In this document: piece by piece, positions 1 through 64,000 of the stretch
How the letters are laid out: every line of letters starts with the position of its first letter
Position numbering within the stretch: position 1 is the first letter of the stretch
Sequence record: NC_134263.1
From: Escherichia phage T5_ev219
Strand: one strand, 5' to 3'
Length of the DNA: 64,000 bases
Notes under the pieces: model-generated
Told to the model about the DNA's origin: nothing
The model's input: the letters and a program-made list of their open reading frames with translations, nothing else
Databases searched by the model: none
Made by a program: the position numbers and the translations under genes

Positions 1-32
1 TACCCGTATTCTGCAAATTGAGAGGGAATTAG

Positions 33-350
33 ATGTTTAGTATTATAATTGCTTTTATTATCGGGGTACTTGCGGGAATTTTCGGAATGACTGCGGCTAT
101 TAACAAGCATCGTAAGTATACTGCGGAAGTATCGCGGGAGATTGCGGAAAGAGAGCGAAGGTTTGACGAGAAACGTGCGGAGTTTGAGCGGGAGTGGTCG
201 GATGGATCTCTTCCGCGACGCGGAAGAGATTCCGTGAGTTCAGACCAGAACACAGGTTTGATGATCCTTCTATGCGCTAATTGGGAAATCTCGAAATTTC
301 ATAAGATTACACATGGAGGTGTGCTCACTGCCCCGGGCGAAAATACTTAG
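33..350 (+). CDS. hypothetical small protein with hydrophobic N-terminus
   Basis: ORF track; N-terminal hydrophobic segment then charged region; followed by hairpin at 402-436. Confidence 0.4.
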   Translation: MFSIIIAFIIGVLAGIFGMTAAINKHRKYTAEVSREIAERERRFDEKRAEFEREWSDGSLPRRGRDSVSSDQNTGLMILLCANWEISKFHKITHGGVLTAPGENT

Positions 351-401
351 TCTGCTAACCGCCACCCCCGTTACTATTACCCTGCTAACTGTTTCACCCT
401 G

Positions 402-436
402 CAACCATTTTAATTGCAGGGTGAAACAATTTCAAC
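402..436. terminator. 13-bp-stem hairpin between convergent genes (possible bidirectional terminator)
   Basis: tttcaccctgcaa / ttgcagggtgaaa inverted repeat; flanking U-run weak. Confidence 0.4.
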
Positions 437-444
437 CTTAATTA

Positions 445-1179
445 TTATGCGACTTTTAGTTTCTCAATATATTGTTGCGGGCTGCAACTATATTCTGCGC
501 GTTCTTCCTCGGTCATACTTTCCCAACATAATTGCAGGCGGTCGGCTAGAAATTGATAATCATTATCATCCTCAAGAGATTCATCAATAAAGGTTTCACC
601 TATCAATGTAACCCCAATCGATAGAATATCGTTAATAGCTTGCGCGTCCAGCGTTTTAAATCCGTATGATGCCGCCGCTGATAGCACGCCTTTATGATCA
701 TCAATCATTGTAAAATCAGCGTTTGGATATAACTGTTTAAATAACTCAAAGTAATGGCTTTTATAAATAGCGTCTTTACTGTGGTATATCTCGCTAACTT
801 TATCAGCCTCAAAATATTTGTGTAGTGTATCGCGGGAAAACACGCGGATATTGCTTTTATCACGACCGCGCAGACCTTGTTTACGCAAATAATAATAGTC
901 CGACTTGCTCATTAGTCGAGCGGTACAAATAATGTTTAAAGTATTTGCGTCATTCATGCACTGGCGCATATATGTAACAAGGGGCAATAGTGTATCTTGC
1001 ATTATTAAATCATGTTTGCAGGCTTCATTTTTATACTTATTTAAATCTAAATTGCCCTCGCTATCAAAGCAAGGCGCTACACGATGAAACGAATTAATGA
1101 TAGTGCCGTCCAGATCCCAAATCATGACGCGGGAAATATGCGGGAAATTACGGGTAATATTCATTTTAACTTGATTCAT
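445..1179 (-). CDS. dmp: 5'-deoxyribonucleotidase (HAD-superfamily), T5 dmp-like
   Basis: 244 aa; HAD motif I DLDGTI near N-terminus; left-end position followed by A1-like gene as in T5. Confidence 0.8.
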   Translation of the reverse strand: MNQVKMNITRNFPHISRVMIWDLDGTIINSFHRVAPCFDSEGNLDLNKYKNEACKHDLIMQDTLLPLVTYMRQCMNDANTLNIICTARLMSKSDYYYLRKQGLRGRDKSNIRVFSRDTLHKYFEADKVSEIYHSKDAIYKSHYFELFKQLYPNADFTMIDDHKGVLSAAASYGFKTLDAQAINDILSIGVTLIGETFIDESLEDDNDYQFLADRLQLCWESMTEEERAEYSCSPQQYIEKLKVA

Positions 1180-1253
1180 TTTGTTACGTTCTCCATTAAA
1201 GGGATTAAATTAAATTAATCCAGCCCACTGGATGGGCTGGACTATTTCAGCTA

Positions 1254-1646
1254 TTAAAGACCATAAGCCAACGCATCAGCGATAAAACTAACATCTTCAC
1301 CCGATACACTGGAACGAATCCCCGCACAAGTATATACTTTTGCGCTGATCAATTGATCATCAAGACAAGCGGGGCAAGGCGCGACAACTGCAAAGGCTAG
1401 GCCGGATTTTACGGCGTCGATGATAATCGTTTCTTGTTTCACCGTGTCAACATAAACACCTTTTGCTTTAATATGGCTTGTCAGTTTGCCCTGCATATAT
1501 GCAAACGTTGTAACCTGCAAAGCGTCATTGAAATCTAATAATTCATCAATAACGTGCCCCGCCTCGACGTGGTAACGTTCGCCATTAGAATAAACCAGAA
1601 CAATGGAAGATTGAGCGCGATCGAATGGAATATTTTGCTTTTTCAT
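1254..1646 (-). CDS. hypothetical protein
   Basis: 130-aa ORF in pre-early block, same strand as neighbours. Confidence 0.5.
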   Translation of the reverse strand: MKKQNIPFDRAQSSIVLVYSNGERYHVEAGHVIDELLDFNDALQVTTFAYMQGKLTSHIKAKGVYVDTVKQETIIIDAVKSGLAFAVVAPCPACLDDQLISAKVYTCAGIRSSVSGEDVSFIADALAYGL

Positions 1647-1684
1647 ATTTATAAAACCCCAATTAGTTTAATAATGGATTTAAT

Positions 1685-1942
1685 TTATTTGATAATAATC
1701 TGCATCTGGTACGGCGTTAATTCACCGTTTACGGGTAAATTATTATCGCTTAGCCACTCATAAAAAGCGCCATCGTCATCAAAAGGAACAACATCATTAT
1801 CACGGGAATCGACGGAAATAATACCATCAGTATTAGTTTTAGCGGCTAGGATAGGCCCGAAGCTGTAAACTTTATCAGATTCCATTTCATCCGGTGAAAT
1901 GAATACTTTTTCGTCCAATGTTTTGGGTAATGTAACTTTCAT
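1685..1942 (-). CDS. hypothetical protein
   Basis: 85-aa ORF, compact spacing with neighbours. Confidence 0.5.
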   Translation of the reverse strand: MKVTLPKTLDEKVFISPDEMESDKVYSFGPILAAKTNTDGIISVDSRDNDVVPFDDDGAFYEWLSDNNLPVNGELTPYQMQIIIK

Positions 1943-1998
1943 TTTTTGTGACTCCTGTAATAGCGGCTATATTTCAAGCCGCTAGGGAAATAATTTAA

Positions 1999-3669
1999 TT
2001 ACGCAAAGAATTTACCGTTTTTAAAGTCGATCAAAGTGCGTTGACCGTTTGCATAGGTAATTAAATGCGTCTGCGTCCAACTTGACGCGCCAACGTTGTA
2101 GCCCATATCCAGACTACCAGCTACGCCAGCGGTATATACGCCGCCATAAATGCTGGCGGTATGGGTATGCCCCGTGTTTAACTTGCCCAATTTTTTAAAT
2201 TGTTTAGGATTGCCACGACTGCCGTTAATGCCATTGTGACCGTGTACGCCGCATTCAATGCCTGCAATCTTGAAAGATTGATCAGTGGTCAGGAAAATGG
2301 CGTTAAATTCACAACCTGCAACCTTGCGCAACGCATAATCTAGCACGTTAAACGTTTCGTCGTGTTCACCGATTGCCGCGTAAATTGCAGCATTCAGGCG
2401 GTGATATAACTCGGCGTTTGCTGGATCGTCTTTGATGTTAGCATTACGATCATCAAGCCAACGGGATAGCGCCAAATCGTGATTAGATTCAACAATGATT
2501 GTTTGACTAAAATCACGTTCCATTGATTCCAGCACGCGCCCCGTATCGATAAGATCATCCAGAACTTTATCACGTCCGGCGGCGTATTGTTTAGCTAGGA
2601 ATACACCGGATGCGCGGTTATGATGATTGCGGGATGTAAAATCGTGAACGTCATGCACAAACTGATATTTTGGTTTAAGAATATCTACTAGCCCATAAGT
2701 ATCACCATGCCCCCAAGATGCGGCGGCGCACTCCTCATCTAATTTTTCGGCGTGAATATCGCCATACTGCAAGCCTAAAACATGCCCCGATGTCTCATAG
2801 CATCCGGCAGGAGTAGCGCAAACGTTCAGATCATAAAACACCCCGCTTTCGTCCATTGTTTCAAGCTGGCGAACAAAAAATTCCCCGTCCTCATCGAACT
2901 CAACAATCAGCGCACCGAAGTTATGCAGCGCCTCGGCCTTTTGTCCTGCTTTCTGCTGAATGTAGTTTTTTAACGTTGCCGTTCCGGTTGAATACATACG
3001 GCGCACTACTTCACCTTTTAAAGCTGGCACGCTTTCAGCGGTAATTTTAGCGTGACCAATTGCCAGCCCCTCAATATTTAAAGCCGTTGCAGTCTCGGCG
3101 AATCCAGAAAGCGGATAATCTGCGGTTGGCAAAACATTAATTTCAGCCATGAAAGCAAAACGGCGATTATTCAAAAACACGTTTTTGCTGCAAATATATT
3201 TATCGAACGCGGAATCATATTTGATTCCATCCGCACCTTCCCCATTTTGGAATCCGTTTTTATTATAAATATACTTAGAAACAAGCAAATCAGCGCCGAT
3301 ATATTTAGCAAATTGCTCCAGTGAGGCTAAAAAGTTTTTATGCGGGAAAGTATTATTCTGAATCGAGGTAATAATAAAGCGTTTACCTTGTTTTACTTCC
3401 CATTGCTCCACCGTACTAGAAACAATCCCCGCCGCTTCTGGGCGTTCATCGTTTTTAATGGCTTTTGCTACTTTCGCCGCTTTCGGTTTCGCTGGTTTAT
3501 TTGCTTCCAGCCAGTCGCAGATAGCGGTCGAGTGTTTTGTAGTATCATAGACCGCTTTTGATATATCGTCGCAGACTTCCAGTTTAGTAGCGCGCAGACG
3601 TTTACCGTAGAAATTGAAGTCAGCGGCCATTTTCAGGATAACGGTTTGTTTTTCTGCGGAAATAATCAT
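1999..3669 (-). CDS. A1: pre-early A1 protein (calcineurin-like metallophosphoesterase motifs)
   Basis: Track ORF 561 aa; start at Met6 gives 556 aa with GGAG RBS 9 nt upstream; motifs GDIHAE, GHGD, SNHD. Confidence 0.8.
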   Translation of the reverse strand: MIISAEKQTVILKMAADFNFYGKRLRATKLEVCDDISKAVYDTTKHSTAICDWLEANKPAKPKAAKVAKAIKNDERPEAAGIVSSTVEQWEVKQGKRFIITSIQNNTFPHKNFLASLEQFAKYIGADLLVSKYIYNKNGFQNGEGADGIKYDSAFDKYICSKNVFLNNRRFAFMAEINVLPTADYPLSGFAETATALNIEGLAIGHAKITAESVPALKGEVVRRMYSTGTATLKNYIQQKAGQKAEALHNFGALIVEFDEDGEFFVRQLETMDESGVFYDLNVCATPAGCYETSGHVLGLQYGDIHAEKLDEECAAASWGHGDTYGLVDILKPKYQFVHDVHDFTSRNHHNRASGVFLAKQYAAGRDKVLDDLIDTGRVLESMERDFSQTIIVESNHDLALSRWLDDRNANIKDDPANAELYHRLNAAIYAAIGEHDETFNVLDYALRKVAGCEFNAIFLTTDQSFKIAGIECGVHGHNGINGSRGNPKQFKKLGKLNTGHTHTASIYGGVYTAGVAGSLDMGYNVGASSWTQTHLITYANGQRTLIDFKNGKFFA

Positions 3670-3758
3670 AGTATAAAACTCCATTAAAGGGATTAAGTTA
3701 ATAACGGCAATATTGCCAAATATAACGCCTATTATTCAAGGCGTTATAATTTGCAACA

Positions 3759-3956
3759 TTAATTTAAAGGCATAAGGCTAGAACTAACACCACAAGCAAC
3801 GGCAGCGATAAAACAAAGCAGACCTAAACGTTTTGCTAATTTAGATTTACGTTTAAAATAATATGAATCTAAATCATTTTGAAAATAAGCGAATAATAGG
3901 GAGGCCGCCATAATAAATAAGCCTAGAATTAAAGATTCAGTAGGGAAGAAAACCAT
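3759..3956 (-). CDS. small membrane protein
   Basis: 65-aa ORF, two hydrophobic segments. Confidence 0.4.
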   Translation of the reverse strand: MVFFPTESLILGLFIMAASLLFAYFQNDLDSYYFKRKSKLAKRLGLLCFIAAVACGVSSSLMPLN

Positions 3957-4046
3957 TTTTAAAACTCCTGATTTAAGGGAAGAAAATAACTATCGCTAAA
4001 CAGTTATATTATTGCCCCCTCACTAAAAGGGGGCAAGATATAACTA

Positions 4047-4454
4047 TTATTCGCCTGCGGCCTGTTTTACTTCATCGGCAACGCCTAACAATTGCGCTAC
4101 TGCGTCCAGCGTTTCAAGTTTTGCACTTTCAAGGCTTGCCAAATCATCGGCGTCTTTGATAATGCCGGAATCAATAGCATGTTTAGCGATAACGCGCACA
4201 TAGTGAGCTTTACGCACAGAGCTACCGCCGCCAACTTTACGCGGCTTATCGCTTTTTTGATAGGCTTTTGCACTGGTCAATTTTGAGCGAACGGATACGG
4301 GGGAGGCCGCGCCTACTGCTTTTGCAATCTCTTTCAGGCCGTCGCTATTTGCAAAATCTAAACCGTTTTCGTTGATTAACTGCTGGTACATGGTAACAGC
4401 TTTCTGAGTGTTTTCTTCATTCCATGCGAATTTTGCGGTTTTTGCGTTAGTCAT
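4047..4454 (-). CDS. pre-early protein, candidate A2 (small DNA-binding protein)
   Basis: 135-aa ORF immediately downstream of A1, Lys/Ala-rich; assignment by position only. Confidence 0.5.
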   Translation of the reverse strand: MTNAKTAKFAWNEENTQKAVTMYQQLINENGLDFANSDGLKEIAKAVGAASPVSVRSKLTSAKAYQKSDKPRKVGGGSSVRKAHYVRVIAKHAIDSGIIKDADDLASLESAKLETLDAVAQLLGVADEVKQAAGE

Positions 4455-4553
4455 GGTAAAAACTCCTATTAGTTTAATTTAAGGGATTTAATGATTAACC
4501 TAATGTTAATCGTTATATCCCCTTATTTCAGGGGATATAAAGTTAACACTAAT

Positions 4554-4805
4554 TTATAGTACAGCTTCCCATTTTTCGTTGCGTTGAACAACTTTTACAA
4601 CGTCGCCGGATTTAACGCGAACGCTAAAAACGGTTTTGCCGTTGTTACTACGTTCATTTTCAGCGTATACCGCGTCGATTGTATCAAACGGCATAAGCGC
4701 CGCACCTTTAATACGTTCGGCTTTTCCGGTTAGTTCATCCGTTTTAGTAACGAAAGGAATAAAAACGGATTGACCAATTTTAGGCGCGGTAATAACGTTT
4801 TTCAT
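4554..4805 (-). CDS. hypothetical protein
   Basis: 83-aa ORF. Confidence 0.45.
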   Translation of the reverse strand: MKNVITAPKIGQSVFIPFVTKTDELTGKAERIKGAALMPFDTIDAVYAENERSNNGKTVFSVRVKSGDVVKVVQRNEKWEAVL

Positions 4806-5032
4806 AATATAAACTCCTAGTTATTTGGGGATTGTTCCGCATTACCTGCTAGAAAGTAGCAGGTAATAAGCAACAATCCGCTCACCGCTATAATCAATTT
4901 AAAGAACTCCATGCAGGCCGCTATATCCCAGTTAGGGGGCGGGACACATTATGGTAAGTGCCGACCGTCAGATTTTATCAAGTTATCGCTCTTATCGAAC
5001 TGAGTACATCTTAAAGCCTATCGGCTAGGTTG

Positions 5033-5236
5033 TCAAACAATTTTTTGAGATTTTTTATGATTTTCTTTCAGGTCAATCATAATATTCCGCCAGATCATTT
5101 CTAAACCTTGCTGGCGACCTTTCTTGTACTGCGTGAATCGGTATTTTACCGATCTTTGCGCTATTGTCAACAATTTTTTAGTTTCGCTATCCAGTGCCTT
5201 GCTAGGTTTACCAGTGATCAATAAAGTTTGTTTCAT
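5033..5236 (-). CDS. hypothetical small basic protein flanked by 16-bp inverted repeats
   Basis: 67-aa ORF; perfect IR cttaaagcctatcggc at 5010-5025 and 5271-5286. Confidence 0.4.
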   Translation of the reverse strand: MKQTLLITGKPSKALDSETKKLLTIAQRSVKYRFTQYKKGRQQGLEMIWRNIMIDLKENHKKSQKIV

Positions 5237-5690
5237 ATCGTCGATTCCTTATATAATAGATAAGTTTATCGCCGATAGGCTTTAAGATATACCCAATTTT
5301 TAAAGAGCGCGGCGGTAAACTTTCCCGCCGTTGTAGTTCGTCATTGCCGCCCTACGAGATAAATAATAGCAAATGCCAAAAATGGCGCAACCTTATTTTT
5401 GTAAAGAAACGTAAAGACAAATGCCACCGGACACCGTGCGGCGACGGCCTAAAATTAAAAGAAACGGGCGCGCGAATACCACAAAACAAAGCAGATAGGC
5501 AAGTAATTTTTTCATTTATATTTGCTTCCCCTACTTGACAAAATCTAAAAAGCTCGTGGCAGCGATAAACGAGGGTAGGCAATGCAATGGCATGGCTAAA
5601 ACTTTCATCGCGTTCTAGGGCGTTTTAGGCGCCTTAAATTGGACTTAACAAATATTTAACAAAAGCAAAATTGAAAAATAGTTGAAAAAG

Positions 5691-5714
5691 GTCTTGACTT
5701 TTAAAAATCAAGAC
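5691..5714 (-). terminator. hairpin downstream of HNH gene
   Basis: gtcttga...tcaagac stem followed on minus strand by a T-run. Confidence 0.45.
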
Positions 5715-5739
5715 TAAATAAGTTAATTTAGTAAATAAA

Positions 5740-6258
5740 TTAATTGACAATTCCATATTCAGCTTTTTTAATTTCAAGCCATAATAATAACTCTTGTAAA
5801 TCATAACCAGACTTACTAACACGCTTGTTAGTAATAGGATTCTTAATTTGAGCAGTCAAATAGTCACGCCCGTAATTATCCCGGGGGCGAACTTTATTAA
5901 CGTAAATGTTTTTAGGGATACCATTAGCACGCTTACAGTTTTCATACTCACTAGGAGTGCGATTATAATTATTCTGCGAACTATCAACCGCGCGAAGATT
6001 CCAGATGTTATTATTACGAGTGTTACGATCAATATGGTCAATCATTAGCTCGCTATCTATACCGCCATTCATTATACAAAAGATAATTCTATGTACTTTG
6101 AATTGTCCCATGTCTAATAGTTCAACTTGCCAATAATTACCATTTAAACCACCTGCGATGGCGTGATCTTCTCGCCAACGTAAAAACGATAACGACGTTT
6201 CATCATAATAAAAGTAACTATTAAAAAGGTCATAATCTATATCTTTATATTTAGGCAT
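5740..6258 (-). CDS. HNH homing endonuclease
   Basis: 172 aa; HNH-like motif HRIIFCIMNG...DHIDRNTRNNNIWNLR. Confidence 0.65.
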   Translation of the reverse strand: MPKYKDIDYDLFNSYFYYDETSLSFLRWREDHAIAGGLNGNYWQVELLDMGQFKVHRIIFCIMNGGIDSELMIDHIDRNTRNNNIWNLRAVDSSQNNYNRTPSEYENCKRANGIPKNIYVNKVRPRDNYGRDYLTAQIKNPITNKRVSKSGYDLQELLLWLEIKKAEYGIVN

Positions 6259-6448
6259 CTAATTGTTTCCTTATGTTATTACTTTAATCTCTATTATATT
6301 ATATCAAAATGATTAGCAGACTAGCTAATGAGTTTTTCAGGTTTAATTAGCTGACTCATAATCACTATAAAAACCTATTAGCCAACTAACTATATTTTAC
6401 GATATAATAACTACATAAATTAGTTAGTGAGAATCACTATCATTTAAG

Positions 6449-6530
6449 TTATCCACAGACTTAATCACAGCACAAAATGATTTGACACGATAGGCGGCGA
6501 TATAAGCACTTATCCACAGACTTATCCACA
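6449..6530 (+). promoter_or_regulatory. cluster of three DnaA-box matches (TTATCCACA)
   Basis: Exact TTATCCACA at 6449-6457, 6510-6518, 6522-6530. Confidence 0.6.
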
Positions 6531-6536
6531 TGTTAT

Positions 6537-6556
6537 CCTACTGTATAAATATACAA
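6537..6556. promoter_or_regulatory. LexA-box-like palindrome, imperfect
   Basis: cctactgtataaatatacaa; CTGT-N8-ACAA, one mismatch from CTGT-N8-ACAG; inverted copy of 10066-10085. Confidence 0.4.
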
Positions 6557-6822
6557 GGTAGAAAGGTAGTGTTAACAACTGCAATCAATTTCAGGCGGCC
6601 TAAAACGCTTTCTAACGAGCTAAATGCGGTGGGGTAATATTAAAGTAAAGCCTTCACCCGTCGCCCTGGAGGCTCCGCCGTGTTTTGCTTTTTACTGCAC
6701 CGCTGCGCGGTTAGCATAAAACTAGGTGTTAGGCAAGGAAAATAAAAAGGTAAAATAATATTTGCCCCTAGAAAGAAAATACCTTTATCATTCTTCTACC
6801 GATTAACGAGGGAGGCCAACAA

Positions 6823-7815
6823 ATGAGGCTATATAAACCAGATAACGCAACCGTCTTAAAAGGTGCGCTGCGTAACCTGCTGGACGGTAGCAGAACAACC
6901 AGCATTAAACATTTTATTAACAAGGCTGAAACTATTCACCAAAACTTTTTTGATGATTATGATGCCTATGATATGGATAGTTTTCTACCATTATATAAGC
7001 AAGGGGCAACGCTAGTTTTATATAATCAGGAATCTCACTTGCTTACTAGTCGAGGGCCAGATACTGATTTTATTATAGTGAAAGGCAGTACAGTAAAAGC
7101 CTATGATGCGGGGGCGGGCTTAGAAGTTTTCTCGATAGAAAATTATGAGCCTTATGATAAGGATCTTTATGACGTAGAAAATTTTCTCGATTCATTTTGG
7201 CGTTATTTATCAATTGGGTGGAATCGGTCGGATTATGACGGGTATCGTTTTGCGGCTGTAATGGCTTTTGATGATAACGGTAATTTTTTGTTACCGTCGG
7301 AATTATACCCGTATGTATACAATGATTTAATAGAGGAGGCTGGTTTTACTTTCTGGAAAGATGAAGATCAGCCTATTGACAATATAGAAAACCATGCTGT
7401 AAATTCTAACACTCAAAGCGTTAACACTCAAATTACTGAAAACAAAGGAAAAAATACCATGACCAAGATCGCTAATATCGTTGCCGCTAATAAATCCGCT
7501 GTTGTAAATGCTGCAAAACTGGAGGCGGGTAAAATTGCATTAACTCAAATTACGAAAGTAGCGGCTAAAAAAGCACCATTCATGATCAAAGGTTATATCG
7601 ATACGCCTATTGGTCGAGTAGTGATTGCTAACCTGCTGAGTGTAGCGGTTGACCAATACGCCCCAAATAACCAAAAGGCGAAAGCGGTAGCAGGGGCGGC
7701 TATGGAAGCGGCAATGCTGGAAATGGTGCAAAGTTTTAACATCGCTGAAATGATTGATGAAATGGTGAAAGGTATTGATATTTCTACTTTTACCACTAGC
7801 ACCGAAATCGAGTAA
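6823..7815 (+). CDS. hypothetical protein
   Basis: 330-aa ORF with GGGAGG RBS; Ala/Lys-rich C-terminus. Confidence 0.6.
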   Translation: MRLYKPDNATVLKGALRNLLDGSRTTSIKHFINKAETIHQNFFDDYDAYDMDSFLPLYKQGATLVLYNQESHLLTSRGPDTDFIIVKGSTVKAYDAGAGLEVFSIENYEPYDKDLYDVENFLDSFWRYLSIGWNRSDYDGYRFAAVMAFDDNGNFLLPSELYPYVYNDLIEEAGFTFWKDEDQPIDNIENHAVNSNTQSVNTQITENKGKNTMTKIANIVAANKSAVVNAAKLEAGKIALTQITKVAAKKAPFMIKGYIDTPIGRVVIANLLSVAVDQYAPNNQKAKAVAGAAMEAAMLEMVQSFNIAEMIDEMVKGIDISTFTTSTEIE

Positions 7816-7880
7816 TAATATTTAGTGGGGATTATTTCCCCACTTTACTATTCCCTTGTTAATTAATAGGAGGATAATAA

Positions 7881-8375
7881 ATGGCTGAGGAAAAATACGG
7901 CTTCTCGCTAGGGGAAGTGAGCACGGCTAAACACGATATGATCATTTTGGTTGATTGTCATACGGGTTACTGCGGTGAAGGGAATACCGAAGAATATTTT
8001 GTTCCTGCTGGTACGGATCTCGACGCTTTCGCTCATGAAATGGCGGTTGATAATGCTTCTCGTTTTGGTAGCGATGGTTATGAAGATGAAGAAACTGGCG
8101 ATTGGTATGAGAATGATAATGTATATGCAAGCCTTTATCATTATCAATTAAGTAAATCCGGCACGTATGTAAACGGCGGCGATCCTATTAATTCCGTCAT
8201 GAAATTAATTATTAAATATGGTGGCGCTGAGATAATTGGTAACAAAGCGGTATTATACGCAAATCGATTAAAACAGCTTGTTTATATCCCTGATAGTACC
8301 CGATGGGAGGAATATGCTGTTTTGCATGACGAATTGAAACGATGTTTCAATATTGAATCCTTGCAGGTAGTCTAA
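7881..8375 (+). CDS. hypothetical protein
   Basis: 164-aa ORF with AGGAGG RBS. Confidence 0.6.
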   Translation: MAEEKYGFSLGEVSTAKHDMIILVDCHTGYCGEGNTEEYFVPAGTDLDAFAHEMAVDNASRFGSDGYEDEETGDWYENDNVYASLYHYQLSKSGTYVNGGDPINSVMKLIIKYGGAEIIGNKAVLYANRLKQLVYIPDSTRWEEYAVLHDELKRCFNIESLQVV

Positions 8376-8479
8376 TGTAAAGTTTTGTAAAGGTCGCCTT
8401 TTATGGTGGCCTTTTTTGTTATAATGCCTTTACACCAAAACGGTGGATTGAAAATTTCCCAAAAATTTGGAGGCTTAAA

Positions 8480-8710
8480 ATGGTTGCATACTCTTCTGCT
8501 AGTCATCTGTTCACCGCTCAAGGTTGGGTGTCTAATCGCGTAATCATTCATGAAATGGTGCAGGAGTTCGGCATTGCTAAAACTTATAACACCATCCAAG
8601 AACTATACAACGCCGATAAAATCGATCAGCAAACGGCGGGCTTTTTGCTGGACACGCTGAAAGCGGAACACTGTACTAAAAAACAAGCGGCAAAAATTGT
8701 TTTAATGTAA
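8480..8710 (+). CDS. hypothetical protein
   Basis: 76-aa ORF. Confidence 0.5.
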   Translation: MVAYSSASHLFTAQGWVSNRVIIHEMVQEFGIAKTYNTIQELYNADKIDQQTAGFLLDTLKAEHCTKKQAAKIVLM

Positions 8711-8910
8711 TTAATAACGGGGCGTTACTTTCGCCCCACTAACTAGGGGAGTATTACAAATGGTTATTTTTCGAGCTATTTTAGCTGGTATCTTGGGCGC
8801 TATTTTATCACTTTTTGCAATAGCTTTCGGCGTTCACGCGGTTATTATTGGTGCGGGTATCGCCGTTTTTTCTTATTTGCTGGGCTGCATGAGTAAAGGA
8901 GAATAAAAAA

Positions 8911-9123
8911 ATGATTCGTAACGTTTCCCTTGCACGTTCAAAGGGTTTTAAGCTGGTGGATGTAAACACGTTTGAGCGGGAGGATTGTAAAATTGAATAT
9001 GTAGCACGTAACAAAAATGCCTTTCGTGTTACCGAGAAAAAATTTGACAAGCGCGGCAACGTGGTCGCTGAAACAGTTAAACACTTTGCCACCTTTTACG
9101 CGGCTTTTCGTGGGGTGTTATAA
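8911..9123 (+). CDS. hypothetical protein
   Basis: 70-aa ORF with AGGAG RBS. Confidence 0.45.
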   Translation: MIRNVSLARSKGFKLVDVNTFEREDCKIEYVARNKNAFRVTEKKFDKRGNVVAETVKHFATFYAAFRGVL

Positions 9124-9124
9124 A

Positions 9125-9469
9125 ATGGTTATTTATGAGGGCAATCGTTTTGTTGCTAATTGCCGTCCGGCATTACTAGCAAACTATTTAAACCAGCTTT
9201 CCCCAGCTTACAAGGGCGTTATTAATATTTATGAGGGCAAGGCGCATTATAAAATTAATGCGGTCGTTGCCCGTGAACTAGCGTTTCAATTTTTGACCTT
9301 TGCATCTTGTGACGTTCAGGTTATGGGTGAAGCATTAATTGCGGAAAATGAAGATGATTTTATTAATATTTTCCGCAAGGTATGTACCGAGCGCCTGATA
9401 ATGAAAGGCGCATATATTCAATCCACTGCGGATAGTATTGAAACAGCGTTTCGAAAGGTGGCGCAATGA
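9125..9469 (+). CDS. hypothetical protein
   Basis: Track ORF 9017..9469 trimmed to Met at 9125, which abuts the stop of the upstream gene. Confidence 0.5.
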   Translation: MVIYEGNRFVANCRPALLANYLNQLSPAYKGVINIYEGKAHYKINAVVARELAFQFLTFASCDVQVMGEALIAENEDDFINIFRKVCTERLIMKGAYIQSTADSIETAFRKVAQ

Positions 9470-9494
9470 GATTATATAATAACGGAGCGTTATT

Positions 9495-9698
9495 ATGAGC
9501 AATAAAATTGTTGTAACCAAAATCAGTACAATGGTTGACGTTTTTTATGTGCCCGATACGCCGGAAAACCGACAAGCGGTCGAGCGGGGCGAATATGATA
9601 GCGTTATTTATGATGCCGATGGTTATTATCATCATTTGGTCGATTCCTATGGGGAAGAGGAGAAGATCACGCATCGACTACCCGAGGGGGATTTATGA
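9495..9698 (+). CDS. hypothetical protein
   Basis: 67-aa ORF. Confidence 0.45.
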   Translation: MSNKIVVTKISTMVDVFYVPDTPENRQAVERGEYDSVIYDADGYYHHLVDSYGEEEKITHRLPEGDL

Positions 9699-9849
9699 AA
9701 CGATGGTTTAATCACTGGTATAAGCGGTTTTTAGTACGCCGTCGCAAGTCTAGACAACAAGATGAGTGGCGGGAGTGGGCAAAGCGTAACGGTTGCCCAC
9801 TACTATAATAATAACGGGGCGCAACTATCAGGGAGTGCCCCCAATTCTC

Positions 9850-9870
9850 AAATGAGAATCATTCTCATTT
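9850..9870. repeat. 21-bp perfect palindrome
   Basis: aaatgagaatcattctcattt. Confidence 0.7.
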
Positions 9871-10065
9871 GACCGCGCCCGCGATGGTTAGCCTGCTAAT
9901 GATTAGGGTGTTACGTGTCGCCTTGTGTGATCGTTAGCGAGCTAACTAATTTTCAAGCCTCCTCCAATTTTGCCCTTGTTTTAGTATCCCCACCAAAATT
10001 AAACGCGTTAGAATGCGATCTAGGACGTTTTAACGCTATATTAGAACTATTCACTGCATAGGAAT

Positions 10066-10085
10066 ACTGTATATTTATACAGTAG
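10066..10085. promoter_or_regulatory. LexA (SOS) box consensus palindrome
   Basis: tactgtatatttatacagta contains CTGT-N8-ACAG; adjacent TTATCAACA-like motifs and a perfect DnaA box (ctgtggataa) at 10166-10175. Confidence 0.5.
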
Positions 10086-10189
10086 GATAAGCTGTTGATA
10101 AGTCTGTTGATAACGCTTCAAAATGGCTAGGATTCTGTCAAGTCAAATCGTGCTGTTAATAAGCCTGTGGATAACTTAAATAACAGTGT

Positions 10190-10370
10190 TTCTCATTCCC
10201 GTTTTTAAACGAGAATCATTATCATTCGCATTCCACTATCTAACTGATAATCATTCCACTTTTTAAATGAGAATCATTTCACTTCCTGAATAATTTTCAT
10301 TTCACTTTCTAAATGCAAATCATTATCATTCGCATTCCGCTTTTTAAATGCGAATGATTCTCATTTGTAT
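10190..10370. repeat. array of degenerate ~20-35-bp repeats
   Basis: tttttaaa(c/t)g(a/c)gaatcatt units at 10202, 10260, 10340; atcattatcattcgcattcc twice. Confidence 0.65.
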
Positions 10371-10408
10371 TAGCATTCAGGCGAGCAGGGCAATTGCCCT
10401 GCGCTTTT

Positions 10409-11010
10409 GTGCAAATCCGACATTTGCCCCCATGGATTACACGTGGGCGTGTATGTGCAAATCCGACAATTTTTGGTAGTGTGCAAATCCGACCCGAAAA
10501 ATTTTTATAGTGTGCGAATCCGACAATGAATTTTCCCAAAAACTCCAGCAATCACGAACTGCGTTCGAATCCTGTGGAATTAGCTAGAGTATGTGCAGAT
10601 CCGACATGAGTTTATTTGTGCGAATCCGACAAGATTTTTGTGACTTCGATTGGAGGGTGTGTGATTGTATAGGTTTGAGGAGAAGGTGAGAGAGCGAGAA
10701 AAATTTGGGAGGCTAGAAGGATGTGGGCGCAGGATTGGTGCGGAGCACCTGATTTGCGGGGATTTTGGGGAATAGTTGAGATAATTTGGGAAGATTTGAG
10801 ATAGGTGCAGAAAAAGTGAAATTTTATTAGCTAAACGGGGTAAAATAGCTTGACAAGTGAAAATTCTTGTGGCTCTAAAAACTCAGGCAATCATGGGCCT
10901 TCGGCCCGAAATAATGCTGCCATTTTCAGGGTTCCTAAAAACTTAGGAGACTCCTGTCATTGTGCAAATCCGACCATAAATTTCTAGAAACACAATGTGC
11001 AAATCCGACA
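10409..11010 (+). repeat. eight same-orientation copies of 14-bp motif GTGC(A/G)(A/G)ATCCGAC(A/C)
   Basis: Copies at 10409, 10455, 10480, 10512, 10593, 10618, 10962, 10997; ninth copy at 12851 inside an ORF. Confidence 0.7.
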
Positions 11011-11518
11011 GTAATTTCTGGAAATGTGTTTTCAAAAAATGTCTTCTAGAAATAACCGCCCTCCCTATAACCGCCCTGTATTAACCGCCTATTGCTGGAG
11101 TTTCTAGGAACATGAAAACCGCCTGAGTTGACTAGAGAAACAGATTTAAAGTTTAATGTAAACTCTAGAGTTAGTGCTCAACTATTCCTAGAAACTTAGG
11201 AATCTAGAAGAAAGTGTTGTGCCATCCTAGCAGATGAGCGGCAACAGGTGTATCATCTTGAACACAGATATTGCCTTTAAATATTTTTTAGTTATTTAAA
11301 AGTAAATATACCCCCATTTCATGAGAGCTTACTCGTGGGGCGCGTGAGTATTACGGAAGACTTAGTAATTAGATCTATACTCGTGCTGTCGCAACGTATA
11401 GACGTAATACTAAGTGTAATAATCATCGCCCCTAGAGTTCAAAACAAGAGTTGTTTTTAATCTATGAGATTATTATAACATGTGCCGCAATGAGTTGTCA
11501 AGAAGATTTTGTTAATGT

Positions 11519-11875
11519 TTATACATCTCCTTCGAAATTGGTATTGGGATCGTAAATCTTTTTGGCTCCTGTATTTAATAGGAATCGTTCTGCAAGTTGT
11601 GGGTGAATATCAAAGAACTCTGTACATCCTTCGAATCCCTTTAAATTACAGCGGTATTTCTTAAAGTAGATATGAGCAGCGGCTTCTAGATCTCTAGGGT
11701 TATGGGTTTCATAGATTCCATACACATATAAATCGTCAAAACCTCGATAGACTATCTTATCTAAGTTTAGAGTTTGAATCCTATTATGTGGATTCATGCT
11801 AATACCGATCTTTGTTCTCTTAGGGATCTTTGTCAGATCCCTGTTCGCAAGAATATATACTTTATATAGTGACAT
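11519..11875 (-). CDS. GIY-YIG-like domain protein
   Basis: 118 aa; YKVYILAN...KIGIS.NP..R motif pattern. Confidence 0.5.
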   Translation of the reverse strand: MSLYKVYILANRDLTKIPKRTKIGISMNPHNRIQTLNLDKIVYRGFDDLYVYGIYETHNPRDLEAAAHIYFKKYRCNLKGFEGCTEFFDIHPQLAERFLLNTGAKKIYDPNTNFEGDV

Positions 11876-12593
11876 TCTTTCTAGCCTTTAGATAGATTCC
11901 TTTAGATGCTAAATAAATATATGTAGCAAGGAATGAAGATGTAGATCCTGTTTCTTCAAGAGTAATAGATCCCTTTGCATAACGCTTGGTTCTAGGAGCC
12001 TGGTTAAGCACAAGCGCAGTGAGACTGCCTAATCCTAGAGCATCCATTAGACGTTTGAAGGAGTCCTTTTCATCATGGATAGCGTATAGAATATAATCTT
12101 CCGCTGTAGTAAGTTCTATGCCACGATGATGTGCCACTGCAATCCGTGCTACTACAGCTCCAATCGTTCTATAAATATCTTCAAACGTGATACTAGTTTC
12201 AAATGCTAACGCTGGAAGATGATCGAACTTACATTTCTTAGGCGGAATGTATAATTGTTCTGGATATGCTTCTAATGCTTCTCTAGCAGATGTTTCTCTA
12301 TAAGCCGGGAGAGGTTCATCAATGATAACATGAATATAGTTTCCCATGTGACCTTTAGCAGTGGGGTCTAAAGACTTGAGGAGTTTATTCATATCAACGT
12401 AAGAATAAGCAAGGTCAGCTTTTGCTGCTTTGTTATCATACTTAATCTTACCCCCCTCCCATCTAGCTGGGAACATTTCGCAAACAAACATTACTGCATG
12501 TTTCTCTTCAGTGGTTAAATCAGAGAAACAGCGATGATCAGCCCCCTTAGCGAGGGCTAGAATATTCTTAAACTTTACAGCCAAATCTTTCAT
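11862..12593 (-). CDS. hypothetical protein
   Basis: 243-aa ORF. Confidence 0.6.
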   Translation of the reverse strand: MKDLAVKFKNILALAKGADHRCFSDLTTEEKHAVMFVCEMFPARWEGGKIKYDNKAAKADLAYSYVDMNKLLKSLDPTAKGHMGNYIHVIIDEPLPAYRETSAREALEAYPEQLYIPPKKCKFDHLPALAFETSITFEDIYRTIGAVVARIAVAHHRGIELTTAEDYILYAIHDEKDSFKRLMDALGLGSLTALVLNQAPRTKRYAKGSITLEETGSTSSFLATYIYLASKGIYLKARKNVTI

Positions 12594-13207
12594 TAACTAC
12601 CTCTCTTATTCTCGTCAATAACAGCTCCCAATGCCTCCATAATAGTATCTTCTAAGCTTCCATGTTTACTAGGATTATTAAAATGAATAGTATAAACAGA
12701 GTTCCTAGAAACTCCAGCATCCGCAGGTGCTACGCTTCGCATATCAGATTCAAAAGCTTCTTGAGTATGTTTCAATTGCACAGAAGGGCCGTAATCTTCC
12801 CCAAACTTATATGACTTCGTACTACTTACCACACCCCCACAAGGAACATTGTGCAAATCCGACATTAATCTTTTATCGGAGTTATTCAGCATTGGGATTG
12901 TCCCTGACTGCCACGGATCTCTAATAGTCACTGGAGTACTGGGACGATTTACCTCAGTCTTCACAAGTTTGTATCCTGCATCGATCAGTGCATTAATCAG
13001 GTTATCAGCCGGGATGCGAGCCGTACCAAAAATCTTACGAGCATCTTCGAGCTTACCTTCAAGATCTTTGCAGGCTTTAAGGTCAGTGTGTGCAAATGTT
13101 AGCTTCATAGATTTGAATTGTACAGTAGCAGTTAAATCTTTAAAGCTATAATCCCATGTGTTCAGTTCATGGTCTGGTACTACTTGAATAGGTTGTTGTG
13201 TAAACAT
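12593..13207 (-). CDS. hypothetical protein
   Basis: 204-aa ORF; contains one copy of the 14-bp GTGCAAATCCGACA motif. Confidence 0.6.
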   Translation of the reverse strand: MFTQQPIQVVPDHELNTWDYSFKDLTATVQFKSMKLTFAHTDLKACKDLEGKLEDARKIFGTARIPADNLINALIDAGYKLVKTEVNRPSTPVTIRDPWQSGTIPMLNNSDKRLMSDLHNVPCGGVVSSTKSYKFGEDYGPSVQLKHTQEAFESDMRSVAPADAGVSRNSVYTIHFNNPSKHGSLEDTIMEALGAVIDENKRGS

Positions 13208-13392
13208 TATTTATTCTCCAGTTTGTCTAACAGTTTATGGGCTGCTAGGTTATATTGCTCAAGTTCACGATTAAGGATTTGGTTTTCACACTTTAGCTCT
13301 AGATTCTTATTATTAAGAATATTGCAGATCAGTAGAAGTGCTAATATAGCTAGCAAGGAACCTATGAGCATTAAAAGAAAAAGAGTTTCCAT
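13207..13392 (-). CDS. small membrane protein
   Basis: 61 aa, N-terminal TM helix; start/stop abut neighbours. Confidence 0.45.
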   Translation of the reverse strand: METLFLLMLIGSLLAILALLLICNILNNKNLELKCENQILNRELEQYNLAAHKLLDKLENK

Positions 13393-13625
13393 TATTTAAC
13401 TCCCATGTAACGTTTGAGATATATGATGAAGTCTTCTGCTGTATGCTCTACGCTACCTTGAGCTACAAATAGCTTGAGGGCTTCACGTTGTAGTTTAAGA
13501 GCAGCCAACTCACCACGTAATTTTATTAGATCTTCTGCTAGTTCTCTAGCTCTACGCATAATAGCAAAAGATACAAGTACTACGATGAATAACATAACTA
13601 CTAAAATAATTGCTATGATTTCCAT
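13392..13625 (-). CDS. small membrane protein
   Basis: 77 aa, N-terminal TM helix. Confidence 0.45.
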   Translation of the reverse strand: MEIIAIILVVMLFIVVLVSFAIMRRARELAEDLIKLRGELAALKLQREALKLFVAQGSVEHTAEDFIIYLKRYMGVK

Positions 13626-13903
13626 ATTAACATCCAGCTTTTATCCCACATTTGGGCATGATCTATCAGATCATTCATTGATGTATTGTTATCATAAATG
13701 CACTCTAGTATATACCTTCTGTCAAATTCGTCAACCAAATATTCTACATTATTTATTACTACTTTATACAGATCTGGGACTAGAGAGCATGTATTTGGTA
13801 TGGGTCGACTGCTTAAGTCTATTTCATTATAGCCCCATGTTGTTTTAAATAGTTTGTTACTAAGTGCTGCTAATGGATTTGACCATATAATATAGCTACT
13901 CAC
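13613..13903 (-). CDS. hypothetical protein
   Basis: 96-aa ORF. Confidence 0.5.
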   Translation of the reverse strand: MSSYIIWSNPLAALSNKLFKTTWGYNEIDLSSRPIPNTCSLVPDLYKVVINNVEYLVDEFDRRYILECIYDNNTSMNDLIDHAQMWDKSWMLIWKS

Positions 13904-14444
13904 TACTTATCTCCATTCTTAGCTTTGAAAACTTATTATACCAAACTATGTGATTATCGTCAATTACAAATTTATGATAACATGCTGGTACGGTATAAGT
14001 TCCATAATCCGTGACACGCTGCACAACCTTGTGTGCACACAGTCGACAACCGTGCCCTTCTAAATGAGATCTAGCAGTTTGCCAGTAATAACCATCATGG
14101 TCCGGGCAGTAGATCTCGACTTGCTGTTGCATTGTCTTATAATTTACACGTTCATACCCAAAGAAAGCTCCATGAACTGCAACAGCTTTCTTGATAAATA
14201 TAAGGTTTAGTGCTTCTTGTTGAAAGTCAGGATGTAGCTGCTTAATCTTAGTTCTATTAATAGATCCATCCGATTTAATGAATCTATTTATTGGAAAGTT
14301 GTTAGCTTCCTCGATTAATAATTCATTTACTTTTTCTCTCATATTAGATATTCTCACAGCTAAGGTAGAAACATTCGTAAGCATCACCAGTAAACTCTTT
14401 ATCTTGGAGTATACACTTAGCCTGGTCTTCTGGTACTCCAGCAT
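13896..14444 (-). CDS. hypothetical Cys/His-rich protein
   Basis: 182 aa; CPDHDG...HGCRLCAH...C cluster suggests metal binding. Confidence 0.5.
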   Translation of the reverse strand: MLEYQKTRLSVYSKIKSLLVMLTNVSTLAVRISNMREKVNELLIEEANNFPINRFIKSDGSINRTKIKQLHPDFQQEALNLIFIKKAVAVHGAFFGYERVNYKTMQQQVEIYCPDHDGYYWQTARSHLEGHGCRLCAHKVVQRVTDYGTYTVPACYHKFVIDDNHIVWYNKFSKLRMEISSE

Positions 14445-14603
14445 CTAATAATTGTTGTTTACTTGGCTTTTCAGCGAATACCTTTACAAAATATTCGCCA
14501 TCCTGATTATACTCATTTATATCTCTAGTAAGGACATACACTTGCATTTGAAGTTCCTTGAAAACATAAAAGGCCAGAACAATTAAGTCCTGGCCTCCTA
14601 AAA

Positions 14604-15041
14604 TTAATGAAGTTGTTTACCACTTCTTAACATAGTGGCCGTTTCCATAAGACCTAGTGTAGCATCACGCTTATTGATCTGTTTACCAAGTTCATCAGTA
14701 CGTTTACTGATGTAAGCATTAATAGCCATATTCATAGCTGTAGCGAGATCTTCTTTGGTTATCTCTTCATCGTCTAAAGCTAATTTAGCCAAAGAATCAA
14801 ATGTGCTAGAGAGTCCTATAAGATCTGAGGTTTCTCCAGCCAAAATAGGATTAATATTATCTACTGTTACTTCTAGCATGGAGTTAACAATATCTTCACC
14901 GTCTATTAGACCAAATTCAATATTACTCTCCCACTCCTTCATCTGTTCCAGCAATGGATTTTTCTTTTCTGTCATGGTAGAGGTTTCCTGTATCTGTGGG
15001 TAAGAAGGATGATTGCGTTTTAGGTGGATGTTGCTTAGCAA
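14604..15041 (-). CDS. hypothetical protein
   Basis: 145-aa ORF. Confidence 0.5.
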   Translation of the reverse strand: MLSNIHLKRNHPSYPQIQETSTMTEKKNPLLEQMKEWESNIEFGLIDGEDIVNSMLEVTVDNINPILAGETSDLIGLSSTFDSLAKLALDDEEITKEDLATAMNMAINAYISKRTDELGKQINKRDATLGLMETATMLRSGKQLH

Positions 15042-15384
15042 TCCAGTTAAGAATCAGCACGCGACTAGGAACAATATCGGTGTTATACCAAAAATCGTGA
15101 ACCCATTGACGAGCATCTTCAAACTTACCAAATTTATACGCTTTCTTAAACAATTCAAATCCAAAACAATCTGGTGTAAAGTCTACTTCGCGATACTGAA
15201 TTACTTTAGAACCTGTTAAGTCTTGAATCGCTGCATTAATTTCTGTATGTGAGAACTTTGTTTCATGAAACTTATTAAAGAATCGGTAATTGAAGCGTCC
15301 ATTCGTTTCGACAAATAACTGGATGAAGAGATCGTTAAATTGGTTATCAAACCAGTAATTCTGTAGTTGTTGTAGTGCTGTCAT
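14923..15384 (-). CDS. hypothetical protein
   Basis: 153-aa ORF; track N-terminus overlaps upstream gene, true start probably internal. Confidence 0.45.
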   Translation of the reverse strand: MTALQQLQNYWFDNQFNDLFIQLFVETNGRFNYRFFNKFHETKFSHTEINAAIQDLTGSKVIQYREVDFTPDCFGFELFKKAYKFGKFEDARQWVHDFWYNTDIVPSRVLILNWIAKQHPPKTQSSFLPTDTGNLYHDRKEKSIAGTDEGVGE

Positions 15385-15680
15385 TTACGAACCCCGTTAA
15401 TTGCCATAATGATGCCTTCGTACATAAAAGGAAGTAACCCAGAAGTATAGAATATATTTTCCGTTATTCCTAGATGTCGAAAAAGTATATTAAACAATGC
15501 TGTTAGAAATACAACCTGAGGCAGTAATACAAAATACTCAGTTACAATCTTTGGTGCCTGATAAACAAGACGTTTTACCATTGTTTTTAAGTCTCCTTAT
15601 TACTTTGGCCTGCTCCACAATAATGAAAACTGCGAGCACTAATAGTGCTATTAGCCCCGCAGTAATTGGTACTAAATCAA

Positions 15681-16025
15681 TCATGGGAGACGCCATACGT
15701 AATTAGCTGTCTGTAGAACTTCGGAAACATCATCATGTTGCATCACTACAGACGTTGGAGAGTAACTATTCGCCAGTTCTGTACGAACCATCTCACGTTC
15801 TTCTCCAGTTTCAATATTTTTAACAACCACCTTCATTTTGAGAGGTGTCAGTTCAGAGAGCGGTTTCCAAGAGCCCTCAATTTCAACCCCTACCTTTTTC
15901 TCGATTAACATGAGAACTTCTAGTGTATCATCTGGAATACTAATATTATTATTTACAAACTGTAACAGCTCATGCAAAGTATTTAATTCGTTAAAATTAA
16001 GTTTCATCTTTAAGAATATCCTCAA
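15681..16025 (-). CDS. hypothetical protein
   Basis: 114-aa ORF. Confidence 0.5.
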   Translation of the reverse strand: MRIFLKMKLNFNELNTLHELLQFVNNNISIPDDTLEVLMLIEKKVGVEIEGSWKPLSELTPLKMKVVVKNIETGEEREMVRTELANSYSPTSVVMQHDDVSEVLQTANYVWRLP

Positions 16026-16242
16026 TCATATTACAGGACTGTTGCAATTCGTCAGCAATGCGCTTAACATCTGTTTTTGTTACTTTACCGATTAACATCA
16101 CCAGTAACATAGAAAGTATAATAAGTGGAACTGGGATAACAAATAGTGCTACCTTAACTACATTCTTTGGTGCCCATGTATGGTACTTAGTAACTAGAAC
16201 TCCCACCACGATTAGATAAAATGCTAGAATAAACATCATCAT
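15997..16242 (-). CDS. small membrane protein
   Basis: 81 aa, two hydrophobic helices. Confidence 0.45.
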   Translation of the reverse strand: MMMFILAFYLIVVGVLVTKYHTWAPKNVVKVALFVIPVPLIILSMLLVMLIGKVTKTDVKRIADELQQSCNMIEDILKDET

Positions 16243-16520
16243 TTTTTAATCTCCGTGATTATCTGTGTACGCATTACTTTAGCGGGTAATTTATTATTCC
16301 CAATTATTGCTTCTATATTATTTAATTTTTCTTTAAGAATATCTGAGCGTCTTTGTGCTAATTCAATATCTTGCTCTTGCTCTAGCAAACGGTGGTGTAA
16401 TCCATCATTAGTAATGAGCATACTTTCCATGTTTTTTCGTGCGTTTACAATCCCAATAACTCCACCAATCGCTACTAGCGTAGTAAGAATTAGTAACCCA
16501 ATAAGAATTTCTGTAATCAT
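16239..16520 (-). CDS. small membrane-anchored protein
   Basis: 93 aa, N-terminal TM. Confidence 0.45.
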   Translation of the reverse strand: MITEILIGLLILTTLVAIGGVIGIVNARKNMESMLITNDGLHHRLLEQEQDIELAQRRSDILKEKLNNIEAIIGNNKLPAKVMRTQIITEIKK

Positions 16521-17053
16521 TTATTTAATTCCTCTAAAGTAGGTAAGGGTTTTGTATGATCAAAAGTTTCTATAACAGCGTTAGACCCATGTAGTTCTAA
16601 ACGTAGTTCATTAGCTCTTTGAACCGCTAATTCTAGATCTAAGAAATCAAAATACCCACCATGTACTAACTTTTTGTATGAATCTACAACCCTTACTTCC
16701 CATTTTTGCTTTTGTTTATGCCAAAAGATTCCCAAATACCCTGATTTGCTCCTTGCTGTTCTATTTCTAGAATTTTCTTGGTTGTTAGATTCTCTAAGGT
16801 TAGCCCACCTATTATCACTCCGTATACGATTTACGTGGTCTATTACTTCGGGAATATAACCTTCCATATAGAGGAAGGCTAGTCGATGTGCTTTGTAACC
16901 TACTTTATCTACTCTTATCTCTATATACCCAGTCTTTCTTAGACAGCCAGCAATACTACCAGCTTTTTGATTACCTATACTTACTAATCTAATAAACTCG
17001 CCCGTTTCCGGGCGGTATTCCAATAATTCTTTTAATCTTTCTTGTGTTATCAT
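16517..17053 (-). CDS. HNH homing endonuclease with AP2-like DNA-binding domain (paralog 1)
   Basis: 178 aa; HRLAFLYMEGY...DHVNRIRSDNRWANLRE plus SGYLGIFWHKQKQKWEVRV; paralog of 23957..24493 and 47203..47751. Confidence 0.75.
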   Translation of the reverse strand: MITQERLKELLEYRPETGEFIRLVSIGNQKAGSIAGCLRKTGYIEIRVDKVGYKAHRLAFLYMEGYIPEVIDHVNRIRSDNRWANLRESNNQENSRNRTARSKSGYLGIFWHKQKQKWEVRVVDSYKKLVHGGYFDFLDLELAVQRANELRLELHGSNAVIETFDHTKPLPTLEELNK

Positions 17054-17343
17054 TTTTTCTTTAATTGCTTAACTTCACGCTCAAAGCTAGCTGCTCGGCG
17101 TTCTGCCACTGCTTGATGCTCCTTAGCAAAGCGTGCCTCTTGTTTTGCTAAGTTAAAGGCCATAGCGTTCTTGTTAAGAGAATCGTACATCTTTTTCATT
17201 GCTGGGATGGACATTTTCATCAGTTGCCCCTCAAATCCTTGCATGTCGAGGAGAATTGCTAATACATTGGCCATTTCAGTCTTGGTAAGGTTAGAGGCGT
17301 CGAAGTCTTTAGTCATGTTTTCCATTAGAATTTCCTCTCTCAT
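17050..17343 (-). CDS. hypothetical protein
   Basis: 97-aa ORF. Confidence 0.5.
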   Translation of the reverse strand: MREEILMENMTKDFDASNLTKTEMANVLAILLDMQGFEGQLMKMSIPAMKKMYDSLNKNAMAFNLAKQEARFAKEHQAVAERRAASFEREVKQLKKK

Positions 17344-17403
17344 TAATTTATGAACTTATTATACGGAATTTTAAGGCTTAAAGCAACTGAATTTTTTAAT
17401 TAC

Positions 17404-17835
17404 TTACCAATCGTTAACAACGCCGGAGAACTCAGAAGCAAAAACTTTTTCAAATTTCTCTGCAATTTCAGGATGATCTTTGCAGATCAGCTCAATACAG
17501 GCTTCTGGAGCCATTCCTTCATCTTCAGGATCACCATAGTATTTATCCCAAAGATCATCAGGAATGATATGCTCCGCCAAATCTTGGAAAGATATTAACT
17601 GATAACGTTCTGCTTCCTCGGGGATAAGGATCTCACAAAGATCTTTATCTATATCGCTACGATAATCCGCAATTAATAAGGCATTGCAAGCATGACATTC
17701 CCAGACCATCAAACGTTCAGAGATAGGATTAGACTTATCCTGAACGTAGGACTGAAACAGGGTTCGGAAAGTAGCTTTAACTTGTTCAAACTTATCTGCT
17801 GCTGCGAAAACTAGGGCTTTATCAACTTTGTTCAT
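17404..17835 (-). CDS. hypothetical acidic protein
   Basis: 143-aa ORF behind a family promoter. Confidence 0.55.
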   Translation of the reverse strand: MNKVDKALVFAAADKFEQVKATFRTLFQSYVQDKSNPISERLMVWECHACNALLIADYRSDIDKDLCEILIPEEAERYQLISFQDLAEHIIPDDLWDKYYGDPEDEGMAPEACIELICKDHPEIAEKFEKVFASEFSGVVNDW

Positions 17836-17865
17836 TTTTATTCCTTCTCATCAATTTATAAAGTA

Positions 17866-17894
17866 ATTATACAGAAACTTAGGCATTTTAGCAA
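17866..17894 (-). promoter_or_regulatory. sigma70-type promoter of the conserved T5-early family
   Basis: Minus-strand TTGCTA -35, 17-bp spacer, TATAAT -10, AT-rich upstream. Confidence 0.6.
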
Positions 17895-18002
17895 ATAAAA
17901 CTTTTAATTAAAATGCCTAGTCCTGTACCAATAGCAATACAAATGATTATAAGTATTGCTATCGCCTGTATGATTCGTTTAATAATAACCTCAGCTATAT
18001 AC

Positions 18003-18596
18003 TTAGACATTTATATCGCCACGCAATACAGCAGCTACGTCTTCTCCTATTTGTAATACCTCGCCGGTAGTACAATTAACCACTCTATCGTAACTAGTAA
18101 ACTTACCAGACACAATATCCTCTAGTGGAATTGGAGTTCTACTCATTTCAAATGAGACATTAATATAACGTGGATCACGTAAAGAAGTAGTATGTACATG
18201 TCCGTGAATATTTAGTTTGCCACGAAGTTCATTAGGGTGCAAAGGGCAGTGAGATAGCCAAAACTTTTTGCCACCTCCAGTCTGTTTGCCTAGAGCTTGA
18301 ATACCGTCATAAACTTCCGCTAAGTCCCTAATACTCAGTCCTTGACGCTCCGCATCATGATTACCCATAATGAGTTGATTAGGGACATTGTGGATAACCG
18401 ACTTTAATTTGGCCAGACCTTCACGACCTACTGCAATATCTCCTAGCAAAATAAGTTTTGTTCGTTTACCAATATGCTTGGATAAAGTATCTAGAATATA
18501 CTCATCGTGCTCTTTCATGTTCTTAAACCACGGACGGAAACGTAGTGCTCCAGGGTGGTCTAAGTGCAAGTCTGACCAGAATTTAACCTTCATCAC
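18003..18596 (-). CDS. calcineurin-like metallophosphoesterase
   Basis: 197 aa; motifs DLHLDH, GDI, GNHD, GHVH. Confidence 0.65.
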   Translation of the reverse strand: MMKVKFWSDLHLDHPGALRFRPWFKNMKEHDEYILDTLSKHIGKRTKLILLGDIAVGREGLAKLKSVIHNVPNQLIMGNHDAERQGLSIRDLAEVYDGIQALGKQTGGGKKFWLSHCPLHPNELRGKLNIHGHVHTTSLRDPRYINVSFEMSRTPIPLEDIVSGKFTSYDRVVNCTTGEVLQIGEDVAAVLRGDINV

Positions 18597-18880
18597 TTAC
18601 TCCTTTTTTGTATTAAATTATCAATCCAGGTAGTTAATACTCTAGTTTTAAACTCCTCGGGAGTCTCTCCTTCCTTAAGGTCTACCTCATTAAGGTAGGT
18701 AGTAAGCCTTGTTTCTATCTCTATTTCAGCAGGAGAATTAAAACAAAAATTGACTGCTATTCCAGAATATATTACTCCGGTATCTCCTTTGACGAAAGCA
18801 TTAACTAATGCTCTCCAACGAAGGGCATCAATACGCATTGCTCGTAATTCTTCTTGTACTTCTTTCATTCTATCATTCAT
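18593..18880 (-). CDS. hypothetical protein
   Basis: 95-aa ORF. Confidence 0.5.
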   Translation of the reverse strand: MNDRMKEVQEELRAMRIDALRWRALVNAFVKGDTGVIYSGIAVNFCFNSPAEIEIETRLTTYLNEVDLKEGETPEEFKTRVLTTWIDNLIQKRSK

Positions 18881-19755
18881 TAAAGAATCCTCTGTACACC
18901 ACAGCTATCTTCTCGAAGCGTGGTAAATGTTGTGATTTTCCCAGTTTCATCATTAACTTGCGCAACCGTCAACCGCCCGTTGAAAACACCGCCAGTATCT
19001 AGGTAAACACGGTTTTTATAAAGAAGTGGGTAAGGTACTCCAGTATGCCCGTGAAACACGAAATCTACCCCTTTAACTTCTGGCACTTCTACCATGTATT
19101 TTTCTTTAAATCCTGCATAACGCTGGAAATACGGATGTTCCTCACCGTTTTTGGACAAGTAGAAACCTATTTCTTGGATTACATCTCGATCCCATAAGTA
19201 TGGTTCAACATGGTATCCAGGATGGTCGTGTGGGTCTTCCTTAGCTGCTTCTACTTGTGCAATAAGATTATCCCATACTGGGGTTTCTACTTCATTACCA
19301 CATTCTTTGTACGTAAAAGGTACACCACCATGAACAACACCAAACTTCTTACCACGATGTCTAACAGTTAGGAATACTGGCATTTTTTCAGCCATATCTT
19401 CGGCAATATTTTTAATGGTATCCGCGTCTAGCTCATTCATAGCCCACATACCGCCATTATACATCCAGTTAGCCCAATCTCCTACAATCATAAATTGGTC
19501 ATGATTACCACGAGCGCTACAGAAACGTGGATTATATAGGAATTTGGCTAGAACTTGTAGGTTCTGCGTGCCCCGATCAATTAAATCCCCCACGCATACA
19601 ACGCAATCTTTCTTGCCATTATAGCCAGCTAATTGTAGTGCATCTTCTAGTAAATCGTTGCATCCATGAATATCGCCAACAAAGAATAAGTTAACATCAT
19701 CAGGTACTACTAGTGTTTTATGCACATTAAATTCTTTTTTCATAATTATTCCCAA
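18880..19755 (-). CDS. Ser/Thr protein phosphatase (PPP family)
   Basis: 291 aa; motifs GDIHG, GDLIDRG, GNHD. Confidence 0.7.
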   Translation of the reverse strand: MGIIMKKEFNVHKTLVVPDDVNLFFVGDIHGCNDLLEDALQLAGYNGKKDCVVCVGDLIDRGTQNLQVLAKFLYNPRFCSARGNHDQFMIVGDWANWMYNGGMWAMNELDADTIKNIAEDMAEKMPVFLTVRHRGKKFGVVHGGVPFTYKECGNEVETPVWDNLIAQVEAAKEDPHDHPGYHVEPYLWDRDVIQEIGFYLSKNGEEHPYFQRYAGFKEKYMVEVPEVKGVDFVFHGHTGVPYPLLYKNRVYLDTGGVFNGRLTVAQVNDETGKITTFTTLREDSCGVQRIL

Positions 19756-19991
19756 ATAACATTTAAAATAGTTGTACCATAGTTATTAGATAGTTTGAGA
19801 GTATAACCCTCTTTATTGAGGGCTTTTATAGCTTCATAACTAATTTCGTCACGATTAAGCTGTACAAAAGAACCTCCAATCTCTACAGAAGATACTATCC
19901 TCCGCTTAACCCATCTATACGTTTTCTTTCGGCTCTTAAGGGACGCGGCTCTATTTATCCTAGCTAAACGTTTTGCTTGTTCTGCTAACAT
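19746..19991 (-). CDS. hypothetical protein
   Basis: 81-aa ORF. Confidence 0.45.
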   Translation of the reverse strand: MLAEQAKRLARINRAASLKSRKKTYRWVKRRIVSSVEIGGSFVQLNRDEISYEAIKALNKEGYTLKLSNNYGTTILNVIWE

Positions 19992-20018
19992 TTAATCCTC
20001 CTATCAATCTATACAAAT

Positions 20019-20047
20019 ATTATACCAAAATTTTTAGCAAAAAGCAA
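20019..20047 (-). promoter_or_regulatory. sigma70-type promoter of the conserved family
   Basis: Minus-strand TTGCTT, 17 bp, TATAAT. Confidence 0.55.
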
Positions 20048-20088
20048 GTAAAATAAAAGCCTGATCAGCTAAGATCAGGCTTTGTTTA

Positions 20089-20379
20089 TTAGTCTTCTGG
20101 ATTATCATCCAGGAAATTTTTAATAGCTTCGTGCATAGTTTCTTTACGAAGCTGACGTCCAATCAAAATATGGTTAGCTTCTACTCGACCATTAGGTAAG
20201 CGATCTGCCAGAACTACTACGGGAACTTGACGTACACCAAATTTCTGCATTAATTCTGTATTATCAGTCTCTTTATGGATTTCCAAATTATAGTCATTGA
20301 CTACTTTATCAAATACTGGCTCAAACATTTTGCAAGGATTGCAAGTAGAACCTTTCAATAGATATACTAATTTACTCAT
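20089..20379 (-). CDS. thioredoxin/glutaredoxin-like protein
   Basis: 96 aa; CNPC active-site-like motif near N-terminus. Confidence 0.5.
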   Translation of the reverse strand: MSKLVYLLKGSTCNPCKMFEPVFDKVVNDYNLEIHKETDNTELMQKFGVRQVPVVVLADRLPNGRVEANHILIGRQLRKETMHEAIKNFLDDNPED

Positions 20380-20803
20380 AGTTATTAATGGCCTCTAAGA
20401 AGTTTTTCATAGTTTTTACGGTTGCGGTGCTCAGATCAAGATTTACACCCAAACACTCGGTTAATGCTTCCTGATAAGGAGCCTTCAATCTGCCTTCCGG
20501 GACTTCTACCTTTTTATACTCTTTATTTTTGACCTTTTTAATCATAGTCTCTAGTACAAGAAGTGGTAATTTAGCACCTTCAATATCCGTACCCAAAAGT
20601 TCAGTTAAAATTTTATTAAGATCAAGACGAGTTAACTTTTTGCCCTTAGACATAGGTGCACCTACCTTTGTATCAATAGATTTTTCCGCTTTCTTTTCGA
20701 GCTTTTTGTACTCAGGAGAGTCATGATCACGGAGTGCAATGTTTAGCTCGTAATGTGGTATACGAAAATGTTCCGCCATTTGAGTGTAGAAACGATCAGA
20801 CAT
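20372..20803 (-). CDS. hypothetical protein
   Basis: 143-aa ORF. Confidence 0.5.
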   Translation of the reverse strand: MSDRFYTQMAEHFRIPHYELNIALRDHDSPEYKKLEKKAEKSIDTKVGAPMSKGKKLTRLDLNKILTELLGTDIEGAKLPLLVLETMIKKVKNKEYKKVEVPEGRLKAPYQEALTECLGVNLDLSTATVKTMKNFLEAINNYE

Positions 20804-20878
20804 AATATATACCTCTCTTAACTAATTTATGTATATATTATATAATAACTAGGGCTAAAAGTCAACTACTTTTTTATC

Positions 20879-21295
20879 TTAATCTACTGCATGTATAAAT
20901 CTTTTCCTAACTAGATACATAGTTATTGGATAAATTGAGTACATAAGTATCGGGGAGAAAAGGGTGAAATACGCTGTAACTCCCCCAGCTAACATCAAAG
21001 GTATTAATGCTAGAGTAAGGGCCATAAGAATCATACCGAATGAAACAGCCAAAGCTATGGATATAGGATTCTCTAGTTCCATCCATAACCAACAATATTT
21101 CGTATCTCTATGGCAATTGCATTTACAAACGCCGAATGAACCCATAATTATATACTCTAGTCCGTGAATAACCTTTATTAATAAGCTATTTCGGGTAGTT
21201 AATGCAAGGATAGTAAAGACTATCATTAAAACGAATACTACTAGACTTATTTTCCAGATACCTAGCAGCATCATAGTGAATAGTTCTGCAAACAT
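20879..21295 (-). CDS. integral membrane protein
   Basis: 138 aa, about four hydrophobic helices. Confidence 0.5.
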   Translation of the reverse strand: MFAELFTMMLLGIWKISLVVFVLMIVFTILALTTRNSLLIKVIHGLEYIIMGSFGVCKCNCHRDTKYCWLWMELENPISIALAVSFGMILMALTLALIPLMLAGGVTAYFTLFSPILMYSIYPITMYLVRKRFIHAVD

Positions 21296-21372
21296 GGCTT
21301 TCTCCTATCTTCAAAAATTATTAAAGCCCCCTTTGCCTAAAAAGGCGGGAATATTCCCGCCTCAGTTATTAA

Positions 21373-21786
21373 TTAAACTAGTTCGACATGACCGCCATCA
21401 TAGGTACCACGTTTTATTTCATCGTGATAATCTCCCGAAGCATTCCAATCAGCACCAAAGCGAAGTTTAATGCCTAGTTCTTTACCAGCTTGTTCAAAAG
21501 CCTTTTTAACTGCCCAAAATGCTTCTAAATCATTCCAATCAATTTTGCCATTAATGTATGGAGCAAAATCAAGGGCATCCCCAGTAATATGCTTGCTTTT
21601 ACTAGGATCTTTTAAAAATGAAGTACCATTAGCAATATTCTGGGCACTTTGTGCTACTGTACGAATACCCTGTACGATCGTGAAATCATATGGAGATAAT
21701 TCTAAAGCTCTACGAGCTACTTTTTGTAGCTCTGGCTTAACAGTAGCTAATTGTTTTTCGCTATTTTTACCAAATTTAAAACTCAT
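21373..21786 (-). CDS. lys: endolysin, L-alanyl-D-glutamate peptidase
   Basis: 137 aa; His/Asp metal ligands (H..D...GGH); directly downstream of holin-like gene. Confidence 0.8.
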   Translation of the reverse strand: MSFKFGKNSEKQLATVKPELQKVARRALELSPYDFTIVQGIRTVAQSAQNIANGTSFLKDPSKSKHITGDALDFAPYINGKIDWNDLEAFWAVKKAFEQAGKELGIKLRFGADWNASGDYHDEIKRGTYDGGHVELV

Positions 21787-22439
21787 ATTGATCTACCTAA
21801 AGATCTCTGTTGTGGGGAACAGAGCTTTGTTAAATACTCGTTAAATTTCTCAGAATCGGCTGCATCTACAGGATTATCTTTCCAAGCAATACCAATATAT
21901 CCAGCATAGATATTGTTTAGATTGAAATACGGACAAGTGTATATGTAATTAAAAGTAACGTTCTTAAACGCAGGTATATTTAACCCCATGTATTTATTTA
22001 CTTTTACACTTAAATCCGATGCGTAGTTAAAGCCTTCCAAGTGACGTCTATATAGCTCAGACGTTTTATTTACCGCTTTATCGGCCAAGTCAGCCCTATC
22101 TAATTGCGCATTGCTTTCCCATGCAATAATGTTAGAATAATCATTAATGGCATCGGGTTTATACTTGACGACAAAAACAGCATCCGCACCCGTTTGAGAA
22201 AAGAGTACCATGCTCTTCTCTCTAGCTACATTAGGAAAGTTATCTATCCTTTGAGTTTGAACATCCTGTAGAACCGCAGACGTGGAGAAAGTCTTTAAGA
22301 ATGACATCACCTCGCTAGTATTACTAACAAATAAGAAAATAATGACAGCAACTAAGATAGTTAGCAGACGTTTAAGAAGCGATGCTGGATCTTTCGCTTC
22401 TTGGAGCAGTACCGTTAATAATTGTAAGAACTTTTCCAA
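21783..22439 (-). CDS. hol: holin
   Basis: 218 aa, single N-terminal TM segment, overlaps endolysin start. Confidence 0.65.
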   Translation of the reverse strand: MEKFLQLLTVLLQEAKDPASLLKRLLTILVAVIIFLFVSNTSEVMSFLKTFSTSAVLQDVQTQRIDNFPNVAREKSMVLFSQTGADAVFVVKYKPDAINDYSNIIAWESNAQLDRADLADKAVNKTSELYRRHLEGFNYASDLSVKVNKYMGLNIPAFKNVTFNYIYTCPYFNLNNIYAGYIGIAWKDNPVDAADSEKFNEYLTKLCSPQQRSLGRSI

Positions 22440-22595
22440 TTGTAACCTCCTCTAACCAATACCATTATACTAATTTTGGAGGAAAATTACAATGTGTTTT
22501 TAAAGATCACTTCTGGAGCATAAAATTTTGTCGTTGTCAAGAAGAATTTTAGATAAAAGAAAAGCCAGGGTCGTTAAACCCTGGCTTAAAACTAC

Positions 22596-23195
22596 TTACT
22601 CTTCGTTGTGCTCCTCGAATTGAGGTAACTGGGCTTTATTATATTGCTCAGATCGATATTTTGCCAAGATTTCAATACGCTTATGGATTTCCTTGCTATC
22701 TAGATAGATATTTTTGTTGTCTTTTACCATCTCGTCGATTTCATCTATTGAGAAGAATGGATAGTAGACATCTAGCATCATATCTTCTACGAACTTGTTG
22801 TAAGATTCATAGGCTTTCTTGATTTCTTGACCTTTCTCACAGAATCCGCCAGAGAACGTGTGCCCCATTAGCGTAGCATGTGGATGTACTACCCATCCAT
22901 GACAAGATAGGAAAATTGTGCAGTAAGCAGAAGCACTAGGACCAATCAGGTGTCCTATAACTGTCCCACGGCAATTAGCAATTAAGTTAGATAACTGTGC
23001 GGCAGTATCAACATAACCACCAGGACCATTAATCATCAGATTAATTTCGTCGTCCTCATTTGCCTGCATAAGTACCATTGATAAATCACGGTATTCATCA
23101 GGTGGACCTAATTCTTCATCAAAGAAAAAGGTATACTCATTAGATTGGCGAATGGAGTGAAACAGGTTAGTCTTTTCTTCTTTTTTATTAGTCAT
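22596..23195 (-). CDS. ClpP-like serine protease
   Basis: 199 aa; INGPGG, GPSASAY (Ser) and HPHATLMGHTFSGG (His) align with ClpP catalytic motifs. Confidence 0.6.
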   Translation of the reverse strand: MTNKKEEKTNLFHSIRQSNEYTFFFDEELGPPDEYRDLSMVLMQANEDDEINLMINGPGGYVDTAAQLSNLIANCRGTVIGHLIGPSASAYCTIFLSCHGWVVHPHATLMGHTFSGGFCEKGQEIKKAYESYNKFVEDMMLDVYYPFFSIDEIDEMVKDNKNIYLDSKEIHKRIEILAKYRSEQYNKAQLPQFEEHNEE

Positions 23196-23207
23196 AGCGA
23201 TCCTTGA

Positions 23208-23960
23208 TTATCCAACTAGTGGTTCTAGCTCTAAGTCACAGAAGTTATAAACTTCTAGTTTAAGGTTATTGATACCATCGAATTTATTAACTAATTCGTG
23301 AGTAATATATTTTGCAGGAATACCACTTTCAGATGGATGATCTGATTTAATAGTGAACTTCTGCTCAGCGGGTACTACATTTACTATCAAAGAGTCCATA
23401 TCTAAATGGTTTGTTTCTCTGAGTAGCTCTCCTTCATTGGGGAATCTAACATCTGTTATTACGGCGACGTCTGGGTCGTCTTTAGCGATGGATTGCTCCA
23501 GAATTACGAGCCAAATGCGTTCATGCACCAGCTGCCTTCCTAGCTCTGTCCCTACGAGCTGTAACATTTTTCTCGGAGAAATAAATAAACTATAAAGTCC
23601 ATCTTCTTTAATCTCTGAGATAAGTTGTTGAGGATTAAGATATTTTTCCTCAAAAATAGGCCAAACGTACGAGAAGTCTTCAAACTTATCGATACCGTAC
23701 TTAAACCACACATCTCTGGCTCGCTCCAATTGAGATTGTGTGACCATAAACCATTGGTCAATCTCTTTTCCCTTGCGCTCTCCTAGAAACTCTGGAGTTA
23801 CACCGAGGATTACGGATGCAAGTTCATAAACGGGCTTAGCAAAACTATAACGACGGGGTAAACACGTTGGATACGTATCATTACACCAATCGATAATTAA
23901 TTTTGCAACGGTATCTTTTCCTGCACCTGCTTCGCCATGCAGACCCACTAGTACACTCAT
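23208..23960 (-). CDS. dnk: deoxynucleoside monophosphate kinase
   Basis: 250 aa; N-terminal P-loop GEAGAGKDT. Confidence 0.65.
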   Translation of the reverse strand: MSVLVGLHGEAGAGKDTVAKLIIDWCNDTYPTCLPRRYSFAKPVYELASVILGVTPEFLGERKGKEIDQWFMVTQSQLERARDVWFKYGIDKFEDFSYVWPIFEEKYLNPQQLISEIKEDGLYSLFISPRKMLQLVGTELGRQLVHERIWLVILEQSIAKDDPDVAVITDVRFPNEGELLRETNHLDMDSLIVNVVPAEQKFTIKSDHPSESGIPAKYITHELVNKFDGINNLKLEVYNFCDLELEPLVG

Positions 23961-24493
23961 TTATTAAGTTCCTCTAAAGTTGGTAAAGATTTTGTAGAAT
24001 CAAAAGTTTCTATAACAGCATTTTCACCGTGCAATTGTAAACGAAGTTCATTGGCTCTTTTAACGGCGGATCCTAGATATAGGTAATCAAAGTGACCTCC
24101 GTATATATTATTACCCTTAGAATTAGCAACGTTTACTTCCCACTTCTGGTCACGTTTCTTCCAGCTAACTCCTAGATAACCAGATTTACTTCTGGCAGCT
24201 TTATTTCTCTGGTTTTCTTGGTTATTGGACTCTCTAAGATTTAGCCAACGATTGTCACCACCTACGCGGTTTATGTGATCCACCATCTCAGGAAAATAGC
24301 CCTCCATATAAAGGAATGCTAGCTGATGTGCTAGGTAAGGTTTTCCATCTACCTTTATTTGTATATACCCATCTTTCCTAAGTGTACCTGCAATATTACC
24401 CGCTTTTTGATTACCAACACTCACTAATCTAGTAAATAATCCAGTATCAGGGGTATATTCAAGTAATTCCTTTAATCTTTCTTGTGTCACCAC
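23957..24493 (-). CDS. HNH homing endonuclease with AP2-like domain (paralog 2)
   Basis: 178 aa; near-identical termini to 16517..17053. Confidence 0.75.
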   Translation of the reverse strand: MVTQERLKELLEYTPDTGLFTRLVSVGNQKAGNIAGTLRKDGYIQIKVDGKPYLAHQLAFLYMEGYFPEMVDHINRVGGDNRWLNLRESNNQENQRNKAARSKSGYLGVSWKKRDQKWEVNVANSKGNNIYGGHFDYLYLGSAVKRANELRLQLHGENAVIETFDSTKSLPTLEELNK

Positions 24494-24494
24494 A

Positions 24495-24848
24495 TTAATC
24501 TTTCCTATTGTTAATTGGTGGATAATATACTAAACAACGTTTTTCTTGCAAATCTTGGCGATAGAAGCAAACCATACTTGTCAGTCGTGAAATATATGAA
24601 TATTCTGCCTCACGGCATTTTGCCAACATATTCCAATCTTTATATGGTACAACAACTACTACGCCATCTTCCCCATTTGTAGCTAATTTCTTTTCAAACT
24701 TAAAGTCAAAGCTACAAGGTTGAAGTCCTTTAGGCCAGTCTACATGAGCTGTTGGTAGCTCATGTGTGGGTTCTGACTCTATTTCTTGTGCACAGCCTGT
24801 GATTGTGATTGCGGCTGCGAGCAGTATTCCAAGTTTCCAGTTAAACAT
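24495..24848 (-). CDS. lipoprotein (possible o-spanin)
   Basis: 117 aa; signal peptide with lipobox ITGC; 5' end overlaps upstream TM/coiled-coil gene. Confidence 0.45.
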   Translation of the reverse strand: MFNWKLGILLAAAITITGCAQEIESEPTHELPTAHVDWPKGLQPCSFDFKFEKKLATNGEDGVVVVVPYKDWNMLAKCREAEYSYISRLTSMVCFYRQDLQEKRCLVYYPPINNRKD

Positions 24849-25228
24849 GCTAATCTTTCCTCGAACTCCTTACTCTGCTTTTTAGCAATTAATGTTACCA
24901 ATCCAGGCTTTGCGGCTATAATATCTTGGCGGTTAAGTGCTTTATCAAGCTGACCAATTTTCTTATCTAAGTCTGCTTGAGAAATATTGTTCATCGTGAA
25001 ATACTGATTCATTCTAGTCTCACGAAGTTCGCTTTCAGCTTTCACCTTGTTAAGGGAAGTCTCTAGAGAAGAGATCTTTTTAGTAGCTACCGCAAGATCT
25101 CCCGCCAAAGTCTCCACTTTATTTATTAAGTGATAAGCACCGAACCCGATGCCTATCGCTAGACCTGCTCCCAGGATATACCACTTACCGCGCCATATTC
25201 CTGAAAGAAGTTTTTGTATCAAATCCAT
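24779..25228 (-). CDS. membrane-anchored coiled-coil protein (possible i-spanin)
   Basis: 149 aa; N-terminal TM then coiled-coil region. Confidence 0.45.
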   Translation of the reverse strand: MDLIQKLLSGIWRGKWYILGAGLAIGIGFGAYHLINKVETLAGDLAVATKKISSLETSLNKVKAESELRETRMNQYFTMNNISQADLDKKIGQLDKALNRQDIIAAKPGLVTLIAKKQSKEFEERLACLTGNLEYCSQPQSQSQAVHKK

Positions 25229-25883
25229 GCGCTGCTAACCTGTCTTTATCTGATACTTTAATCATATCAGGCTCACCAGTTCCTAGTACACCGAAGATAT
25301 ACTGTTCGAGAACTTGGTGTAAACGGTATAAGTTACTTTCAATTTCCTGCCACGGAATACCTGACTGATGGAAACGAATGTTAGTCTGAATCACGAAGTT
25401 ACGAACATCATCGTTATCGTTCTTTTTAATACCTTTCACATATGCAATCGGTACACGCAGTTCGGATAAGATACGTTCTGCTTTAGGTTTTGCTTCAGCG
25501 AGCAAATCACGCATTGTTTCACGAACATCTCCGCGACTCTTATCCATTAAGTAAGAGCGAACATGCAATCCCATCTCTTCCATTTTATCGAACATAGTGT
25601 CGAGATTAAACGTTTTGAAGCTAAATGCTGGATGCCAGCAGTACAGCTCGTGTAACCAATAAACTTCACCTGCAACAAATAGTGGGTTTACAAAATATTC
25701 GAAATCACCACGGAAGGATAGCGAACCATCACGAAATACCTGGCGAGTATGCACAATGTTCTTTTCTGCATCATCGGTTACTTTGACCAGCAACTCTTCA
25801 GTTTTACGTTCCCAAACACGATCTGGGTCGAACAAACTGTTCTGCAAATCATAAACATCGGCGAACTTAGAAATAATCCTCAT
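25185..25883 (-). CDS. hypothetical protein
   Basis: 232-aa ORF behind a family promoter. Confidence 0.6.
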   Translation of the reverse strand: MRIISKFADVYDLQNSLFDPDRVWERKTEELLVKVTDDAEKNIVHTRQVFRDGSLSFRGDFEYFVNPLFVAGEVYWLHELYCWHPAFSFKTFNLDTMFDKMEEMGLHVRSYLMDKSRGDVRETMRDLLAEAKPKAERILSELRVPIAYVKGIKKNDNDDVRNFVIQTNIRFHQSGIPWQEIESNLYRLHQVLEQYIFGVLGTGEPDMIKVSDKDRLAAHGFDTKTSFRNMAR

Positions 25884-25914
25884 ATTTAATCCTCTTGCCT
25901 CAATCTATAAACAT

Positions 25915-25943
25915 ATTATACAAAAGTTTGGGCATCTAAGCAA
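25915..25943 (-). promoter_or_regulatory. sigma70-type promoter of the conserved family
   Basis: TTGCTT, 17 bp, TATAAT on minus strand. Confidence 0.55.
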
Positions 25944-26037
25944 CTAAAATTTTATTATAAAAATAGCCCAGTCGCAAAAGTGCAGGCTGGGCTTTGTCAT
26001 TATTTGCTTTTGCTAGTAAGTTGATTTAGTATCAATC

Positions 26038-26418
26038 TTATGTAATATTAGTTTCTCTGGCTTTGCGTAGTACCCCTGCATTTCTCCACAATTTGATGTC
26101 AGCAACTGTTTCTTTATATGGAGCAATGGTAGAACCAATTGGGCCAGCAACTAATAGTCCAAAGAACCCTACAATACGCATGTAGAACAAGCATTCTTTG
26201 GCTGTCATATTATTTACTGCTTTTTTCTGCTTTTCATCTTTAAACTTCTGTTCTTGATCATCAATACGTAGATACTTAACAAACCATTCAGCAGAGTATT
26301 CGTCCAAATGTCTAATAATAGCTATCGCATATACAGCACCGATTAAAAACCAAGTTGCAACAAGAATTAGTAATATAGTCATATTATCTCCAGTTAGGGC
26401 TAGCAGCCACCTCACCAC
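26038..26418 (-). CDS. membrane protein
   Basis: 126 aa, hydrophobic helices. Confidence 0.5.
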   Translation of the reverse strand: MVRWLLALTGDNMTILLILVATWFLIGAVYAIAIIRHLDEYSAEWFVKYLRIDDQEQKFKDEKQKKAVNNMTAKECLFYMRIVGFFGLLVAGPIGSTIAPYKETVADIKLWRNAGVLRKARETNIT

Positions 26419-26492
26419 TTACCGCACTAAGGGGCACGACTCCCTTATCCGTAACAGTTGCAGGTGACGCAACTCGGTCCTACGCGAGTTCT

Positions 26493-26777
26493 TTAGGTAT
26501 TCTGCATTTCAGCTTTAAATTTTTTCATATTACGAGTCTTTCTATAAAAGAAAAACACAGATGTTGGGCCTAGAAGAATATCCACAATAAATATCATAGA
26601 TCTAGCACATCTGAGTAATGTTTTATCATCAAGAGGAGGCAGATCTAACGGTCGAGTTTTATGTATAACGTATAATATTACATCTTTATTCTTAGAAATA
26701 TACAGATCATCAACCAAGCTGTAAATAGCTACTATAGATCCAATGACGAACCAAAGAGCAAATGGAGAGATAATCAT
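26493..26777 (-). CDS. small membrane protein
   Basis: 94 aa. Confidence 0.45.
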   Translation of the reverse strand: MIISPFALWFVIGSIVAIYSLVDDLYISKNKDVILYVIHKTRPLDLPPLDDKTLLRCARSMIFIVDILLGPTSVFFFYRKTRNMKKFKAEMQNT

Positions 26778-27112
26778 TTCAGATCCTTTTCATTAATTAG
26801 AATATTTGTAAACAGTGGAGTAAATCCTAGACTCATAGTAGGTCCAAACGTATTCATGGCTACCCACAATTGCATAGTGATCATCCCATCTTTAATCTCT
26901 GGATCTTTATATTCTTCGATACGTTTTTTGGCAAAGGCAACTACATCTGGGTTATTTTTATTTTTCTGGATATAGTCATGCCAAAACTGGGCATTCTCAC
27001 TACGTAGGAATGTTAAAATATCCTTAGTTGCTGGGATCTGCACTGTGCTATTAATATTTAGTCTTTTCACGTTCTTTTCCATGTTACTCTTCTCCTTCAA
27101 AGTCGCAATCAT
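26774..27112 (-). CDS. hypothetical protein
   Basis: 112-aa ORF. Confidence 0.5.
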   Translation of the reverse strand: MIATLKEKSNMEKNVKRLNINSTVQIPATKDILTFLRSENAQFWHDYIQKNKNNPDVVAFAKKRIEEYKDPEIKDGMITMQLWVAMNTFGPTMSLGFTPLFTNILINEKDLK

Positions 27113-27386
27113 AACGACAAGTAAAAGAATCAGAACTATTAGTACGTTGAGTGGTTATTTCACCGCGTTTGCTAATAGTAACGGCTGGAGTAGAGAAGTT
27201 TTTGTTAGTGTATATTTCTACTTTACCATTACGTTCCTTAACATCACGTACTTTACCATACTCGGTAATAATGCCGTTCTGTTGGACTTTAACATTACCA
27301 TTTTTCATAGAAACTTTGGTAGATGCCAGAGAACCGAAACTAACTGCGGAGATCATCAGTGCAATAATAAACTTATTCATCTTCAT
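27084..27386 (-). CDS. small secreted protein
   Basis: Track ORF trimmed to MKMNKF start, which overlaps the upstream stop; N-terminal signal-peptide-like segment. Confidence 0.45.
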   Translation of the reverse strand: MKMNKFIIALMISAVSFGSLASTKVSMKNGNVKVQQNGIITEYGKVRDVKERNGKVEIYTNKNFSTPAVTISKRGEITTQRTNSSDSFTCRYDCDFEGEE

Positions 27387-27654
27387 CCTCCCCACTACAA
27401 TCACGACATACATCATAATCGTTGAAAGAACGTTCGTGAGCTTCACCCCACCAAGAACAAGAATCGCAGAGGAACATTTCGGTTTTCTCAAGTGCTTGGC
27501 CTAAAAGATCATCAGCTTCCTCAGCAGTAATCTTCAATCCACATACATCTGCCACACGTTCTTTAATTAAGCGACCTGCCTCATGGTAAGACATACAGGT
27601 TCCAACAACACTATGCTCGACAACGTGAATAGCACAGTCTAGGCGATTTTTCAT
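27373..27654 (-). CDS. Cys-rich small protein (zinc-ribbon-like)
   Basis: 93 aa; CDSC...CRDC pairs. Confidence 0.5.
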   Translation of the reverse strand: MKNRLDCAIHVVEHSVVGTCMSYHEAGRLIKERVADVCGLKITAEEADDLLGQALEKTEMFLCDSCSWWGEAHERSFNDYDVCRDCSGEDEDE

Positions 27655-27683
27655 TTCAAACCTCTCTCATCAATTTATAAATA

Positions 27684-27712
27684 TATTATAGCAAGAAAAG
27701 AGAGGTTTAGCA
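27684..27712 (-). promoter_or_regulatory. sigma70-type promoter of the conserved family
   Basis: TTGCTA, 17 bp, TATAAT on minus strand. Confidence 0.55.
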
Positions 27713-27730
27713 AATGAATTATTTCAGAAT

Positions 27731-28078
27731 TTAGTCATAGCACCACCATAATCCACGCTTACGCATGTCATGATCGCGATTATAGTCGTAATTTTCTGGA
27801 TCTTTCATCACGCGGTGGAGTTCTTGACGATTCCCTTGACGAACCATTTTATTAGAGTGCCACTTAACATTCTTACTAATGGAATTCCAGTTATAACCAT
27901 CCTTTTTCTCATTACGAATGGTTGCTTCCTTCATTTCCTGTTCTACATCATCCCAGGATTTAGCATAAATAACACGAATCCAGTAGCCATTTTCTTTGAG
28001 GAAAGAATATTCTTGAGAGAATTGTTCTTTAGACTTCCACCACTGATCACCAGATTGTCTACGATAAGTACGGCTCAT
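27731..28078 (-). CDS. hypothetical protein
   Basis: 115-aa ORF, Trp-rich. Confidence 0.5.
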   Translation of the reverse strand: MSRTYRRQSGDQWWKSKEQFSQEYSFLKENGYWIRVIYAKSWDDVEQEMKEATIRNEKKDGYNWNSISKNVKWHSNKMVRQGNRQELHRVMKDPENYDYNRDHDMRKRGLWWCYD

Positions 28079-28199
28079 ATTACCTCCATTAAGTCTTTTA
28101 AATTAACCTAATGTGGATGAATTTTATTATACATAAACTATTTTCCTGTACACAGAAAAACCCCAGACTACTTATTCAATAGCTGGGGTTTGTTATTAA

Positions 28200-28514
28200 T
28201 TACAGATCGGGGCGTTCATCTTCGAAACAGCCTGAGCTAATTCCTTCTCCGAATCCTACAAAGCCATCAAATTCGTCATTTGAGATGCCCATAATCATTG
28301 CTTCCATTTTCCTAATTTCCGAGGTTTTCATACCTGCTTTACTATTCTTAAAGTGTTTGCGAGGGTTCCCACACATCCAACAAGAACAGATGCAAGGAGT
28401 AGTAGTGATAATACCTAACCGTTTAGGGCTTTCTTCATGTGGGAAGACTGTCCAATACTTCTTGCGGTTGTTCTTTACACGTTGCCGGTGATGGCGTCTT
28501 AATGCTCGATCCAC
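28200..28514 (-). CDS. hypothetical Cys-containing protein
   Basis: 104 aa; CICSCWMCGN cluster. Confidence 0.45.
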   Translation of the reverse strand: MDRALRRHHRQRVKNNRKKYWTVFPHEESPKRLGIITTTPCICSCWMCGNPRKHFKNSKAGMKTSEIRKMEAMIMGISNDEFDGFVGFGEGISSGCFEDERPDL

Positions 28515-28595
28515 ACATTTCTCCTAAAACTTGGGAGATAAATGGAGTTTGCTCGACTACCTTACGTAGTTCGTAGAAACCGTATCCAAGCCCCA

Positions 28596-28964
28596 TTACA
28601 TCGCCTGAGTAAATGTACGACTAATAACGTCGTTCTGCTGTTCACGCGTCAGTGAGTTAAAACGTACAGCATACCCTGAAACACGGATAGTTAATTGAGG
28701 GTATTTTTCAGGATGTTTCTGTGCATCCAAAAGCTGATCACGACTTAACACATTGACATTTAGGTGCTGACCACCTTCAATTTGAGGGGCGACTTCCACC
28801 TTGACTTCACGGAAGGATTCGGGGTCAAAATGGGGTGTGATACTTTCTAGATCCTCAACCAGAACTTTTTGTTTAAGTTCGCCATTTTTAGAGTACAGTT
28901 GAATAATCTGATTATCATGAACAAGATTAATTACGCCAGACTTAAGATTTTGATATGCTTTCAT
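28596..28964 (-). CDS. autonomous glycyl-radical cofactor, GrcA/YfiD-like
   Basis: 122 aa; C-terminal [11 protein letters not shown]...[23 protein letters not shown] matches the GrcA glycyl-radical domain as recalled. Confidence 0.7.
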
Positions 28965-29006
28965 TAGCTCTCCCCGATGTTAGAAATTGGCTCAGCTCTT
29001 TATTCT

Positions 29007-29201
29007 TTATAGTTTACCACGATATACAGAAACTGTCTTACCAGTTTGGTTCATAACGTATGCTACTTCATCTTCTTTTAAGAAGATTGCTTGATCTATT
29101 CCAGAAATAGCTATGCTTTTATTTCTGGGATTAAACCCTACGCTTTTACCAACATGAATCTGCTCACCACCATCAGTGGACATTATTTTAACTGTTAACA
29201 T
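29007..29201 (-). CDS. hypothetical protein
   Basis: 64-aa ORF. Confidence 0.4.
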   Translation of the reverse strand: MLTVKIMSTDGGEQIHVGKSVGFNPRNKSIAISGIDQAIFLKEDEVAYVMNQTGKTVSVYRGKL

Positions 29202-29238
29202 AATTGCTCCTATATTTAGCTATCTCTAGCTCTGTTAA

Positions 29239-29315
29239 TGGTAGTTAGTAGTGGATTTGAACCACTGTAGTCGCTCCGTATGAAGGAGGTGCATAACCAC
29301 TCTGCCAACTAACTA
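29239..29315 (-). tRNA. tRNA with CAT anticodon (Met, fMet or Ile-lysidine)
   Basis: Manual cloverleaf; loop TTCATAC; CCA encoded. Confidence 0.65.
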
Positions 29316-29409
29316 TTATGTTTTATTAGACTAAGTAAGTATTCTTTATACTCTATAGACCAATTAGCTTTTTTAAACTTTCCTGGACGCATAGTCTTAA
29401 TTCCTAAAT

Positions 29410-29486
29410 TTGGTACTCCGGGAGGGATTTAAACCCCCGATCTCTCGGTTATCAGCCGAGTGCTTTAGATCGCTAAGCTACCGAAG
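29410..29486 (-). tRNA. tRNA-Ile (GAT)
   Basis: Manual cloverleaf; anticodon loop CTGATAA; CCA encoded. Confidence 0.7.
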
Positions 29487-29502
29487 CATTAGAATATTTA
29501 CA

Positions 29503-29793
29503 TCATACACTGTCTAAATAAGAAGTATAATGGAATTTAGCTTCTCCAGTCTTATCTATTTCTACCTCAGTTCGTGGTACTTGACGAACTACACCATGAA
29601 TCATCTTATAGCGAATGCCTTTAGCTGGTTCATGATCTTTTGGAAATACCTGTTTAACCGTTACTACTTTATACTCTTCACGCGGTGTTAACACAACTAC
29701 TTGATCACCTTCTTTGATTTTCCAAGAAGATGGAAATTCATAGGTATATCTTTGACCACCAGTTTGGAATACTACAGAAAGATAACGCTTCAT
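29503..29793 (-). CDS. hypothetical protein
   Basis: 96-aa ORF between tRNA genes. Confidence 0.5.
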   Translation of the reverse strand: MKRYLSVVFQTGGQRYTYEFPSSWKIKEGDQVVVLTPREEYKVVTVKQVFPKDHEPAKGIRYKMIHGVVRQVPRTEVEIDKTGEAKFHYTSYLDSV

Positions 29794-29823
29794 TTGGTTT
29801 CCCTCTCATTAATTTATATAAAT

Positions 29824-29853
29824 ATTATAACAAGAAATAAGAGAGAAGGCAAA
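29824..29853 (-). promoter_or_regulatory. sigma70-type promoter of the conserved family
   Basis: TTGCCT, about 18 bp, TATAAT on minus strand. Confidence 0.5.
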
Positions 29854-29867
29854 TGAATTTTTAAATT

Positions 29868-29942
29868 TGGTGCTCCCACCAGGAATCGAACCCGGTTCAG
29901 ATGCTTACAAGGCAACTGCATCGCCAGCAATGCTTTAGGAGC
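29868..29942 (-). tRNA. tRNA-Thr (TGT)
   Basis: Manual cloverleaf; loop CTTGTAA. Confidence 0.65.
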
Positions 29943-29952
29943 GATAATCCCA

Positions 29953-30117
29953 TTATTTCAACGGGATTTCTTTTTCAATAACAGGAGACTTATCAGTCAT
30001 AACTGTCATTGCCATTTGTTGTAGAAATTCAAAGGTGAAGGCTACACGTTCTTCACCAATCTCTACTTCTACACGTTTCTTTTGTTTATCGATCTTGACT
30101 TTTAGGTTATCAGCCAT
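29953..30117 (-). CDS. small hypothetical protein
   Basis: 54-aa ORF below the track cutoff. Confidence 0.35.
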   Translation of the reverse strand: MADNLKVKIDKQKKRVEVEIGEERVAFTFEFLQQMAMTVMTDKSPVIEKEIPLK

Positions 30118-30361
30118 TAGAGAGTACAGTACTGGTAGTTGGCAATACTACAGATGAAGCAACAGTGTTTAAATGCTTTCTCCAGTCTAGGTTAAATTGT
30201 TTTCGAAACTCTTCATAAGGTTCTTCTGGATAAAAGCTAAAACCTCCTTTCTCGTCATTCAGGATAACAGAGCCGTCAGTTTGTTCGTATGCTCGGTATG
30301 TTTCTCCAATAACAATAATTCGTTTATCGGTACTTTTATTACGAAACTCAAAAACGTGCAT
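30110..30361 (-). CDS. hypothetical protein
   Basis: 83-aa ORF. Confidence 0.45.
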   Translation of the reverse strand: MHVFEFRNKSTDKRIIVIGETYRAYEQTDGSVILNDEKGGFSFYPEEPYEEFRKQFNLDWRKHLNTVASSVVLPTTSTVLSNG

Positions 30362-30377
30362 AATGTTTCCTTAAAGT

Positions 30378-30453
30378 TGGAGCGGCTAGAGGGAATCGAA
30401 CCCTACTCAGCGAGGCTTGGAAGGCCTGCGACACAACCCGTGTGCTTAACCGC
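30378..30453 (-). tRNA. tRNA-Gly (TCC), tentative
   Basis: Manual cloverleaf; good acceptor and T arm; anticodon assignment depends on stem register. Confidence 0.55.
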
Positions 30454-30461
30454 TTATTATT

Positions 30462-30537
30462 TGGCTGGAGAAGGAGGAATCGAACCTACCATTAACGGAG
30501 TCAAAGGCCGTTGTGCTAACCGTTACACTACTCTCCA
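30462..30537 (-). tRNA. tRNA-Gln (TTG)
   Basis: Manual cloverleaf; U1-A72; loop CTTTGAC. Confidence 0.65.
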
Positions 30538-30543
30538 ATAATT

Positions 30544-30619
30544 TGGCTGGGATGCCACGGATCGAACGTGGAACCTTCGGAGTCAGAGGCCGACGATCTG
30601 CCAATTGATCTACATCCCA
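30544..30619 (-). tRNA. tRNA-Gln (CTG)
   Basis: Manual cloverleaf with fully paired arms; loop CTCTGAC. Confidence 0.7.
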
Positions 30620-30632
30620 ATAATTCTTTACT

Positions 30633-30827
30633 CTATGGAAATAGAGTAACTGGCTCAGGTTCTTCAAGGCGCTTACCTTCATGATCTACTCGAATGACTC
30701 CGCATCCTTCGCAAACCACAACTGCACCATAACCTTCTTTGACTTCGGCTTCTGTAATCAGACCAGATAAGTCACCAGTATCTCTGCCCCACATATCAAT
30801 GGAGCATTGTTTGCAGAAATCAGCCAT
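30633..30827 (-). CDS. small Cys-rich protein (zinc-ribbon-like)
   Basis: 64 aa; CKQC...CEGC. Confidence 0.5.
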   Translation of the reverse strand: MADFCKQCSIDMWGRDTGDLSGLITEAEVKEGYGAVVVCEGCGVIRVDHEGKRLEEPEPVTLFP

Positions 30828-30852
30828 AGTTTATTTCCTATTTAAGTTAATT

Positions 30853-30929
30853 TGGGGTGGCTAGTGGAATTCGAATCCACATAGGCCTGATTCACAATCA
30901 GGATCATTAACCAATTATGATATAGCCAC
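30853..30929 (-). tRNA. tRNA-His (GTG)
   Basis: Manual cloverleaf, perfect stems; loop TTGTGAA. Confidence 0.75.
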
Positions 30930-31297
30930 AATTGAAAACTCGCAGGGTTAGCGAAACCATCCTCAATTAGCATGTTCTAGAATACTAATCAAGTTATCTC
31001 CTATTGCACGCAGCTCAAGACGAGTACGAATTTTCAATTGTGGCGGCTCTCAGAAACTCTTCTATTCTAGCCTCAGAAGCTTACCCCCGAACGCATGTCG
31101 GGAAAGTCTTTCCAAGAGCATCAAATAGCACCGTTACACTTTGAGCCATTGATGTATCAAGGAATAGAAGGGCTTGAACCTTCATGAGTTAGACCATTTA
31201 ACTCAACCGCTTTTAAGGTATATTTCTAGGAGTGGATGTTCCTAGTAAACCTATTCGGCAGTCCCGTCTACCAATTCCGGCATATTCCAAGAATTTT

Positions 31298-31471
31298 TTA
31301 TAAACCGGCAGAAGCCTCATTTAAAGCATCAACAATAGCTTCACGCTGGGTCATTCCATACCCGGTGGAGTCTAGGTGAGGCAAATAGGCTGCCCATCCA
31401 TTATCTGTTTCATGAAGGTATGCTTTAAATTTTTTACCATCCTTCATTGTTACAGTAACTGTTTTGCTCAT
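31298..31471 (-). CDS. small protein, HicB-antitoxin-like fold candidate
   Basis: 57-aa ORF with AGGAAT RBS; resemblance weak. Confidence 0.35.
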   Translation of the reverse strand: MSKTVTVTMKDGKKFKAYLHETDNGWAAYLPHLDSTGYGMTQREAIVDALNEASAGL

Positions 31472-31491
31472 AAGGATTCCTTATAGTTAAT

Positions 31492-31581
31492 TGGAGGAAG
31501 GTAATGGAGTCGAACCATCACCGTATCACTACAGCGGGCTAGTTTTCAAGACTAGTTGCGTACCACTACGCCCTACCTTCC
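31492..31581 (-). tRNA. tRNA-Ser (TGA), class II
   Basis: 90 nt; perfect acceptor; loop CTTGAAA; long variable arm. Confidence 0.75.
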
Positions 31582-31588
31582 ATTTGTT

Positions 31589-31679
31589 TGGCGGAAGAGG
31601 AGAGATTTGAACTCTCAAGCCGTTTTACCAGTCAGCCACTTTCCAAGCGGTTTTCGTCGCCAATTCGATTTGCTCTTCC
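31589..31679 (-). tRNA. class II tRNA, probably Ser (GGA)
   Basis: 91 nt; perfect acceptor and T arm; anticodon stem partly paired. Confidence 0.55.
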
Positions 31680-31791
31680 AATAATAAGATGATGCCTCTA
31701 TCATACCAGGCAGTTACGCCTCGCTGGGATTCGAACCCATTAAAACAGCTCAACCGAGATAGTAGGTTTAATTTACTCTGACCATCAAATT

Positions 31792-31868
31792 TGGTGCGTG
31801 ACAAGGGATTCGAACCCTCAAAACCCGACTTCTAAGGACGGTATGTATGCCAATTCCATCAATCACGC
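31792..31868 (-). tRNA. tRNA with TAG anticodon (Leu codon CUA) but short variable loop
   Basis: 77 nt; good acceptor, D, anticodon and T arms; 5-nt variable region. Confidence 0.55.
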
Positions 31869-31873
31869 GTATT

Positions 31874-31952
31874 TGGTGGAGGATAACGAATTCGAATCGT
31901 TCTGATGTCCTCGGTGCAAGCGAGGTGTCCACTCCCAGCAGACCCATCCCCC
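31874..31952 (-). tRNA. tRNA-Ala (TGC)
   Basis: Perfect anticodon stem; loop CTTGCAC. Confidence 0.7.
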
Positions 31953-32238
31953 AAATTCTTTAGTTTACTAAGGCTATTAGCTCGGCGTAACTACAGCACC
32001 TTCGCTTCGAGCGGAAGGAACTGCGTCATCTCGCAAACCCAATACACTATTCAGTTGCCGCTGAATCTAGTGGACTAATCTAGAACTTCTCCCAAATCGT
32101 AGGAATCGTGCTTTTTGGCAGCCAGTCCTAGGTCGAGCTAATACCTTAGTGAACTATGATGAGGATTTCTCCCCATCAATTTATATAAATATTATAACAA
32201 GAAATTAAGCATTAAGCAACTGCGTTTTTTCTTGAAAT

Positions 32239-32317
32239 TGGTAGATCGCCTGGGACTCGAACCCAGAACCTTCCGATTAAAAGTCGGATGCTACTAAACC
32301 TATTGAGCTAGCGACCT
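32239..32317 (-). tRNA. tRNA-Lys (TTT)
   Basis: Perfect anticodon stem; loop CTTTTAA. Confidence 0.7.
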
Positions 32318-32318
32318 A

Positions 32319-32486
32319 TTAGTAACCATTATATACTTCTTTAATAGAGTGGACTTTTAAATAGGGATGATTAGTATTAAACTCTACCATTACTTCATCC
32401 CAATTTTTACCATAATGGGCAAGTAAGGATTTTGATGTATTCTTACCTAAACGTTTGTCACTTACTACTAATCGAAATACTTTCAT
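32319..32486 (-). CDS. small hypothetical protein
   Basis: 55-aa ORF with GAGGAT RBS. Confidence 0.4.
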   Translation of the reverse strand: MKVFRLVVSDKRLGKNTSKSLLAHYGKNWDEVMVEFNTNHPYLKVHSIKEVYNGY

Positions 32487-32506
32487 TTCGAAATCCTCTA
32501 TTAAAA

Positions 32507-32584
32507 TGGAAGCGGGTGCAGGAATCGAACCTACCTCTTTCTAGCTTATGAGACTAGTGATCTCTACCAGAGATCTAACCCGCA
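32507..32584 (-). tRNA. tRNA with CAT anticodon, unpaired 1:72 (initiator-like)
   Basis: Loop CTCATAA; D stem GATC/GATC; U1-U72 mismatch. Confidence 0.6.
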
Positions 32585-32590
32585 ATTGTT

Positions 32591-32669
32591 TGGTCTCCGT
32601 GGGAGGATTTGAACCCCCGACCCTATCGCCCCAAACGAAACGCTCTGACCAAACTGAGCTACACGGAGA
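32591..32669 (-). tRNA. tRNA-Pro (TGG)
   Basis: Perfect acceptor; loop TTTGGGG. Confidence 0.65.
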
Positions 32670-32672
32670 ATA

Positions 32673-32831
32673 TTATTTCTTCAACCACAACAAAGATAAG
32701 CCCAGCATACTAAAGCCGCTAACTAATCCGATACCTTTTTCTTCTATAGTAAAAGTATCTAGATTAAATGCTGTTATAGCTATTGGCATACACCATAATG
32801 CCATAAAAACTTGAGCTATCTTGTGTTTCAT
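32673..32831 (-). CDS. small hydrophobic protein
   Basis: 52-aa ORF with GGAAGG RBS behind a family promoter. Confidence 0.4.
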   Translation of the reverse strand: MKHKIAQVFMALWCMPIAITAFNLDTFTIEEKGIGLVSGFSMLGLSLLWLKK

Positions 32832-33042
32832 TTTGCTTTCCTTCCCTTCACTTTATAAGATATATTATACAGAGAATTAAGCAGAATAGCAAATGAATTT
32901 TTAATAAATTTACTTATTGTGTAGGCCACCTGGAGGCTATGAACCCCACGGCTGACAAAGAAGTTTGCGAGACCTCTCTTAAATGCCAGAATAGACCCGC
33001 CGATCTATCGGAACCTACATAATAAGTAAACTTTATAGTGTC

Positions 33043-33162
33043 ATTCTAGACAGGATTCGAACCTGTTATCACTTGTGCGGACTTACGAGAACCATTCTTT
33101 CACTCGAATCGAACGAGCTTCTGCCCTCGCCAAGTTGGTTTCCCCATCAACCACGCTAGAAT
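33043..33162 (-). other. 120-nt tRNA-like structured element (two T-arm-like hairpins inside a 7-bp closing stem)
   Basis: CTAGAAT/ATTCTAG pair at the ends; internal GGTTCGAATCC-like and TTCGATT hairpins. Confidence 0.3.
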
Positions 33163-33284
33163 GTTTGATTGTTTTCAGTGCAAGAGTCCGAGTCTTGGAC
33201 ACGACCGCTTCGCAAGTACATAGGCAGCTTATCATGAGTCAGCACTTCCGAATTGCTAGCTCCGTGTTCTGCACTGAAATTTTA

Positions 33285-33641
33285 TTAGTTTAACCGTAAA
33301 GTATTATCTACTTCACCATTAATTGTTCGGCATTCCTCTGGGATTGCCGGGGTGGCCTTGTATTCCCACCACTCAGCACCATCATATTCCCCACGTTCTA
33401 GCCAAGTTCCATCGGCAAACCATACATTACCATAAAGTAATTGTCCACCGTATCCAGAATCATATTCAAAGTCTAGGTTATTAAGAAAATCCTCAATATC
33501 TTCTTCTGCATAACCTAAAGGTAATACCCAAACTTTTTTATCCCCATAATACCCGAATTCTATTTTAATACACTTAACTTCAGAATTAGTATTTTTTAAG
33601 GCAAGTAACAGCTCTTCTTTAGCATTACGCATATTACGCAT
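33285..33641 (-). CDS. hypothetical protein
   Basis: Track ORF 33285..33728 trimmed to Met30 because the N-terminal extension runs into tRNA-Asp. Confidence 0.5.
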   Translation of the reverse strand: MRNMRNAKEELLLALKNTNSEVKCIKIEFGYYGDKKVWVLPLGYAEEDIEDFLNNLDFEYDSGYGGQLLYGNVWFADGTWLERGEYDGAEWWEYKATPAIPEECRTINGEVDNTLRLN

Positions 33642-33666
33642 AATATATTCCCATACTGGATTAATT

Positions 33667-33743
33667 TGGCGCGACCGATGGGATTTGAACCCACATTCTC
33701 TCCCGTGACAGGGGAGTACCATTACCAAGCCAGCCCCGGTCGC
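33667..33743 (-). tRNA. tRNA-Asp (GTC)
   Basis: Perfect acceptor; loop CTGTCAC. Confidence 0.75.
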
Positions 33744-33752
33744 ATAATTTAT

Positions 33753-33938
33753 TTACTCAGCTTTGAGTTTTTCAATAGCTGCATTAAGTTCTTTAAGAAA
33801 CTCTTTTCGTACATTAAGACGATTGAGACTTACTAGTATATCATGTTTAAGTTCTTCGATGTATTTCTTTTCAACTTCAATATTGTTGATAGTGCTATCA
33901 CGATGAACTTCTAACTGTGCAATTACATTCTTGGACAT
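33753..33938 (-). CDS. hypothetical coiled-coil protein
   Basis: 61-aa ORF. Confidence 0.4.
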   Translation of the reverse strand: MSKNVIAQLEVHRDSTINNIEVEKKYIEELKHDILVSLNRLNVRKEFLKELNAAIEKLKAE

Positions 33939-34040
33939 GCTTGTTTCCTCAGTTATTAATGAAAATGGTATCTGTGGCTGAATTCGATGTCAGCAATGAT
34001 AGCTGGTTGGCTACCGGTTTACTTAACTCTACACAGAATT

Positions 34041-34118
34041 TGGCGGTTCCTGCTGGATTCGAACCAGCAACCCTCAACTTAACAAGATGCCGCTCTAACC
34101 AATTAGAGCTAAGGAACC
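34041..34118 (-). tRNA. tRNA-Asn (GTT), tentative
   Basis: Perfect acceptor, D and T arms; weak anticodon stem; loop TTGTTAA. Confidence 0.55.
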
Positions 34119-34613
34119 ATATAAGTCAGAACTAGAGTTAATACGTTCTAGATATTTACTAAGATCCCTAGAATTTATACTAAACCACTCATGTTCTTTT
34201 AAATCTTTGAAATACTGGTGAATTAGTTTTTCACCTTTTCGTTTGTCAAACCAAAAAGACCAATGCTCTAACTTATAATCCCTATAAGGGGAATAAGTCT
34301 GATATTGAGCTAATCTCTCTTTTGGATTTTGACTCATACCTATTTTATACTGATTTTTCCATGCAGGATTACTAATACAGTATACAAAACCTTCAGAAAT
34401 AGGAAGTTTATTTTCCTGCTTAAACTTTATAAAGGAAAGTGCAGCAAGTTTTCTCGAATACATAGTATTTGTATTCTTTTTGGTATTACCATTGGTTCCT
34501 GAAAGATTTATATATTCTTCCATAAATCTCTGGATTAGTTCTGCGGTTATATAGAAGGGCTCATTAGTAACAACGCCTTTCTTTACCAAACTATCAAAAA
34601 CTTTTGTATGCAC
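34095..34613 (-). CDS. GIY-YIG-like domain protein
   Basis: 172 aa; GFVYCISNP...YKIGMSQNP..R pattern; last 7 codons and stop overlap the 5' end of tRNA-Asn. Confidence 0.55.
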   Translation of the reverse strand: MHTKVFDSLVKKGVVTNEPFYITAELIQRFMEEYINLSGTNGNTKKNTNTMYSRKLAALSFIKFKQENKLPISEGFVYCISNPAWKNQYKIGMSQNPKERLAQYQTYSPYRDYKLEHWSFWFDKRKGEKLIHQYFKDLKEHEWFSINSRDLSKYLERINSSSDLYGSLALIG

Positions 34614-34633
34614 TACTTCTTTCCTTTAGTAAT

Positions 34634-34709
34634 TTGGACGACCGCATGAGATTTGAACTCACATAAAAAGGATTTGCAATCCTTCGCCTAAGCCATTCAG
34701 CCAACGGTC
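34634..34709 (-). tRNA. tRNA-Cys (GCA)
   Basis: Loop TGCAAAT. Confidence 0.65.
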
Positions 34710-34897
34710 GATTTATCTTGTTTTTCGAGATCTTCAAATTCTAAATCATTGAAGTTCCCTAGAGTACGGGAGTAGAACCCGTCTCCTGCGTCATAGCCTG
34801 ATTTGCCACAATCACACATTTTAAATTCACGAAGATGTGTGAAAATATGCTCAGAACCACAACACTTAAATCTAACTAATCGTTTCATTAGTTTCAT
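34697..34897 (-). CDS. small zinc-ribbon-like protein
   Basis: 66 aa; CCGSEH...CDCG; 3' end overlaps tRNA-Cys 5' end. Confidence 0.45.
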   Translation of the reverse strand: MKLMKRLVRFKCCGSEHIFTHLREFKMCDCGKSGYDAGDGFYSRTLGNFNDLEFEDLEKQDKSTVG

Positions 34898-34946
34898 TAG
34901 CTTCTCCAGTTCAATTTATATAATTATTATATAGAACTTTTGGAAA

Positions 34947-35231
34947 CTAAGCAACTACATTTTTTAAGAATTTGATGTCTTTCTTCTTCTTATATTTCCA
35001 CGTTAATGGATTCTGTCGATTGTGAACGCTTGAGATCTTCGTCTCGTCAAAGTTCTTCAATATCATGTAATCACAAGATAATTGTTCTAATGGAATGTGA
35101 TCACCGTCAAAAGCATATACATAAGGCTGTTGACTAGCACGATAATGATAGACTTTGTTAATTCTACGTTTCAGCGACTTATCAGCGCAGTAAATAAAGA
35201 AGTTTTCAGGATGCATCAGCATCTCCTTCAA
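34947..35231 (-). CDS. hypothetical protein
   Basis: 94-aa ORF. Confidence 0.45.
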   Translation of the reverse strand: MKEMLMHPENFFIYCADKSLKRRINKVYHYRASQQPYVYAFDGDHIPLEQLSCDYMILKNFDETKISSVHNRQNPLTWKYKKKKDIKFLKNVVA

Positions 35232-35233
35232 TT

Positions 35234-35308
35234 TGGTGCACCCTGTTCGTATCGAACGAACCTCTCAAGCTCTTCAGGCAAGCGCTAATCCATCTCAGCT
35301 AAAGGTGC
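35234..35308 (-). tRNA. tRNA-Phe (GAA), tentative
   Basis: Good acceptor and T arm; loop CTGAAGA; partial anticodon stem. Confidence 0.55.
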
Positions 35309-35315
35309 AAATTTT

Positions 35316-35391
35316 GGCAAACCTACTAGGACTCGAACCTAGACCGTACGGTTTTGGAGACCGACATGCTGTCCAGTAACACTCTAGGAAT
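35316..35391 (-). tRNA. tRNA-like, Trp (CCA) anticodon arm but unpaired acceptor stem (possible pseudogene)
   Basis: Good D, anticodon and T arms and 3' CCA; 5' and 3' acceptor strands not complementary. Confidence 0.35.
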
Positions 35392-35399
35392 GCAGAAAT

Positions 35400-35476
35400 T
35401 GGCGTCCTGTGCGGGGATCGAACCCGCAAATCCTACCTTGAAAGGGTAGTGACTTTACCAGTTTGTCTAACAGGAC
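35400..35476 (-). tRNA. tRNA-Glu (TTC)
   Basis: Perfect acceptor and anticodon stems; loop CTTTCAA. Confidence 0.7.
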
Positions 35477-35483
35477 TTAAATT

Positions 35484-35574
35484 TGGTGTTGGATGATGGA
35501 GTCGAACCACCCGAGACCCTTCCGAGTCGGCAGATTTACAGTCTGCTTCGCTACCTCTACGATACTAATCCAAC
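35484..35574 (-). tRNA. tRNA-Tyr (GTA), class II
   Basis: 91 nt; perfect acceptor; anticodon stem GCAGA/TCTGC; loop CTGTAAA. Confidence 0.7.
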
Positions 35575-35702
35575 ATATTTAAAAGTATTCAAATACTAGT
35601 TTAAACACTTTTAAATATGTTTCCGAATTAGATAACTATTATACCAAGTTTTAAGGCACTGAGCAAGTCAAATTTTAAAGAACTTGCTCAGTGCTGTATT
35701 AG

Positions 35703-35978
35703 TTAGTCGAACTTAGGAGTGACAGTTAAGGAGAACGGAAGTTCGAAAACTTCTTCGCCCTCATTACTAACGGTAACTACACGACCTTTAAGTTCAGACA
35801 TTAAAATATCAATATCAGCTTTTGCATCTGGAGCCATGCCAGCTTCAATACATTTAGCTTTAACTTCCGGTAAAAGCTCTACGTTATAGAGATAGAGCCA
35901 CTCAATCTCACCTTCCCAGTCTTCCCAGGATTTGCAGATTGCACTTTCAATACCAGTTGCTACAACACGATTTTGCAT
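35703..35978 (-). CDS. hypothetical protein
   Basis: 91-aa ORF behind a family promoter. Confidence 0.5.
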   Translation of the reverse strand: MQNRVVATGIESAICKSWEDWEGEIEWLYLYNVELLPEVKAKCIEAGMAPDAKADIDILMSELKGRVVTVSNEGEEVFELPFSLTVTPKFD

Positions 35979-36068
35979 TAATTAACTCCTTCATCAATTT
36001 ATATAACTATTATACCAGAAATTTAAAGTAAAAGGCAAGTACATTTTTAAAAATTCTGTTTGGAGGAG

Positions 36069-36275
36069 CTAAACTCCAGATTTTTCGGCCAAGTCTAGAC
36101 TAATAAGAGTTATAGCCATAATTGCTGCACCGTGTTCTTTTTCTCCGGTGTTTTTAGCAGAGTCTATAATATCCTTAATCTGTTCGTAATAACTTTTTAC
36201 TTCTTGTTCAATGCCTGCCTCGGCTATCATGCCTTTAGCCATGAATCGTTGCATGGTAATTTCAGGATTAGCCAT
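36069..36275 (-). CDS. hypothetical protein
   Basis: 68-aa ORF. Confidence 0.45.
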   Translation of the reverse strand: MANPEITMQRFMAKGMIAEAGIEQEVKSYYEQIKDIIDSAKNTGEKEHGAAIMAITLISLDLAEKSGV

Positions 36276-36450
36276 GTTGTTTCTCCAGTTTCATTTTTAA
36301 TAGTTTACAGATGAAATCAACGTCTTCATCTGTGCCTAAGTCTCTATCCTCAAGGGTCGCCTTGAAGTTTTTCGTCAATTCCATGAGGATGATTTCCCTA
36401 GAACGACGTGTTGGCGGAGGTGGATGTCTATACATCTTATTTCCTTAATT

Positions 36451-36527
36451 TGGTAGGGGTGGTGGGATTCGAACCCACAAAACCTGAATTTTAAGTCCAG
36501 TACCTATGCCAATTCGATTACACCCCC
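36451..36527 (-). tRNA. tRNA with TAA anticodon (Leu codon UUA) but short variable loop
   Basis: 77 nt; good acceptor, anticodon and T arms; D-loop AATTGGCATA shared with 31792..31868. Confidence 0.55.
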
Positions 36528-36628
36528 GTGTAATCAGTTTATTAGTTGATACATATTATAGCCTAAAGAAAACCCTACTACTAATCCTACTAACCAACCA
36601 ATATAATAATCTTTTAATTTCACGGGTG

Positions 36629-36814
36629 TCAACCTCGTTCAATATCTAGAGAAATACCACAGGTAGGATTAATGCCTGTGCCTTTGCACGTCGGACAAAC
36701 CCAGATATTACAGAATGTATCCCCTGCTTCTGCATCAGAACTTTCTCCAACTCCTAGACAGTCAGGACAGGCACATTCTTCTAGCTCTTGCTTGAGTTCT
36801 TGAAACTTAGACAT
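36629..36814 (-). CDS. small zinc-ribbon protein
   Basis: 61 aa; CACPDC...CPTCKG. Confidence 0.5.
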   Translation of the reverse strand: MSKFQELKQELEECACPDCLGVGESSDAEAGDTFCNIWVCPTCKGTGINPTCGISLDIERG

Positions 36815-36823
36815 ATAGTTTCC

Positions 36824-37012
36824 TTATTCAATTACTTTTGAGGCTTCAAGGGAGTCGATATAGTGTACGTTTTCTACCATAATCATATAATCTGCCACTT
36901 TATCCATAGCCTGAGCTTCAGAGGTAGCCCTGGCTAACCTATATCCTTTTTTATATTCATCCGGGTATTCCCTATCTGGAATAAACACAACATAAACTAG
37001 GTATAGTTCCAC
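36824..37012 (-). CDS. hypothetical protein
   Basis: 62-aa ORF. Confidence 0.4.
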   Translation of the reverse strand: MELYLVYVVFIPDREYPDEYKKGYRLARATSEAQAMDKVADYMIMVENVHYIDSLEASKVIE

Positions 37013-37033
37013 TTGTAACCCCTCTAATTAAAC

Positions 37034-37111
37034 TGGTGGCTCCCCGAGGATTCGAACCTACGTACCTTCCGGTTATGAGCCGGGTGCTCATACCATATGA
37101 GCTTGAGAACC
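37034..37111 (-). tRNA. tRNA with CAT anticodon, E. coli fMet-like anticodon arm
   Basis: Anticodon arm CCGG-CTCATAA-CCGG; D stem GCTC/GAGC; weak T stem. Confidence 0.5.
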
Positions 37112-37117
37112 AGAATT

Positions 37118-37206
37118 TGGCGGAAGAAGTGGGAATCGAACCCACAAGGCTATATTTCAAACCGACAGATTAGCAATCTGCTGCAATACCGTTATGCTAT
37201 TCTTCC
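37118..37206 (-). tRNA. tRNA-Ser (GCT), class II
   Basis: 89 nt; perfect acceptor; loop TTGCTAA. Confidence 0.65.
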
Positions 37207-37310
37207 GAATTTATAAGATATATTATATTAGAAATTTAGCTTCATAGCAAGAAAATTTTTCAAGTTTTCGGTAGACATCTCATCCACATCTACAGGAGAA
37301 ACAAATCCAT

Positions 37311-37745
37311 TTAATTGTCTAGCAAATTTTCACCAGCAGGATCATTATCCCCAACAGCTACCAATTTAAAAGGTAATAATTTCAGTTGCTTTAATAACGC
37401 TTTTCCTGGAGAAGAACCCAACATTGCTAGGGCTGGATAACCAGCGTTATGTAACGCAACTGCCTTAAATACAGATTCAGCGATCAATACTACTTTTTCA
37501 TCTCCATTGAGAGTTTCTAGTCCCCATACACACTGGGTAGTAGAATAAGTAAAATATTTAGCTTCAAAGGGACACTTACCATGACCTTTTGGAGCAGAAG
37601 GATTATAAGTTTGATAGCCCCTCAACATCCCAGAGAAGTCATACAACGGGACTGTTAGCCATCCTTCCGGACTTAACCAGCAATGATATTTTTCTGTATC
37701 AAATCCTCTAGATAAGAGGTGCTGTGTTAGCTCATCAACATTCAT
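37311..37745 (-). CDS. Toprim-domain protein (primase-like C-terminal fragment)
   Basis: Track ORF trimmed to Met18 because Met1 lies inside the promoter; LIAESV...ALHNAG...AMLGSS...VGDNDPAG resembles DnaG Toprim motifs. Confidence 0.45.
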   Translation of the reverse strand: MNVDELTQHLLSRGFDTEKYHCWLSPEGWLTVPLYDFSGMLRGYQTYNPSAPKGHGKCPFEAKYFTYSTTQCVWGLETLNGDEKVVLIAESVFKAVALHNAGYPALAMLGSSPGKALLKQLKLLPFKLVAVGDNDPAGENLLDN

Positions 37746-37920
37746 ATCTGGTTCCTCTCTCAAATTTATAGATATATTATACAGAGAATTTAGCATTCAA
37801 GCAATCAAATTTTTTAACTTTTTAGAGGAAAATCATAGGGCACTTAAGGGCAGCAGATAAGTGGTGAGGACCAAAATTTGTGACCCCACTAAAAATCCGG
37901 GGGCAATTTTTAAAGACCCT

Positions 37921-37949
37921 TTGACATTTTCGCCGGGGTAGTGTAAAGT
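37921..37949 (+). promoter_or_regulatory. sigma70-like promoter for the plus-strand cassette
   Basis: TTGACA, 17-bp spacer, TAAAGT. Confidence 0.45.
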
Positions 37950-38011
37950 ATATGTTATGGATGAGTGATCAAAGAGACACACATTTTCTATATACTAGGA
38001 GGTGTCAAAAA

Positions 38012-38992
38012 ATGACAGAAGAAGTAGCTAAGAGTCCTGAGACCGTCGCTAGCGTAGCAGCAGAACTGCATCGTCACGAGGAATCAGATAAGAAAAAGTG
38101 GGAGAAGGTCAGAGCCTACGAAGAAGAACATCGTGAACACGATGATAAAGATGAAGAAGATGACGATGATGTACGTTGTCATAAATATGGAAAATATAAA
38201 ATGCAAGAACCAGTAAACGTATTTACTAACGGCTTCCCTGGCATGGGTGCATTCCCAGCTAACGCAAGTGCTTTCGGTGGAGAAGGTATGGGTCTATTCG
38301 GAGCTATCCTAATCGGTGCTCTATTAACCGGCGGATTTGGTGGTTTTGGTGGTTTTGGTCGTGGTGCTGGCGTTGCCGCTGAAGGAACCGCTGTGGACGC
38401 GATCCTTTCTAACCAGGATACTGCAAGTATTCTAGCTGCAATCAATACTACTCGTACAGAAGCTAACCAGGGCACTGGGGCTGTTCTAAGTGCAGTAAAC
38501 GGTGTGGGAGCTGCTCAAGCTGCTAGCACTCAGCAAGTTCTGACTACTATCTACGGTACAGGTGCTAATCTGTCAAACCAGATCTGTGCTGAAACTCGTA
38601 ACGTTATTCAGGGTCAGTTCGATCTTTCTCGTCAGATGGATCAATCTTTCGCTGCTAACCAGATAGCACGTGCTCAAGATAAGTTTGACTCTGCTCAGAT
38701 TGCTTTCCAGCAGTCTATTCAGACCAACAACCAGTTTGCCGCTGTTCAGGCTCAGATGTGCGCTAACCAGAACGCTATCGAACGTCAGCTTGCTGAATGT
38801 TGCTGTGAGCTTCAGACTGCGATCGCTGGTGTAACTACTGCACGTATCCAGGACGAACTGAATGAATGCCGTCTGCGCGAAGCAATCGCTGCAGGTAGCG
38901 GTGCAAATGGTCAGGTAATCAACCAAATCGCTGTAAGTCTTGGTGCTATCACTCAGACTCTGGCTGGTCTGCAGGCTAAACTGCCGGCTTAA
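38012..38992 (+). CDS. Gly/Ala/Gln/Asn-rich low-complexity protein with central hydrophobic Gly-rich segment
   Basis: Track ORF trimmed to MTEEVAK with AGGAGG RBS; acidic N-terminus, GMGLFGAILIGALLTGGFGGFGGFG segment, Q/A/N-rich C-terminus with ECCCEL. Confidence 0.6.
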   Translation: MTEEVAKSPETVASVAAELHRHEESDKKKWEKVRAYEEEHREHDDKDEEDDDDVRCHKYGKYKMQEPVNVFTNGFPGMGAFPANASAFGGEGMGLFGAILIGALLTGGFGGFGGFGRGAGVAAEGTAVDAILSNQDTASILAAINTTRTEANQGTGAVLSAVNGVGAAQAASTQQVLTTIYGTGANLSNQICAETRNVIQGQFDLSRQMDQSFAANQIARAQDKFDSAQIAFQQSIQTNNQFAAVQAQMCANQNAIERQLAECCCELQTAIAGVTTARIQDELNECRLREAIAAGSGANGQVINQIAVSLGAITQTLAGLQAKLPA

Positions 38993-39013
38993 AATTAAGG
39001 GGAGGAGCCCATT

Positions 39014-39430
39014 ATGAGTAAATATGGTTTTGTGAACAACGGATTTAATCAACCAATGGGCTCCCAGCAGCCCGTTCCGGGTCTGGATAATCCTTACCTA
39101 CAACAGTTGCAACAGCGTTTAGCAGAAGCGCAACAGATGCAGCAACAACTCCAGCAAAACCCTGGAAGTGTGAGTCCTATGCAAATGATGCAGCAAATGA
39201 GCGGGCAGTCGCAAATGCCTCAACAAATGCATCAACAGGTGACTCAGCAGCAAGTTCAGCAGCAAACCCAACAACCGCAGGTTTCTGCGGAAGGACAGGC
39301 AGTACTAGCCCTTTTCGAAGACTTCGCAAAGACAGAGGATGGGAAGCAGCTTGTATCACTTATGGGTAAGTTTAATAGCTTCTGCCAAAGCCAAATTGCA
39401 AAAGCTCAAAATAGCGGTAATAACTCCTAA
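39014..39430 (+). CDS. glutamine-rich low-complexity protein
   Basis: 138 aa; GGGAGG RBS; poly-Q/QQ-rich middle. Confidence 0.55.
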   Translation: MSKYGFVNNGFNQPMGSQQPVPGLDNPYLQQLQQRLAEAQQMQQQLQQNPGSVSPMQMMQQMSGQSQMPQQMHQQVTQQQVQQQTQQPQVSAEGQAVLALFEDFAKTEDGKQLVSLMGKFNSFCQSQIAKAQNSGNNS

Positions 39431-39439
39431 GGAGGAATT

Positions 39440-39634
39440 ATGTGTTGCAGAAAATCTGTTTCGTGCTGCCCAATGCCTGTAGCACGTTGTTGCTCTCCAG
39501 CAATGTTTACGCAAATACCGGCGTTCAATCCGTTTGCCTTTAAGCCTACTCTTATCCTGCCCCCTAGAGTAGATTTTCAGTCAAGATTGGCCTCCCGTAT
39601 GGGTGGTTGCTGTAACAAGAGTATATGGTTCTAA
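39440..39634 (+). CDS. Cys-rich small protein with four CC doublets
   Basis: 64 aa; AAGGAGG RBS; MCCRK..SCCP..RCCSP...GGCCNK. Confidence 0.5.
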   Translation: MCCRKSVSCCPMPVARCCSPAMFTQIPAFNPFAFKPTLILPPRVDFQSRLASRMGGCCNKSIWF

Positions 39635-39649
39635 GGAACCAAACAATAA

Positions 39650-39686
39650 AGCCCCTAGTCGAAAGACTTAGGGGCTTTTCTTTTAT
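39650..39686 (+). terminator. rho-independent terminator of the plus-strand cassette
   Basis: GC-rich hairpin followed by TTTTCTTTT. Confidence 0.7.
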
Positions 39687-39687
39687 C

Positions 39688-39735
39688 TTAAATACAGAAA
39701 AGCCCTGCGCTCTCCAGGGAACGCAGGGCTTACTT
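39688..39735 (-). terminator. rho-independent terminator downstream of SPFH gene
   Basis: 8-bp stem gccctgcg/cgcagggc then U-run on minus strand. Confidence 0.65.
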
Positions 39736-39754
39736 CGAATATTACGTGTGGGTA

Positions 39755-40702
39755 TTACTTGTTACGCATATCCATAATCATCTGGCCATCGTAACCAGTG
39801 CCAACCACAGTCTGCGGTACGCCACCTTGATATTTCTGAGCACGAATCATCTCAACTTCCAGTTGTTTCCAACGAATCATCTCAGGAGTAATGGTACGTT
39901 GCAGTGCGGCGTTAGCTTCAGCTTCTTTCTTAGCTGCGTACAGTTTAGCATCTGCGTCACGTTCATTAGCGATAGCTTGGTTGTTGCGAGCTTCACGATC
40001 TGCTTCTGCTTGTTTAACTTTTTGCTGTGCTTCCTGTTCAACACGAGCTAATTCAGCTTTAGCAGCATTAACCTGTTCTTCACGAACTTTGGTATTCTGT
40101 ACCTGTTCCATGATTACCGGTGGCAAAGTAATATCCTGAAGGAATACCTGCTTAACTGTGTAACCATATGGGCGTGCATACTCTTCAACTTCCTGTTGAA
40201 TTGCAGTTTGCAATTGAGCCTGAATTTTAGCATCAAACAAATCTTGTGCTTTAGGTACAGACTTACCAAACTCACGAATAGTAGACAGTAATTTTTCAGT
40301 TACATACTTGTCTAGTGCCTGATCCTGAGTACCTGCATTAATACGGTTAATCGGTGCCTTAGAACCATCAAACTGCAACATAACAGTCAGGTCAACAGTG
40401 GATTTAAACTTATCCTGACTAGGAACCTGAAGTTTATCTAATTTTACAGCAATATCTTTTGTACTGAAAGTATCGAAAGATGCAAACGGGTTTACAATAT
40501 GGAAACCAGGTAATACTGGATTAGGGTCTACTTTACCCAGGAATGTTTGAGTTTTAACCGTACCATCAGAAACAATAGTATATGAATTAAAAGCTAGGAT
40601 TAAACCTGCTAAACCAACTACAGCACCAATCCCCCAACGTTTAATAGTACGAATTACTTTCTGCTCAGAAGTTAGTTCTTTCATATTTTTAGTATTAAAC
40701 AT
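39755..40702 (-). CDS. SPFH/band-7 (prohibitin/HflC-like) membrane protein
   Basis: 315 aa; N-terminal TM, SPFH-like core, long Ala/Glu/Gln-rich coiled-coil tail; AAGGAA RBS. Confidence 0.65.
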   Translation of the reverse strand: MFNTKNMKELTSEQKVIRTIKRWGIGAVVGLAGLILAFNSYTIVSDGTVKTQTFLGKVDPNPVLPGFHIVNPFASFDTFSTKDIAVKLDKLQVPSQDKFKSTVDLTVMLQFDGSKAPINRINAGTQDQALDKYVTEKLLSTIREFGKSVPKAQDLFDAKIQAQLQTAIQQEVEEYARPYGYTVKQVFLQDITLPPVIMEQVQNTKVREEQVNAAKAELARVEQEAQQKVKQAEADREARNNQAIANERDADAKLYAAKKEAEANAALQRTITPEMIRWKQLEVEMIRAQKYQGGVPQTVVGTGYDGQMIMDMRNK

Positions 40703-40736
40703 ATATTTCCTTTGTTTTAGTTACAGTTAATAAAAT

Positions 40737-40811
40737 TGGCCGAGGTGACAGGATTCGAACCTGCATAAAGGAATTTAGAAGACTCCTGCCTCTCCCTTAG
40801 ACTACACCCCG
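40737..40811 (-). tRNA. tRNA-Arg (TCT)
   Basis: Anticodon stem GGAGT/ATTCC; loop CTTCTAA; CCA encoded. Confidence 0.65.
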
Positions 40812-41313
40812 TTTAAGTATTTTTAAGAACTCTCGTAAAAACTCTTAAAAATACAGACGATACCGGGAGAGTCATAAGTCTCACTCATTAAGTATTTCAA
40901 GACAAAATACAGTAACGTCTATTATTTTCCAGTTTAAGTCAGGGTGACTTAGTGGTTATGTCCTGCGGTATATTGAGGACTCGGTTAGGCTTGGGGTCAT
41001 GACTTCCCGCCTTTTGCTGCTACTCAACAGGAGTTATCGCGAATTACCTGTGCTATTGTGCACCATTAGTGACATCTCTCATGTCAGCATTTCCCACTTT
41101 GTGGATAGCTTGAAAAACTACTCCGATATGGAGAAAGAACTTCACTATCCTAGAATACCTTCTAAAGTTCTTCTTTAGCCTGGACATAGTTAAATCGTAA
41201 TAAAACTATTCAGCAGACTGGTTGGTTAGTCTGGAACCAACTACCGCGTGGTTTAGGCAGTGCGCAACTAACCTCGGAAGCTTTTACGTTAAAAGCATCA
41301 GTTATCCAGTTCT

Positions 41314-41385
41314 TACCGACCGTAGGATTCGAACCTACATCTTCCACCAGTTACGGCTTGGTAATACCAATTATACTAGGACGGC
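41314..41385 (-). tRNA. tRNA-like element (no encoded CCA; possible pseudogene)
   Basis: T arm GTAGG-TTCGAAT-CCTAC; acceptor with one mismatch; non-canonical anticodon loop. Confidence 0.3.
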
Positions 41386-41645
41386 AGTGTTACTACATAA
41401 GTGATTTCCACACCCCACTATTTATAAATTAGAGAAGAGTTTAGGGGAGAGGTTTCAGACGCCCCATTTTACACGTTCTAGCCACTAACCGGGATTGCCG
41501 CCCCCTGTGTACTAGTTTTCCAACTAACCCACCGACTCTATTCAATGCGCTCCGGTTGGGATTCTGCACTCAGCGTAATCGGCTCGCTGTTCTCTAATTT
41601 ATGAATATATTATACAGAATTTATAGGCATTTAGCAAATAAATTT

Positions 41646-42089
41646 TTAATTAAATTCGCCAGCAATCTGAGCAGCAGTACCACCATCATAACGCCCAGGA
41701 AATTCTTCCTTAATCGCTTTCATCAGCATACCTTTTGTAATTCCAGGGTTTAGCTTAACTAATTCTGCAAAGTATTTACGAATCTCAGTATCAGATAACT
41801 GAGGAGGCAGATACTCCTGCAACCACTTATTTAGAATGTATTCATACTGAGCGGACTGCAAGCTATAACTATCAAGATCTTGACCATGAAGTTTAGCTTT
41901 CATCTGGTTAATGCTTTTTAGTTGAGCTTTGAGATAAGACACAAATTGTTCAGAAGTGATGAAATCTTTATCAATACGCTGAAGATCCCCGATTATGGTC
42001 TGATAGCTTTTAGCGACTTCTTTATCAGAACCATTAAACTTAGAATCCTGCAAAGCTCTACGCAAAACATCTAAAATATTCTCTTCCAT
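41646..42089 (-). CDS. GatB/YqeY-domain protein
   Basis: 147 aa; C-terminal GITKGMLMKAIKEEFPGRYDGGTAAQIAGEF resembles YqeY C-terminus. Confidence 0.5.
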   Translation of the reverse strand: MEENILDVLRRALQDSKFNGSDKEVAKSYQTIIGDLQRIDKDFITSEQFVSYLKAQLKSINQMKAKLHGQDLDSYSLQSAQYEYILNKWLQEYLPPQLSDTEIRKYFAELVKLNPGITKGMLMKAIKEEFPGRYDGGTAAQIAGEFN

Positions 42090-42260
42090 TATTTCATTCC
42101 TAACGCTTGGTTAAAAGATTGTTCTGTCATAACTGCTGAGACTTTGGCGAAATCAAACTTTTTAGGGTTCGTAGTGATCTCAGCAACGTTGGAAGTTTTA
42201 ACAGTTTTCGTAGTACGAATACCGCGAGTATTAACACCAATAATTACAACTGATTTCATA
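42090..42260 (-). CDS. small hypothetical protein
   Basis: 56-aa ORF; stop overlaps downstream start (TAATG). Confidence 0.4.
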
Positions 42261-42327
42261 TTTCGCTTCCTCTCATTAATTTATGAAAGTATTATACAGA
42301 AGTTTAAGTATTTAAGCAAATAAATTT

Positions 42328-42795
42328 TTAAGTTTTAGTGACAACAGGCTTATAAAATGTATGTCCCTTAATCTTAGTTGTTTTCTTAAACTTCTTTGTC
42401 CAGTATGGTTTATCTTTACCACTATGGAAGTATAAAGCTCCATGTGTAGGATCTTGTGGTAAATCAACGTAGTATATCACTCTAGCTAAATTCTTGGCGG
42501 TTTGCCAAGCCTCATCAGTTTTATCAACTTTTGGTCTCTTAGATACCCAAGAGAACTGGTTAGACTGATATACTACTTTACAGTAGGAATCTGGGAATTT
42601 ACCGGAGTTTACACGGTTTTTAGTAACATGTGCAATCGCCGTCATTCCCTTTATGCCCTCACCACGACTTTCGAAATAGATATTTTTAGCAATGCAATCT
42701 ATTTCTTTTGCATCGTGCGATGCCTGACTACTAAAGCTGAAGGTAAGGGCAGCTACTAAAAGCAAAGCTGCCTTCATTCTTTTTACTCCTGCCAA
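42328..42795 (-). CDS. secreted cell-wall hydrolase, SleB/CwlJ-like
   Basis: 155 aa; N-terminal signal peptide; CIAKNIYFESRGE...AIAHVTKNR...GALYFH pattern. Confidence 0.6.
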   Translation of the reverse strand: MAGVKRMKAALLLVAALTFSFSSQASHDAKEIDCIAKNIYFESRGEGIKGMTAIAHVTKNRVNSGKFPDSYCKVVYQSNQFSWVSKRPKVDKTDEAWQTAKNLARVIYYVDLPQDPTHGALYFHSGKDKPYWTKKFKKTTKIKGHTFYKPVVTKT

Positions 42796-43100
42796 TCATA
42801 TTCAACACGATTGGGATTTTCTTTATACCCTAAGTCAAGCAAATCATTACGCATAGTTTGCTTAGCTACGGGATTCGAGGTTACTAGTACCACTTTCTTT
42901 GGTCTCTGCCCAAATTCTAAGAGTAAACGAAGAATTTGATAACCTTCCATACCATCTACAGCCAAGTCATTATCCATATAAACAAAGTGGCCTGTGGTAT
43001 CAGTTTTATTCAGAAACTCGACAGCGGCTTCTGGGGTTCGAATGATAATGTCCATTCCGTGAAGATTACGCACATCATCAATCAAAATATGAAAAGTCAT
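42783..43100 (-). CDS. stand-alone CheY-like receiver-domain protein
   Basis: 105 aa; ILIDDV acidic pair, YMDNDLAVDGMEG phospho-acceptor region, VVLVTS, downstream Lys. Confidence 0.5.
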   Translation of the reverse strand: MTFHILIDDVRNLHGMDIIIRTPEAAVEFLNKTDTTGHFVYMDNDLAVDGMEGYQILRLLLEFGQRPKKVVLVTSNPVAKQTMRNDLLDLGYKENPNRVEYDWQE

Positions 43101-43542
43101 AATAGCCTCGTTTCATCAATTTAAAAATATATTATACAGATAACTTAATAAATTAGCAAATACATTTTTAAATTGTGAAACTAGTAAACCGATAAACAGC
43201 CTAGAGGCGCCACAGGCCATATCTTATGAGCCATGTACCTTTGATCTAGGGTTTGAATCATCAACGAATACTTTGCATCTTTTAGCTTTAGAAGTTTAGA
43301 AGTTTGAGTTCTTTAAACTTTTCAGCTTTCATACTTAAATGTTGATCTTTGAAGTTGTGTCGGTAATATCAACGACGCTTTGTTCTTACGTGTCAGCTTA
43401 AAAGGCTGGTGTAATAAACATAATCTCCAATAGATTATACTTTATAGTATGGTCAGCGGTCTTATTTAACCTCGTATTTCAACCGCTGCTGCGAGGTAAG
43501 ATGCTTGGGCTTTCGTCTACCGATTTACTAGCTTTTAAATTA

Positions 43543-44181
43543 TTACTCTACTTCAATGAAGGTAGAGGCGTTAGACTCGGACAGAACAAAGTCAACATTT
43601 GTTGCAAAGTCCTGATATTCCTCGTCATGCTGCTTAATCAGCTTCTCCAGTTCCAGCGGATCAATCAAGAATGGAGTATTCTTGAGTTCCAGCAGGTTGA
43701 GCTGCATTTTAACTTCATCTTCGGAAGTTTTCTTATCGCGGGTAGCCATGCTATCCTGCAAACGCTCATATTTAGCATCAAACTGTGCTTTCTGCGTATT
43801 AAACTTAACCGTAGCGGCATGGAACTGCTTACGCATGTTAGCCAGTAGCTGAGCTTTAAGCTCCATAGAACGCTTAGCTTCAATTGCTTCCGCAACAGTC
43901 ATCTTACGAGAGCCAATCTCAACGATTGTTTCCGCATTGCTCTTAATCAGAGCAGCTTTGATACAATCACGCTGGGACATCATATCTAGGAGAGATTGGA
44001 AATCTGCCTTAATACGAGCAGATAGATCGTCTACTTCGATTGCAGCGCCAACTACAACCTTATTTTTATCCTTACCTTCACCAACAGCGATCAGAAGCTG
44101 TTGTTCAGTAGCTTTACGGATTTTAGCTTCCAGAGATTTGATAGTTGCCAGAGCGCGAGTTTTAGAAATACGAGTAGTCAT
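43543..44181 (-). CDS. hypothetical coiled-coil protein
   Basis: 212-aa ORF. Confidence 0.55.
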   Translation of the reverse strand: MTTRISKTRALATIKSLEAKIRKATEQQLLIAVGEGKDKNKVVVGAAIEVDDLSARIKADFQSLLDMMSQRDCIKAALIKSNAETIVEIGSRKMTVAEAIEAKRSMELKAQLLANMRKQFHAATVKFNTQKAQFDAKYERLQDSMATRDKKTSEDEVKMQLNLLELKNTPFLIDPLELEKLIKQHDEEYQDFATNVDFVLSESNASTFIEVE

Positions 44182-44234
44182 TATTTGCTTCCTTATATGA
44201 AGTTTGAGATTTGAATTTGTTTAAATTTGATCTA

Positions 44235-44417
44235 TTACAGACCAATTGCCAGCAGAGTGCGCAGAACAGTATCATTACTGTTATCAATTTTAGGATTAGC
44301 ACGATTTAACAGATCAAAGATTTTCTGGATACCTGATTGACGTTCAGCCATACGACGAATACCCAGATTACGAGTAGCTTTCTTAGCATTTTTACGAACA
44401 TTTTTAGATACTGGCAT
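44235..44417 (-). CDS. small basic protein
   Basis: 60 aa, Lys/Arg-rich. Confidence 0.4.
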   Translation of the reverse strand: MPVSKNVRKNAKKATRNLGIRRMAERQSGIQKIFDLLNRANPKIDNSNDTVLRTLLAIGL

Positions 44418-44487
44418 ATTTGTTTTCCTTTTATTGTTTTCTCAAATTTATGAATATATTATACAGAATTTTGGAGCCGGAAGCAAA

Positions 44488-45189
44488 TCAAATTTTGATT
44501 TTTTCGACCATAGCTGCAACACAATAGCTCTCAACTAAGGCATCAAATGCTGGGTCGTGCTTAACCGGATAGATCCCATAACGAATGGTGTCCATCTTCT
44601 CCATTTTAGCTATTGCCCAGCTAATACCTTCGGTCTCTAGAGCTTTATAACTATATCCAGCTTGCATCCAGAGATTACGAAGAGATCGAACATTACCCAA
44701 GTTCCAGAATTTCCACGGAACTATTTCTTCATTGGTTCCAGCATGGAAAGTGTTTGCAGAGTAGATAGTCATATCAAACTCTGGGCCGTTGCCATAATAC
44801 AAAGCATTCTCTCCTAGAGCCAACTCCATAATATTTTGAGCCATAGAGTAAGCAGCATAGTTAGAGCCGAGTTTATTAGTACAATGATGTTTACCGTTTT
44901 GGAATGCAATCAGCTTTGGATTACGATCGTTCATAGCTTCCATAATGTGGAGGGCAGACGGACTATTCTTAGCTTGACCCATCCAGAATGCTAGAGTAGA
45001 TGCTGTAACTTTAGCACCAGAGTTAAACTGATCTTGCACATCCAAAGTAACAAATACTAGATCAGGGTCTTTATCAATCCCATGCATAGCCACAAAAGCG
45101 AAAGAAGGCATTGCGATATGAGTAGTACCACAATCTCCTGGAGTTCCTAGAGATTCAATATCTAGCATACCAAATGGTTTTACTTTCAT
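44488..45189 (-). CDS. DnaQ-like 3'-5' exonuclease (DEDDh)
   Basis: 233 aa; motif I LDIESLG, C-terminal H-x4-D (KHDPAFDA). Confidence 0.6.
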   Translation of the reverse strand: MKVKPFGMLDIESLGTPGDCGTTHIAMPSFAFVAMHGIDKDPDLVFVTLDVQDQFNSGAKVTASTLAFWMGQAKNSPSALHIMEAMNDRNPKLIAFQNGKHHCTNKLGSNYAAYSMAQNIMELALGENALYYGNGPEFDMTIYSANTFHAGTNEEIVPWKFWNLGNVRSLRNLWMQAGYSYKALETEGISWAIAKMEKMDTIRYGIYPVKHDPAFDALVESYCVAAMVEKIKI

Positions 45190-45217
45190 AACTTATCCTT
45201 TATTGTGTAGAAAACTA

Positions 45218-45454
45218 TTAAAGAGCTGTCTCTTTAATAGACTCCCACTTCTTGGGGTCTTTAAAACCAGGAAGCATATCTTCACTAACATCCCAGTTTT
45301 CTTCCATAGAAAAGTCTGGCCATTCATTCCAGTTATCTTCCAGCTCTTCATAACAGGTATCCATTACCTCATGACTAGAAAGTCGTGTATAATCTCTAGC
45401 GGACTTATGAGTGCTAGCACGGTTAAAATCATTCTTTGCTACAAAATTACGCAT
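45218..45454 (-). CDS. hypothetical acidic protein
   Basis: 78-aa ORF. Confidence 0.4.
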   Translation of the reverse strand: MRNFVAKNDFNRASTHKSARDYTRLSSHEVMDTCYEELEDNWNEWPDFSMEENWDVSEDMLPGFKDPKKWESIKETAL

Positions 45455-45495
45455 AGTTTCTCCAAATAAGAGGGGCTTTCGCCCCCTGATTTAAA

Positions 45496-45711
45496 TTACT
45501 TGCCCAGCAGTTTAAGGATATTTTCCATAATAGTTTGGGCAGATTTTTCACTCTTGTTGGTTTCAGCCAACTTTAAAGCGAGTTCTTCCTGCTGTTTCTG
45601 AATATCCGCAGCAATTTTTTGATCAGCCTCAATACGAGCTTGAAGCTCATCAGTGATAATGGTAAAGGAAGCAACGATTTCAGTAACGGAACGTGGTTTC
45701 TTAGAGAACAT
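45496..45711 (-). CDS. hypothetical coiled-coil protein
   Basis: 71-aa ORF. Confidence 0.45.
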   Translation of the reverse strand: MFSKKPRSVTEIVASFTIITDELQARIEADQKIAADIQKQQEELALKLAETNKSEKSAQTIMENILKLLGK

Positions 45712-45775
45712 AAAAAATATCCTTGATTAGTTAGAGAATCAGTAGATTGTAGGGGCTCTCGCCCCTATTTATCTA

Positions 45776-46291
45776 TTACTTCGCTTTACGCTTGCGAGCT
45801 GGTTTAGCAGATTTACGAGCAGAATCACCCGTGAACTTAATACCTACACCGTAACACAGAGCACGAACATTATCTTTACTATACTCTACGCCAAAGATAT
45901 TTGGCTTAACAGAACCAAACTGTCCACGAGTATCACGCAATACATCTGCTGTTGGTTTACGCTTCTGGTTAACTGCCTTCTCATAGTCTTTCATAGACAT
46001 ACCATTACGAGAGAACAATTCAGCCCCAGCGTTGAAGCTCAGAGAAACTGGGACAGATTTGTGGCCATAACCCTGTACATAGGTCACAAGGCGGGCTACA
46101 GAACGAGTAGCATTCTTAGCCTTCGGCTTTTGACGAATCGGAGCCGGACGATTCAGTGCCTGTGCAGCTTGAGCATCAGTAGGGTGCTTGCGCAGGTGGC
46201 GTTCCAGACGAGCTTTGCGGTTAGCCTCAGTCTGCGGGAAAGTTTTAACTGTAGTAGCTGCTTGAGTTTTTGCGTTTTTCTGCTTAGCCAT
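45776..46291 (-). CDS. hypothetical basic protein
   Basis: 171 aa, Lys/Arg/Ala-rich. Confidence 0.55.
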   Translation of the reverse strand: MAKQKNAKTQAATTVKTFPQTEANRKARLERHLRKHPTDAQAAQALNRPAPIRQKPKAKNATRSVARLVTYVQGYGHKSVPVSLSFNAGAELFSRNGMSMKDYEKAVNQKRKPTADVLRDTRGQFGSVKPNIFGVEYSKDNVRALCYGVGIKFTGDSARKSAKPARKRKAK

Positions 46292-46374
46292 TATTTGTTT
46301 TCCTTTTTGTTTATCAATTTATGAAGTATATTATACGAGAATTTGAAGCGTTTAGCAAATGAATTTTTTAAAAA

Positions 46375-46653
46375 TTATCTACCAACCATCTTAGCTTGTT
46401 CGGCATCTGAGACATATTGATACGCCCCTTTATTATACGCTGGAGCAGTACACATTTTCTTACGCTCAATCTCTTCTTGAGCTTTTCTTTCGCGTTCAGC
46501 TAATTCTTCGTCCAGGTAAACTAAACGTTGTTCTGGGGGAGGTGGAAGACGTGTTTCTGGCTCACCAATATTAGCCTTTCTTATTTGACGAGGTGATTGT
46601 GCACGTTTTCTCAATGGTTTAAATCCTAATGAATTTGAGTTATAAATTCGCAT
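46375..46653 (-). CDS. hypothetical protein
   Basis: 92-aa ORF. Confidence 0.5.
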   Translation of the reverse strand: MRIYNSNSLGFKPLRKRAQSPRQIRKANIGEPETRLPPPPEQRLVYLDEELAERERKAQEEIERKKMCTAPAYNKGAYQYVSDAEQAKMVGR

Positions 46654-46729
46654 AAAGCCCTCCTCACTTTCAATACGAATATTATACTAAATTAGAGGGC
46701 TTTAAGCAAGAAAATTTTTAATTTATTTA

Positions 46730-47206
46730 TCACATCTCAGCCATTTCAGCTTCAGTAATAACTGTGTTACACAGTGCATCTACAGCTTCATTACCACTAA
46801 TACCAGAATGTCCTTTAACCTTAATAAAGGTAGGATTAGTATTATGAAAGTTGATATACTGCTGTGTTAATTTAAATGCTTCCTGCCAAAGTTCTAGATT
46901 AAGAGGAACTTCACCATCTGCTTTCTTCCAGCCTTTCCTTTGCCAAGAAAACATCCAACTTTCCATACCATTTTTGCAATAAGCAGAATCAGTATAGATA
47001 GCAATTGGTCTATTATCTTTTTTAACGGACCAACGTAGAGCTTCTACAATAGCTGTGAGTTCCATCTCATTATTTGTAGTTTTAGGATTATAACCAGATT
47101 TAGAACCTAAACGATCGTCGTTATCATCATAGACAATAAAACCCCAAGCACCTGGACCTGGATTAGATTTACAAGCACCATCTGTGTAAATGTGGAAAAC
47201 GCTCAC
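46730..47206 (-). CDS. rnhA: ribonuclease HI
   Basis: 158 aa; IYTDGACKSNPGPGAWG, NNEMEL, IYTDSAYC, KVKGHSG motifs. Confidence 0.8.
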   Translation of the reverse strand: MSVFHIYTDGACKSNPGPGAWGFIVYDDNDDRLGSKSGYNPKTTNNEMELTAIVEALRWSVKKDNRPIAIYTDSAYCKNGMESWMFSWQRKGWKKADGEVPLNLELWQEAFKLTQQYINFHNTNPTFIKVKGHSGISGNEAVDALCNTVITEAEMAEM

Positions 47207-47751
47207 TTATTAAGTTCCTCTATTGGTGGGTAATAGTTGGTATAGAAATCTTCTATAACTGCTTCGCTACCATGAAGTGTTTTTCTTAGTTTATTAGCCT
47301 TTATGACCGCACTTTCTAGGTCTAAGTAGTCAAAAACACCCCCGTAAATATTTTTACCATTATTATCAATCACCTGTACTTGCCATTTCTGTAGTTGTTT
47401 GTTCCAGTGTACACCTAGATATCCAGATTTACTCGATGTGGTACAATTTCTGTTATTAGACTGGCTTGTAGCTTCTCTTAGATTTATCCACCTATTATCT
47501 GACCTAATTCTATTTTTGTGGTCTATTAAATCAGGTATTGATCCTGTCATATATAGAAAGGCTAACCTATGCGCTAAATAATCTATTTTATCTATCTTAA
47601 TAGTTATATATCCGTCTTTTCTTAGGTATCCAGCTGGCGAACCTGCTTTTCCTCCCCTACCACGACTTACCTTATTAGTAAATATACCAGTATCTGGATC
47701 ATAGATTAGTAGTTCTTTTAATCTTTCTTGGCTAGGTAACTTTTTACTCAT
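47203..47751 (-). CDS. HNH homing endonuclease with AP2-like domain (paralog 3)
   Basis: 182 aa; shares ERLKELL...YLAHRLAFLYM...DH.NRIRSDNRW.NLRE...SGYLGV and C-terminal EELNK with the other two. Confidence 0.75.
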   Translation of the reverse strand: MSKKLPSQERLKELLIYDPDTGIFTNKVSRGRGGKAGSPAGYLRKDGYITIKIDKIDYLAHRLAFLYMTGSIPDLIDHKNRIRSDNRWINLREATSQSNNRNCTTSSKSGYLGVHWNKQLQKWQVQVIDNNGKNIYGGVFDYLDLESAVIKANKLRKTLHGSEAVIEDFYTNYYPPIEELNK

Positions 47752-48127
47752 CTAACCATCCTATGTCTATACTAAGTAATGCTTTTATTCCTGTAATACC
47801 TGTACCATAAGTATTATATCGAATAGCACTTCTGCTCTTTACTTCAAGTATATTTTCATGCTCTGTATTTTCTAGAATTTCTGTAGATATACCTAAATAT
47901 CCTAATTGATCTTCCTCGTCCCAACCCATATCTTCTAGAAGATTTAGACGTAACTCTACCTTCTCATCTCCATTGCCTACAGAGTAGTAGTCTTCTAAAG
48001 TCCTGAATTTAGAAGTGATAGAGTCTAGTATTAATAATACCTGTTCCTTAGTAACAGTTTCTTTATCACTCTGCAAGTAATTGGAGTAACTCAGAAGGGC
48101 TTGTTCTAATTCAATTTCTTTACTCAT
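47744..48127 (-). CDS. hypothetical acidic protein
   Basis: Track ORF trimmed to Met25 with AAAGGA RBS. Confidence 0.45.
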   Translation of the reverse strand: MSKEIELEQALLSYSNYLQSDKETVTKEQVLLILDSITSKFRTLEDYYSVGNGDEKVELRLNLLEDMGWDEEDQLGYLGISTEILENTEHENILEVKSRSAIRYNTYGTGITGIKALLSIDIGWLDE

Positions 48128-48227
48128 TTTATTATCCTTTTTGTACTTATTGAGTATATTATATTTGAAATTGTACTTAATAAGCAAATACAATTTCAAA
48201 TATAATAGCCCCGAAGGGCTATTTAAG

Positions 48228-49067
48228 TTAAGAGGACATTTTAGCTTTAAGAGCTGGGTGAGGATCGTACCCCTCTAAATGGAATGACCAAGCTGCCGTA
48301 TTATTTTCTAGTAAGTCGTAAAGATCTACAAACTCTGGCATTACTAGAGTTGGTAAAGCACGAGGTTTACGTTTTACCTGTTCTTCTACCTGTTCCATAT
48401 GGTCATTATAGATATGAGTATCACCACCACTAAAGATAAGATAACGAGGTTTTAATCCTGTCAGTTTTGCTAATATATGCGTTAATAAAGCATAACTAGC
48501 AATATTGAAAGGTAAACCGAGGAAACAATCTACAGAACGTTGTGTCCATTTAAGATCTAGGTATCCATCGTTACTTACATAACACTGGAAGCCGTAGTGA
48601 CAAGGTGGTAATGCCATTTTATCAAGTTCAGCTACGTTCCACGCAGAAACTAGATGTCTGCGGCCATGAGGATTATTCTTGAGTCCTTCAATAAGTTCTA
48701 GAATCTGATCTCGCCCACCAAAGTTACGCCACTGTTTACCATATACCGGTCCTAGATTACCCTTATCATACCCCATACTTATAGCTTGGTCTTCATAATT
48801 TGGAGTCCAGATGGTCCACTGTCCTTCGTCACGCCCAAATGTGAATACACGTAGATCATGAAGATTTGTGGAACCAGACAAGAACCATAAAAGTTCTCCT
48901 ACTACTGATTTCCAGGCCAGGCGTTTAGTAGTTACAGCCGGGAACCCTTCACGTAGATCGAACTTAGCATAGGAATCAAAAATTGAAACTGTGCCTGTTC
49001 CTGTACGGTCATTACGGGGTTCACCTAATAAAATTACATCTGTCAAAATTTTTAAGTATTGTTGCAT
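48228..49067 (-). CDS. thyA: thymidylate synthase
   Basis: 279 aa; N-terminal RNDRTGTGT..F, central LPPCH...Q, C-terminal region typical of ThyA. Confidence 0.85.
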   Translation of the reverse strand: MQQYLKILTDVILLGEPRNDRTGTGTVSIFDSYAKFDLREGFPAVTTKRLAWKSVVGELLWFLSGSTNLHDLRVFTFGRDEGQWTIWTPNYEDQAISMGYDKGNLGPVYGKQWRNFGGRDQILELIEGLKNNPHGRRHLVSAWNVAELDKMALPPCHYGFQCYVSNDGYLDLKWTQRSVDCFLGLPFNIASYALLTHILAKLTGLKPRYLIFSGGDTHIYNDHMEQVEEQVKRKPRALPTLVMPEFVDLYDLLENNTAAWSFHLEGYDPHPALKAKMSS

Positions 49068-49600
49068 TAATAAGTAACCAATTCCTGTACAAATCGCAGG
49101 CTGTTATCACTGTTTGCGCCAACTGCATAGACTAATCGAGTGGATTCATAGTTATAATCCAGTATCATACTATCTAGGTGTATATCTGCCTCTAGCTTCT
49201 GTTCGCTAAAGATTGTAGATACAAAAGCACTTTCTATATGCCCATGTTGGTACATTTCTAGAAGAAGATTAGCTCCACCTAGAACTACTGTTTGCTGATT
49301 TTTTAGAAAGGTAGGTAGTGTATCACCTATCATTGATATGGGAGTGTAAATATCATGTGTAATATCGTCTGGCAATGGACGATCAGCACGAATAAATAAG
49401 TCAGAAGCTCCAATCATACGTTCCCTAACGGCATATGGAAGAGCTAAATAAGTACCTGCCCCAATAATAATATTATCAGGATTTAGTACATCTAATTGTG
49501 AATAAAAAGCATCTAGTTCTTCTTTAAAAGAACCCCAGGGAAGCTTACCCTGGAGGCCGAACTCCCCATTCGGCCCAACTGCATACATTGCTGTAATCAT
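49067..49600 (-). CDS. frd: dihydrofolate reductase
   Basis: 177 aa; between thyA and nrdB; N-terminal MITAMYAVGPNGEFG...LPW pattern. Confidence 0.65.
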   Translation of the reverse strand: MITAMYAVGPNGEFGLQGKLPWGSFKEELDAFYSQLDVLNPDNIIIGAGTYLALPYAVRERMIGASDLFIRADRPLPDDITHDIYTPISMIGDTLPTFLKNQQTVVLGGANLLLEMYQHGHIESAFVSTIFSEQKLEADIHLDSMILDYNYESTRLVYAVGANSDNSLRFVQELVTY

Positions 49601-50742
49601 AGGAAATCTCCAAATTCATTGCCCAGATCTTTCAGAGTATCAGTAGAGGTCTCAGTTACCTGACCTACACGGTAGGCTGCACCAATCTGGATTTCTTGTG
49701 GAGCAGGCTGTAGAGAAGTAGTATCCAACCAGTTCATAATCCACGGAATAGGGTTTTTGGTGATTACTGGTAAATGACCAGGCCATTCTACACCGATGTG
49801 CATAAATGCATTACGCCCCACAAAGTATAGGTATTCTTCTAGAAGTTCTGCATTCAAGCCAATCAGACTACGACCTTTGAAAATGAAATGACCCCATTCA
49901 ATTTCAGTTTTCAGAGTTTTCAAGAGCTGTGCTGGTGCTTTAGCCACTGCTTCATCTACCAGATCTTTGTCAAACTGCTGGAACATGATCTGGATGATTG
50001 CTTTAGACATCTGGGTGTGTAGAGCTTCATCTTTAGCGATTAATTGCAGATTTTTAGCAATACCTTGCAGAATATCGTTCTCTGCTAATGCAAAGGTACA
50101 TGCAAAGGATGCGTAAAACTGCATTGCTTCCAGACCATAGATCGCAAAGTAAGCGTCTAATAGTTTAGCCTGAGTTTCACGTTTAACTTCAGGGAACTCA
50201 GTTTCTGGATATGTATTGTCGCCACGATGATCGCGTACTGCGATGAAATACTGACCTAACTGGTACAGTTCATCGAATAGTTCAACAGAATCAGCGATGC
50301 GCGCGAATGCTTCTTGGTTTTTGGTTACAGAATCAATAAATTCTGCTGGATCAGTCAGCACATTACGAATAATATTACTATATGCACGGCTATGCAGATC
50401 TTCGAAGTAGCTCCACTGCTTGAGCATACCTTCCAATTCTGGGCGACTTACAAGTGGCATAATAGCTGCTTCAGGAGCACGACTGATAAAGGAATCAGTT
50501 TGAGTTTGCCATGCTAAGTTCAGGAGTGTAATTTCCTGAATTTCTCGTGGGAGATTAGGCCATTGTTTCTTATCTGCTTCCAGACTGATTTCAGTTTCAG
50601 TCCAAAATTGAGAGCGTTGCAGAAGTGCCAGACGTTCTAGTTCTGGATGTGCTACACGTACATAATCTGCGATACCGAGAGAATCTCCCAGGAAAAGGTC
50701 AGCGTTAGTATGATCCCAATTCAGGTTTAATAAAGTAGTCAT
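49597..50742 (-). CDS. nrdB: ribonucleotide reductase class Ia beta subunit
   Basis: 381 aa; di-iron ligand region; directly downstream of nrdA. Confidence 0.8.
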   Translation of the reverse strand: MTTLLNLNWDHTNADLFLGDSLGIADYVRVAHPELERLALLQRSQFWTETEISLEADKKQWPNLPREIQEITLLNLAWQTQTDSFISRAPEAAIMPLVSRPELEGMLKQWSYFEDLHSRAYSNIIRNVLTDPAEFIDSVTKNQEAFARIADSVELFDELYQLGQYFIAVRDHRGDNTYPETEFPEVKRETQAKLLDAYFAIYGLEAMQFYASFACTFALAENDILQGIAKNLQLIAKDEALHTQMSKAIIQIMFQQFDKDLVDEAVAKAPAQLLKTLKTEIEWGHFIFKGRSLIGLNAELLEEYLYFVGRNAFMHIGVEWPGHLPVITKNPIPWIMNWLDTTSLQPAPQEIQIGAAYRVGQVTETSTDTLKDLGNEFGDFL

Positions 50743-50848
50743 TGATTTTCCTCTTTCTCACTATTTCAGGAATATTATAGCAAATCTGGTAGTGATTAGC
50801 AAGTAAAATTTCAAAGAAAAAGGAGACCCGAAGATCTCCTTGTTTTTA

Positions 50849-53179
50849 TTATAACTGGCAACCACCAGAAGCACAACCCGCTGCTTCTTCACCAGCTCCT
50901 CCACCATTCGCAGTGTTAAAGTTAGCATAATACCAAGTTTTTATACCGTACTTAACAGCAGTCATGAAATCACGAACTACTACTGGGCCAGGGATGATTT
51001 CATTCTCGAATTTAGAGTAATCATAATACATCTGGAAACTTGATGACTGATTCAAGAATTTTTGGTAAACGGCGTTCCACTTGATCCACTCAGTGCGATC
51101 AATATCATAGGCCAGTTTATAGCTCATGAGAGTATCCCAATCAGTTGCACCTGGAGCAATTGCAATTACTTTATTCACTGCACTACCCTTGATAGATACA
51201 ATCTTACGAGGTGGTTCAATAGAGTTAGTAACCCCTAACAGAACGGAAGAACTTTCTCCTGGCATCTGCGCAGTCAGAACAGAGTTACGCATACCGTATT
51301 TCAGAATATCTGCACGCAGAGATTCCCAATCCATTTCTAGACCTACGGATACCAGCTCATCAACAGTTTTCTTATACGTGTCGATTACCAGAGTTCCTTT
51401 AGATGGTTTAGTACGATCGAACCATTCACATGCACCTTGCTCTTTGGCTAGACGTACAGAGGCTTTATGCAGGAAGTAAGACAGTTTTTCAGCTTCACGA
51501 TGGATCCAGTTACGTGCTTCAATACCTTCGTAAGCCAGACCTTCTGCTGCCATTGCACCTGCTGCGTTCATAAGGCCAATACCAACGTTACGACGTTTCT
51601 TAGCTGTGTATTCCATAGTTGGGAACGGATAGTCCTGAATTTCAATGATGGTATCAACGAATTTCAGAAGAATATAGCAAGTCTTTTCCCACTCAGCCAG
51701 AGATTCCATGCGTCCAAGTACAACACCACCTAAGTTACACAGAGATACTTCACCAATATCCTCCGGCTTCATTTGATCAAGTTGTTCTTTCGTTTTATAC
51801 AGTTCCGTGATATGATGGAACGGGCGTGTAGGCTGAGTAATTTCAACACAAAGGTTTGTCATACGGATCGGATCAAGGAAGTTACCGTGACGATTAGATT
51901 CCCCGATGTGGTGAGCATACATACGTCCTGTTTCCATTCGGATACGTAGCCAAGTATCTAGGATTTCTTTTGCAGAGACTTTAGGAGCTGCTGGAACTGT
52001 TTTTCCTTCGTGGTCGATCTTTGTAAGAGATGCCACACGTTTCTCCGCTGCCACATAGATTTCTTCAAATTTAGCCTCGTCATCACTATAAAACGCTTCA
52101 TGAACTTCTGGAGCATAGAAGTATGACATTAGCGTAATATCTTCATTTTTCAGATAACGTTTTAACAAAAGATTGTTGAAGCTCAGAGAATAATCCATCT
52201 TATCGATTTTATTCTCATCTGTAGCACGTTGCTGCTTAACCTGCATCAATTGAATGATTTCAGGGTCAAAGTATGGATAAGACACTGTAGCAGAACCACC
52301 ACGAGTTTGCTGAGTATTGGCCTTTACTGAGCGGTCAATGTGTCGATAATATGGCAGTTTTCCGGAATGCGGGAATGCCCCATTTCGCACCGGATCAGCA
52401 ATTGATCGGCTTTCAAGATGATACCCGATTCCCGCTCTGGCTGCGACCATTTTGAAGACGATGTGCTCGGCTGTGTCGATTGAATCCAATGTGTCAGTGG
52501 AATCCACGAGGCAACAACTAGCAAATCCACGATCACTAGAGCGCAAGCCAACCAATGGCGGCGTAGGAATGTTGATTTTGTGTAGCGACATTGCGTTGTA
52601 GAGGTCGATTGCATCTAGAATTGTCCAATTAGGTTGAGATAACATCGCCATTGCCATACCCATATAGGCGAATTGCGGGGTTTCGTAAATTTCGCCAGTT
52701 GCGATATTACGACGGGAATACTTATCAAAGAATTGTTTCAATCCTCCGCTAGTGAAAAGACGGTCGCGATCATGGTCGATAACCTGATTCAGAGCTTCAA
52801 ATTGCTCATCGGTAATCCATGCACTCATGTCTTCCCATGCACCTACACTAACCATATGATCGTGGAAGAAGCGTAGAGAAGGTGGTTCGAAGGAATCATA
52901 AAGGCGTTTACGCATTTGCGCAAGACGTAATTCCTTTGCTGGCACGTCGTATGCTGGATTATCTTTGATAAGACTTTCAGCAGCCTTAATTAAAGCATCC
53001 ATCAGAGTGTCGGAATCTACAACCCCTTTAGGCAGAGTTTTTTGAGCAGCCATAGTAATGGCAGACCAACTTACATCAACTGTTTTGCAACCATACTCTG
53101 CCCAACCATTGAGTTTTTCAGGAGCAAAGTCTTCTACAGTACCGTCACGTTTAATTACTTTTTCAATGCGATGGCTCAT
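50849..53179 (-). CDS. nrdA: ribonucleotide reductase class Ia alpha subunit
   Basis: Track ORF trimmed to MSHRIEK (ATP cone) with AAGGAAAG RBS; NLCVEITQP active-site region. Confidence 0.85.
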   Translation of the reverse strand: MSHRIEKVIKRDGTVEDFAPEKLNGWAEYGCKTVDVSWSAITMAAQKTLPKGVVDSDTLMDALIKAAESLIKDNPAYDVPAKELRLAQMRKRLYDSFEPPSLRFFHDHMVSVGAWEDMSAWITDEQFEALNQVIDHDRDRLFTSGGLKQFFDKYSRRNIATGEIYETPQFAYMGMAMAMLSQPNWTILDAIDLYNAMSLHKINIPTPPLVGLRSSDRGFASCCLVDSTDTLDSIDTAEHIVFKMVAARAGIGYHLESRSIADPVRNGAFPHSGKLPYYRHIDRSVKANTQQTRGGSATVSYPYFDPEIIQLMQVKQQRATDENKIDKMDYSLSFNNLLLKRYLKNEDITLMSYFYAPEVHEAFYSDDEAKFEEIYVAAEKRVASLTKIDHEGKTVPAAPKVSAKEILDTWLRIRMETGRMYAHHIGESNRHGNFLDPIRMTNLCVEITQPTRPFHHITELYKTKEQLDQMKPEDIGEVSLCNLGGVVLGRMESLAEWEKTCYILLKFVDTIIEIQDYPFPTMEYTAKKRRNVGIGLMNAAGAMAAEGLAYEGIEARNWIHREAEKLSYFLHKASVRLAKEQGACEWFDRTKPSKGTLVIDTYKKTVDELVSVGLEMDWESLRADILKYGMRNSVLTAQMPGESSSVLLGVTNSIEPPRKIVSIKGSAVNKVIAIAPGATDWDTLMSYKLAYDIDRTEWIKWNAVYQKFLNQSSSFQMYYDYSKFENEIIPGPVVVRDFMTAVKYGIKTWYYANFNTANGGGAGEEAAGCASGGCQL

Positions 53180-53300
53180 TTGGCTTTCCTTTTTATAGTT
53201 ATCAGGATTTAAGGAATATTCTACTTTATTATTGGTCATTAGGCAAATAAAATTTTCTGATAGAAAAGGCCCGAGTATTTTCATACCCAGGCCTTATGTA

Positions 53301-53543
53301 TTACCAGTCTAGCTTTTTAGCTTGTTCAATTACTTTAGCTCTAGCTACTTCTTTTAATAGAATATCTATGGAAGTGCTTAACTCATTATAGTTGAACGGT
53401 TTATTTGGATTTGAGGTTATAATTTTCCACGCTAGGGTTGTCTTAGGACTTTCTTCCCCTTCCTTACGTGTAATCATATTAGCAGCACTCAGTGAAGTAC
53501 GATGTATTTTAGTTTTACGGTGTAGATGTACGACGTTTCCCAT
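53301..53543 (-). CDS. hypothetical protein
   Basis: Track ORF trimmed to Met at 53543, which overlaps the phoH stop. Confidence 0.4.
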   Translation of the reverse strand: MGNVVHLHRKTKIHRTSLSAANMITRKEGEESPKTTLAWKIITSNPNKPFNYNELSTSIDILLKEVARAKVIEQAKKLDW

Positions 53544-53544
53544 A

Positions 53545-54297
53545 TTACACCTTCCCCATGTCTTTAAAAATATCGTAGAATGCTTTAGACTCAACAGAAC
53601 GAACGTTATCAATTAATTCGATCATTGAGAACGGAGCATTTTCATATTTCTCATAGACTTCCATAAGGAGTGCTAGACCTGAGTCACCTTTAATGTCTTT
53701 CTGAGCTATATCTCCGCAGATAATTAAACGGCAGTCTTGTCCTACACGAGTTAGGAGACAAATCATTGCCTCAACGGAAATATTCTGAGCTTCATCGACA
53801 ATTACATAGGAGTTGTTGAAAGTTCTGCCACGAGCATGTTCTACAGCCAAAAATTTAATTTTCTGACGTTCGACATATCCCTTATAGGCATGATCACCGA
53901 TGGCCCATTTCATACCATCAGCTATTGGCTCTAACCAAGGCTCTAGCTTTTCCGCTAGATCACCAGGAAGCATACCAAGAGACTTACCTAGAGGTTCATT
54001 AGGACGTACGAGGATCACTTGCTCAATATCTGAGTGAATGTCTACGAGTTCCTGAGCTGCAAGAACAGACGGAATAAAGGTTTTACCTGTACCTGGCTCA
54101 CCAATACCCACAGTCACTGTGTTGTTCTTGATCATATTGATATATGATTTTTGCTCGCGGTTTTTACCTACTAGGGATTTAGCAACTGGGTTAGCGTAAT
54201 CATTAGAAAAATCAGCCTGAATTACGTTATTCTCATACTTGTTGCCACGCTTTCTTGAACCATTGCGGTTCTCTCTTTTTTGACGTGCTTTTCCCAT
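53545..54297 (-). CDS. phoH: PhoH-like ATPase
   Basis: P-loop GEPGTGKTF; start set at MGKARQ with GGAG RBS. Confidence 0.8.
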   Translation of the reverse strand: MGKARQKRENRNGSRKRGNKYENNVIQADFSNDYANPVAKSLVGKNREQKSYINMIKNNTVTVGIGEPGTGKTFIPSVLAAQELVDIHSDIEQVILVRPNEPLGKSLGMLPGDLAEKLEPWLEPIADGMKWAIGDHAYKGYVERQKIKFLAVEHARGRTFNNSYVIVDEAQNISVEAMICLLTRVGQDCRLIICGDIAQKDIKGDSGLALLMEVYEKYENAPFSMIELIDNVRSVESKAFYDIFKDMGKV

Positions 54298-54591
54298 AAA
54301 TAACACTCCTATAGTGTACTTCGCTAACAGAGGATCAACAAAAAGATCTTGTTTATCAACTTACAAATATATTATACCAATATATACAGTAAAAAGCAAC
54401 TACAATTTTAAATAAGCCTATGATATTGCATTTAAATAAAAAATTTGCTTGCTTTTAACGTGAGATGTGTGATACTAGATAATCATTTTATATCGCGTGC
54501 ACGAGTGCGTGATTATACAATTTTTAATAGAGATTGGCAAATAAAATTTTTTGACTCAGATCATGTTACAGAACTTTATAGTAAAATATTG

Positions 54592-54620
54592 TTGACATCC
54601 GCCCTCGAATGAGTTATAAT
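54592..54620 (+). promoter_or_regulatory. consensus sigma70 promoter for nrdD
   Basis: TTGACA, 17 bp, TATAAT; GAAGGAG RBS before ATG at 54650. Confidence 0.7.
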
Positions 54621-54649
54621 AGTAGTCTTAGTTAGAGAAGGAGAGTATA

Positions 54650-56524
54650 ATGAATCGCAATGAAGAACTAAAGTATAAAGAAATGCAGGCGTTAATTAGA
54701 AACTGCAAAGAGATTATCGAAGGGTCAGCAGATGAAGAGCTGCTGTTTAATAATGCCAATAAACCCTCAGAACGTTTCCCTACACAAAGGGATATGCTTG
54801 CAGGTGAATTGAGTAAGTATCTGATTCTAGAAGAAATGCCAATTCAGATTCGAAATGCTCATATGATTGGGGATATTCATTTCCATGATGCTGATTATGC
54901 TGCATTAGGTATGACTAACTGTTGTCTGGTAGCTTTGGAAGATATGTTGAAGAATGGTATGAAGGTTGGTAATGCTGAAATTAGCACTCCAAACTCTATC
55001 ACTACTGCGGCGGCTATTACTGCTCAGATTATCACTCAGGTTAGCTCCCACCAGTATGGTGGTACTTCTGTAGATCGTCTTGATGAAGTATTGGCTCCTT
55101 ATGTTCGTAAGTCTTATGATAAGAATCATGCGTTTGCAAAACGTTGGACTAAGGATGAAGCCAAAGCATCAGTAATGGCTACTGAGATGACTGAAAAAGA
55201 AGTCTATGATGCTTGTCAGGGTCTAGAGTATGAAATCAATACGATGTTCAACTCTAATGGTCAGAGTCCATTTATTACCTTTGGTTTTGGTCTAGGAACT
55301 TCTTGGGAAGCACGTCTAGTACAGAAAGCAATACTGAAAGTACGTATGGATGGTTTAGGTATCAATAAACGTACAGCTATCTTTCCGAAACTGGTGTTTG
55401 TTCTGCGTGATGGCGTAAATATGAAGCCAGGAGATGTTAATTATGACGTCAAGAAGTTAGCTATGAAATGTACTGCTGAACGTATGTATCCAGATTATAT
55501 CAGCTATGATAAGGTTGTGGAAGTTACTGGGGACTATAAAGTTTCTATGGGCTGCCGTTCATTCCTAGCTGCTACAGAAGATGGTGAAACTGCCGGTCGT
55601 AATAACTTAGGTGTTGTTTCTGTAAACTTGCCTAGAATTGCTATCGAAGCTGAAGGAAATATTGACCTATTCTTTGATTTGCTTGAGCTACGTGTAGATA
55701 CAGCATTAAAAGCGTTGGAGTGGAGAGTTGATCGCTTAAAATACATTCAAGCTAAAGCTGCACCCATCCTCTATATGTCAGGAGCCTTTGGGTTACGCTT
55801 GGAGCCTGATGAATATGTATTCGATCATTTCTATAACCGTGCTTCTGTATCTCTAGGGTATATTGGTTGCCATGAAATGCTACAGTTCATGTTTGGCAAA
55901 GATGTAGACACAATGTCCGAGACCTGCATCAAGTTTGTTCAGCGTGTATTGCAGTACATGCGGGATAGAGTCGATCAGAAGAAGGAAGAAACTAAGTTAG
56001 GTTATAGCCTGTATGCTACACCATCAGAATCCCTATGTGATCGTTTTTGTCGTCTAGACCGTGAATATTTCCCGGAGCATGAAGATATTCTGTCTAAAGG
56101 ATACTACACTAACTCGCACCACCTTGATGTAGAACGCAAAGTTGCTCCCAATGTGAAATTTGATTATGAATCTAATTTTACTCCGATTGCTTCTGGTGGG
56201 TGCATTTCCTATGTAGAACTACCAGATATGAAACGATTCCCAGATGCACTGGAATGGGTTATTAATTATGCTGCTAGTAAAGTTCATTACTTCGGTATTA
56301 ATACTCCAGTGGATTCTTGTAGTAAATGTGGATTCTTAGGTGAAACAATAGCATCCGAAGATGGATTTAAGTGCCCTATCTGTGGTAATCATGACCCCGA
56401 AACTCTTGAAGTAACTCGTCGAGTTTGTGGGTATCTTGGAAATCCGGGTGCTCGTCCATTTAACCCCGGCAAACAGCACGAGGTGATGGGCAGAGTGAAA
56501 CATCAGGATATTCGAGCTAAATAA
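54650..56524 (+). CDS. nrdD: anaerobic ribonucleoside-triphosphate reductase (class III)
   Basis: 624 aa; C-terminal glycyl-radical motif RVCGYLGNP; Cys pairs CSKCG...CPICG. Confidence 0.85.
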   Translation: MNRNEELKYKEMQALIRNCKEIIEGSADEELLFNNANKPSERFPTQRDMLAGELSKYLILEEMPIQIRNAHMIGDIHFHDADYAALGMTNCCLVALEDMLKNGMKVGNAEISTPNSITTAAAITAQIITQVSSHQYGGTSVDRLDEVLAPYVRKSYDKNHAFAKRWTKDEAKASVMATEMTEKEVYDACQGLEYEINTMFNSNGQSPFITFGFGLGTSWEARLVQKAILKVRMDGLGINKRTAIFPKLVFVLRDGVNMKPGDVNYDVKKLAMKCTAERMYPDYISYDKVVEVTGDYKVSMGCRSFLAATEDGETAGRNNLGVVSVNLPRIAIEAEGNIDLFFDLLELRVDTALKALEWRVDRLKYIQAKAAPILYMSGAFGLRLEPDEYVFDHFYNRASVSLGYIGCHEMLQFMFGKDVDTMSETCIKFVQRVLQYMRDRVDQKKEETKLGYSLYATPSESLCDRFCRLDREYFPEHEDILSKGYYTNSHHLDVERKVAPNVKFDYESNFTPIASGGCISYVELPDMKRFPDALEWVINYAASKVHYFGINTPVDSCSKCGFLGETIASEDGFKCPICGNHDPETLEVTRRVCGYLGNPGARPFNPGKQHEVMGRVKHQDIRAK

Positions 56525-56554
56525 GCTAATCAGCCGGGTTGCTAGTCGACCTGG

Positions 56555-56600
56555 CTTTTATTTTATTTGCTTTCAGCCAAAAATTTATATATAATAGATT
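56555..56600 (+). promoter_or_regulatory. T5 early promoter, PN25 family
   Basis: TTGCTT, 17 bp, TATAAT; near-identical architecture to the promoter at 63225-63270. Confidence 0.7.
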
Positions 56601-56623
56601 TATAAATTTGAGAGGAGAAAGCT

Positions 56624-56905
56624 ATGAGCGAGTTGCTTCCTAAAGTAGATGTCTCCCATCTTGGAGAGCCTAGTGAAGAACGTAAGGCTCTAGATTGGTT
56701 GGGTGGATTTGATTATCGTCGTGTTGTTGCAACATGGAATGTTAAGAAAGTTAAGAAGTTTCGGGTACATTATGTAGGTAAAGACAAGTGGCTCTGGATT
56801 GATTATGAAGAATCAAAGGGGTCTACTAAGGCTGTGAAAATTTATCGTATGTATGGGTATTATTATGCTCACTGTGACAAGAATGAATTTACAGTACAGA
56901 ACTAA
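56624..56905 (+). CDS. hypothetical protein
   Basis: 93-aa ORF with GAGAGGAG RBS. Confidence 0.6.
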   Translation: MSELLPKVDVSHLGEPSEERKALDWLGGFDYRRVVATWNVKKVKKFRVHYVGKDKWLWIDYEESKGSTKAVKIYRMYGYYYAHCDKNEFTVQN

Positions 56906-56914
56906 GGAACAAGA

Positions 56915-57118
56915 ATGAAAAACGTAAAACATCTTAAATATCGCTTAATTTACAACGGACGTATGGAAACAGAAGACCTGGCCCAGTTAGCTATTAATTC
57001 TAATGAGGTTACAGTGCGTGCGCTGGCAATTGAAAAGTTGCGTGCTTCTTATGAAAATCGTGTTATGGAACTAGAGGAGAAACTTTATGGACTTCTTGAA
57101 TCAGAATCTAAAAAGTAA
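56915..57118 (+). CDS. hypothetical protein
   Basis: 67-aa ORF. Confidence 0.45.
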   Translation: MKNVKHLKYRLIYNGRMETEDLAQLAINSNEVTVRALAIEKLRASYENRVMELEEKLYGLLESESKK

Positions 57119-57281
57119 TCCAGAAAACATACTTATTGAGCAATGGAACTTTGGTTATAATGCTGGTGTAGCTACTTGTATTGCTAGATTGGATATGCTT
57201 ATTAAGCAAGAAAAGGTGCGTCCGGAGGAAGCAATTTTACTCCGAAATATTATCGAAGGATTTAAGCAAGGAATCGTATAG
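57087..57281 (+). CDS. hypothetical protein
   Basis: 64-aa ORF. Confidence 0.45.
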   Translation: MDFLNQNLKSNPENILIEQWNFGYNAGVATCIARLDMLIKQEKVRPEEAILLRNIIEGFKQGIV

Positions 57282-58105
57282 TGCGTAGATTAATTATTAT
57301 TAGCGGTGCGGGTTTGAGTGTTGAAAGTGGTGTACGAGCTTTTCGTACTGATACTGCTAGTGGTAAAGCATTGTGGGATGATTATGATCTAGAAGAAGTA
57401 TGTAATATTCATGCCTTTCGTGGTAATTTTTACCATAAAACCCATATGTTTTACAACAAGCGACGTGAAGAGCTAGAAACTGTTGAACCTAACCTTGCGC
57501 ATCTTCGTATTGGTGAGTGGTATAAGAAATATCCGGGTCAAGTAGTAAATTTGACTACTAATGTTGATGACCTTATTGAGCGTGCTGGTGTTCCTCATAA
57601 TGATATTCTCCACATTCATGGATACTTAAAGGAGGTTGTTGTAGCTGATAGCTACAATAGTAGTAATAAACGAATTATTGATGTTGGGTATAACTCTATT
57701 GACCCAGATGATTATAAATGGGCTAAACCTAATGTAATCTTCTTTGGTGAGCATGCTCCAGCGTACGCAGAAATGTACAATATTTTTGATGGTATTACTA
57801 GTCAAGATATGATCGTTGTAGTTGGTTGCTCTAATCAAGTAATTAATTTCTACTGGGAATTATTTCCTGTTCTTAATTTGACTGCTGCTAAACTTATGGT
57901 TGTTAACTACTACGATAGTGCCCTAGCGGCAGAACCAGGCTATCAAGGTATGACTCGTAGTGATATGTACCAGTTGGAAGAACGGGGTATTCCTTACTGG
58001 AGTAAAGGTGCGGTAGATGCTTTCAGTGATCCTGGTTTTATCGCTCGTATAGAAGCTCATCTAGAGGGTAGACCTTATATGCAGGGGGAACAGACATGTC
58101 CATAG
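57281..58105 (+). CDS. Sir2-family (sirtuin-like) protein lacking the zinc ribbon
   Basis: 274 aa; GAGLSVESGVRAFR, TTNVDDL, LHIHG motifs; no CxxC...CxxC. Confidence 0.6.
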   Translation: MRRLIIISGAGLSVESGVRAFRTDTASGKALWDDYDLEEVCNIHAFRGNFYHKTHMFYNKRREELETVEPNLAHLRIGEWYKKYPGQVVNLTTNVDDLIERAGVPHNDILHIHGYLKEVVVADSYNSSNKRIIDVGYNSIDPDDYKWAKPNVIFFGEHAPAYAEMYNIFDGITSQDMIVVVGCSNQVINFYWELFPVLNLTAAKLMVVNYYDSALAAEPGYQGMTRSDMYQLEERGIPYWSKGAVDAFSDPGFIARIEAHLEGRPYMQGEQTCP

Positions 58106-58278
58106 TTAAATCTGTGTATACACATCCAGATGATATATTTGTATGGGCGGATGGTAGTTGGTGCTATCGATGTGAGTTATGGGAAATGGACTATAAATCT
58201 GAGGACTATGGTGTCATATATGTTGATACGGTTGAGTATGATACGTTCTTAGAAAGGGACAAAAATGGAAATAAGTAA
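58096..58278 (+). CDS. hypothetical protein
   Basis: 60-aa ORF overlapping both neighbours. Confidence 0.4.
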   Translation: MSIVKSVYTHPDDIFVWADGSWCYRCELWEMDYKSEDYGVIYVDTVEYDTFLERDKNGNK

Positions 58279-58771
58279 TACTCCAATTATTTTTCTAGAC
58301 ATTGATGGGGTGCTTAATTCTAGCATCTCCCACCATCATGCACCTGATGATGAAAAGATTTTCTTTGGAAGTGACTGGGTTTTTAAACCGCTTCTCAAGG
58401 CTTTTCAGGACTTTATTCGTCCTTCTCCAATAATGATTGTTGGGGTATCTTCATGGTTCTCTGTCAGGAATGAGATGGAGAACGTTCAGATTATGACCGG
58501 ATTAGATCTTATCGATCGTTTTCTTGGTACAACGGATTTTACTGGTGGTGGGCTATCTAGGGGTAATTCTGTTCTTCGCTTCGTTGAAAAGCATAAGCTC
58601 AAACATTGGTGTGTGCTGGATGATGCTGGTGCTATGATGTATCAGTATCCAACGGTTATAGTCAACGGTAGAACCGGAATAAATCTTCAAGATTTAAGAG
58701 CTGTTAGCTATATGTTAGAATTTAGTCCAGATCTTGAAATGTGTAAAGCCCTACAAAAATTTAAGGTGTAA
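58265..58771 (+). CDS. HAD-superfamily phosphatase
   Basis: 168 aa; motif I FLDIDGVL, later VLDDAG. Confidence 0.55.
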   Translation: MEISNTPIIFLDIDGVLNSSISHHHAPDDEKIFFGSDWVFKPLLKAFQDFIRPSPIMIVGVSSWFSVRNEMENVQIMTGLDLIDRFLGTTDFTGGGLSRGNSVLRFVEKHKLKHWCVLDDAGAMMYQYPTVIVNGRTGINLQDLRAVSYMLEFSPDLEMCKALQKFKV

Positions 58772-58773
58772 AT

Positions 58774-59202
58774 ATGTTCAATAATATACTCTCTAAAGAG
58801 GCTAACCCGATATTGGTTAATTTTTGGCGTACTCTTCCAGCCAACCTGTACAATGAGGCTATTAATGATCTGAAAATATGGTGTGAGAATAATGAAATCT
58901 CCTTTGCTTTTAAGGGTGAGATTGAAGAAGCTCCCTGTATTGGTTTAATTGTGCAGGTAGAGGATGGTCTGGAAGAGATTGTCGGCTGGAAAGAGTTGGA
59001 TGAAATGGGGTTGGTTTTTGCATTAAACTATAAGCTATTTATGCCCAATAAACACCGTATTGTTGTTAATTATAAAACCAGTGAATCTCCTGGTTTTCAA
59101 GTTAATGAACACTACGGTTGGTCTTACTCACCGGAAGAAGTAAATGATGGTATCCAAAAACTTCGTCGTTTTGGTTATCAAATTCCCGGTTTAACTGCCT
59201 AA
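58774..59202 (+). CDS. hypothetical protein, paralog A of a tandem pair
   Basis: 142 aa; shares motifs with 59212..59604 (C[IV]G, W.EL, GL[IV].ALN..LF.P, GY.[IV]PGL). Confidence 0.55.
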   Translation: MFNNILSKEANPILVNFWRTLPANLYNEAINDLKIWCENNEISFAFKGEIEEAPCIGLIVQVEDGLEEIVGWKELDEMGLVFALNYKLFMPNKHRIVVNYKTSESPGFQVNEHYGWSYSPEEVNDGIQKLRRFGYQIPGLTA

Positions 59203-59211
59203 GGGGGCACA

Positions 59212-59604
59212 ATGGAACAAGTATATTGGCGTCAGATTGATCCTAGTTTGGTGAAGCGTGCTGAGAAGCTGCTACAACGTTGGTTGGGGGTAAGACAAGC
59301 CTCCTTCACTTTTCCGGAGCAGCAAATAGACGATCCCTGTGTTGGTGTTTTTCTATCAGGCTACGCTGGGGAATGGGAATTGGATTGGAATGAATTGTCT
59401 GCTATAGGTCTAATTGTTGCCCTAAATTTCTCTTTGTTCCATCCACGTGGTTTGGCCATATGTCGTGTGCCTGATGACGGTTGTTCGCCCTATCTTTTAC
59501 AGGTGGAAGATGATATTTGGGAGTACACTCCAGATATTCTCAAAGAAGCCAAAGAACAATTAAACCGTGTTGGGATCTATGTTCCGGGGCTAAATGATAA
59601 ATGA
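59212..59604 (+). CDS. hypothetical protein, paralog B of a tandem pair
   Basis: 130 aa; see paralog A. Confidence 0.55.
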   Translation: MEQVYWRQIDPSLVKRAEKLLQRWLGVRQASFTFPEQQIDDPCVGVFLSGYAGEWELDWNELSAIGLIVALNFSLFHPRGLAICRVPDDGCSPYLLQVEDDIWEYTPDILKEAKEQLNRVGIYVPGLNDK

Positions 59605-59625
59605 TTTTTATTAGTTGACCTCTGA

Positions 59626-59655
59626 TTACCGAGTCATTTTGGCTCGGTTTTCTCT
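59626..59655 (+). terminator. candidate rho-independent terminator
   Basis: accgag...ctcggt hairpin then TTTTCTC. Confidence 0.45.
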
Positions 59656-59695
59656 ATGCTCAAAGACACTGATAGCACCATCCGGAAAATTTTAC

Positions 59696-59724
59696 TTGCA
59701 GGATGCCCAAAATCTTGATATAAT
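59696..59724 (+). promoter_or_regulatory. sigma70 promoter with extended -10
   Basis: TTGCAG, 17 bp, TGaTATAAT. Confidence 0.55.
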
Positions 59725-60221
59725 ATTTATATTGAATTGAGAGACATTAGTAAAAATTGATTTTGCTAATTTTTCTTGTTTACAATCCGCGATACGGAAC
59801 AGTTAGGCTGCCCCATTAAGGGTTGTTTTAACTATTACTAGTGTTTATATTGCATTAGTTAATCTTCAATTAAGTGATCTGTGTACCCTGAATTCGGAAA
59901 GGTAAATCCAAACCGTGCATATTTAGCTCGTTATATAGGCAGAGTTTTATATGGGGGTGCGAACGAAAAGAGCAGCGAATGGCGGCACGTACAGTAGTCA
60001 CCTACCAATAGGATAGTGAGGACAAATAGAATCGGCTTAGCGGCCAATGACCTAGGTTCTATTCTGTATATGAGCGAAGAGAGCACAGCACTGAGATATG
60101 ATAACTTATTCATATTGTTTGATGATAATTGATGTTTACGTAAATAGTAGTAATAGTTGTTCTATTCTTTCTGAATAGTCCTAAAGAAAAGATTTCGATT
60201 AACCAACACAGGAGTATTGTT

Positions 60222-63011
60222 GTGTTTTCTATCCTCCAAGGTCACGCCGGATTTTCTCGTGATTTAGCAACAGGTATTTGGCGAGAAATCAAAGCGGAAG
60301 ATTATACCTTTGCCAAGCGATTCTCGAAAGAGCATCCAGAAGGTAAACCAGCTTCTATGCCCTTCAAATTTGATGTAATAGAAGAGCACGACCCACAAAG
60401 CCTTGCCGAAATGTTACCCCTTATGAGACGTTTAACGTCTGACCCTCATATCGTTGCGGTACGAGGTCGATGTCTTGCACCTAAAAATAATGTGCGACGT
60501 AAGAAAGGTAACTTTAATGTATCTAATCCTAGTAATATTATTGCTATGGACGTGGATGGTATCCTAGATACCGGTGGGTATGACAAATTTAATCTTGTTG
60601 GTATGGCCCGCCACATTATTAAGATGTTGAATAGTATTAGTGAGGACATGTTCCCTCTTGATGCAGGCTTTATAGCTCATGCATCGTCTTCGGCTGGGCT
60701 TAAACCAGGTATCCGAATGCACTTAATGCTAGAATCTAACGTCAAGGTAACTCAGGGTCAGCTAAAGTTCTTATTTACATCTATCAACGATAGTAGTAAG
60801 CAAAAATTTGGTTTTGATATTGCCGACCTAGCTTATTATTCATCTGTCCAGCTCCACTATTTTGCCGACCCCTTATTTAGCGATGGTATTGTTGATCCGT
60901 TTAAAGCGGAGAGTAAGCCACGTCTGGTGTATGTTAAAGGTTCGAAAGTAAATTTGCCCAATAATCTAGTTGACTATGAAACAACTAGAGGGGAGTTTAA
61001 GGAAGAGTTTTATTCTTTACTTGATCAAATTAAAGGCAAAAAGATTGCTTCTGATAAAGTAGAAGAAACCATCAGCGAGTTAGAAGAGGCTGATGATGGA
61101 GTGTATTTGCGTATTATCCCCAAACTATACCATAGAGCATTAGAGGATGGTGTTGATTTTGCATGGCTAGAACGTGAGATTAAACCAGCTTTATCCGAAT
61201 ATATTGCAACTAAAGATAACAGTCGTAATATTCAAGATTACTTTAATAACGGTCGTAAGCAGGCTCTCAAAGCGTTTGTTAATAATTCTAAACGTGAGAT
61301 TCCATTAAATCTGAAAGGTGTTCCACTTAAGAAATTAGAAGTGGATTCTCCACCAGAAGTTCCATACCTGAAGATTAACATTGTGCCCCCAAAAGGCCAT
61401 ATAACATTTGTTAAGGCAAGTCTTGGTACGGGTAAAACTACGGCAGTAACTAAATGGCTGGACGCAGGTGTTCTTCCGGGCAACTTTTTAGCAGTTACAA
61501 ATACTAGAGCACTGGTATCTTCAAATGCCAAGAAATTTAGTGCAGGACAATACGATAAGTCTGTAGATATGCTCAACTTTAAACGTGGGGCTATTGATCG
61601 TATGTCCACAACTATTCACTCTTTGCATAAGTTCAAAAGTTTTATTGGTCAAATAGACACCATTTTTATTGACGAATGTGACGCTGTAATGAATGACCTA
61701 TTATTCGCCCCTGTTGTTAAACAACGTCGCGAGTGTATTCAAGTTCTACGTGACATCCTCATGACAGCTAAAACTGTAATCTTATCCGATGGTGATATTA
61801 GTGCTGAGACTATTGAAGCATATGGTTCTCTAATTGATTTTGATAAACCGGTTGCATTTTATAATCATCATCGTAAGATGCTGTCAAAAGCTCATGCTTA
61901 TGAGTTCCCTGATGAGTCCAGTATTTGGGTTGCACTTCAAACATCTCTAGAGATGGGTGAAAAATCTATTCTAGTATCTGATTGTGGCCCTGATGAGCTG
62001 AATGAGAAGGGTATGGCACTACGTCGTAATACTGGTGCATTAGTTAAGGAAATCCATTCAAACTCCACATCTGATGTGGATATTAGACGTATTCTGGATT
62101 ACACAACTAATGAGCTAATTGATCAACAAATTGATTGCTTATTATGTAGTCCATCCGTAACGAGTGGAGTTGACTTCAACTACTTCGATAACGTATTTGT
62201 TATTACGAGAACTAGTAATCAAGCGCCAAACATGCGTTTTCAAGCAATCAGGCGCGACCGTGGTGCTCAGAATATCTATTATTTTATTGATAAATCCACT
62301 AGTGGGTTCTCCGCAGGTTCTGAACAATATAATATTGATGAAGGTTGGCTGGAGTTAGCACAGCAATTATACGCACGTCGCAGGGAGCTGGAATCTAGGA
62401 ACTATACTAGTACTTTACGTTATTACTTGCTTGATCAAGGTGCAACTATTGATATTTTCAGCGAAAGCTGGGGAACTATTGAAGGTGCTGGTAAAGAGTA
62501 CACAGAAGAGCGAATCAAAGCTATTCTACATTCAACTCCTGATTATTGTGCCCCACGTCATGCGGATGCGTATGAAGCTAAGCTACTTCTTGTTCGCTAT
62601 TATCATCTTGAGTCTATTAAAGATGTAACAGTTGAGCATGTTGAACAATATATCAAAGATAAGCCAAATGATCGAGCTGCATTCTTCCATAAGATGCACG
62701 AGATGTTCTGGGAGGATATTAAGAAGTGTTCAAATGTGACCATTAAACCATTCATAGAGGCTCTGAAAGGTAAGAAAAAGGACTTCTTCCTTAAAACAGG
62801 CCAGAGTGCGAACCCAAAATATGCAAGAATGTACCTCGGTATGATGGGTATTGGTAAGGATATGAACACTGAAAATATCGTAGACTGGTATAGAACCTAT
62901 TGTAAAATCGAGTGTATGCCAATTCCTTATAAGTTTATGACTGATGAGGAGAAACATATGCATGATGAAGCAATGTCAGAACTAGGTGCTAGAAATGACA
63001 GTGAAGAATAA
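60222..63011 (+). CDS. SF2 helicase-like P-loop NTPase, putative replication-origin-binding protein
   Basis: 929 aa; GTG start with ACAGGAG RBS; Walker A SLGTGKTT, Walker B FIDECDAV. Confidence 0.65.
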   Translation: MFSILQGHAGFSRDLATGIWREIKAEDYTFAKRFSKEHPEGKPASMPFKFDVIEEHDPQSLAEMLPLMRRLTSDPHIVAVRGRCLAPKNNVRRKKGNFNVSNPSNIIAMDVDGILDTGGYDKFNLVGMARHIIKMLNSISEDMFPLDAGFIAHASSSAGLKPGIRMHLMLESNVKVTQGQLKFLFTSINDSSKQKFGFDIADLAYYSSVQLHYFADPLFSDGIVDPFKAESKPRLVYVKGSKVNLPNNLVDYETTRGEFKEEFYSLLDQIKGKKIASDKVEETISELEEADDGVYLRIIPKLYHRALEDGVDFAWLEREIKPALSEYIATKDNSRNIQDYFNNGRKQALKAFVNNSKREIPLNLKGVPLKKLEVDSPPEVPYLKINIVPPKGHITFVKASLGTGKTTAVTKWLDAGVLPGNFLAVTNTRALVSSNAKKFSAGQYDKSVDMLNFKRGAIDRMSTTIHSLHKFKSFIGQIDTIFIDECDAVMNDLLFAPVVKQRRECIQVLRDILMTAKTVILSDGDISAETIEAYGSLIDFDKPVAFYNHHRKMLSKAHAYEFPDESSIWVALQTSLEMGEKSILVSDCGPDELNEKGMALRRNTGALVKEIHSNSTSDVDIRRILDYTTNELIDQQIDCLLCSPSVTSGVDFNYFDNVFVITRTSNQAPNMRFQAIRRDRGAQNIYYFIDKSTSGFSAGSEQYNIDEGWLELAQQLYARRRELESRNYTSTLRYYLLDQGATIDIFSESWGTIEGAGKEYTEERIKAILHSTPDYCAPRHADAYEAKLLLVRYYHLESIKDVTVEHVEQYIKDKPNDRAAFFHKMHEMFWEDIKKCSNVTIKPFIEALKGKKKDFFLKTGQSANPKYARMYLGMMGIGKDMNTENIVDWYRTYCKIECMPIPYKFMTDEEKHMHDEAMSELGARNDSEE

Positions 63012-63224
63012 AAAATGGGAAACAAGGAAGTTTCCAGTAAAAGAACGTAAAGTTCCTGTTTATGATACTTCGGAAAAGCTATGTAGGGTGGTTCCGCACA
63101 GATTAGCTGGCATCCCTAACATATCCGAGTGGTTACTTAAACAACGGAGGACTAACGTATCTCTTCGCATAGGGTTTGAGTTAGATAAAGTATATGCTGA
63201 ACTTTCTTCTTTGCTCAAGGAATC

Positions 63225-63270
63225 GTAAAAATTTATTTGCTTTCAGGAAAATTTTTCTGTATAATAGATT
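63225..63270 (+). promoter_or_regulatory. T5 early promoter PN25
   Basis: aaatttatttgctttcaggaaaatttttctgtataatagattcataaatttgagagaggagtttaaat matches PN25 as recalled; TTGCTT, 17 bp, TATAAT. Confidence 0.8.
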
Positions 63271-63296
63271 CATAAATTTGAGAGAGGAGTTTAAAT

Positions 63297-64000
63297 ATGG
63301 CTGGTTCTCGCAGAAAGAAACATATCCATGAAATCCCTGATGAAGTCTTTAAAAAAGTTATAGAGCATCTGGAGAACGGTGGTACTAAGAAAGCAGCATG
63401 TGAGATGCTCGGCGTATCATCCAATCCGACTATGGAAAGGATGATAGAAGAGTGGCAAGATCGCCAAATTCAGGTTGCCGAGATGAAGAAAAAGAAACGT
63501 GGTACACTCATTGAAGGTATTGAGTTGGCCAACGTTATTGAACAGTATCTATCTGGTGATTCTTTTGAAGAGATTGCCGATCGTAACTACCGCTCTGTAG
63601 CAATGGTTAAATCTGTTCTAGAACGATATGGTGCTCTACTTCGTTTGAACGATATTGTAGACCCCTTGAATCCTCCAATTATTCCTGACGATGCTGTAGC
63701 AGAAGAATTTGAGGTTGGAGAACTTGTTTGGGTTCCTGGATACCAGTGTATCGGTGAAATCAAAAAAGCAATGGATAACCCTGTTGGTTGTTATCGAGTC
63801 TGGTTACTATCGGAAGGCAAACAACAGAACGTTCATTATATGAATTACGAGCTGGCTTCTGTTAAACATCTGGAAAAGTTAGGGGTTGACGTAAAATCTC
63901 TGGGGTACAAGTGGACTCGTGAAGAAGTTATTACGTTGATTAACGAAGCTGTTAAGGCTGCCTTGAAACTTGATAAAGAAAAAGGAAAACGCCGTGAGTA
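63297..64000 (+). CDS. hypothetical protein (3' partial at window end)
   Basis: Open frame from ATG at 63297 (MAGSRRKKHIHEIPDE...) to window end; driven by the PN25-like promoter. Confidence 0.6.
   Translation, partial: MAGSRRKKHIHEIPDEVFKKVIEHLENGGTKKAACEMLGVSSNPTMERMIEEWQDRQIQVAEMKKKKRGTLIEGIELANVIEQYLSGDSFEEIADRNYRSVAMVKSVLERYGALLRLNDIVDPLNPPIIPDDAVAEEFEVGELVWVPGYQCIGEIKKAMDNPVGCYRVWLLSEGKQQNVHYMNYELASVKHLEKLGVDVKSLGYKWTREEVITLINEAVKAALKLDKEKGKRRE

What the first reader, a model, noticed from the sequence alone, without database searches (positions are those of the whole stretch)
5010..5286. Perfect 16-bp inverted repeats flanking a small basic ORF
cttaaagcctatcggc at 5010-5025 and its exact reverse complement at 5271-5286 enclose the 67-aa ORF at 5033..5236. 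A chance 16-bp perfect inverted pair within 300 bp is very unlikely. It could be a panhandle in the transcript, a paired operator or the footprint of a small inserted element.
Basis: seen in the sequence. Interest (0 to 1): 0.45.

Follow-up and report, generated by a model that had tools for sequence, protein, structure and literature searches.

The report
rRNA-operon-like RNA helix around phage hdi
The inverted repeat is real and conserved across T5-like phages; it most likely forms a long RNA helix that closes off the small hdi gene, next to a copy of the host's ribosomal-RNA antitermination signal, so the phage's first transcripts appear to imitate an rRNA operon.

Summary
The perfect repeat is 18 bp (5008-5025 / 5271-5288), extendable to 39 nt, and far beyond chance. 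The window is a T5-like phage (Tequintavirus), in the left terminal repeat that holds the pre-early genes. The enclosed ORF is Hdi (T5.008), a published FtsZ inhibitor, not a DNA-binding protein.

The left arm is the spacer and -10 of the known strong promoter P-D/E20. On the transcribed (minus) strand, the right arm lies 9 nt after a hairpin plus an rrn-type boxA (GCTCTTTAAAA), downstream of a conserved promoter.

The repeat is present at the same place in all ~65 relatives examined, from Tequintavirus to Klebsiella, Serratia, Erwinia and Pectobacterium phages. Arm sequences differ between lineages but stay complementary within each genome. Arm spacing (217-407 nt) and enclosed genes vary.

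E. coli rrn operons have the same layout: promoter, hairpin, boxA, then the 5' strand of the 16S leader-trailer helix.

Best reading (~0.5): a long-range RNA helix in read-through pre-early transcripts, coupled to Nus/boxA antitermination and probably cut by RNase III. Transcripts, Nus binding and cleavage are inferred. Invertible switch, transposon footprint and operator-for-the-enclosed-protein readings were tested and not supported.

The parts
5271..5292 (-). Perfect part 5271-5288; 22 nt with one G.U on the minus-strand RNA.
   Evidence: Only 8% variable columns in 31 relatives.
5004..5025 (-). Perfect part 5008-5025. It is at the same time the spacer (5014-5025), the -10 TAAGAT (5008-5013) and the start region of promoter P-D/E20.
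4987..4993 (-). AAGAGCG, which pairs with the CGCTCTT core of boxA (5303-5309). This outer 7-bp extension of the helix is seen in Tequintavirus.
5033..5236 (-). hdi (T5.008 homologue, Pfam DUF7416), a 67-aa host cell-division (FtsZ) inhibitor. It is the cargo of the loop.
   Evidence: PMC10714956.
5008..5036 (-). Promoter P-D/E20 core: -35 TTGACA at 5031-5036, 17-nt spacer, -10 TAAGAT at 5008-5013.
   Evidence: 10/12 match. T5st0 record AY692264 annotates P-D/E20 at the equivalent place. Same layout in all lineages.
5143..5170 (-). Promoter P-H22 (-35 TTGACA 5165-5170, -10 TAAAAT 5143-5148), inside the hdi coding sequence. Its transcripts contain only the 3' strand of the helix.
   Evidence: 11/12 match. 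Annotated in T5 records.
5298..5308 (-). rrn-type boxA, GCTCTTTAAAA (CGCTCTTTAAAAA = 5297-5309), ending 9 nt before the perfect part of the 5' strand (5 nt before its 22-nt extension).
   Evidence: Matches the published consensus GYTCTTTAANA (PMC5725501). 12/12 identical to the E. coli rrn spacer boxA. Invariant in 31 relatives. Present in sense orientation in all 49 loci held at that point.
5310..5330 (-). Hairpin CGGCGGG-AAAGTTTA-CCGCCG directly 5' of boxA, in the position of boxB in rrn leaders.
   Evidence: The stem is kept while the loop varies or is flipped.
5363..5416 (-). Putative conserved promoter ('P-x'): -35 TTGCGC at 5385-5390, 16-nt spacer, -10 TATTAT at 5363-5368, and a conserved CTTTAC-N4-TTCTTTACAA upstream region at 5391-5416. 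It would start transcripts that contain both arms.
   Evidence: hexamers conserved at 16-17 nt spacing from T5 to My1.: -10 invariant, spacer 62% variable. Not annotated in T5 records; function inferred.
4829..4907 (-). Degenerate second boxA (GTTCTTTAAAT, 4897-4907) followed by a 23-bp hairpin (4829-4851 / 4857-4879) in the 5'UTR of the T5.007 homologue. It corresponds to the perfect second boxA found right after the 3' strand in other genera.

Best explanation
The two arms are the two strands of a long-range RNA helix that forms in leftward (minus-strand) pre-early transcripts. These transcripts start at a conserved promoter about 65 nt upstream of the 5' strand, or further upstream. On that RNA the order is: leader, hairpin, rrn-type boxA, 5' strand, ribosome-binding site and hdi (or another small accessory gene), then the 3' strand. 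The 3' strand is also the -24 to +1 part of the strong promoter P-D/E20.

This is the layout of the E. coli 16S rRNA leader: P2, boxB hairpin, boxA, then the 5' strand of the leader-trailer helix. By analogy, host Nus factors bound to boxA would travel with RNA polymerase and protect the transcript from Rho. They would also hold the 5' strand near the RNA exit, so the helix closes as soon as the 3' strand is made. That would shut the hdi message into a 217-407-nt loop.

The duplex is at least 22 bp and is the right size for RNase III. Cleavage would separate the hdi cassette RNA from the downstream T5.007-A2-A1 message. It would also give that message roughly the same 5' end as transcripts started at P-D/E20. 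In most genera a second boxA directly after the 3' strand would reload Nus factors, as the spacer boxA does in rrn operons.

Shown here: the repeat, its family-wide conservation and covariation, the promoter overlap, the boxA and hairpin context, and the rrn parallel. Inferred: that read-through transcripts exist, that Nus factors bind, that RNase III cuts, and what this does for the phage.
For: 1. The repeat is in the same place in all ~65 related loci with enough flank. Arm sequences differ between lineages but are complementary within each genome: T5 25 nt, S114 38 nt, Klebsiella Sugarlandvirus 30 nt, Serratia Slocum 28 nt, Erwinia KEY 25 nt, Pectobacterium My1 two different pairs. Watson-Crick pairs per 26 positions are 23.1 within a genome and 12.8 between genomes.
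2. Formal count on 14 alignable sequences, sense strand: 99.2% of cells paired, and 4 pairs changed on both sides (1 of 500 shuffles reach this). Slid registers give only 22-45% paired. KEY versus L065 shows a further A-U to G-C double change.
3. One-sided changes stay paired as G.U on the sense strand (7 pairs kept, 2 broken). On the antisense strand it is the reverse (2 kept, 7 broken; 90.9% paired). The background substitution spectrum in the same genomes is unbiased (284 versus 263).
4. The helix is in the MFE and centroid folds of the window RNA (z = -8.7). Its mean pair probability is 0.87-0.999 in 13 folds from 12 genomes.
5. boxA matches the published consensus GYTCTTTAANA (PMC5725501) and is invariant. 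It is in sense orientation in every locus, and in other genera recurs directly after the 3' strand.
6. E. coli rrn has the same anatomy, verified here: boxB hairpin, boxA, then the leader-trailer helix strand with a 1,622-nt loop, and a second boxA (GCTCTTTAAAAA) in the spacer. The literature describes a 25-40-bp helix and the model that boxA-bound NusB holds the 5' strand until the trailer emerges (PMC10250234).
7. The arm part of the P-D/E20 spacer is far more conserved (17% variable) than another promoter's spacer in the same genomes (62%).
8. The helix persists whatever it encloses: hdi alone, an unrelated ~55-aa gene plus hdi, that kind of gene alone, or unrelated ORFs in My1 and KEY.
Against: No transcript data were available, so transcripts carrying both arms are inferred. 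The upstream promoter is predicted from conservation only and is not annotated in T5 records. The strand asymmetry rests on about 9 events (p about 0.1), and a perfect repeat folds on either strand (z = -7.45). Because the 3' arm is a promoter core, a DNA-level role cannot be excluded by sequence analysis. Nus factor binding and RNase III cleavage are untested. boxC (UCUGUGUGGG) is absent. In the window's genus the second boxA is displaced by about 100 nt and is degenerate. Nothing here shows what benefit the helix gives the phage. hdi itself is dispensable (PMC10714956).
Confidence: 0.5

Rival explanations
1. Paired DNA operators. A phage or host DNA-binding protein recognises the same sequence in both arms, one overlapping the P-D/E20 core and one upstream of P-H22. 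It represses the tandem pre-early promoters, possibly by looping, for example as part of the A1-dependent shut-off of pre-early transcription.
For: The left arm covers the spacer and -10 of P-D/E20, a classical operator position, and the pair brackets P-H22. Pre-early shut-off by an unknown A1-dependent mechanism is documented (PMC10644984). Two copies of one site co-evolving with a phage protein would also look like covariation.
Against: Centre-to-centre spacing varies (about 233, 259-261, 275-277, 414 bp and more) and is not helically phased. Identity between arms runs over 22-38 contiguous positions, unlike half-site conservation. Arm sequences are unrelated between genera, and My1 has two different pairs, which would need two proteins. 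The enclosed protein is an FtsZ inhibitor (PMC10714956), and the repeat persists where hdi is replaced. One-sided changes favour G.U on the sense RNA, which a DNA site would not.
Confidence: 0.15
2. Concerted evolution without an RNA role. The right arm is an old inverted partial duplicate of the P-D/E20 core that is kept identical by gene conversion, or kept as a weak RNA polymerase binding site or divergent promoter.
For: The right arm on the plus strand reads like the spacer, -10 and start region of P-D/E20.
Against: There is no -35 at the right arm in any lineage; the hdi ribosome-binding site lies there instead. Repeats of 22-38 bp are poor substrates for frequent conversion, and no crossover product (inversion) is seen in 383 records. 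Persistence across subfamilies, with arms less variable than neighbouring DNA, implies selection.
Confidence: 0.1
3. Invertible promoter switch (inverton). Site-specific or homologous recombination between the arms flips the 245-bp segment that carries P-H22 and hdi.
For: Inverted repeats of 18-38 bp flanking a segment of ~250 bp that contains a strong promoter is the usual inverton signature.
Against: A query with the segment flipped finds 0 of 383 phage records with at least 80% colinear coverage (best 55%). The native orientation gives 263 of 429. All ~65 fetched loci have the same orientation. No recombinase is annotated in the terminal repeat of T5 or BF23.
Confidence: 0.03
4. Footprint or termini of a small mobile element (MITE-like), or boundaries of a mobile gene cassette.
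For: Terminal inverted repeats around a small unit. Gene content between the arms varies among relatives.
Against: There are only two copies of the arm in 64 kb. No empty site occurs in any relative, from T5 to My1. Replacement and insertion breakpoints lie inside the arms at ORF boundaries (about 5046/5230 and about 5215-5236), not at the arms. The arms are functional promoter and leader sequence.
Confidence: 0.03

Closest known systems
E. coli rrn operon leader: boxB-boxA-boxC antitermination site plus the 16S leader-trailer (RNase III processing) helix, with a second boxA in the 16S-23S spacer
   Same: Same order on the RNA: promoter, GC-rich hairpin, boxA, then within a few nucleotides the 5' strand of a long helix whose 3' strand lies after the enclosed unit. 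The helix is of similar length (22-39 bp here; 25-40 bp in Enterobacteriaceae, PMC10250234). It is supported by covariation including G.U exchanges. boxA recurs after the helix in most phage genera, as in the rrn spacer. The window's boxA is 12/12 identical to the E. coli spacer boxA, and relatives carry GCTCTTTAACAATTT, identical to the leader boxA.
   Different: The loop holds a 245-407-nt protein-coding cassette (hdi or other small genes), not a 1.6-kb structural RNA. There is no boxC motif. The 3' strand doubles as the core of a strong promoter. An additional promoter lies inside the loop. Nus binding and RNase III cleavage are not shown.
BoxA/Nus-factor regulation outside rRNA: suhB 5'UTR, CRISPR arrays (PMC5725501, PMC7665894)
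   Same: A consensus boxA (GYTCTTTAANA) in the 5' region of a non-rRNA transcript. Here boxA ends about 60 nt upstream of the hdi start codon, the kind of arrangement in which Nus factors repress translation of suhB.
   Different: Those cases have no long-range helix attached to boxA and are cellular genes. Whether hdi translation is affected is unknown.
Lambda nutL/nutR N-dependent antitermination and sib retroregulation (from my own knowledge, not checked here)
   Same: A phage early operon carrying boxA (lambda nutL as I recall it: CGCTCTTAAAAATTAA, close to CGCTCTTTAAAAATT here). In sib, only read-through transcripts complete an RNase III-sensitive duplex, just as only upstream-initiated transcripts carry both arms here.
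   Different: Lambda boxA is the weaker CGCTCTTA type and needs the N protein bound to a boxB that follows boxA. Here boxA is the full rrn type, the hairpin precedes it as in rrn, and no N-like protein is known in T5. sib is a local hairpin, not a 250-nt panhandle.
RNase III processing sites of T7 early mRNA (from my own knowledge)
   Same: Early polycistronic phage RNA made by host polymerase from very strong promoters and cut into gene-sized pieces at double-stranded sites.
   Different: T7 sites are local hairpins between genes. Here the duplex is formed by sequences flanking a whole gene.
Invertons (fimS, hin and Bacteroides-type promoter switches)
   Same: Inverted repeats of similar length flank a promoter-bearing segment of ~250 bp.
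   Different: No flipped orientation in any sequenced relative, and no recombinase.
T4-type PeSL cassettes (promoter-early stem-loop modules flanking variable ORFs; from my own knowledge)
   Same: An early promoter at the boundary of a slot whose small accessory genes differ between related phages.
   Different: As I recall them, PeSLs are direct repeats with local stem-loops that promote cassette shuffling. Here the repeats are inverted, specific to each cassette, and are not the exchange breakpoints.

Membership tests
rrn-type Nus antitermination site (boxB-boxA-boxC) | boxA matching the gamma-proteobacterial consensus GYTCTTTAANA, in sense orientation downstream of a promoter | tested here: met
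   5298-5308(-) GCTCTTTAAAA. Sense orientation in all 49 loci held at that point. Conserved promoter-like hexamers upstream. Invariant in 31 relatives.
rrn-type Nus antitermination site (boxB-boxA-boxC) | Stem-loop (boxB position) immediately 5' of boxA | tested here: met
   Hairpin 5310-5330 in the MFE and centroid folds. The stem is kept across lineages with variable or flipped loop. Its sequence is unrelated to E. coli boxB.
rrn-type Nus antitermination site (boxB-boxA-boxC) | boxC (UCUGUGUGGG) about 18-19 nt downstream of boxA (PMC10250234) | tested here: not met
   The sequence after boxA is TTGGGTATATCTTAAAGCC, with no boxC-like motif. The position is taken by the 5' strand of the helix.
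rrn-type Nus antitermination site (boxB-boxA-boxC) | Binding of NusB/NusE (and SuhB, NusA, NusG) and resistance to Rho | not testable with these tools
   Needs ChIP/RIP or in vitro assays.
Leader-trailer / RNase III processing helix | Long helix (about 25-40 bp) formed by sequences flanking a transcribed unit | tested here: met
   18 bp perfect, 22 bp with one G.U, 39 nt overall. 16-40 bp in relatives, with pair probability 0.87-0.999.
Leader-trailer / RNase III processing helix | Base pairing maintained by covariation | tested here: met
   4 pairs changed on both sides (1 of 500 shuffles), 99.2% paired on the sense strand. Unrelated but complementary arms in 6 further lineages.
Leader-trailer / RNase III processing helix | Both strands present on one transcript | not testable with these tools
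   Inferred from the conserved upstream promoter and from the promoter annotated further upstream in T5. There is no transcript map.
Leader-trailer / RNase III processing helix | Cleavage by RNase III | not testable with these tools
   Duplex length is sufficient according to general knowledge of RNase III. No data.
Leader-trailer / RNase III processing helix | Encloses a structural RNA (rRNA) | tested here: not met
   It encloses hdi mRNA or other small ORFs. No Rfam family matches in 4400-6500.
Inverton (invertible promoter) | Both orientations of the segment occur | tested here: not met
   Flipped query: 0 of 383 records with at least 80% coverage. Native query: 263 of 429.
Inverton (invertible promoter) | Nearby invertase or recombinase | tested here: not met
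   None annotated in the terminal repeats of T5 or BF23.
MITE / transposon footprint | Multiple copies, empty sites in relatives, target-site duplication | tested here: not met
   Two arm copies only in 64 kb. The unit is present in every relative. No flanking direct repeat; the flanks continue the inverted repeat.
Paired operators with DNA looping | Conserved helical phasing between the sites | tested here: not met
   Loops of 217, 243-245, 259-261, 341-344, 367 and 398-407 nt.
Paired operators with DNA looping | A cognate DNA-binding protein | tested here: inconclusive
   The enclosed protein is an FtsZ inhibitor (PMC10714956) and is absent in L028/L029, where the repeat persists. Binding by A2 or another protein cannot be tested here.

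The most novel reading that the evidence does not exclude
T5-like phages (Demerecviridae) run their first-injected, pre-early operon as a mimic of a host rRNA operon. Full-consensus rrn boxA elements recruit the host Nus complex without any phage N-like protein. Each small accessory-gene slot (hdi and others) is closed by its own leader-trailer-type helix, whose 3' strand is built into the next strong promoter. [quoted passage not shown]
Probability: 0.35. Interest if true: 0.75.

Novelty: new variant of a known kind. Interest (0 to 1): 0.62.

Why it matters
How T5 expresses and then shuts off its pre-early genes during the pause between first- and second-step DNA transfer is still unresolved. 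P-D/E20 and P-H22 have been model strong promoters for decades.

If the reading is right, a virulent phage uses the host's rRNA antitermination and RNA-folding machinery for protein-coding genes, with no dedicated phage factor. That would extend the known targets of the Nus complex beyond rRNA, suhB and CRISPR arrays. It would also explain why a promoter spacer is under sequence constraint, and give a testable handle on pre-early RNA processing and on expression of the toxic FtsZ inhibitor Hdi.

Practically, anyone using P-D/E20 or engineering the T5 terminal repeat, including hdi deletions, should know that the promoter is half of a conserved helix. I found no paper in the searchable library that links phage T5 with boxA. 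Older subscription literature could not be checked.

Tried and rejected
1. Operator for the enclosed protein. I suspected a ribbon-helix-helix-like repressor from the sequence. Rejected: the ORF is DUF7416/Hdi, a published FtsZ inhibitor, and the repeat persists where hdi is replaced.
2. Right arm as a divergent promoter. Rejected: no -35 in any lineage.
3. Inverton. Rejected by the flipped-query search.
4. MITE footprint or cassette boundary. Rejected: no empty sites, and breakpoints lie inside the arms.
5. Known RNA family. Rfam found nothing relevant in 4400-6500.
6. Mutation bias as the cause of the G.U asymmetry. The background spectrum is unbiased, but the asymmetry itself is only about 7:2, so it stays suggestive.
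7. Aligning all arms with MAFFT failed for distant lineages because the arm sequences are unrelated. I used an alignable subset for the formal count and anchored per-genome comparisons for the rest.
8. Wider sampling gave little. The second IMG/VR scan added 3 loci and the metagenome scan added 18, several too short.
9. Davison's papers on T5 pre-early functions: the 2020 preprint mentions neither these genes nor the promoters, and the 2015 review is not held.
Full report
**1. Observation.**
The sequence cttaaagcctatcggc is at 5010-5025 and its exact reverse complement is at 5271-5286. The perfect repeat is in fact 18 bp (5008-5025 / 5271-5288, read). The repeat finder extends it to 39 nt at 82% complementarity (4987-5025 / 5271-5309). 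The 16-mer is expected 0.02 times per window by shuffling and occurs only at these two places. It is the top spaced inverted repeat in the 64-kb window. The 67-aa ORF 5033..5236(-) lies between the arms.

**2. Context.**
The window is a T5-like phage, closest to Escherichia phage OSYSP at 94.5% over 4800-5600. The region lies in the left terminal repeat, the first-step-transfer DNA that carries the pre-early genes. Nearby genes are:
- A1 at 1999..3684(-) and A2 at 4047..4454(-).
- The T5.007 homologue (DUF7177) at 4554..4805(-).
- An HNH endonuclease gene like T5 hegG at 5740..6258(-).

The ORF of the finding is the T5.008 homologue (Pfam DUF7416, E = 4e-36). T5.008 has been characterised as Hdi, a host division inhibitor that destabilises FtsZ rings. 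T5 lacking hdi is viable but less competitive (PMC10714956). It is therefore a real gene and is not a DNA-binding regulator.

**3. What the arms are.**
The T5st0 record places the experimentally known promoter P-D/E20 at 4664..4738(-), which is window 4982-5056. It places P-H22 inside T5.008.
- P-D/E20 in the window reads TTGACA (5036-5031), 17 nt, TAAGAT (5013-5008).
- P-H22 in the window reads TTGACA (5170-5165), 16 nt, TAAAAT (5148-5143).

The left arm is therefore the spacer, the -10 and the start region of P-D/E20. This holds in every lineage examined: the left arm always follows a TTGACA/TTGCAA -35 and contains a -10-like hexamer. The right arm has no -35 beside it. The ribosome-binding site of the cassette gene lies there instead.

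Just outside the right arm is a motif that is nearly invariant across the family. On the minus strand it reads hairpin CGGCGGG..CCGCCG, then CGCTCTTTAAAAA, then a short linker, then the arm.

**4. Comparative evidence.**
To avoid bias I anchored on the neighbouring gene rather than on the repeat. I collected loci from IMG/VR, GenBank phages and metagenomes. In every locus with enough flank (about 65 loci, 24 distinct arm pairs), the best long-range inverted repeat upstream of the T5.007 homologue is this one.

Arm sequences by lineage:

| Lineage | Arm (one strand) | Notes |
|---|---|---|
| Tequintavirus | TGGGTACATCTTAAAGCCTATCGGC | Typical 25 bp |
| Epseptimavirus S114 | (T5-like) | 38 nt, 92% complementary |
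| Klebsiella Sugarlandvirus | ATTGGGATTCTATAAAAAAGCGTTATCGGC | 30 nt |
| Serratia phage Slocum | AATCTGGATACTAACTTAAAGCCTAGCG | 28 nt |
| Erwinia phage KEY | AATCTGGTATCCATTATGCGCCGCT | 25 nt |
| Pectobacterium phage My1 | Two different pairs | Two successive cassettes |

In each case the partner arm is complementary. Within-genome Watson-Crick pairing averages 23.1 of 26 positions, against 12.8 between genomes. KEY and a related metagenome contig (L065) differ by a clean A-U to G-C double change.

On 14 alignable sequences the sense-strand helix has 99.2% of cells paired. Four pairs changed on both sides, and only 1 of 500 shuffles reaches that. Slid registers give 22-45% pairing.

In 31 close relatives the 5' arm has 8% variable columns, against 26% in the adjacent UTR. 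The arm part of the P-D/E20 spacer has 17%, against 62% for the spacer of the upstream promoter. boxA has none.

Loop length varies: 217, 243-245, 259-261, 341-344, 367 and 398-407 nt. Loop content also varies:
- hdi alone in most loci.
- A ~55-aa gene of unknown function (phrog_21018 or phrog_25172) plus hdi in some.
- Such a gene alone in L028/L029.
- In My1, one cassette holds an Hdi homologue plus another ORF, and the other holds an unrelated ORF.

What is conserved is therefore the complementarity and the position, not the sequence, the spacing or the cargo.

**5. Which strand.**
- One-sided substitutions keep pairing as G.U on the minus-strand RNA (7 pairs kept, 2 broken). They mostly break pairing on the plus strand (2 kept, 7 broken; 90.9% paired).
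- The background substitution spectrum in the surrounding 3 kb of the same genomes is unbiased: 284 wobble-preserving against 263 wobble-breaking transitions.
- The asymmetry rests on about nine events (p about 0.1) and is only suggestive.
- The stronger argument is context. All known transcription here is leftward, and the adjacent conserved motif is orientation-specific.

**6. The boxA context.**
The motif GCTCTTTAAAA at 5308-5298(-) matches the published gamma-proteobacterial boxA consensus GYTCTTTAANA (PMC5725501). That consensus occurs 4 times in the window against 0.83 expected. GCTCTTTAA is present in all 49 loci held at that point, always in the sense orientation of the local transcription unit.

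In Epseptimavirus, Klebsiella, Serratia, Erwinia and Pectobacterium phages, a second copy (CGCTCTTTAACAATTTGG) follows the 3' arm within about 12 nt. In My1 the copies alternate with the two helices. In the window's genus the second copy is displaced by about 100 nt and is degenerate (GTTCTTTAAAT, 4907-4897). The sequence after the 3' arm instead contains AAGAGCG, which pairs with the boxA core.

Upstream of the hairpin is a promoter-like element conserved from T5 to My1. It has a TTGCGC/TTGCAA-type -35, a 16-17-nt spacer that varies freely, a TATTAT/TAATAT -10, and a conserved leader. It is not annotated in T5 records, so it is an inference.

**7. Comparison with rrn, checked with tools.**
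A 72-nt stretch of the E. coli rrn leader, written from memory, matched at 100% identity in all 5,426 complete E. coli genomes. The median is 7 places per genome, and the match ends 83 nt upstream of 16S rRNA. In that locus the order is:
- P2 promoter.
- Hairpin GCCGC..GCGGC.
- TGCTCTTTAACAATTT (boxA).
- The 5' strand of the inverted repeat that brackets 16S, starting within boxA itself, with 1,622 nt between the arms.

The 16S-23S spacer has a second hairpin plus boxA, GCTCTTTAAAAA. This is identical to the window's motif, and GCTCTTTAAAAATCTGGAT is shared with Serratia phage Slocum over 19 nt.

The literature describes the 25-40-bp leader-trailer helix, its covariation through Watson-Crick/wobble exchange, and its cleavage by RNase III. 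It also gives the model in which boxA bound by NusB keeps the 5' strand at the RNA exit until the trailer emerges (PMC10250234). The phage unit has the same parts in the same order on a small scale.

**8. Folding.**
The minus-strand RNA 5345-4975 folds with the hairpin, the 7-bp outer helix (boxA core with AAGAGCG) and the long inner helix. These appear in both the MFE and centroid structures (-109.7 kcal/mol, z = -8.7). The plus strand also folds (-102.6 kcal/mol, z = -7.45), as any inverted repeat must. In 13 sense-strand folds from 12 genomes the helix has mean pair probability 0.87-0.999.

**9. Mechanism proposed.**
Transcripts that start upstream of the 5' strand carry both arms. Those from P-H22 carry only the 3' strand, and those from P-D/E20 carry neither. 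I propose four steps:
1. The host Nus complex assembles on boxA and protects the leftward pre-early transcript from Rho.
2. The helix closes when the 3' strand emerges, enclosing the accessory-gene message.
3. RNase III cuts the duplex. This releases a cassette RNA with paired ends and a downstream RNA whose 5' end is close to that of P-D/E20 transcripts.
4. The following boxA reloads Nus factors.

Steps 1 to 4 are inferences by analogy. boxA close to the hdi start could also damp hdi translation, as at suhB (PMC5725501), but that is speculation.

**10. Rivals.**
- Paired operators: weakened by unphased spacing, contiguous lineage-specific complementarity, two different pairs in My1, and persistence without hdi. 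Not excluded, because the 3' arm is a promoter core.
- Divergent promoter copy: there is no -35 at the right arm.
- Inverton: a flipped query finds 0 of 383 records with at least 80% coverage, against 263 of 429 for the native query.
- Mobile-element footprint: no empty site, only two arm copies, and breakpoints inside the arms.

**11. Novelty and score.**
No paper in the searchable library links phage T5 with boxA, and none found describes this repeat. Older subscription literature could not be searched. The parts (boxA, leader-trailer helix, strong T5 promoters, Hdi) are each known. New here are their combination in a virulent phage's protein-coding pre-early operon and the embedding of one helix strand in a promoter core. 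I rate it a new variant of a known kind, interest 0.62. Confidence is about 0.5 in the compound explanation: about 0.6 that the helix acts at the RNA level, and about 0.35 that RNase III processing is its purpose.

Noticed in passing
window 35673-35683 (-): A perfect match to the boxA consensus (GTTCTTTAAAA) in sense orientation, just upstream of an untranslated run of minus-strand tRNA genes (Tyr 35484-35574, Glu, Trp, Phe). It lies between the arms of a hairpin (35643-35668 / 35682-35707). It could be a second place where the phage uses Nus antitermination.
   Followed up: partly
window 45216-45226 (-) and 33788-33798 (+): Two more consensus boxA matches. The first is in sense orientation at the 3' end of ORF 45218..45454(-), upstream of ORF 44488..45189(-). 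The second is antisense to the local tRNA genes and is probably chance.
   Followed up: partly
window 5363-5416 (-): A promoter-like element conserved across the family and not annotated in T5 records: -35 TTGCGC, -10 TATTAT, and a conserved direct repeat CTTTAC-N4-TTCTTTACAA just upstream, which might be an UP element or a regulator site.
   Followed up: partly
window 4829-4907 (-): A 23-bp hairpin (87% complementary) in the 5'UTR of the T5.007 homologue, preceded by a degenerate boxA (GTTCTTTAAAT). The order is boxA then hairpin, as in lambda nut sites.
   Followed up: partly
L028/L029, L023, L025/L026, L040, L041 (region equivalent to window 5026-5270): The slot between the arms holds different small genes in different phages: hdi alone, a 52-56-aa ORF (phrog_21018 or phrog_25172, unknown function) plus hdi, or such an ORF alone. 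The L028/L029 phage therefore lacks hdi and P-H22 at this locus.
   Followed up: partly
L048 (Pectobacterium phage My1) 6363-7051: Two successive helix-bounded cassettes alternate with three boxA copies. One cassette holds an Hdi homologue (My1_013, DUF7416, 1e-17) plus My1_012, and the other holds My1_014, which has no family.
   Followed up: yes
L002 (AY543070) versus L043 (AY692264): The two T5 GenBank records disagree on P-D/E20: 4338..4664 in one and 4664..4738 in the other. The sequence (TTGACA-17-TAAGAT) supports the second.
   Followed up: yes
window 5740-6258 (-): An HNH homing-endonuclease gene (hegG-like), followed by a terminator-like hairpin at 5691-5714. It is present here and in T5 but absent from BF23 at this place, so it is a presence/absence polymorphism inside the pre-early leader region.
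   Followed up: no
window 5393-5515 (-): A 40-aa ORF that matches only the first 30 of 61 positions of phrog_17446. It looks like a truncated small gene between the HNH gene and the predicted promoter.
   Followed up: no
L003 versus L001, hairpin 5' of boxA: The hairpin before boxA is reverse-complemented in some genomes (CGGCGGTAAACTTCCCGCCG versus CGGCGGGAAGTTTACCGCCG). The stem is kept and the loop flipped.
   Followed up: no
window 9849-10371: A cluster of inverted and direct repeats (AAATGAGAATCATT and similar) at the inner end of the terminal repeat. It corresponds in position to the injection stop signal region annotated in T5.
   Followed up: no
GenBank records MF402939, OK272480, NC_105512 and PP094244 (hits): The 83-aa pre-early T5.007 homologue (DUF7177) is labelled 'baseplate wedge protein' in several phage records. 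This is almost certainly an annotation error that has been propagated.
   Followed up: no

What the first reader, a model, noticed from the sequence alone, without database searches (positions are those of the whole stretch)
6449..10175. 3.6-kb plus-strand gene block bracketed by inverted repeats carrying DnaA-box and LexA-box motifs
Three exact TTATCCACA DnaA boxes and a near-LexA palindrome lie at 6449-6556; the reverse-complement arrangement recurs at 10066-10175 with a perfect CTGT-N8-ACAG LexA box and a perfect DnaA box. The six plus-strand ORFs of the pre-early region sit between them. Host DnaA or LexA binding at both flanks could couple this block to host replication or SOS state, or the repeats could mark a recombination module.
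Basis: seen in the sequence. Interest (0 to 1): 0.65.

Follow-up and report, generated by a model that had tools for sequence, protein, structure and literature searches.

The report
T5 injection-stop inverted repeats, LexA site
These are the already-published inverted repeats with DnaA boxes that bracket a pre-early operon in the terminal repeat of T5-like phages; I found no report that each repeat also ends in a near-consensus site for the host SOS repressor LexA, kept across the whole phage family, which gives a testable lead on how T5 pauses DNA injection.

Summary
A ~128-bp imperfect inverted repeat (6428-6558 / 10065-10195) flanks seven plus-strand ORFs. Each arm holds four DnaA-type boxes in one orientation, a fifth partial box and a LexA-type palindrome.

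The window is a T5-like phage with one collapsed terminal repeat (~322-10875). The arms are the published IRC-spacer-IRD / IRD'-spacer-IRC' repeats (Davison 2020). Their eight paired DnaA boxes are already proposed as part of the injection-stop signal, so the structure and its DnaA boxes are already known.

The LexA site is not mentioned in any paper I could search. The right-arm site TACTGTATATTTATACAGTA is 19/20 to the LexA consensus and outscores 19 E. coli operators. Exactly two such sites, next to DnaA boxes and flanking the block, recur in 30 Tequintavirus-like phages and in Klebsiella, Pantoea, Proteus, Vibrio and Aeromonas relatives.

The sites lie about 180-200 bp from the mapped promoters, so classical SOS control of the block is not supported. 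The block varies in gene content and is inverted in Sugarlandvirus.

Best reading: the arms are landing pads for host DnaA and LexA on freshly injected DNA, linked to the transfer pause. No binding data exist.

The parts
322..10875 (.). Terminal repeat (first-step-transfer DNA), present once in a collapsed assembly. Bases 1-321 match the unique DNA that precedes the right terminal repeat in T5.
   Evidence: Homology to the T5 left end, the T5 left-terminal-repeat end and the flank of the right terminal repeat.
6266..6340 (-). Homologue (93%) of the leftward promoter annotated in T5 (AY543070 5938-6012).
6428..6558 (+). Left arm, equivalent to T5 IRC-spacer-IRD. It consists of an outer GTGAGAA..TTTAAG element, a DnaA box pair, a spacer containing a conserved TTGACA, a second DnaA box pair, a partial box and a LexA-type site.
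6449..6457 (+). DnaA box TTATCCACA (consensus).
6461..6469 (+). DnaA-type box TTAATCACA (1 mismatch), 3 bp after the first box.
6510..6518 (+). DnaA box TTATCCACA.
6522..6530 (+). DnaA box TTATCCACA, 3 bp after the previous box.
6533..6541 (+). Partial DnaA-type box TTATCCTAC, 2 bp after box 4. It overlaps the LexA-type site by 3 nt.
6539..6558 (.). Degenerate LexA-type site TACTGTATAAATATACAAGG (17.0 bits; ACAG changed to ACAA). It is intact (CAG kept, at least 19.8 bits) in 24 of 30 related phages.
6596..6625 (+). Inner weak extension of the inverted repeat (contains ..CGCTTTCTAACG..). Its partner is 9998-10027.
6739..6817 (+). Homologue (87.5%) of T5 pre-early promoter P11, which drives the block.
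   Evidence: P11 validated by primer extension in PMC7472727
6823..9698 (+). Pre-early operon between the arms. ORFs: 6823-7815 (DUF7566), 7881-8375, 8480-8710, 8760-8906, 8911-9123, 9125-9469, 9495-9698. None has an established function; one PHROG family carries a functional label (nicking of abasic sites).
9998..10027 (-). Inner weak extension of the inverted repeat; partner of 6596-6625.
10065..10195 (-). Right arm, equivalent to T5 IRD'-spacer-IRC'. It lies inside the region annotated as the injection stop signal in T5.
10065..10084 (.). Near-consensus LexA-type operator TACTGTATATTTATACAGTA (25.5 bits of a possible 27.0).
10082..10090 (-). Partial DnaA-type box TTATCCTAC, overlapping the LexA site.
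10093..10101 (-). DnaA-type box TTATCAACA.
10105..10113 (-). DnaA-type box TTATCAACA.
10154..10162 (-). DnaA-type box TTATTAACA.
10166..10174 (-). DnaA box TTATCCACA (consensus).
10196..10875 (.). Non-coding repeat field running from the right arm to the end of the terminal repeat. It holds GAGAATCATTATCATT-type and GTGCAAATCCGAC repeats and the homologue of the T5 major nick at about 10405. It is the rest of the region annotated as the injection stop signal.

Best explanation
**Identity (shown).** The two arms are the conserved IRC-spacer-IRD and IRD'-spacer-IRC' repeats of the terminal repeat of T5-like phages.

**Anatomy (shown).** Each arm is a one-directional array: two pairs of DnaA boxes, each pair 3 bp apart, then a partial box 2 bp further on, which overlaps a 20-bp LexA-type palindrome. 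The two arrays point at each other across the P11 pre-early operon.

**Mechanism (inferred).** Both arms lie outside the mapped promoters. They enter the cell when only host proteins are present. The right arm sits just left of the point where DNA transfer pauses. I therefore read them as high-affinity landing pads for pre-existing host DnaA and LexA. The resulting nucleoprotein complex would mark or hold the end of the first-step-transfer DNA, and phage A1/A2 would later override it. Davison proposed the DnaA part in 2020. The LexA component is the addition made here.

**By-product.** The arms also serve as substrates for occasional homologous inversion and exchange of the operon between them.
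For: **Identity**
- The arms align without indels to T5 6100-6232 and 9412-9539. The right one lies inside the T5 'injection stop signal' feature 9140-10149.
- Davison describes the same 131-bp repeats, with eight DnaA or DnaA-like boxes in pairs 3 bp apart, in 25 phages. He places the shear point about 150-290 bp to the right of the right arm.

**Motifs are not chance**
- DnaA boxes: 5 found against 0.6 expected, 4 of them in the arms.
- The right LexA site scores 25.5 bits. The best of 19 E. coli operators scores 24.1. The next-best site outside the arms in the 64-kb window scores 14.3.

**Conservation among close relatives**
- In 30 distinct phages the right site scores at least 22.5 bits in 30 of 30. 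The left site scores at least 19.8 bits in 24 of 30.
- Mean pairwise identity is 1.00/0.97 (left/right arm) for the CTGTAT half-site and 0.92/0.99 for the ATACAG half-site. It is 0.86/0.78 for the palindrome centre, 0.77/0.86 for the spacer and 0.76/0.82 for the inner flank.
- The variants seen (CTGG, CCAG, a free centre) are those also found in genuine E. coli LexA operators. Per-position information correlates with that of the E. coli sites, r = 0.83.

**Conservation in distant relatives**
- Each distant locus has exactly two top-scoring LexA-type sites, beside DnaA boxes or in the same non-coding regions as them. They lie in the two non-coding regions that flank the opposite-strand block.
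- Scores: Klebsiella 25.5/23.2, Pantoea 24.7/22.5, Proteus 24.2/19.9, Vibrio 23.4/17.7, Aeromonas 19.6/19.6. The third-best site in each locus scores 12.4 or less.

**Position**
- The arms lie between, not on, the mapped promoters. The right arm is followed only by non-coding repeats.
Against: - There are no binding or genetic data for DnaA or LexA on T5 DNA. Papers from 2023 and 2026 state that the function is untested and the mechanism is poorly understood.
- The left LexA site is broken (ACAA) in this phage and in 4 other of the 30 phages compared (5 of 30 in all). Davison notes that IRC boxes are missing in several phages. The left arm is therefore at least partly dispensable.
- Half of the boxes are non-consensus (TTATCAACA, TTATTAACA) and their affinity for DnaA is unknown.
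- A protein bound to DNA that is already inside the cell does not by itself explain why the DNA outside stops. A tether or a loop has to be assumed.
- From my own knowledge, not checked here: T5 plates on recA1 laboratory strains. If so, LexA cleavage cannot be required for the second transfer step.
- All known hosts share one LexA motif, so no test of co-variation with host specificity was possible.
Confidence: 0.5

Rival explanations
1. Transcriptional control. LexA and DnaA act as operators or roadblocks that couple expression of the flanked operon, or of cryptic transcripts starting inside the arms, to the host's SOS or replication state.
For: - The palindrome contains -10-like hexamers on both strands (TATAAA / TATATT).
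- The scan finds TTAACA-16-TATATT on the minus strand at 6575-6548 (10 of 12 matches), with its -10 inside the left LexA site.
- Box 4 (TTATCC) lies 17 bp upstream of the TATAAA.
- A LexA site overlapping a -10 element is the classical operator geometry.
Against: - The promoters mapped or annotated in T5 are 180-200 bp away. P11 is the promoter validated in vivo.
- The TTAACA -35 is absent from T5 and its closest relatives.
- The right arm has no gene downstream and would fire antisense into the operon.
- The overall count of promoter-like sites is only modestly above shuffles: 25 against 16.9 +/- 4.2.
Confidence: 0.15
2. The palindrome and boxes are recognition sites for phage proteins: A2, a dimeric DNA-binding protein, together with A1. 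They would be used to restart transfer or to cut the DNA. On this view the resemblance to host motifs is coincidence or mimicry.
For: - A1 and A2 are required for second-step transfer, and A2 binds double-stranded DNA as a dimer.
- A2 and A1 homologues are present in every genus that keeps the motif pair.
- Davison suggests that palindromes in this region are cleavage sites.
Against: - The site matches the host LexA consensus at 19 of 20 positions, with a LexA-like information profile.
- The site stays the same while A2 identity falls to 40-42%.
- The A2 model is all-helical, with two three-helix modules. It has no significant match to any solved fold, LexA's winged helix included. This is a weak model, so the point is inconclusive.
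- No phage protein is present when the pause is set up.
Confidence: 0.15
3. The arms matter mainly as recombination substrates. They are the boundaries of an exchangeable, invertible gene cassette, and the motifs have no binding role.
For: - Gene content between the arms differs widely. DUF7566 is absent in several phages, and the 164-aa ORF is present in about a third.
- The inner distance ranges from about 1.6 to 4.1 kb.
- The DUF7566 and 164-aa homologues lie on the opposite strand, in reversed order, in the Sugarlandvirus loci L039-L042.
Against: - There is no recombinase or transposase in or beside the block, and no target-site duplication is visible.
- In Proteus, Vibrio and Aeromonas phages little long inverted repeat is left. 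The LexA-type and DnaA motifs persist there as islands. That is selection on the motifs, not on repeat length.
Confidence: 0.08
4. The DnaA-box clusters are an oriC-like replication origin, or a DnaA-dependent primosome loading site, in the terminal repeat.
For: Eight DnaA-type boxes are present. Within each arm they are same-orientation arrays with 11-12 bp phasing, as in oriC (the oriC comparison is also made by Davison).
Against: - T5 replication origins map near the centre of the genome.
- Replication genes are on second-step DNA and are not expressed during the pause (Davison).
- No adjacent unwinding element was identified; I did not search for one systematically.
Confidence: 0.05

Closest known systems
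IRC-spacer-IRD / IRD'-spacer-IRC' inverted repeats of the bacteriophage T5 first-step-transfer region. The naming is attributed to Wang et al. in the paper read; Davison 2020, bioRxiv 10.1101/866236. DnaA boxes were first noted in 1987 according to Davison's reference 6.
   Same: - Same position in the terminal repeat and the same order of elements.
- Eight DnaA or DnaA-like boxes in pairs 3 bp apart.
- The arms align without indels to the T5 copies.
- The right copy lies inside the annotated injection stop signal.
   Different: - Nothing structural differs.
- This phage keeps all four left-arm boxes, three of them perfect, whereas T5 has lost one.
- This phage carries a G-to-A change in the left LexA-type half-site.
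- The published descriptions I could read never mention LexA, SOS or promoters.
LexA operators (SOS boxes) of Gammaproteobacteria, consensus TACTG(TA)5CAGTA, for example at recA, umuDC, sulA and dinD.
   Same: - The right-arm site matches the consensus at 19 of 20 positions.
- Its PWM score is above all 19 reference operators.
- The conservation profile across phages mirrors that of the E. coli operators.
   Different: - It does not overlap any mapped promoter.
- It occurs as two inverted copies about 3.5 kb apart in non-coding DNA of a strictly virulent phage.
- It overlaps a DnaA-type box by 3 nt.
oriC-type DnaA box arrays: high-affinity R boxes that nucleate same-orientation low-affinity sites spaced 2 bp apart.
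   Same: Three same-orientation 9-mers with start-to-start spacings of 12 and 11 bp, and two arrays that face each other. The comparison with oriC rests on established knowledge and on Davison.
   Different: - The arrays are 3.5 kb apart rather than adjacent.
- No unwinding element was identified.
- The T5 origins lie elsewhere.
LexA-controlled switches of temperate phages, for example coliphage 186 tum, CTXphi and GIL01 (the last seen in PMC6182141; the others from my own knowledge).
   Same: A phage genome carries a host LexA operator and so could sense or use the host SOS repressor.
   Different: Those operators sit on promoters and govern the lysogeny-lysis decision. Here the phage is virulent, the sites are not on known promoters, and they are paired with DnaA boxes at the boundary of DNA transfer.

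Membership tests
T5 IRC/IRD inverted repeats (associated with the injection stop signal) | Two inverted copies of about 130 bp inside the terminal repeat that flank the rightward pre-early operon. | tested here: met
   Arms at 6428-6558 and 10065-10195. The same arrangement is seen in all 39 related loci that contain the region.
T5 IRC/IRD inverted repeats (associated with the injection stop signal) | Four DnaA or DnaA-like boxes per arm, in pairs separated by 3 bp, with a fixed spacer between the pairs. | tested here: met
   Boxes start at 6449/6461 and 6510/6522, and on the minus strand occupy 10166-10174/10154-10162 and 10105-10113/10093-10101. The arms align to T5 without indels across the spacer.
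T5 IRC/IRD inverted repeats (associated with the injection stop signal) | The right copy lies just left of the point where first-step transfer stops. | not testable with these tools
   Known only by homology. The T5 right arm, 9412-9539, lies inside the annotated injection stop signal 9140-10149, and the shear point is at about 9618 in AY587007 coordinates.
LexA operator (SOS box) | A CTGT-N8-ACAG palindrome with an AT-rich centre, scoring in the range of proven operators. | tested here: met
   The right site scores 25.5 bits; known operators score 13.0-24.1. The left site scores 17.0 bits with a broken CAG in this window, but is intact in 24 of 30 relatives.
LexA operator (SOS box) | Overlaps or adjoins a promoter and represses a downstream gene. 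| tested here: not met
   The mapped promoter homologues are at 6266-6340 and 6739-6817, about 180-200 bp away. There is no gene downstream of the right arm. Only unvalidated promoter-like matches overlap the sites.
LexA operator (SOS box) | Bound by LexA in vitro or in vivo. | not testable with these tools
   No experimental data were found.
DnaA box cluster | 9-mers matching TTWTNCACA, enriched above chance. | tested here: met
   Four perfect boxes lie in the arms; the window has 5 against 0.6 expected. Four more boxes in the arms have 1-2 mismatches.
DnaA box cluster | Origin function: an adjacent unwinding element and replication initiation. | not tested
   The literature places the T5 origins near the centre of the genome.
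Site-specific invertible segment (Hin/Gin/Cin type) | An invertase gene within or next to the segment. | tested here: not met
   Pfam and PHROG scans of all block ORFs and their neighbours found no recombinase. The only hits were DUF7566, an HNH endonuclease and PHROG families, most of them of unknown function.
Site-specific invertible segment (Hin/Gin/Cin type) | Both orientations are observed. | tested here: inconclusive
   The opposite orientation is seen only between genera (Sugarlandvirus against all others), not within a lineage.
Transposon or cassette with terminal inverted repeats | A transposase gene and target-site duplications. | tested here: not met
   There is no transposase, and the outer flanks of the two arms do not match.

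The most novel reading that the evidence does not exclude
A near-consensus LexA operator is an invariant component of the injection-stop architecture throughout the Demerecviridae, and I found no report of it. Host LexA, together with DnaA, is loaded onto the entering DNA and takes part in setting or timing the pause between first- and second-step transfer. On this reading, a strictly virulent phage uses the SOS repressor as a structural or timing factor rather than as a promoter switch. The pause would then be sensitive to the host's SOS state, because A1-dependent degradation of host DNA could itself remove LexA within the 3-5 min pause.
Probability: 0.25. Interest if true: 0.8.

Novelty: already known. 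Interest (0 to 1): 0.5.

Why it matters
How T5 stops DNA injection at about 8% of its genome and then restarts is still unsolved. Papers from 2023 and 2026 say that the mechanism remains poorly understood and that the roles of the repeats and DnaA boxes are untested.

The inverted repeats and their DnaA boxes are not new. A family-wide LexA-type operator fused to the DnaA arrays adds a second candidate host factor, and one that is easy to manipulate. From my own knowledge, lexA(Def) sulA and lexA(Ind-) strains are viable and standard, unlike dnaA nulls.

If LexA proves irrelevant, the sites still mark a strongly constrained 20-mer. Any model of the injection-stop signal has to explain it.

Tried and rejected
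1. **Fur-box idea for the GAGAATCATTATCATT repeats.** The 19-bp Fur consensus with up to 3 mismatches hits only 549-573, not the repeats in the injection-stop region. The 15-bp 7-1-7 core gives 5 hits against 0.94 expected. I left this as a side note.
2. **Co-variation test with hosts that have a different LexA motif.** The A1 homologue of Dinoroseobacter phage R5C sits in a structural-gene module. That locus has no comparable architecture, no DnaA boxes and no LexA-type site. The test was not possible.
3. **Is A2 a LexA-like winged-helix protein that could own the palindrome?** There was no sequence hit in the PDB. The single-sequence AlphaFold model has pLDDT 76 and is all-helical. Foldseek found no match with E below 0.1. 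Inconclusive.
4. **Classifying inner flanks as 'left-type' or 'right-type' to trace inversions.** The flanks of Pantoea and Klebsiella phages look swapped relative to T5, but this does not track gene orientation. Gene conversion between the arms is a likely cause. I did not use this as evidence.
5. **Literature that was not held.** The Davison 2015 review (PMC4743489) and the supplement to the 2020 preprint were unavailable. The original 1987 and 2005 papers are also not among the papers I found or read. I therefore cannot exclude that one of them mentions a LexA-like site.
6. **Terminator between the last ORF and the right arm.** The simple scan found none there, and the T5 terminator did not map to the window by BLAST.

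Full report
**What is there**

- Exact TTATCCACA boxes lie at 6449, 6510 and 6522 on the plus strand and at 10166-10174 on the minus strand. The window holds 5 against 0.6 expected, and 4 of them are in these two short stretches.
- CTGT-N8-ACAG is at 10067-10082.
- The two stretches are inverted copies of each other: 6428-6487/10136-10195 at 83%, 6510-6555/10068-10113 at 91%, and a weaker inner extension 6596-6625/9998-10027 at 77%. A pairwise alignment shows one continuous arm of about 128 bp.

Read from the outside in, each arm has the same elements:
- a GTGAGAA..TTTAAG element;
- a pair of DnaA-type boxes 3 bp apart;
- a spacer with an invariant TTGACA;
- a second pair of boxes 3 bp apart;
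- a partial box, TTATCCTAC, 2 bp further on;
- a 20-bp LexA-type palindrome that overlaps the partial box by 3 nt.

All boxes within an arm share one orientation and point into the block.

**Where the window comes from**

The window is a T5-like phage.
- Its A1 protein is 99.8% identical to that of Escherichia phage VEc33 and 96% identical to that of T5.
- The 4.4-kb region is 90-93% identical to many Tequintavirus-like records.
- Bases 1-321 match the unique DNA that precedes the right terminal repeat of T5. The T5 left end maps to about 322, and the end of the T5 terminal repeat maps to about 10875. The assembly therefore carries one collapsed copy of the terminal repeat.

T5 features map onto the window as follows:

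| T5 feature | Window position |
|---|---|
| Leftward promoter | 6266-6340 |
| Pre-early promoter upstream of gene 011 (P11) | 6739-6817 |
| Major nick | about 10405 |

P11 has been validated in vivo by primer extension (PMC7472727).

Seven ORFs lie between the arms. They comprise DUF7566 and six PHROG families, of which five have unknown function and one carries a label for nicking abasic sites.

**What is already known**

Davison's 2020 preprint (10.1101/866236) describes exactly this pair, as IRC-spacer-IRD (T5 6022-6152) and IRD'-spacer-IRC' (T5 9332-9462).
- The repeats are conserved in 25 T5-like phages.
- They carry eight DnaA or DnaA-like boxes, 'always in pairs separated by 3 bp'.
- The coding region between them is highly divergent.
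- According to that paper, the DnaA boxes were first noted in 1987.
- Davison proposes that membrane-bound DnaA binds these boxes and stops DNA transfer. He argues that both repeats belong to the injection-stop signal.

The T5 GenBank record annotates 9140-10149 as the injection stop signal, and the right arm lies inside that feature. Later papers state that no experiments have tested these sites (PMC10644984; PMC13250531). The core of the finding, inverted repeats with DnaA boxes bracketing the block, is therefore already known.

**What appears not to have been described**

The 2020 preprint contains no occurrence of 'LexA', 'SOS' or 'promoter'. Four full-text searches that combined T5, T5-like or Demerecviridae with LexA terms returned only unrelated papers. 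The 2015 review was requested and is not held, and I did not read the 1987 or 2005 papers, so this is not proof of novelty.

The palindrome is a very good LexA operator.
- The right-arm site, TACTGTATATTTATACAGTA, differs at one position from the textbook consensus TACTGTATATATATACAGTA.
- I built a PWM from 19 E. coli operators recalled from the literature. On it the site scores 25.5 of a possible 27.0 bits, above the best operator in the set (24.1).
- The next-best site outside the arms in 64 kb scores 14.3.
- The left-arm site scores 17.0, because ACAG has become ACAA.

*Conservation among close relatives.* I fetched 40 loci through the A2 protein, which gave 30 distinct arm pairs.
- The right site keeps CTGT-N8-ACAG in 28 of 30. 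The other two have CTGG, a variant also found in genuine operators. Every right site scores at least 22.5 bits.
- The left site scores at least 19.8 bits in 24 of 30. The ACAA variant of this window is a minority form, present in 5 of 30.
- Mean pairwise identity is 1.00/0.97 (left/right arm) for CTGTAT and 0.92/0.99 for ATACAG. It is 0.86/0.78 for the centre, 0.77/0.86 for the spacer and 0.76/0.82 for the inner flank.
- Per-position information in 23 unique phage sites correlates with that of the E. coli operators, r = 0.83.

*Conservation in distant relatives.* I fetched the regions upstream of A1 in five more distant Demerecviridae. Each has exactly two high-scoring LexA-type sites, in the two non-coding regions that flank the opposite-strand block and also hold the DnaA boxes (usually right beside the site). 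The third-best site in each locus scores 12.4 or less.

| Phage | Genus or group | A1 identity to the window | LexA-type scores (bits) |
|---|---|---|---|
| Klebsiella JIPh_Kp127 | Sugarlandvirus | 72% | 25.5 / 23.2 |
| Pantoea AAS21 | Markadamsvirinae | 65% | 24.7 / 22.5 |
| Proteus phage 1 | Novosibvirus | 42% | 24.2 / 19.9 |
| Vibrio D260 | not classified in the record | 34% | 23.4 / 17.7 |
| Aeromonas AhSzw-1 | Shenzhenvirus | 34% | 19.6 / 19.6 |

In these phages little of the long inverted repeat remains, so the motifs persist as conserved islands. This is the strongest evidence that the motifs themselves are under selection.

**How it most likely works**

Shown:
- the anatomy of the arms;
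- their position outside the mapped promoters;
- the right arm's position, by homology, just left of the pause point;
- conservation at the level of the motifs.

Inferred:
- When this DNA enters the cell only host proteins are available, so the arms are best read as landing pads for host DnaA and LexA.
- The resulting complex takes part in holding or marking the end of the first-step DNA until A1 and A2 act. This is Davison's DnaA model with a LexA dimer added at the inner end of each DnaA array.

Confidence:
- about 0.97 that this is the IRC/IRD pair;
- about 0.6-0.7 that the conservation reflects binding of host proteins;
- about 0.3-0.35 that the function is the transfer pause;
- 0.5 for the composite explanation.

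Points against:
- There are no binding data.
- The left arm is partly dispensable. Its LexA site is broken here, and IRC boxes are missing in some phages.
- A protein bound to DNA already inside the cell needs a tether or a loop to stop the DNA outside.
- T5 is believed to plate on recA1 strains (my own knowledge, unchecked). If so, LexA cleavage cannot be required for restart.

**Rival explanations**

- *Classical SOS or DnaA control of the block (0.15).* This fits poorly, because the sites are 180-200 bp from the mapped promoters and the right arm has nothing downstream. Only an unvalidated promoter-like match, TTAACA-16-TATATT at 6575-6548, overlaps the left site, and its -35 element is missing in T5.
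- *Sites for phage A2/A1 (0.15).* This cannot be excluded. The site equals the host consensus, however, and it stays the same while A2 identity drops to 40%. The A2 model shows no LexA-like fold, but the model is weak.
- *A pure recombination role (0.08).* Gene content is variable, and the DUF7566 operon is inverted in Sugarlandvirus. There is no recombinase, though, and the motifs outlast the repeat. I take recombination between the arms to be a by-product.
- *A replication origin (0.05).* Published origin mapping argues against this.

**Verdict**

The element itself is already known. The LexA-type operator is a well-supported addition that I did not find reported, and it gives direct genetic and biochemical tests for an old open problem. 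Interest is 0.5.

Noticed in passing
window 554-568; also 6428-6442, 9853-9867, 10210-10224, 10314-10328: A perfect Fur-box 7-1-7 core, TGATAATCATTATCA, lies inside the dmp ORF. Four copies with 2 mismatches sit at or next to the arms and in the repeats of the injection-stop region. That is 5 hits against 0.94 expected, with 0 of 100 shuffles reaching 5. Similar GAGAAT..ATTATCATTCGC repeats flank the arms in the Pantoea and Aeromonas phages. The T5 receptor FhuA is Fur-regulated (my own knowledge).
   Followed up: partly
L039-L042 (Sugarlandvirus; for example L042 locus 6470-8918) compared with window 6823-8375: The homologues of DUF7566 and the 164-aa ORF lie on the opposite strand and in reversed order between the arms. 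The promoter-operon unit is therefore inverted in this genus relative to all the others examined.
   Followed up: partly
window 6547-6550 and 10073-10076; alignment: The asymmetric centre of the palindrome (AAAT or ATTT) flips between phages and between arms, while the half-sites stay fixed: 16 AAAT-type against 9 ATTT-type perfect sites in right arms. This suggests template switching or gene conversion at the palindrome.
   Followed up: no
window 6596-6625 / 9998-10027; L042 9015-9047 / 9312-9344; L043 9355-9392 / 9870-9907; L045 8994-9046 / 10536-10588: A further motif..GCGCTTAGAATGCGTTACAG.. (TTCTAAGCG / CGCTTAGAA), recurs on the inner side of the arms and as local inverted repeats, even in the Vibrio phage. 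Its function is unknown.
   Followed up: no
window 1-321: The first 321 bases match the unique DNA that precedes the right terminal repeat in T5 (92% over 416 nt). The window therefore comes from an assembly with a single collapsed terminal repeat, not from the physical left end of the genome.
   Followed up: yes
window 5740-6258 (-): An HNH homing-endonuclease gene lies immediately left of the left arm. Among related phages it is present at 95-99% identity, at about 50% identity, or absent. The sequence just outside the left arm falls into two types.
   Followed up: partly
window 10401-11010: There are many copies of GTGCAAATCCGAC in the non-coding field to the right of the right arm. They extend past the inferred end of the terminal repeat. 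The homologue of the T5 major nick maps here, at about 10405.
   Followed up: no
window 9695-9811 (+): A possible small ORF of about 38 codons, below the cut-off of the ORF listing (MKRWFNHWYKRF...), overlaps the stop codon of the last block ORF. I saw it by eye and did not test it.
   Followed up: no
window 4047-4454 (-), A2: The single-sequence AlphaFold model of A2 is all-helical, with two three-helix modules (pLDDT 76). The only matches are weak ones to homeodomain, Myb and transposase-type HTH domains.
   Followed up: partly

What the first reader, a model, noticed from the sequence alone, without database searches (positions are those of the whole stretch)
9840..11500. Repeat-dense non-coding region, candidate injection-stop or terminal-repeat boundary
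About 1.6 kb has no convincing ORF but is packed with ordered repeats: a 21-bp perfect palindrome (9850-9870), an array of ~20-35-bp units (10190-10370), eight same-orientation copies of GTGC(A/G)(A/G)ATCCGAC(A/C) between 10409 and 11010 with a ninth at 12851, four AACCGCC copies (11045-11095) and repeated TTCTAGAA-like motifs. T5 pauses DNA entry after the first ~8 percent of the genome at a repeat-rich locus; this region fits that position but the assignment is inference.
Basis: partly seen in the sequence, partly recalled or inferred. Interest (0 to 1): 0.7.

Follow-up and report, generated by a model that had tools for sequence, protein, structure and literature searches.

The report
Phage T5 injection-stop repeat region
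This is the already-described repeat-packed, non-coding right end of the long terminal repeat of a T5-like phage, where DNA entry pauses and the repeat ends. Its conserved palindromes turn out to look like binding sites for the host proteins LexA, DnaA and Fur, which makes the unsolved pause mechanism testable.

Summary
The window is a T5-like phage (Tequintavirus), and 9840-11500 is the homologue of T5 "Repeat Region 3".

- **Identity:** window 9973-11262 is 90.8% identical to T5 9317-10608.
- **Mapped T5 features:** the annotated injection stop signal maps to about 9689-10805, the 7.9% nick to 10404|10405 (minus strand), and the terminal-repeat end to 10875|10876.
- **The 13-mer:** GTGCRRATCCGAC occurs nine times, all on the plus strand (0.05 expected). 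T5 has the same copies, which are probably the published "DRD" repeats.

The finding is therefore already known (1987-2020 literature).

Three things were not mentioned in the T5 papers I could read.

- **LexA-like palindrome:** the palindrome beside the DnaA boxes (10065-10084) matches the LexA SOS-box consensus 19/20, better than recA, lexA or sulA. It is kept next to DnaA boxes in every Demerecviridae lineage sampled.
- **Fur-like repeats:** the 23-35-bp repeat units score like real Fur operators.
- **Iterons:** the iteron motif changes between lineages, which suggests a phage-encoded binder.

A conserved promoter, long-hairpin and terminator unit lies at 11501-11300 on the minus strand.

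The parts
322..10875 (.). Inferred long terminal repeat (first-step-transfer DNA), 10,554 bp. The left boundary is 321|322 and the right boundary is 10875|10876.
   Evidence: The T5 junction before its right repeat aligns on both sides of 321|322. The repeat ends of T5, Shivani, SIY1lw and MM-2 all map to 10875. Window 1-321 matches the unique DNA just before the right repeat in other records.
6426..6555 (.). Inverted partner of 10067-10195 (T5 'IRC-spacer-IRD', Repeat Region 2). It carries three TTATCCACA DnaA boxes (6449, 6510, 6522), a degenerate LexA-like box at 6539 and a Fur-like box at 6428.
   Evidence: Inverse BLAST match of 75-79% to the iss region. Motifs.
9816..9953 (+). End of the rightward pre-early operon. 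It holds the hairpin GGGGCGC...GTGCCCC (9816-9842), the perfect 25-bp palindrome 9848-9872 (an extra Fur-like unit, TGAGAATCATTCTCA) and the hairpin GTTAGCGAGCTAAC plus a T-run (9933-9953). T5 has a simple terminator here instead.
   Evidence: (I20).
10065..10084 (.). Palindrome TACTGTATATTTATACAGTA (probably T5 'palD'). It matches the LexA SOS-box consensus at 19 of 20 positions.
   Evidence: It is the only match with at most 3 mismatches in 64 kb, with 0.02 expected. Real E. coli operators score 14-17/20. CTGTAT-N4-ATACAG is kept in Klebsiella, Pantoea, Proteus, Vibrio and Aeromonas phages and in 47 IMG/VR loci.
10093..10174 (+). Two pairs of DnaA and DnaA-like boxes, with 3 bp between the boxes of each pair: TGTTGATAA at 10093 and 10105, TGTTAATAA at 10154, and TGTGGATAA at 10166. 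This corresponds to T5 IRD'-spacer-IRC'.
   Evidence: The layout matches the description in Davison 2020. The boxes are invariant islands in the cross-genus alignment.
10190..10370 (.). Array of 23-35-bp units (T5 DRE1/DRE2 and DRC). The unit cores CGAGAATCATTATCA (10210), TGCAAATCATTATCA (10314) and TGCGAATGATTCTCA (10349) resemble the Fur 7-1-7 box.
   Evidence: The units score 14-15/19 to the Fur consensus with pairs offset by 6 bp, the same range as the fhuA, fepA, entS and entC operators. The array is enriched in the repeat.
10385..10405 (-). Hairpin GCAGGGCAATTGCCCTGC followed by GCGC. This is the homologue of the T5 major (7.9%) single-strand interruption, predicted at 10404|10405 on the minus strand.
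   Evidence: The T5 feature at 9748/9749 maps here with identical flanks. Seafire's PhageTerm 'repeat end' falls at the same place.
10408..10632 (+). Six same-strand iterons TGTGCRRATCCGACM (probably T5 DRD1-6), with start-to-start spacings of 46, 26, 31, 81 and 25 bp.
10631..10860 (+). G-rich, C-poor tract (7% C), the most C-depleted stretch of the window. It includes a 20-bp tandem at 10765-10804.
   Evidence: (D8). The composition is conserved in T5, Klebsiella and Pantoea phages.
10850..10907 (+). Terminal-repeat end context TTGACA-N18-TAAAAA, with the boundary inside GTGGCTC|TAAAAAC, followed by the hairpin GGGCCTTCGGCCC (10895-10907).
   Evidence: The boundary sequence is conserved in Klebsiella and Pantoea phages while the flanks diverge.
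10961..11011 (+). Two further iterons (DRD7-8), 35 bp apart, in unique DNA 86-136 bp beyond the repeat end.
   Evidence: They are present in every relative checked, including MM-2 and Shivani.
11044..11230 (.). Short-motif cluster: AACCGCC x4 (11054-11123), the TTCCTAGAAAC family (11095 minus strand, 11185 plus strand) and eight CTAG sites.
11300..11501 (-). Perfect sigma-70 promoter (TTGACA-18-TATAAT, 11501-11472), a small 5' hairpin, a 96-nt hairpin (11432-11337) and a terminator-like hairpin (11328-11310). This is a candidate small structured RNA, or the end-of-operon structure of the leftward early genes.
12850..12864 (+). Ninth iteron, inside the 204-aa gene 12593-13207 (minus strand). 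A TTCCTAGAAACTCCAG copy lies at 12702 in the same gene.
   Evidence: It is present in T5, Lindwurm, HdH2 and MET_P1 but mutated in Kenya-K18.

Best explanation
**Identity (shown, about 0.97).** The interval is the non-coding right end of the long terminal repeat of a T5-like phage plus the first ~600 bp of unique DNA. It is the homologue of T5 'Repeat Region 3'. It carries the genetically defined injection stop signal, the 7.9% nick site and the repeat/unique junction (10875|10876).

**Anatomy (shown).** The region is an ordered set of modules:
1. operon-end hairpins;
2. a LexA-consensus palindrome abutting two pairs of DnaA boxes, with an inverted copy 3.6 kb to the left;
3. an array of Fur-box-like units;
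4. a hairpin with the nick site;
5. six same-strand iterons;
6. a C-poor tract;
7. the repeat end;
8. two more iterons.

**Mechanism (inferred, about 0.3-0.4).**
- The invariant motifs are sites for host proteins: DnaA, as Davison proposed, plus LexA and possibly Fur.
- These proteins load on the first DNA to enter. Together with the inverted partner, they build a nucleoprotein complex that holds the DNA at the envelope, so that transfer pauses at about 8%.
- The iterons lie just beyond the entered DNA and on both sides of the repeat end, and their sequence changes between phage lineages. They are therefore sites for a phage-encoded protein.
- The candidate proteins are the pre-early A2/A1 pair, for restarting transfer, or the small terminase subunit, for cutting the repeat end.
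For: **Identity**
- Window 9973-11262 is 90.8% identical to T5 9317-10608.
- The T5 annotations of the repeat, iss and nick map into the interval.
- Four independent records put the repeat end at 10875.
- The published description of Repeat Region 3 matches what is seen: paired DnaA boxes 3 bp apart, two DRE copies, nine DRD copies, and an overrun of 270 bp into unique DNA.

**Host-factor sites**
- The LexA-like box scores 19/20, against 14-17/20 for the recA, lexA and sulA operators.
- Across genera the arms CTGTAT/ATACAG and the DnaA boxes are invariant islands in otherwise diverged DNA.
- Among the 78 loci fetched through A1, 80 of the 84 CTGT-N8-ACAG boxes lie in the 47 T5-type loci. Seventy-six of the 84 lie within 120 bp of a DnaA box.
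- The 30 A1-bearing contigs that are not T5-like (511 kb) have 4 boxes, none near a DnaA box.
- Fur-like units score 14-15/19, with pairs offset by 6 bp. This matches real Fur operators, which score 13-16/19.
- The repeat holds 5 sites with at most 2 mismatches against 0.16 expected, and the other 53 kb holds none.
- In the Klebsiella phage the units have drifted yet sit closer to the Fur consensus.

**Phage-factor iterons**
- The same motif, strand and spacing occur across Tequintavirus and Epseptimavirus.
- The same motif occurs in Klebsiella and Pantoea phages.
- Vibrio phage has a variant, TATGTGCGAAA, and Aeromonas and Proteus phages have different iterons.
- Clusters lie on both sides of the conserved repeat-end sequence in three lineages.
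Against: - No binding has been measured for any of these sites. All of the host-factor assignments rest on sequence resemblance.
- Proteins that bind DNA already inside the cell do not obviously stop DNA that is still in the tail.
- T5 ejects all of its DNA in vitro (Davison 2020).
- The Fur-like units are paralogous copies, so the counts are not independent. They are also absent from the Vibrio phage, and no site with at most 2 mismatches was found in the three loci with 46% A1 identity.
- All known hosts are Gammaproteobacteria and share one LexA motif. The decisive test, covariation between host and motif, could therefore not be run.
- The iteron array tolerates a 540-bp HNH gene insertion (Shivani) and the loss of copies (MM-2).
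- Davison 2015 and Heusterspreute 1987 could not be read. An earlier mention of LexA or Fur cannot be excluded.
Confidence: 0.45

Rival explanations
1. Packaging signal. The iterons, together with the conserved GTGGCTC|TAAAAAC sequence, are the terminase recognition and cleavage site that creates the right genome end. The left end enters the cell first, so by the usual rule it is packaged last, and packaging would start at this right end. The iterons would then act like the flanking terminase sites of SPP1 pacL/pacR or lambda cosB. On this reading the injection stop is a separate function of the DNA to the left.
For: - The repeat end maps between two iteron clusters in this phage, the Klebsiella phage and the Pantoea phage. 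The cut-site sequence is conserved while its flanks diverge.
- The two iterons just outside the repeat are present in every relative checked.
- Lineage-specific iterons fit a phage-encoded binder.
- The last-in, first-out rule for packaging is established knowledge from T7, lambda and SPP1.
Against: - No similar motif or iteron lies at the left repeat boundary.
- A ninth copy sits 2 kb away inside a gene.
- The direction of T5 packaging and its terminase site were not established by anything read here.
- Four annotated repeat ends fall elsewhere: Kenya-K18 at window 10774, chee24 and saus132 at ~10666, and Seafire at the nick site.
Confidence: 0.3
2. DnaA-only model (Davison 2020). Membrane-associated DnaA binds the eight DnaA boxes and arrests the DNA. 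An A1/A2 nuclease then cuts to the right to release it. On this reading the iterons are further weak DnaA boxes, and the LexA-like and Fur-like resemblances are incidental.
For: - The paired DnaA boxes are conserved in all lineages.
- The reverse complement of the iteron, ATTTGCACA, matches 8 of the 9 positions of TTWTNCACA. Some Klebsiella and Pantoea copies match all 9.
- All iterons share the orientation of the DnaA boxes in this region.
Against: - The invariant half of the iteron, ATCCGAC, lies outside a DnaA box. Its variable positions fall on positions 3-4 of the DnaA-box consensus.
- The Aeromonas and Proteus iterons have no DnaA-box core.
- The LexA-like arms are conserved as strictly as the DnaA boxes. 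Chance resemblance would not predict that.
Confidence: 0.2
3. Phage proteins only. The palindromes and repeats are bound by phage-encoded proteins, such as the A2 dimer, or they act as DNA or RNA structures (cruciforms, terminators). Their likeness to host operators is coincidental.
For: - A2 is annotated as a DNA-binding protein and is conserved in all lineages. A1 and A2 are both required for second-step transfer.
- The region is dense in inverted repeats and hairpins.
- AT-rich palindromes resemble many operators.
Against: - A phage protein that is only 34-42% identical between lineages would be expected to drag its site along with it. The LexA-like arms and the DnaA boxes do not change, whereas the iterons do.
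- The match to the LexA consensus is better than that of real operators.
Confidence: 0.2
4. Replication or maintenance element. DnaA boxes, same-strand iterons and an AT-rich repeat array together make up a plasmid-type origin or partition site.
For: - The combination of DnaA boxes and 8-10 direct iterons is the classic layout of iteron origins (established knowledge). It is seen here.
Against: - According to Davison 2020, T5 origins were mapped near the genome centre. The replication genes are in the second-step DNA and are not expressed during the pause.
- No initiator gene lies next to the array.
Confidence: 0.07

Closest known systems
Bacteriophage T5 injection stop signal / 'Repeat Region 3' of the left terminal repeat (Heusterspreute 1987; Wang 2005; Davison 2015, 2020)
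   Same: - It is orthologous DNA at 90.8% identity.
- The order of elements is the same: paired DnaA boxes, two DRE copies, nick site, DRD iterons, and a repeat end with overrun into unique DNA.
- The iteron spacing is the same.
   Different: - This phage has a 136-bp segment with a 25-bp palindrome where T5 has a simple terminator.
- It lacks T5's degenerate ninth in-array iteron (T5 10478).
- The DNA to the right of 11262 is not T5-like.
E. coli LexA operators (SOS boxes; consensus TACTG(TA)5CAGTA)
   Same: - The box is CTGT-N8-ACAG with an AT-rich centre, scores 19/20, and has conserved arms with a variable centre.
   Different: - It is not placed over an obvious promoter of a downstream gene.
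- It sits beside DnaA boxes in non-coding DNA.
- LexA binding is untested.
Fur operators (19-bp Fur box; 7-1-7 model; clusters with 6-bp offsets, Chen et al. 2007, PMC2189734)
   Same: - The units score in the range of the fhuA, fepA-fes, fepD-entS and fepB-entC operators.
- They show overlapping sites offset by 6 bp.
   Different: - Most units carry GAGAAT in place of GATAAT.
- The units are repeated every 23-46 bp in non-promoter DNA.
- They are absent from the Vibrio phage, and no site with at most 2 mismatches was found in the loci with 46% A1 identity.
Terminase recognition sites made of repeated boxes around a cut site (SPP1 pacL/pacR, lambda cosB R sites)
   Same: - Repeated short boxes lie on both sides of a sequence-specific genome end.
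   Different: - The phage has long (10.5 kb) direct terminal repeats.
- No matching boxes lie at the other boundary.
- No binding data exist. The comparison with SPP1 and lambda comes from memory, not from a test.
oriC-type DnaA assemblies (high-affinity boxes nucleating same-orientation weak sites)
   Same: - High-affinity TTATCCACA boxes lie beside an array of same-strand sites that match the DnaA box at 8 of 9 positions.
   Different: - No replication function is expected here.
- The iterons carry an extra invariant half, ATCCGAC.

Membership tests
T5 injection stop signal / Repeat Region 3 | Sequence homology to the annotated T5 iss (NC_005859 9140-10149). | tested here: met
   Window 9477-9811 is 91.0% identical to T5 8936-9270, and window 9973-11262 is 90.8% identical to T5 9317-10608.
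T5 injection stop signal / Repeat Region 3 | Position at the right end of the terminal repeat, after the rightward pre-early operon, overrunning into unique DNA. | tested here: met
   The repeat is inferred as 322-10875. The last pre-early ORFs end at 9698 and 9808, and the repeats continue to ~11230.
T5 injection stop signal / Repeat Region 3 | A ~131-bp inverted repeat with paired DnaA boxes 3 bp apart, and a partner in Repeat Region 2. | tested here: met
   Box pairs lie at 10093/10105 and 10154/10166. The inverse partner is at 6426-6555.
T5 injection stop signal / Repeat Region 3 | Two DRE copies and a series of about nine DRD direct repeats. | tested here: met
   The 76-nt copies are at 10190 and 10294. 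There are eight in-array iterons plus one inside a gene. Equating the 13-mer with 'DRD' is inferred from count and position, because the figure and supplements are not held.
T5 injection stop signal / Repeat Region 3 | DNA transfer actually pauses here in vivo. | not testable with these tools
   This needs a blender-shear or time-resolved sequencing experiment.
Direct terminal repeat boundary | The sequence is duplicated at both genome ends up to this base. | tested here: inconclusive
   The window holds one copy (a collapsed assembly). By homology, four of eight annotated records end at window 10875. The other four end at 10774, 10667, 10665 and 10403.
LexA SOS box | A CTGT-N8-ACAG palindrome close to TACTG(TA)5CAGTA. 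| tested here: met
   The box scores 19/20, against 16, 15, 14 and 17 for the recA, lexA and sulA operators.
LexA SOS box | Bound by LexA and overlapping a regulated promoter. | not testable with these tools
   Only weak promoter-like matches lie nearby, and there are no binding data.
Fur box | Match to the 19-bp or 7-1-7 consensus in the range of proven operators, with overlapping sites offset by 6 bp. | tested here: met
   The units score 14-15/19 and 13/15, with pairs at 9848/9854, 10205/10211 and 10309/10315. The enrichment is shown.
Fur box | Bound by Fur-Fe2+. | not testable with these tools
   This needs a gel shift, a Fur titration assay or chromatin immunoprecipitation.
Terminase pac/cos-type recognition site | Repeated boxes flanking a conserved cut site. 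| tested here: met
   Iteron clusters lie on both sides of GTGGCTC|TAAAAA in three lineages.
Terminase pac/cos-type recognition site | Bound by the small terminase subunit and required for end formation. | not testable with these tools
   No data exist. The left boundary shares no motif with the right boundary.
Iteron-type replication origin | An adjacent initiator gene and mapped initiation. | tested here: not met
   No initiator-like gene is nearby. T5 origins are reported near the genome centre.

The most novel reading that the evidence does not exclude
The T5 injection-stop region is a landing pad for host repressors.

- A LexA operator stronger than any of the three chromosomal operators checked, together with DnaA boxes (and Fur boxes in phages of enteric bacteria), captures host proteins on the first DNA to enter.
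- This complex causes or times the pause.
- Destruction of host DNA by the pre-early genes, which should activate RecA and cleave LexA, or displacement by A1/A2 at the neighbouring phage-specific iterons, then licenses second-step transfer.

None of the T5 papers I could read or search mentions LexA or Fur at this site.
Probability: 0.25. Interest if true: 0.75.

Novelty: already known. Interest (0 to 1): 0.35.

Why it matters
How T5 stops DNA entry at about 8% and restarts it is still unsolved. The classic two-step transfer work is decades old, and a 2026 paper still calls the mechanism "poorly understood".

The region flagged here is the known locus, so finding it is not new. The comparative reading is what adds value.

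- It separates motifs that never change across genera (the LexA-like palindrome and the DnaA boxes) from motifs that change with the phage lineage (the iterons).
- It therefore gives concrete, inexpensive tests with host mutants and purified proteins.
- It also gives a usable annotation for the hundreds of T5-like therapeutic and biocontrol phage genomes. In those records the region is filled with spurious ORFs, and the repeat end is placed inconsistently, once at the nick site.

Tried and rejected
- **Shared cut-site motif.** I looked for a motif common to the left (321|322) and right (10875|10876) repeat boundaries. The best local alignment scored below the shuffle mean, in this phage and in T5, so I rejected the idea.
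- **Rfam.** A scan of 9000-12500 at E-value up to 1 found nothing.
- **Hidden gene.** Some relatives annotate a ~177-aa ORF across the iterons (chee24, Seafire). In this phage it is broken to 80 aa with a TTG start, and T5 annotates nothing there. I do not consider it a gene.
- **Vibrio phage Kronos.** I fetched it to test the position of the iterons relative to the repeat end in a distant lineage. The record is not terminus-defined, so it was unusable.
- **Perfect Fur box at 554-568, inside dmp.** It may simply reflect the coding of an acidic peptide (E-D-D-N-D-Y-Q on the minus strand) with AT-rich codons. I did not count it as evidence of function.
- **Covariation of the iteron motif with A2 identity.** The result is compatible with A2 as the binder but does not discriminate, because all phage proteins diverge together.
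- **Earlier literature.** Davison 2015, the supplements of Davison 2020 and Heusterspreute 1987 could not be obtained.
- **sRNA literature search.** A search for a described T5 small RNA at the early-region edge returned nothing relevant.
Full report
**What the window is.** A BLAST search of 9700-11600 against phage records finds 456 T5-like phages, 118 of them covering at least 80% of the query. The T5 reference aligns with the window from T5 base 5 (window 326) onward. Window 1-321 matches the unique DNA that lies just before the right terminal repeat in other records. The T5 junction ...CATGAAGGTG|TGTCCACTGCC aligns on both sides of window 321|322. The window therefore comes from an assembly in which the two terminal repeats are collapsed into one copy, and the repeat starts at 322.

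**Checking the observation.**
- The palindrome is a perfect 25-mer at 9848-9872.
- The array at 10190-10370 has periods of 23 and 35 bp and two 76-nt copies.
- GTGCRRATCCGAC occurs nine times, always on the plus strand, and nowhere else in 64 kb (0.05 expected). A T precedes each copy.
- AACCGCC occurs at 11054, 11069, 11083 and 11117.
- TTCTAGAA and a longer family, TTCCTARAAACTYMRG, are enriched.
- No ORF longer than 80 aa lies in the interval, and Rfam finds nothing.

**What it is.** The T5 RefSeq record annotates the left terminal repeat as 1-10219, the injection stop signal as 9140-10149 and a major single-strand interruption at 9748/9749.
- A three-way alignment maps these to window ~9689-10805, 10404|10405 and 10875|10876.
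- T5 has the same iterons at the same spacing.
- Davison's preprint (10.1101/866236) describes this DNA as "Repeat Region 3". It lists paired DnaA boxes 3 bp apart inside IRD'-spacer-IRC', an inverted partner in Repeat Region 2, two DRE repeats, nine DRD repeats and a 270-bp overrun into unique DNA. All of these are seen here.
- The annotated repeat ends of T5, Shivani, SIY1lw and MM-2 map to window 10875, inside GTGGCTC|TAAAAAC.
- Other records place the end at 10774 or ~10666. Seafire's PhageTerm call falls at 10403, which is the nick site.

**Conservation.** Iteron number, strand and spacing (46, 26, 31, 81, 25, 344, 35 bp) are kept in Tequintavirus and Epseptimavirus.
- Shivani carries an HNH gene inside the array and MM-2 has only five copies, so the array tolerates disruption.
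- I fetched the first-step-transfer regions of more distant T5-like phages through their A1 genes: Klebsiella, Pantoea, Proteus, Vibrio and Aeromonas phages, with A1 34-74% identical.
- The Klebsiella and Pantoea phages keep GTGCAAATCCGAC (10 and 8 copies, same strand), although the surrounding DNA no longer aligns.
- The Vibrio phage has the variant TATGTGCGAAA.
- The Aeromonas phage has a different iteron, CTAGATGTTTAGACGGCTAGA x5. The Proteus phage has another, GAATAATAGAATGGTGGG, about 10 copies.
- The repeat-end sequence AAAATTCYTGTGGCTC|TAAAAA is conserved in the Klebsiella and Pantoea phages, with iteron clusters on both sides.
- The 221 nt before the end are the most C-poor of the whole window (7% C). 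That property is also conserved.

**The LexA-like palindrome.** This was not mentioned in the T5 papers I could read. The palindrome next to the DnaA boxes, TACTGTATATTTATACAGTA (10065-10084), matches the LexA SOS-box consensus at 19 of 20 positions.
- It is the only such site in 64 kb, with 0.02 expected.
- The real E. coli operators fetched from MG1655 score 16 (recA), 15 and 14 (lexA) and 17 (sulA).
- CTGTAT-N4-ATACAG is present beside the DnaA boxes in all five distant lineages, usually in both inverted copies. In a cross-genus alignment the two arms and the DnaA boxes are invariant islands in diverged DNA.
- In 78 IMG/VR loci recovered with an A1 alignment, the 47 T5-type loci carry 80 of the 84 boxes. 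Seventy-six of the 84 lie within 120 bp of a DnaA box.
- The 30 A1-bearing contigs that are not T5-like (511 kb) have 4 boxes, none near a DnaA box.

**The Fur-like units.** The cores of the 23-35-bp units (TGAGAATCATTCTCA, CGAGAATCATTATCA, TGCAAATCATTATCA, TGCGAATGATTCTCA) resemble the Fur 7-1-7 box TGATAATnATTATCA.
- Scored against the 19-bp Fur consensus they reach 14-15/19, with overlapping sites offset by 6 bp. Chen et al. describe this arrangement for real Fur clusters.
- The fhuA, fepA-fes, fepD-entS and fepB-entC operators score 13-16/19 by the same measure.
- The repeat holds five sites with at most 2 mismatches against 0.16 expected. The other 53 kb holds none.
- In the Klebsiella phage the units have drifted but sit closer to the Fur consensus, with four copies at a 35-bp period.
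- The three 46-bp units of the Proteus phage contain a 12-nt stretch identical to the Fur consensus.
- The Vibrio phage shows no Fur-like units in this region, and the three loci with 46% A1 identity have no site with at most 2 mismatches. This feature is therefore narrower than the LexA and DnaA sites.
- Literature searches for Fur or LexA together with T5 found nothing relevant. Davison 2020 mentions neither. A 2026 paper still lists only repeats, palindromes and DnaA boxes.
- Davison 2015 and Heusterspreute 1987 could not be read.

**How it most likely works.**
- *Shown:* the identity of the region, the order of its modules and the conservation patterns.
- *Inferred:* motifs that stay constant while phage proteins fall to 34% identity are read by conserved host proteins (DnaA, LexA and, in phages of enteric bacteria, Fur). 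Motifs that change with the lineage are read by a phage protein.
- *Preferred model (about 0.3-0.4):* host proteins assemble on the entered DNA, possibly bridging the two inverted copies. This complex holds the DNA so that transfer pauses. A phage factor acting on the iterons, which lie just beyond the entered DNA and around the repeat end, restarts transfer or marks the cut.
- *Main rival (about 0.3):* the iterons are terminase sites for the right genome end, by analogy with SPP1 pac and lambda cosB, and the stop signal is separate.
- *Other rivals:* Davison's DnaA-only model, in which the iterons (8/9 matches to a DnaA box) are weak DnaA sites; a model in which only phage proteins bind; and an origin-like reading, which fits least.

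**Also in the interval.** A perfect sigma-70 promoter on the minus strand (11501-11472) reads into a 177-nt segment that folds at -55.9 kcal/mol (z = -6.3).
- The segment has a small hairpin, a 96-nt hairpin (11432-11337) and a terminator-like hairpin.
- The promoter and transcript start are conserved in Tequintavirus, Epseptimavirus and the Klebsiella phage, and the Proteus phage and T5 carry analogous promoters.
- The long hairpin has at least nine unrelated sequences, yet it always folds (z = -3.5 to -8.6 for eight variants; -5.7 for the T5 unit).
- It is unannotated in the records inspected.

**Verdict.** The feature is already known. Its value lies in the testable host-factor hypothesis and in cleaner annotation.

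Noticed in passing
window 11300-11501, minus strand (T5: L001 ~10625-10868, minus strand): This is a conserved unit: a perfect sigma-70 promoter, a small hairpin, a 95-130-nt hairpin and a terminator-like hairpin. The long hairpin differs completely in sequence between phages (at least 9 variants) but always folds (z = -3.5 to -8.6). There is no Rfam match, and it is not annotated in the records inspected. It is either a candidate abundant small RNA or the end-of-operon structure of the leftward early genes.
   Followed up: partly
window 549-568 (inside the dmp gene, ~230 bp from the left repeat end): A perfect Fur 7-1-7 box, TGATAATCATTATCA, scores 17/19 to the 19-bp Fur consensus. It is also present in T5 (233) and the Klebsiella phage (158). 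It may only reflect the coding of an acidic peptide with AT-rich codons.
   Followed up: partly
window 10631-10860: This is the most C-depleted stretch of the 64-kb window (7% C, 37% G on the plus strand), and it lies directly before the repeat end. The skew is conserved in T5, Klebsiella and Pantoea phages even though the sequence diverges. I have no explanation for it.
   Followed up: partly
window 10850-10881: A promoter-like sequence, TTGACA-N18-TAAAAA, points rightward, and its -10 element coincides with the inferred repeat end. The arrangement is kept in the Klebsiella and Pantoea phages.
   Followed up: no
L009 (Salmonella phage Seafire) locus 710 = window 10403: The 'terminal repeat predicted with PhageTerm' in this record ends exactly at the homologue of the T5 7.9% nick. 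The nick was probably mistaken for a genome end. Other records place the repeat end at three further positions (window 10774, ~10666, 10875).
   Followed up: partly
L008 (Salmonella phage Shivani) locus 758-1297: An HNH endonuclease gene is inserted inside the iteron array, between the third and fourth copies. Phage MM-2 has only five copies. The array is therefore not spacing-critical.
   Followed up: partly
window 9695-9808, plus strand: A 37-aa basic ORF (MKRWFNHWYKRFLVRRRKSRQQDEWREWAKRNGCPLL) overlaps the stop codon of the last pre-early gene (ATGA). The DNA is conserved at about 91% in T5, where it is not annotated.
   Followed up: no
window 47870-49844: Five of the eleven exact TTCTAGAA sites of the window cluster here, far from the finding. 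The motif is over-represented across the window (11 against 2.15 expected).
   Followed up: no
window 12593-13207, minus-strand gene: One iteron (12850) and one TTCCTAGAAACTCCAG copy (12702) lie 150 bp apart inside a gene for a 204-aa protein of unknown function. Each is present in some relatives and mutated in others.
   Followed up: partly
window 11519-11875, minus strand: A 118-aa protein with a T5orf172/MUG113 domain, of the homing-endonuclease type (Pfam E = 5e-12). T5 has different DNA at this position, so the gene is probably mobile.
   Followed up: partly
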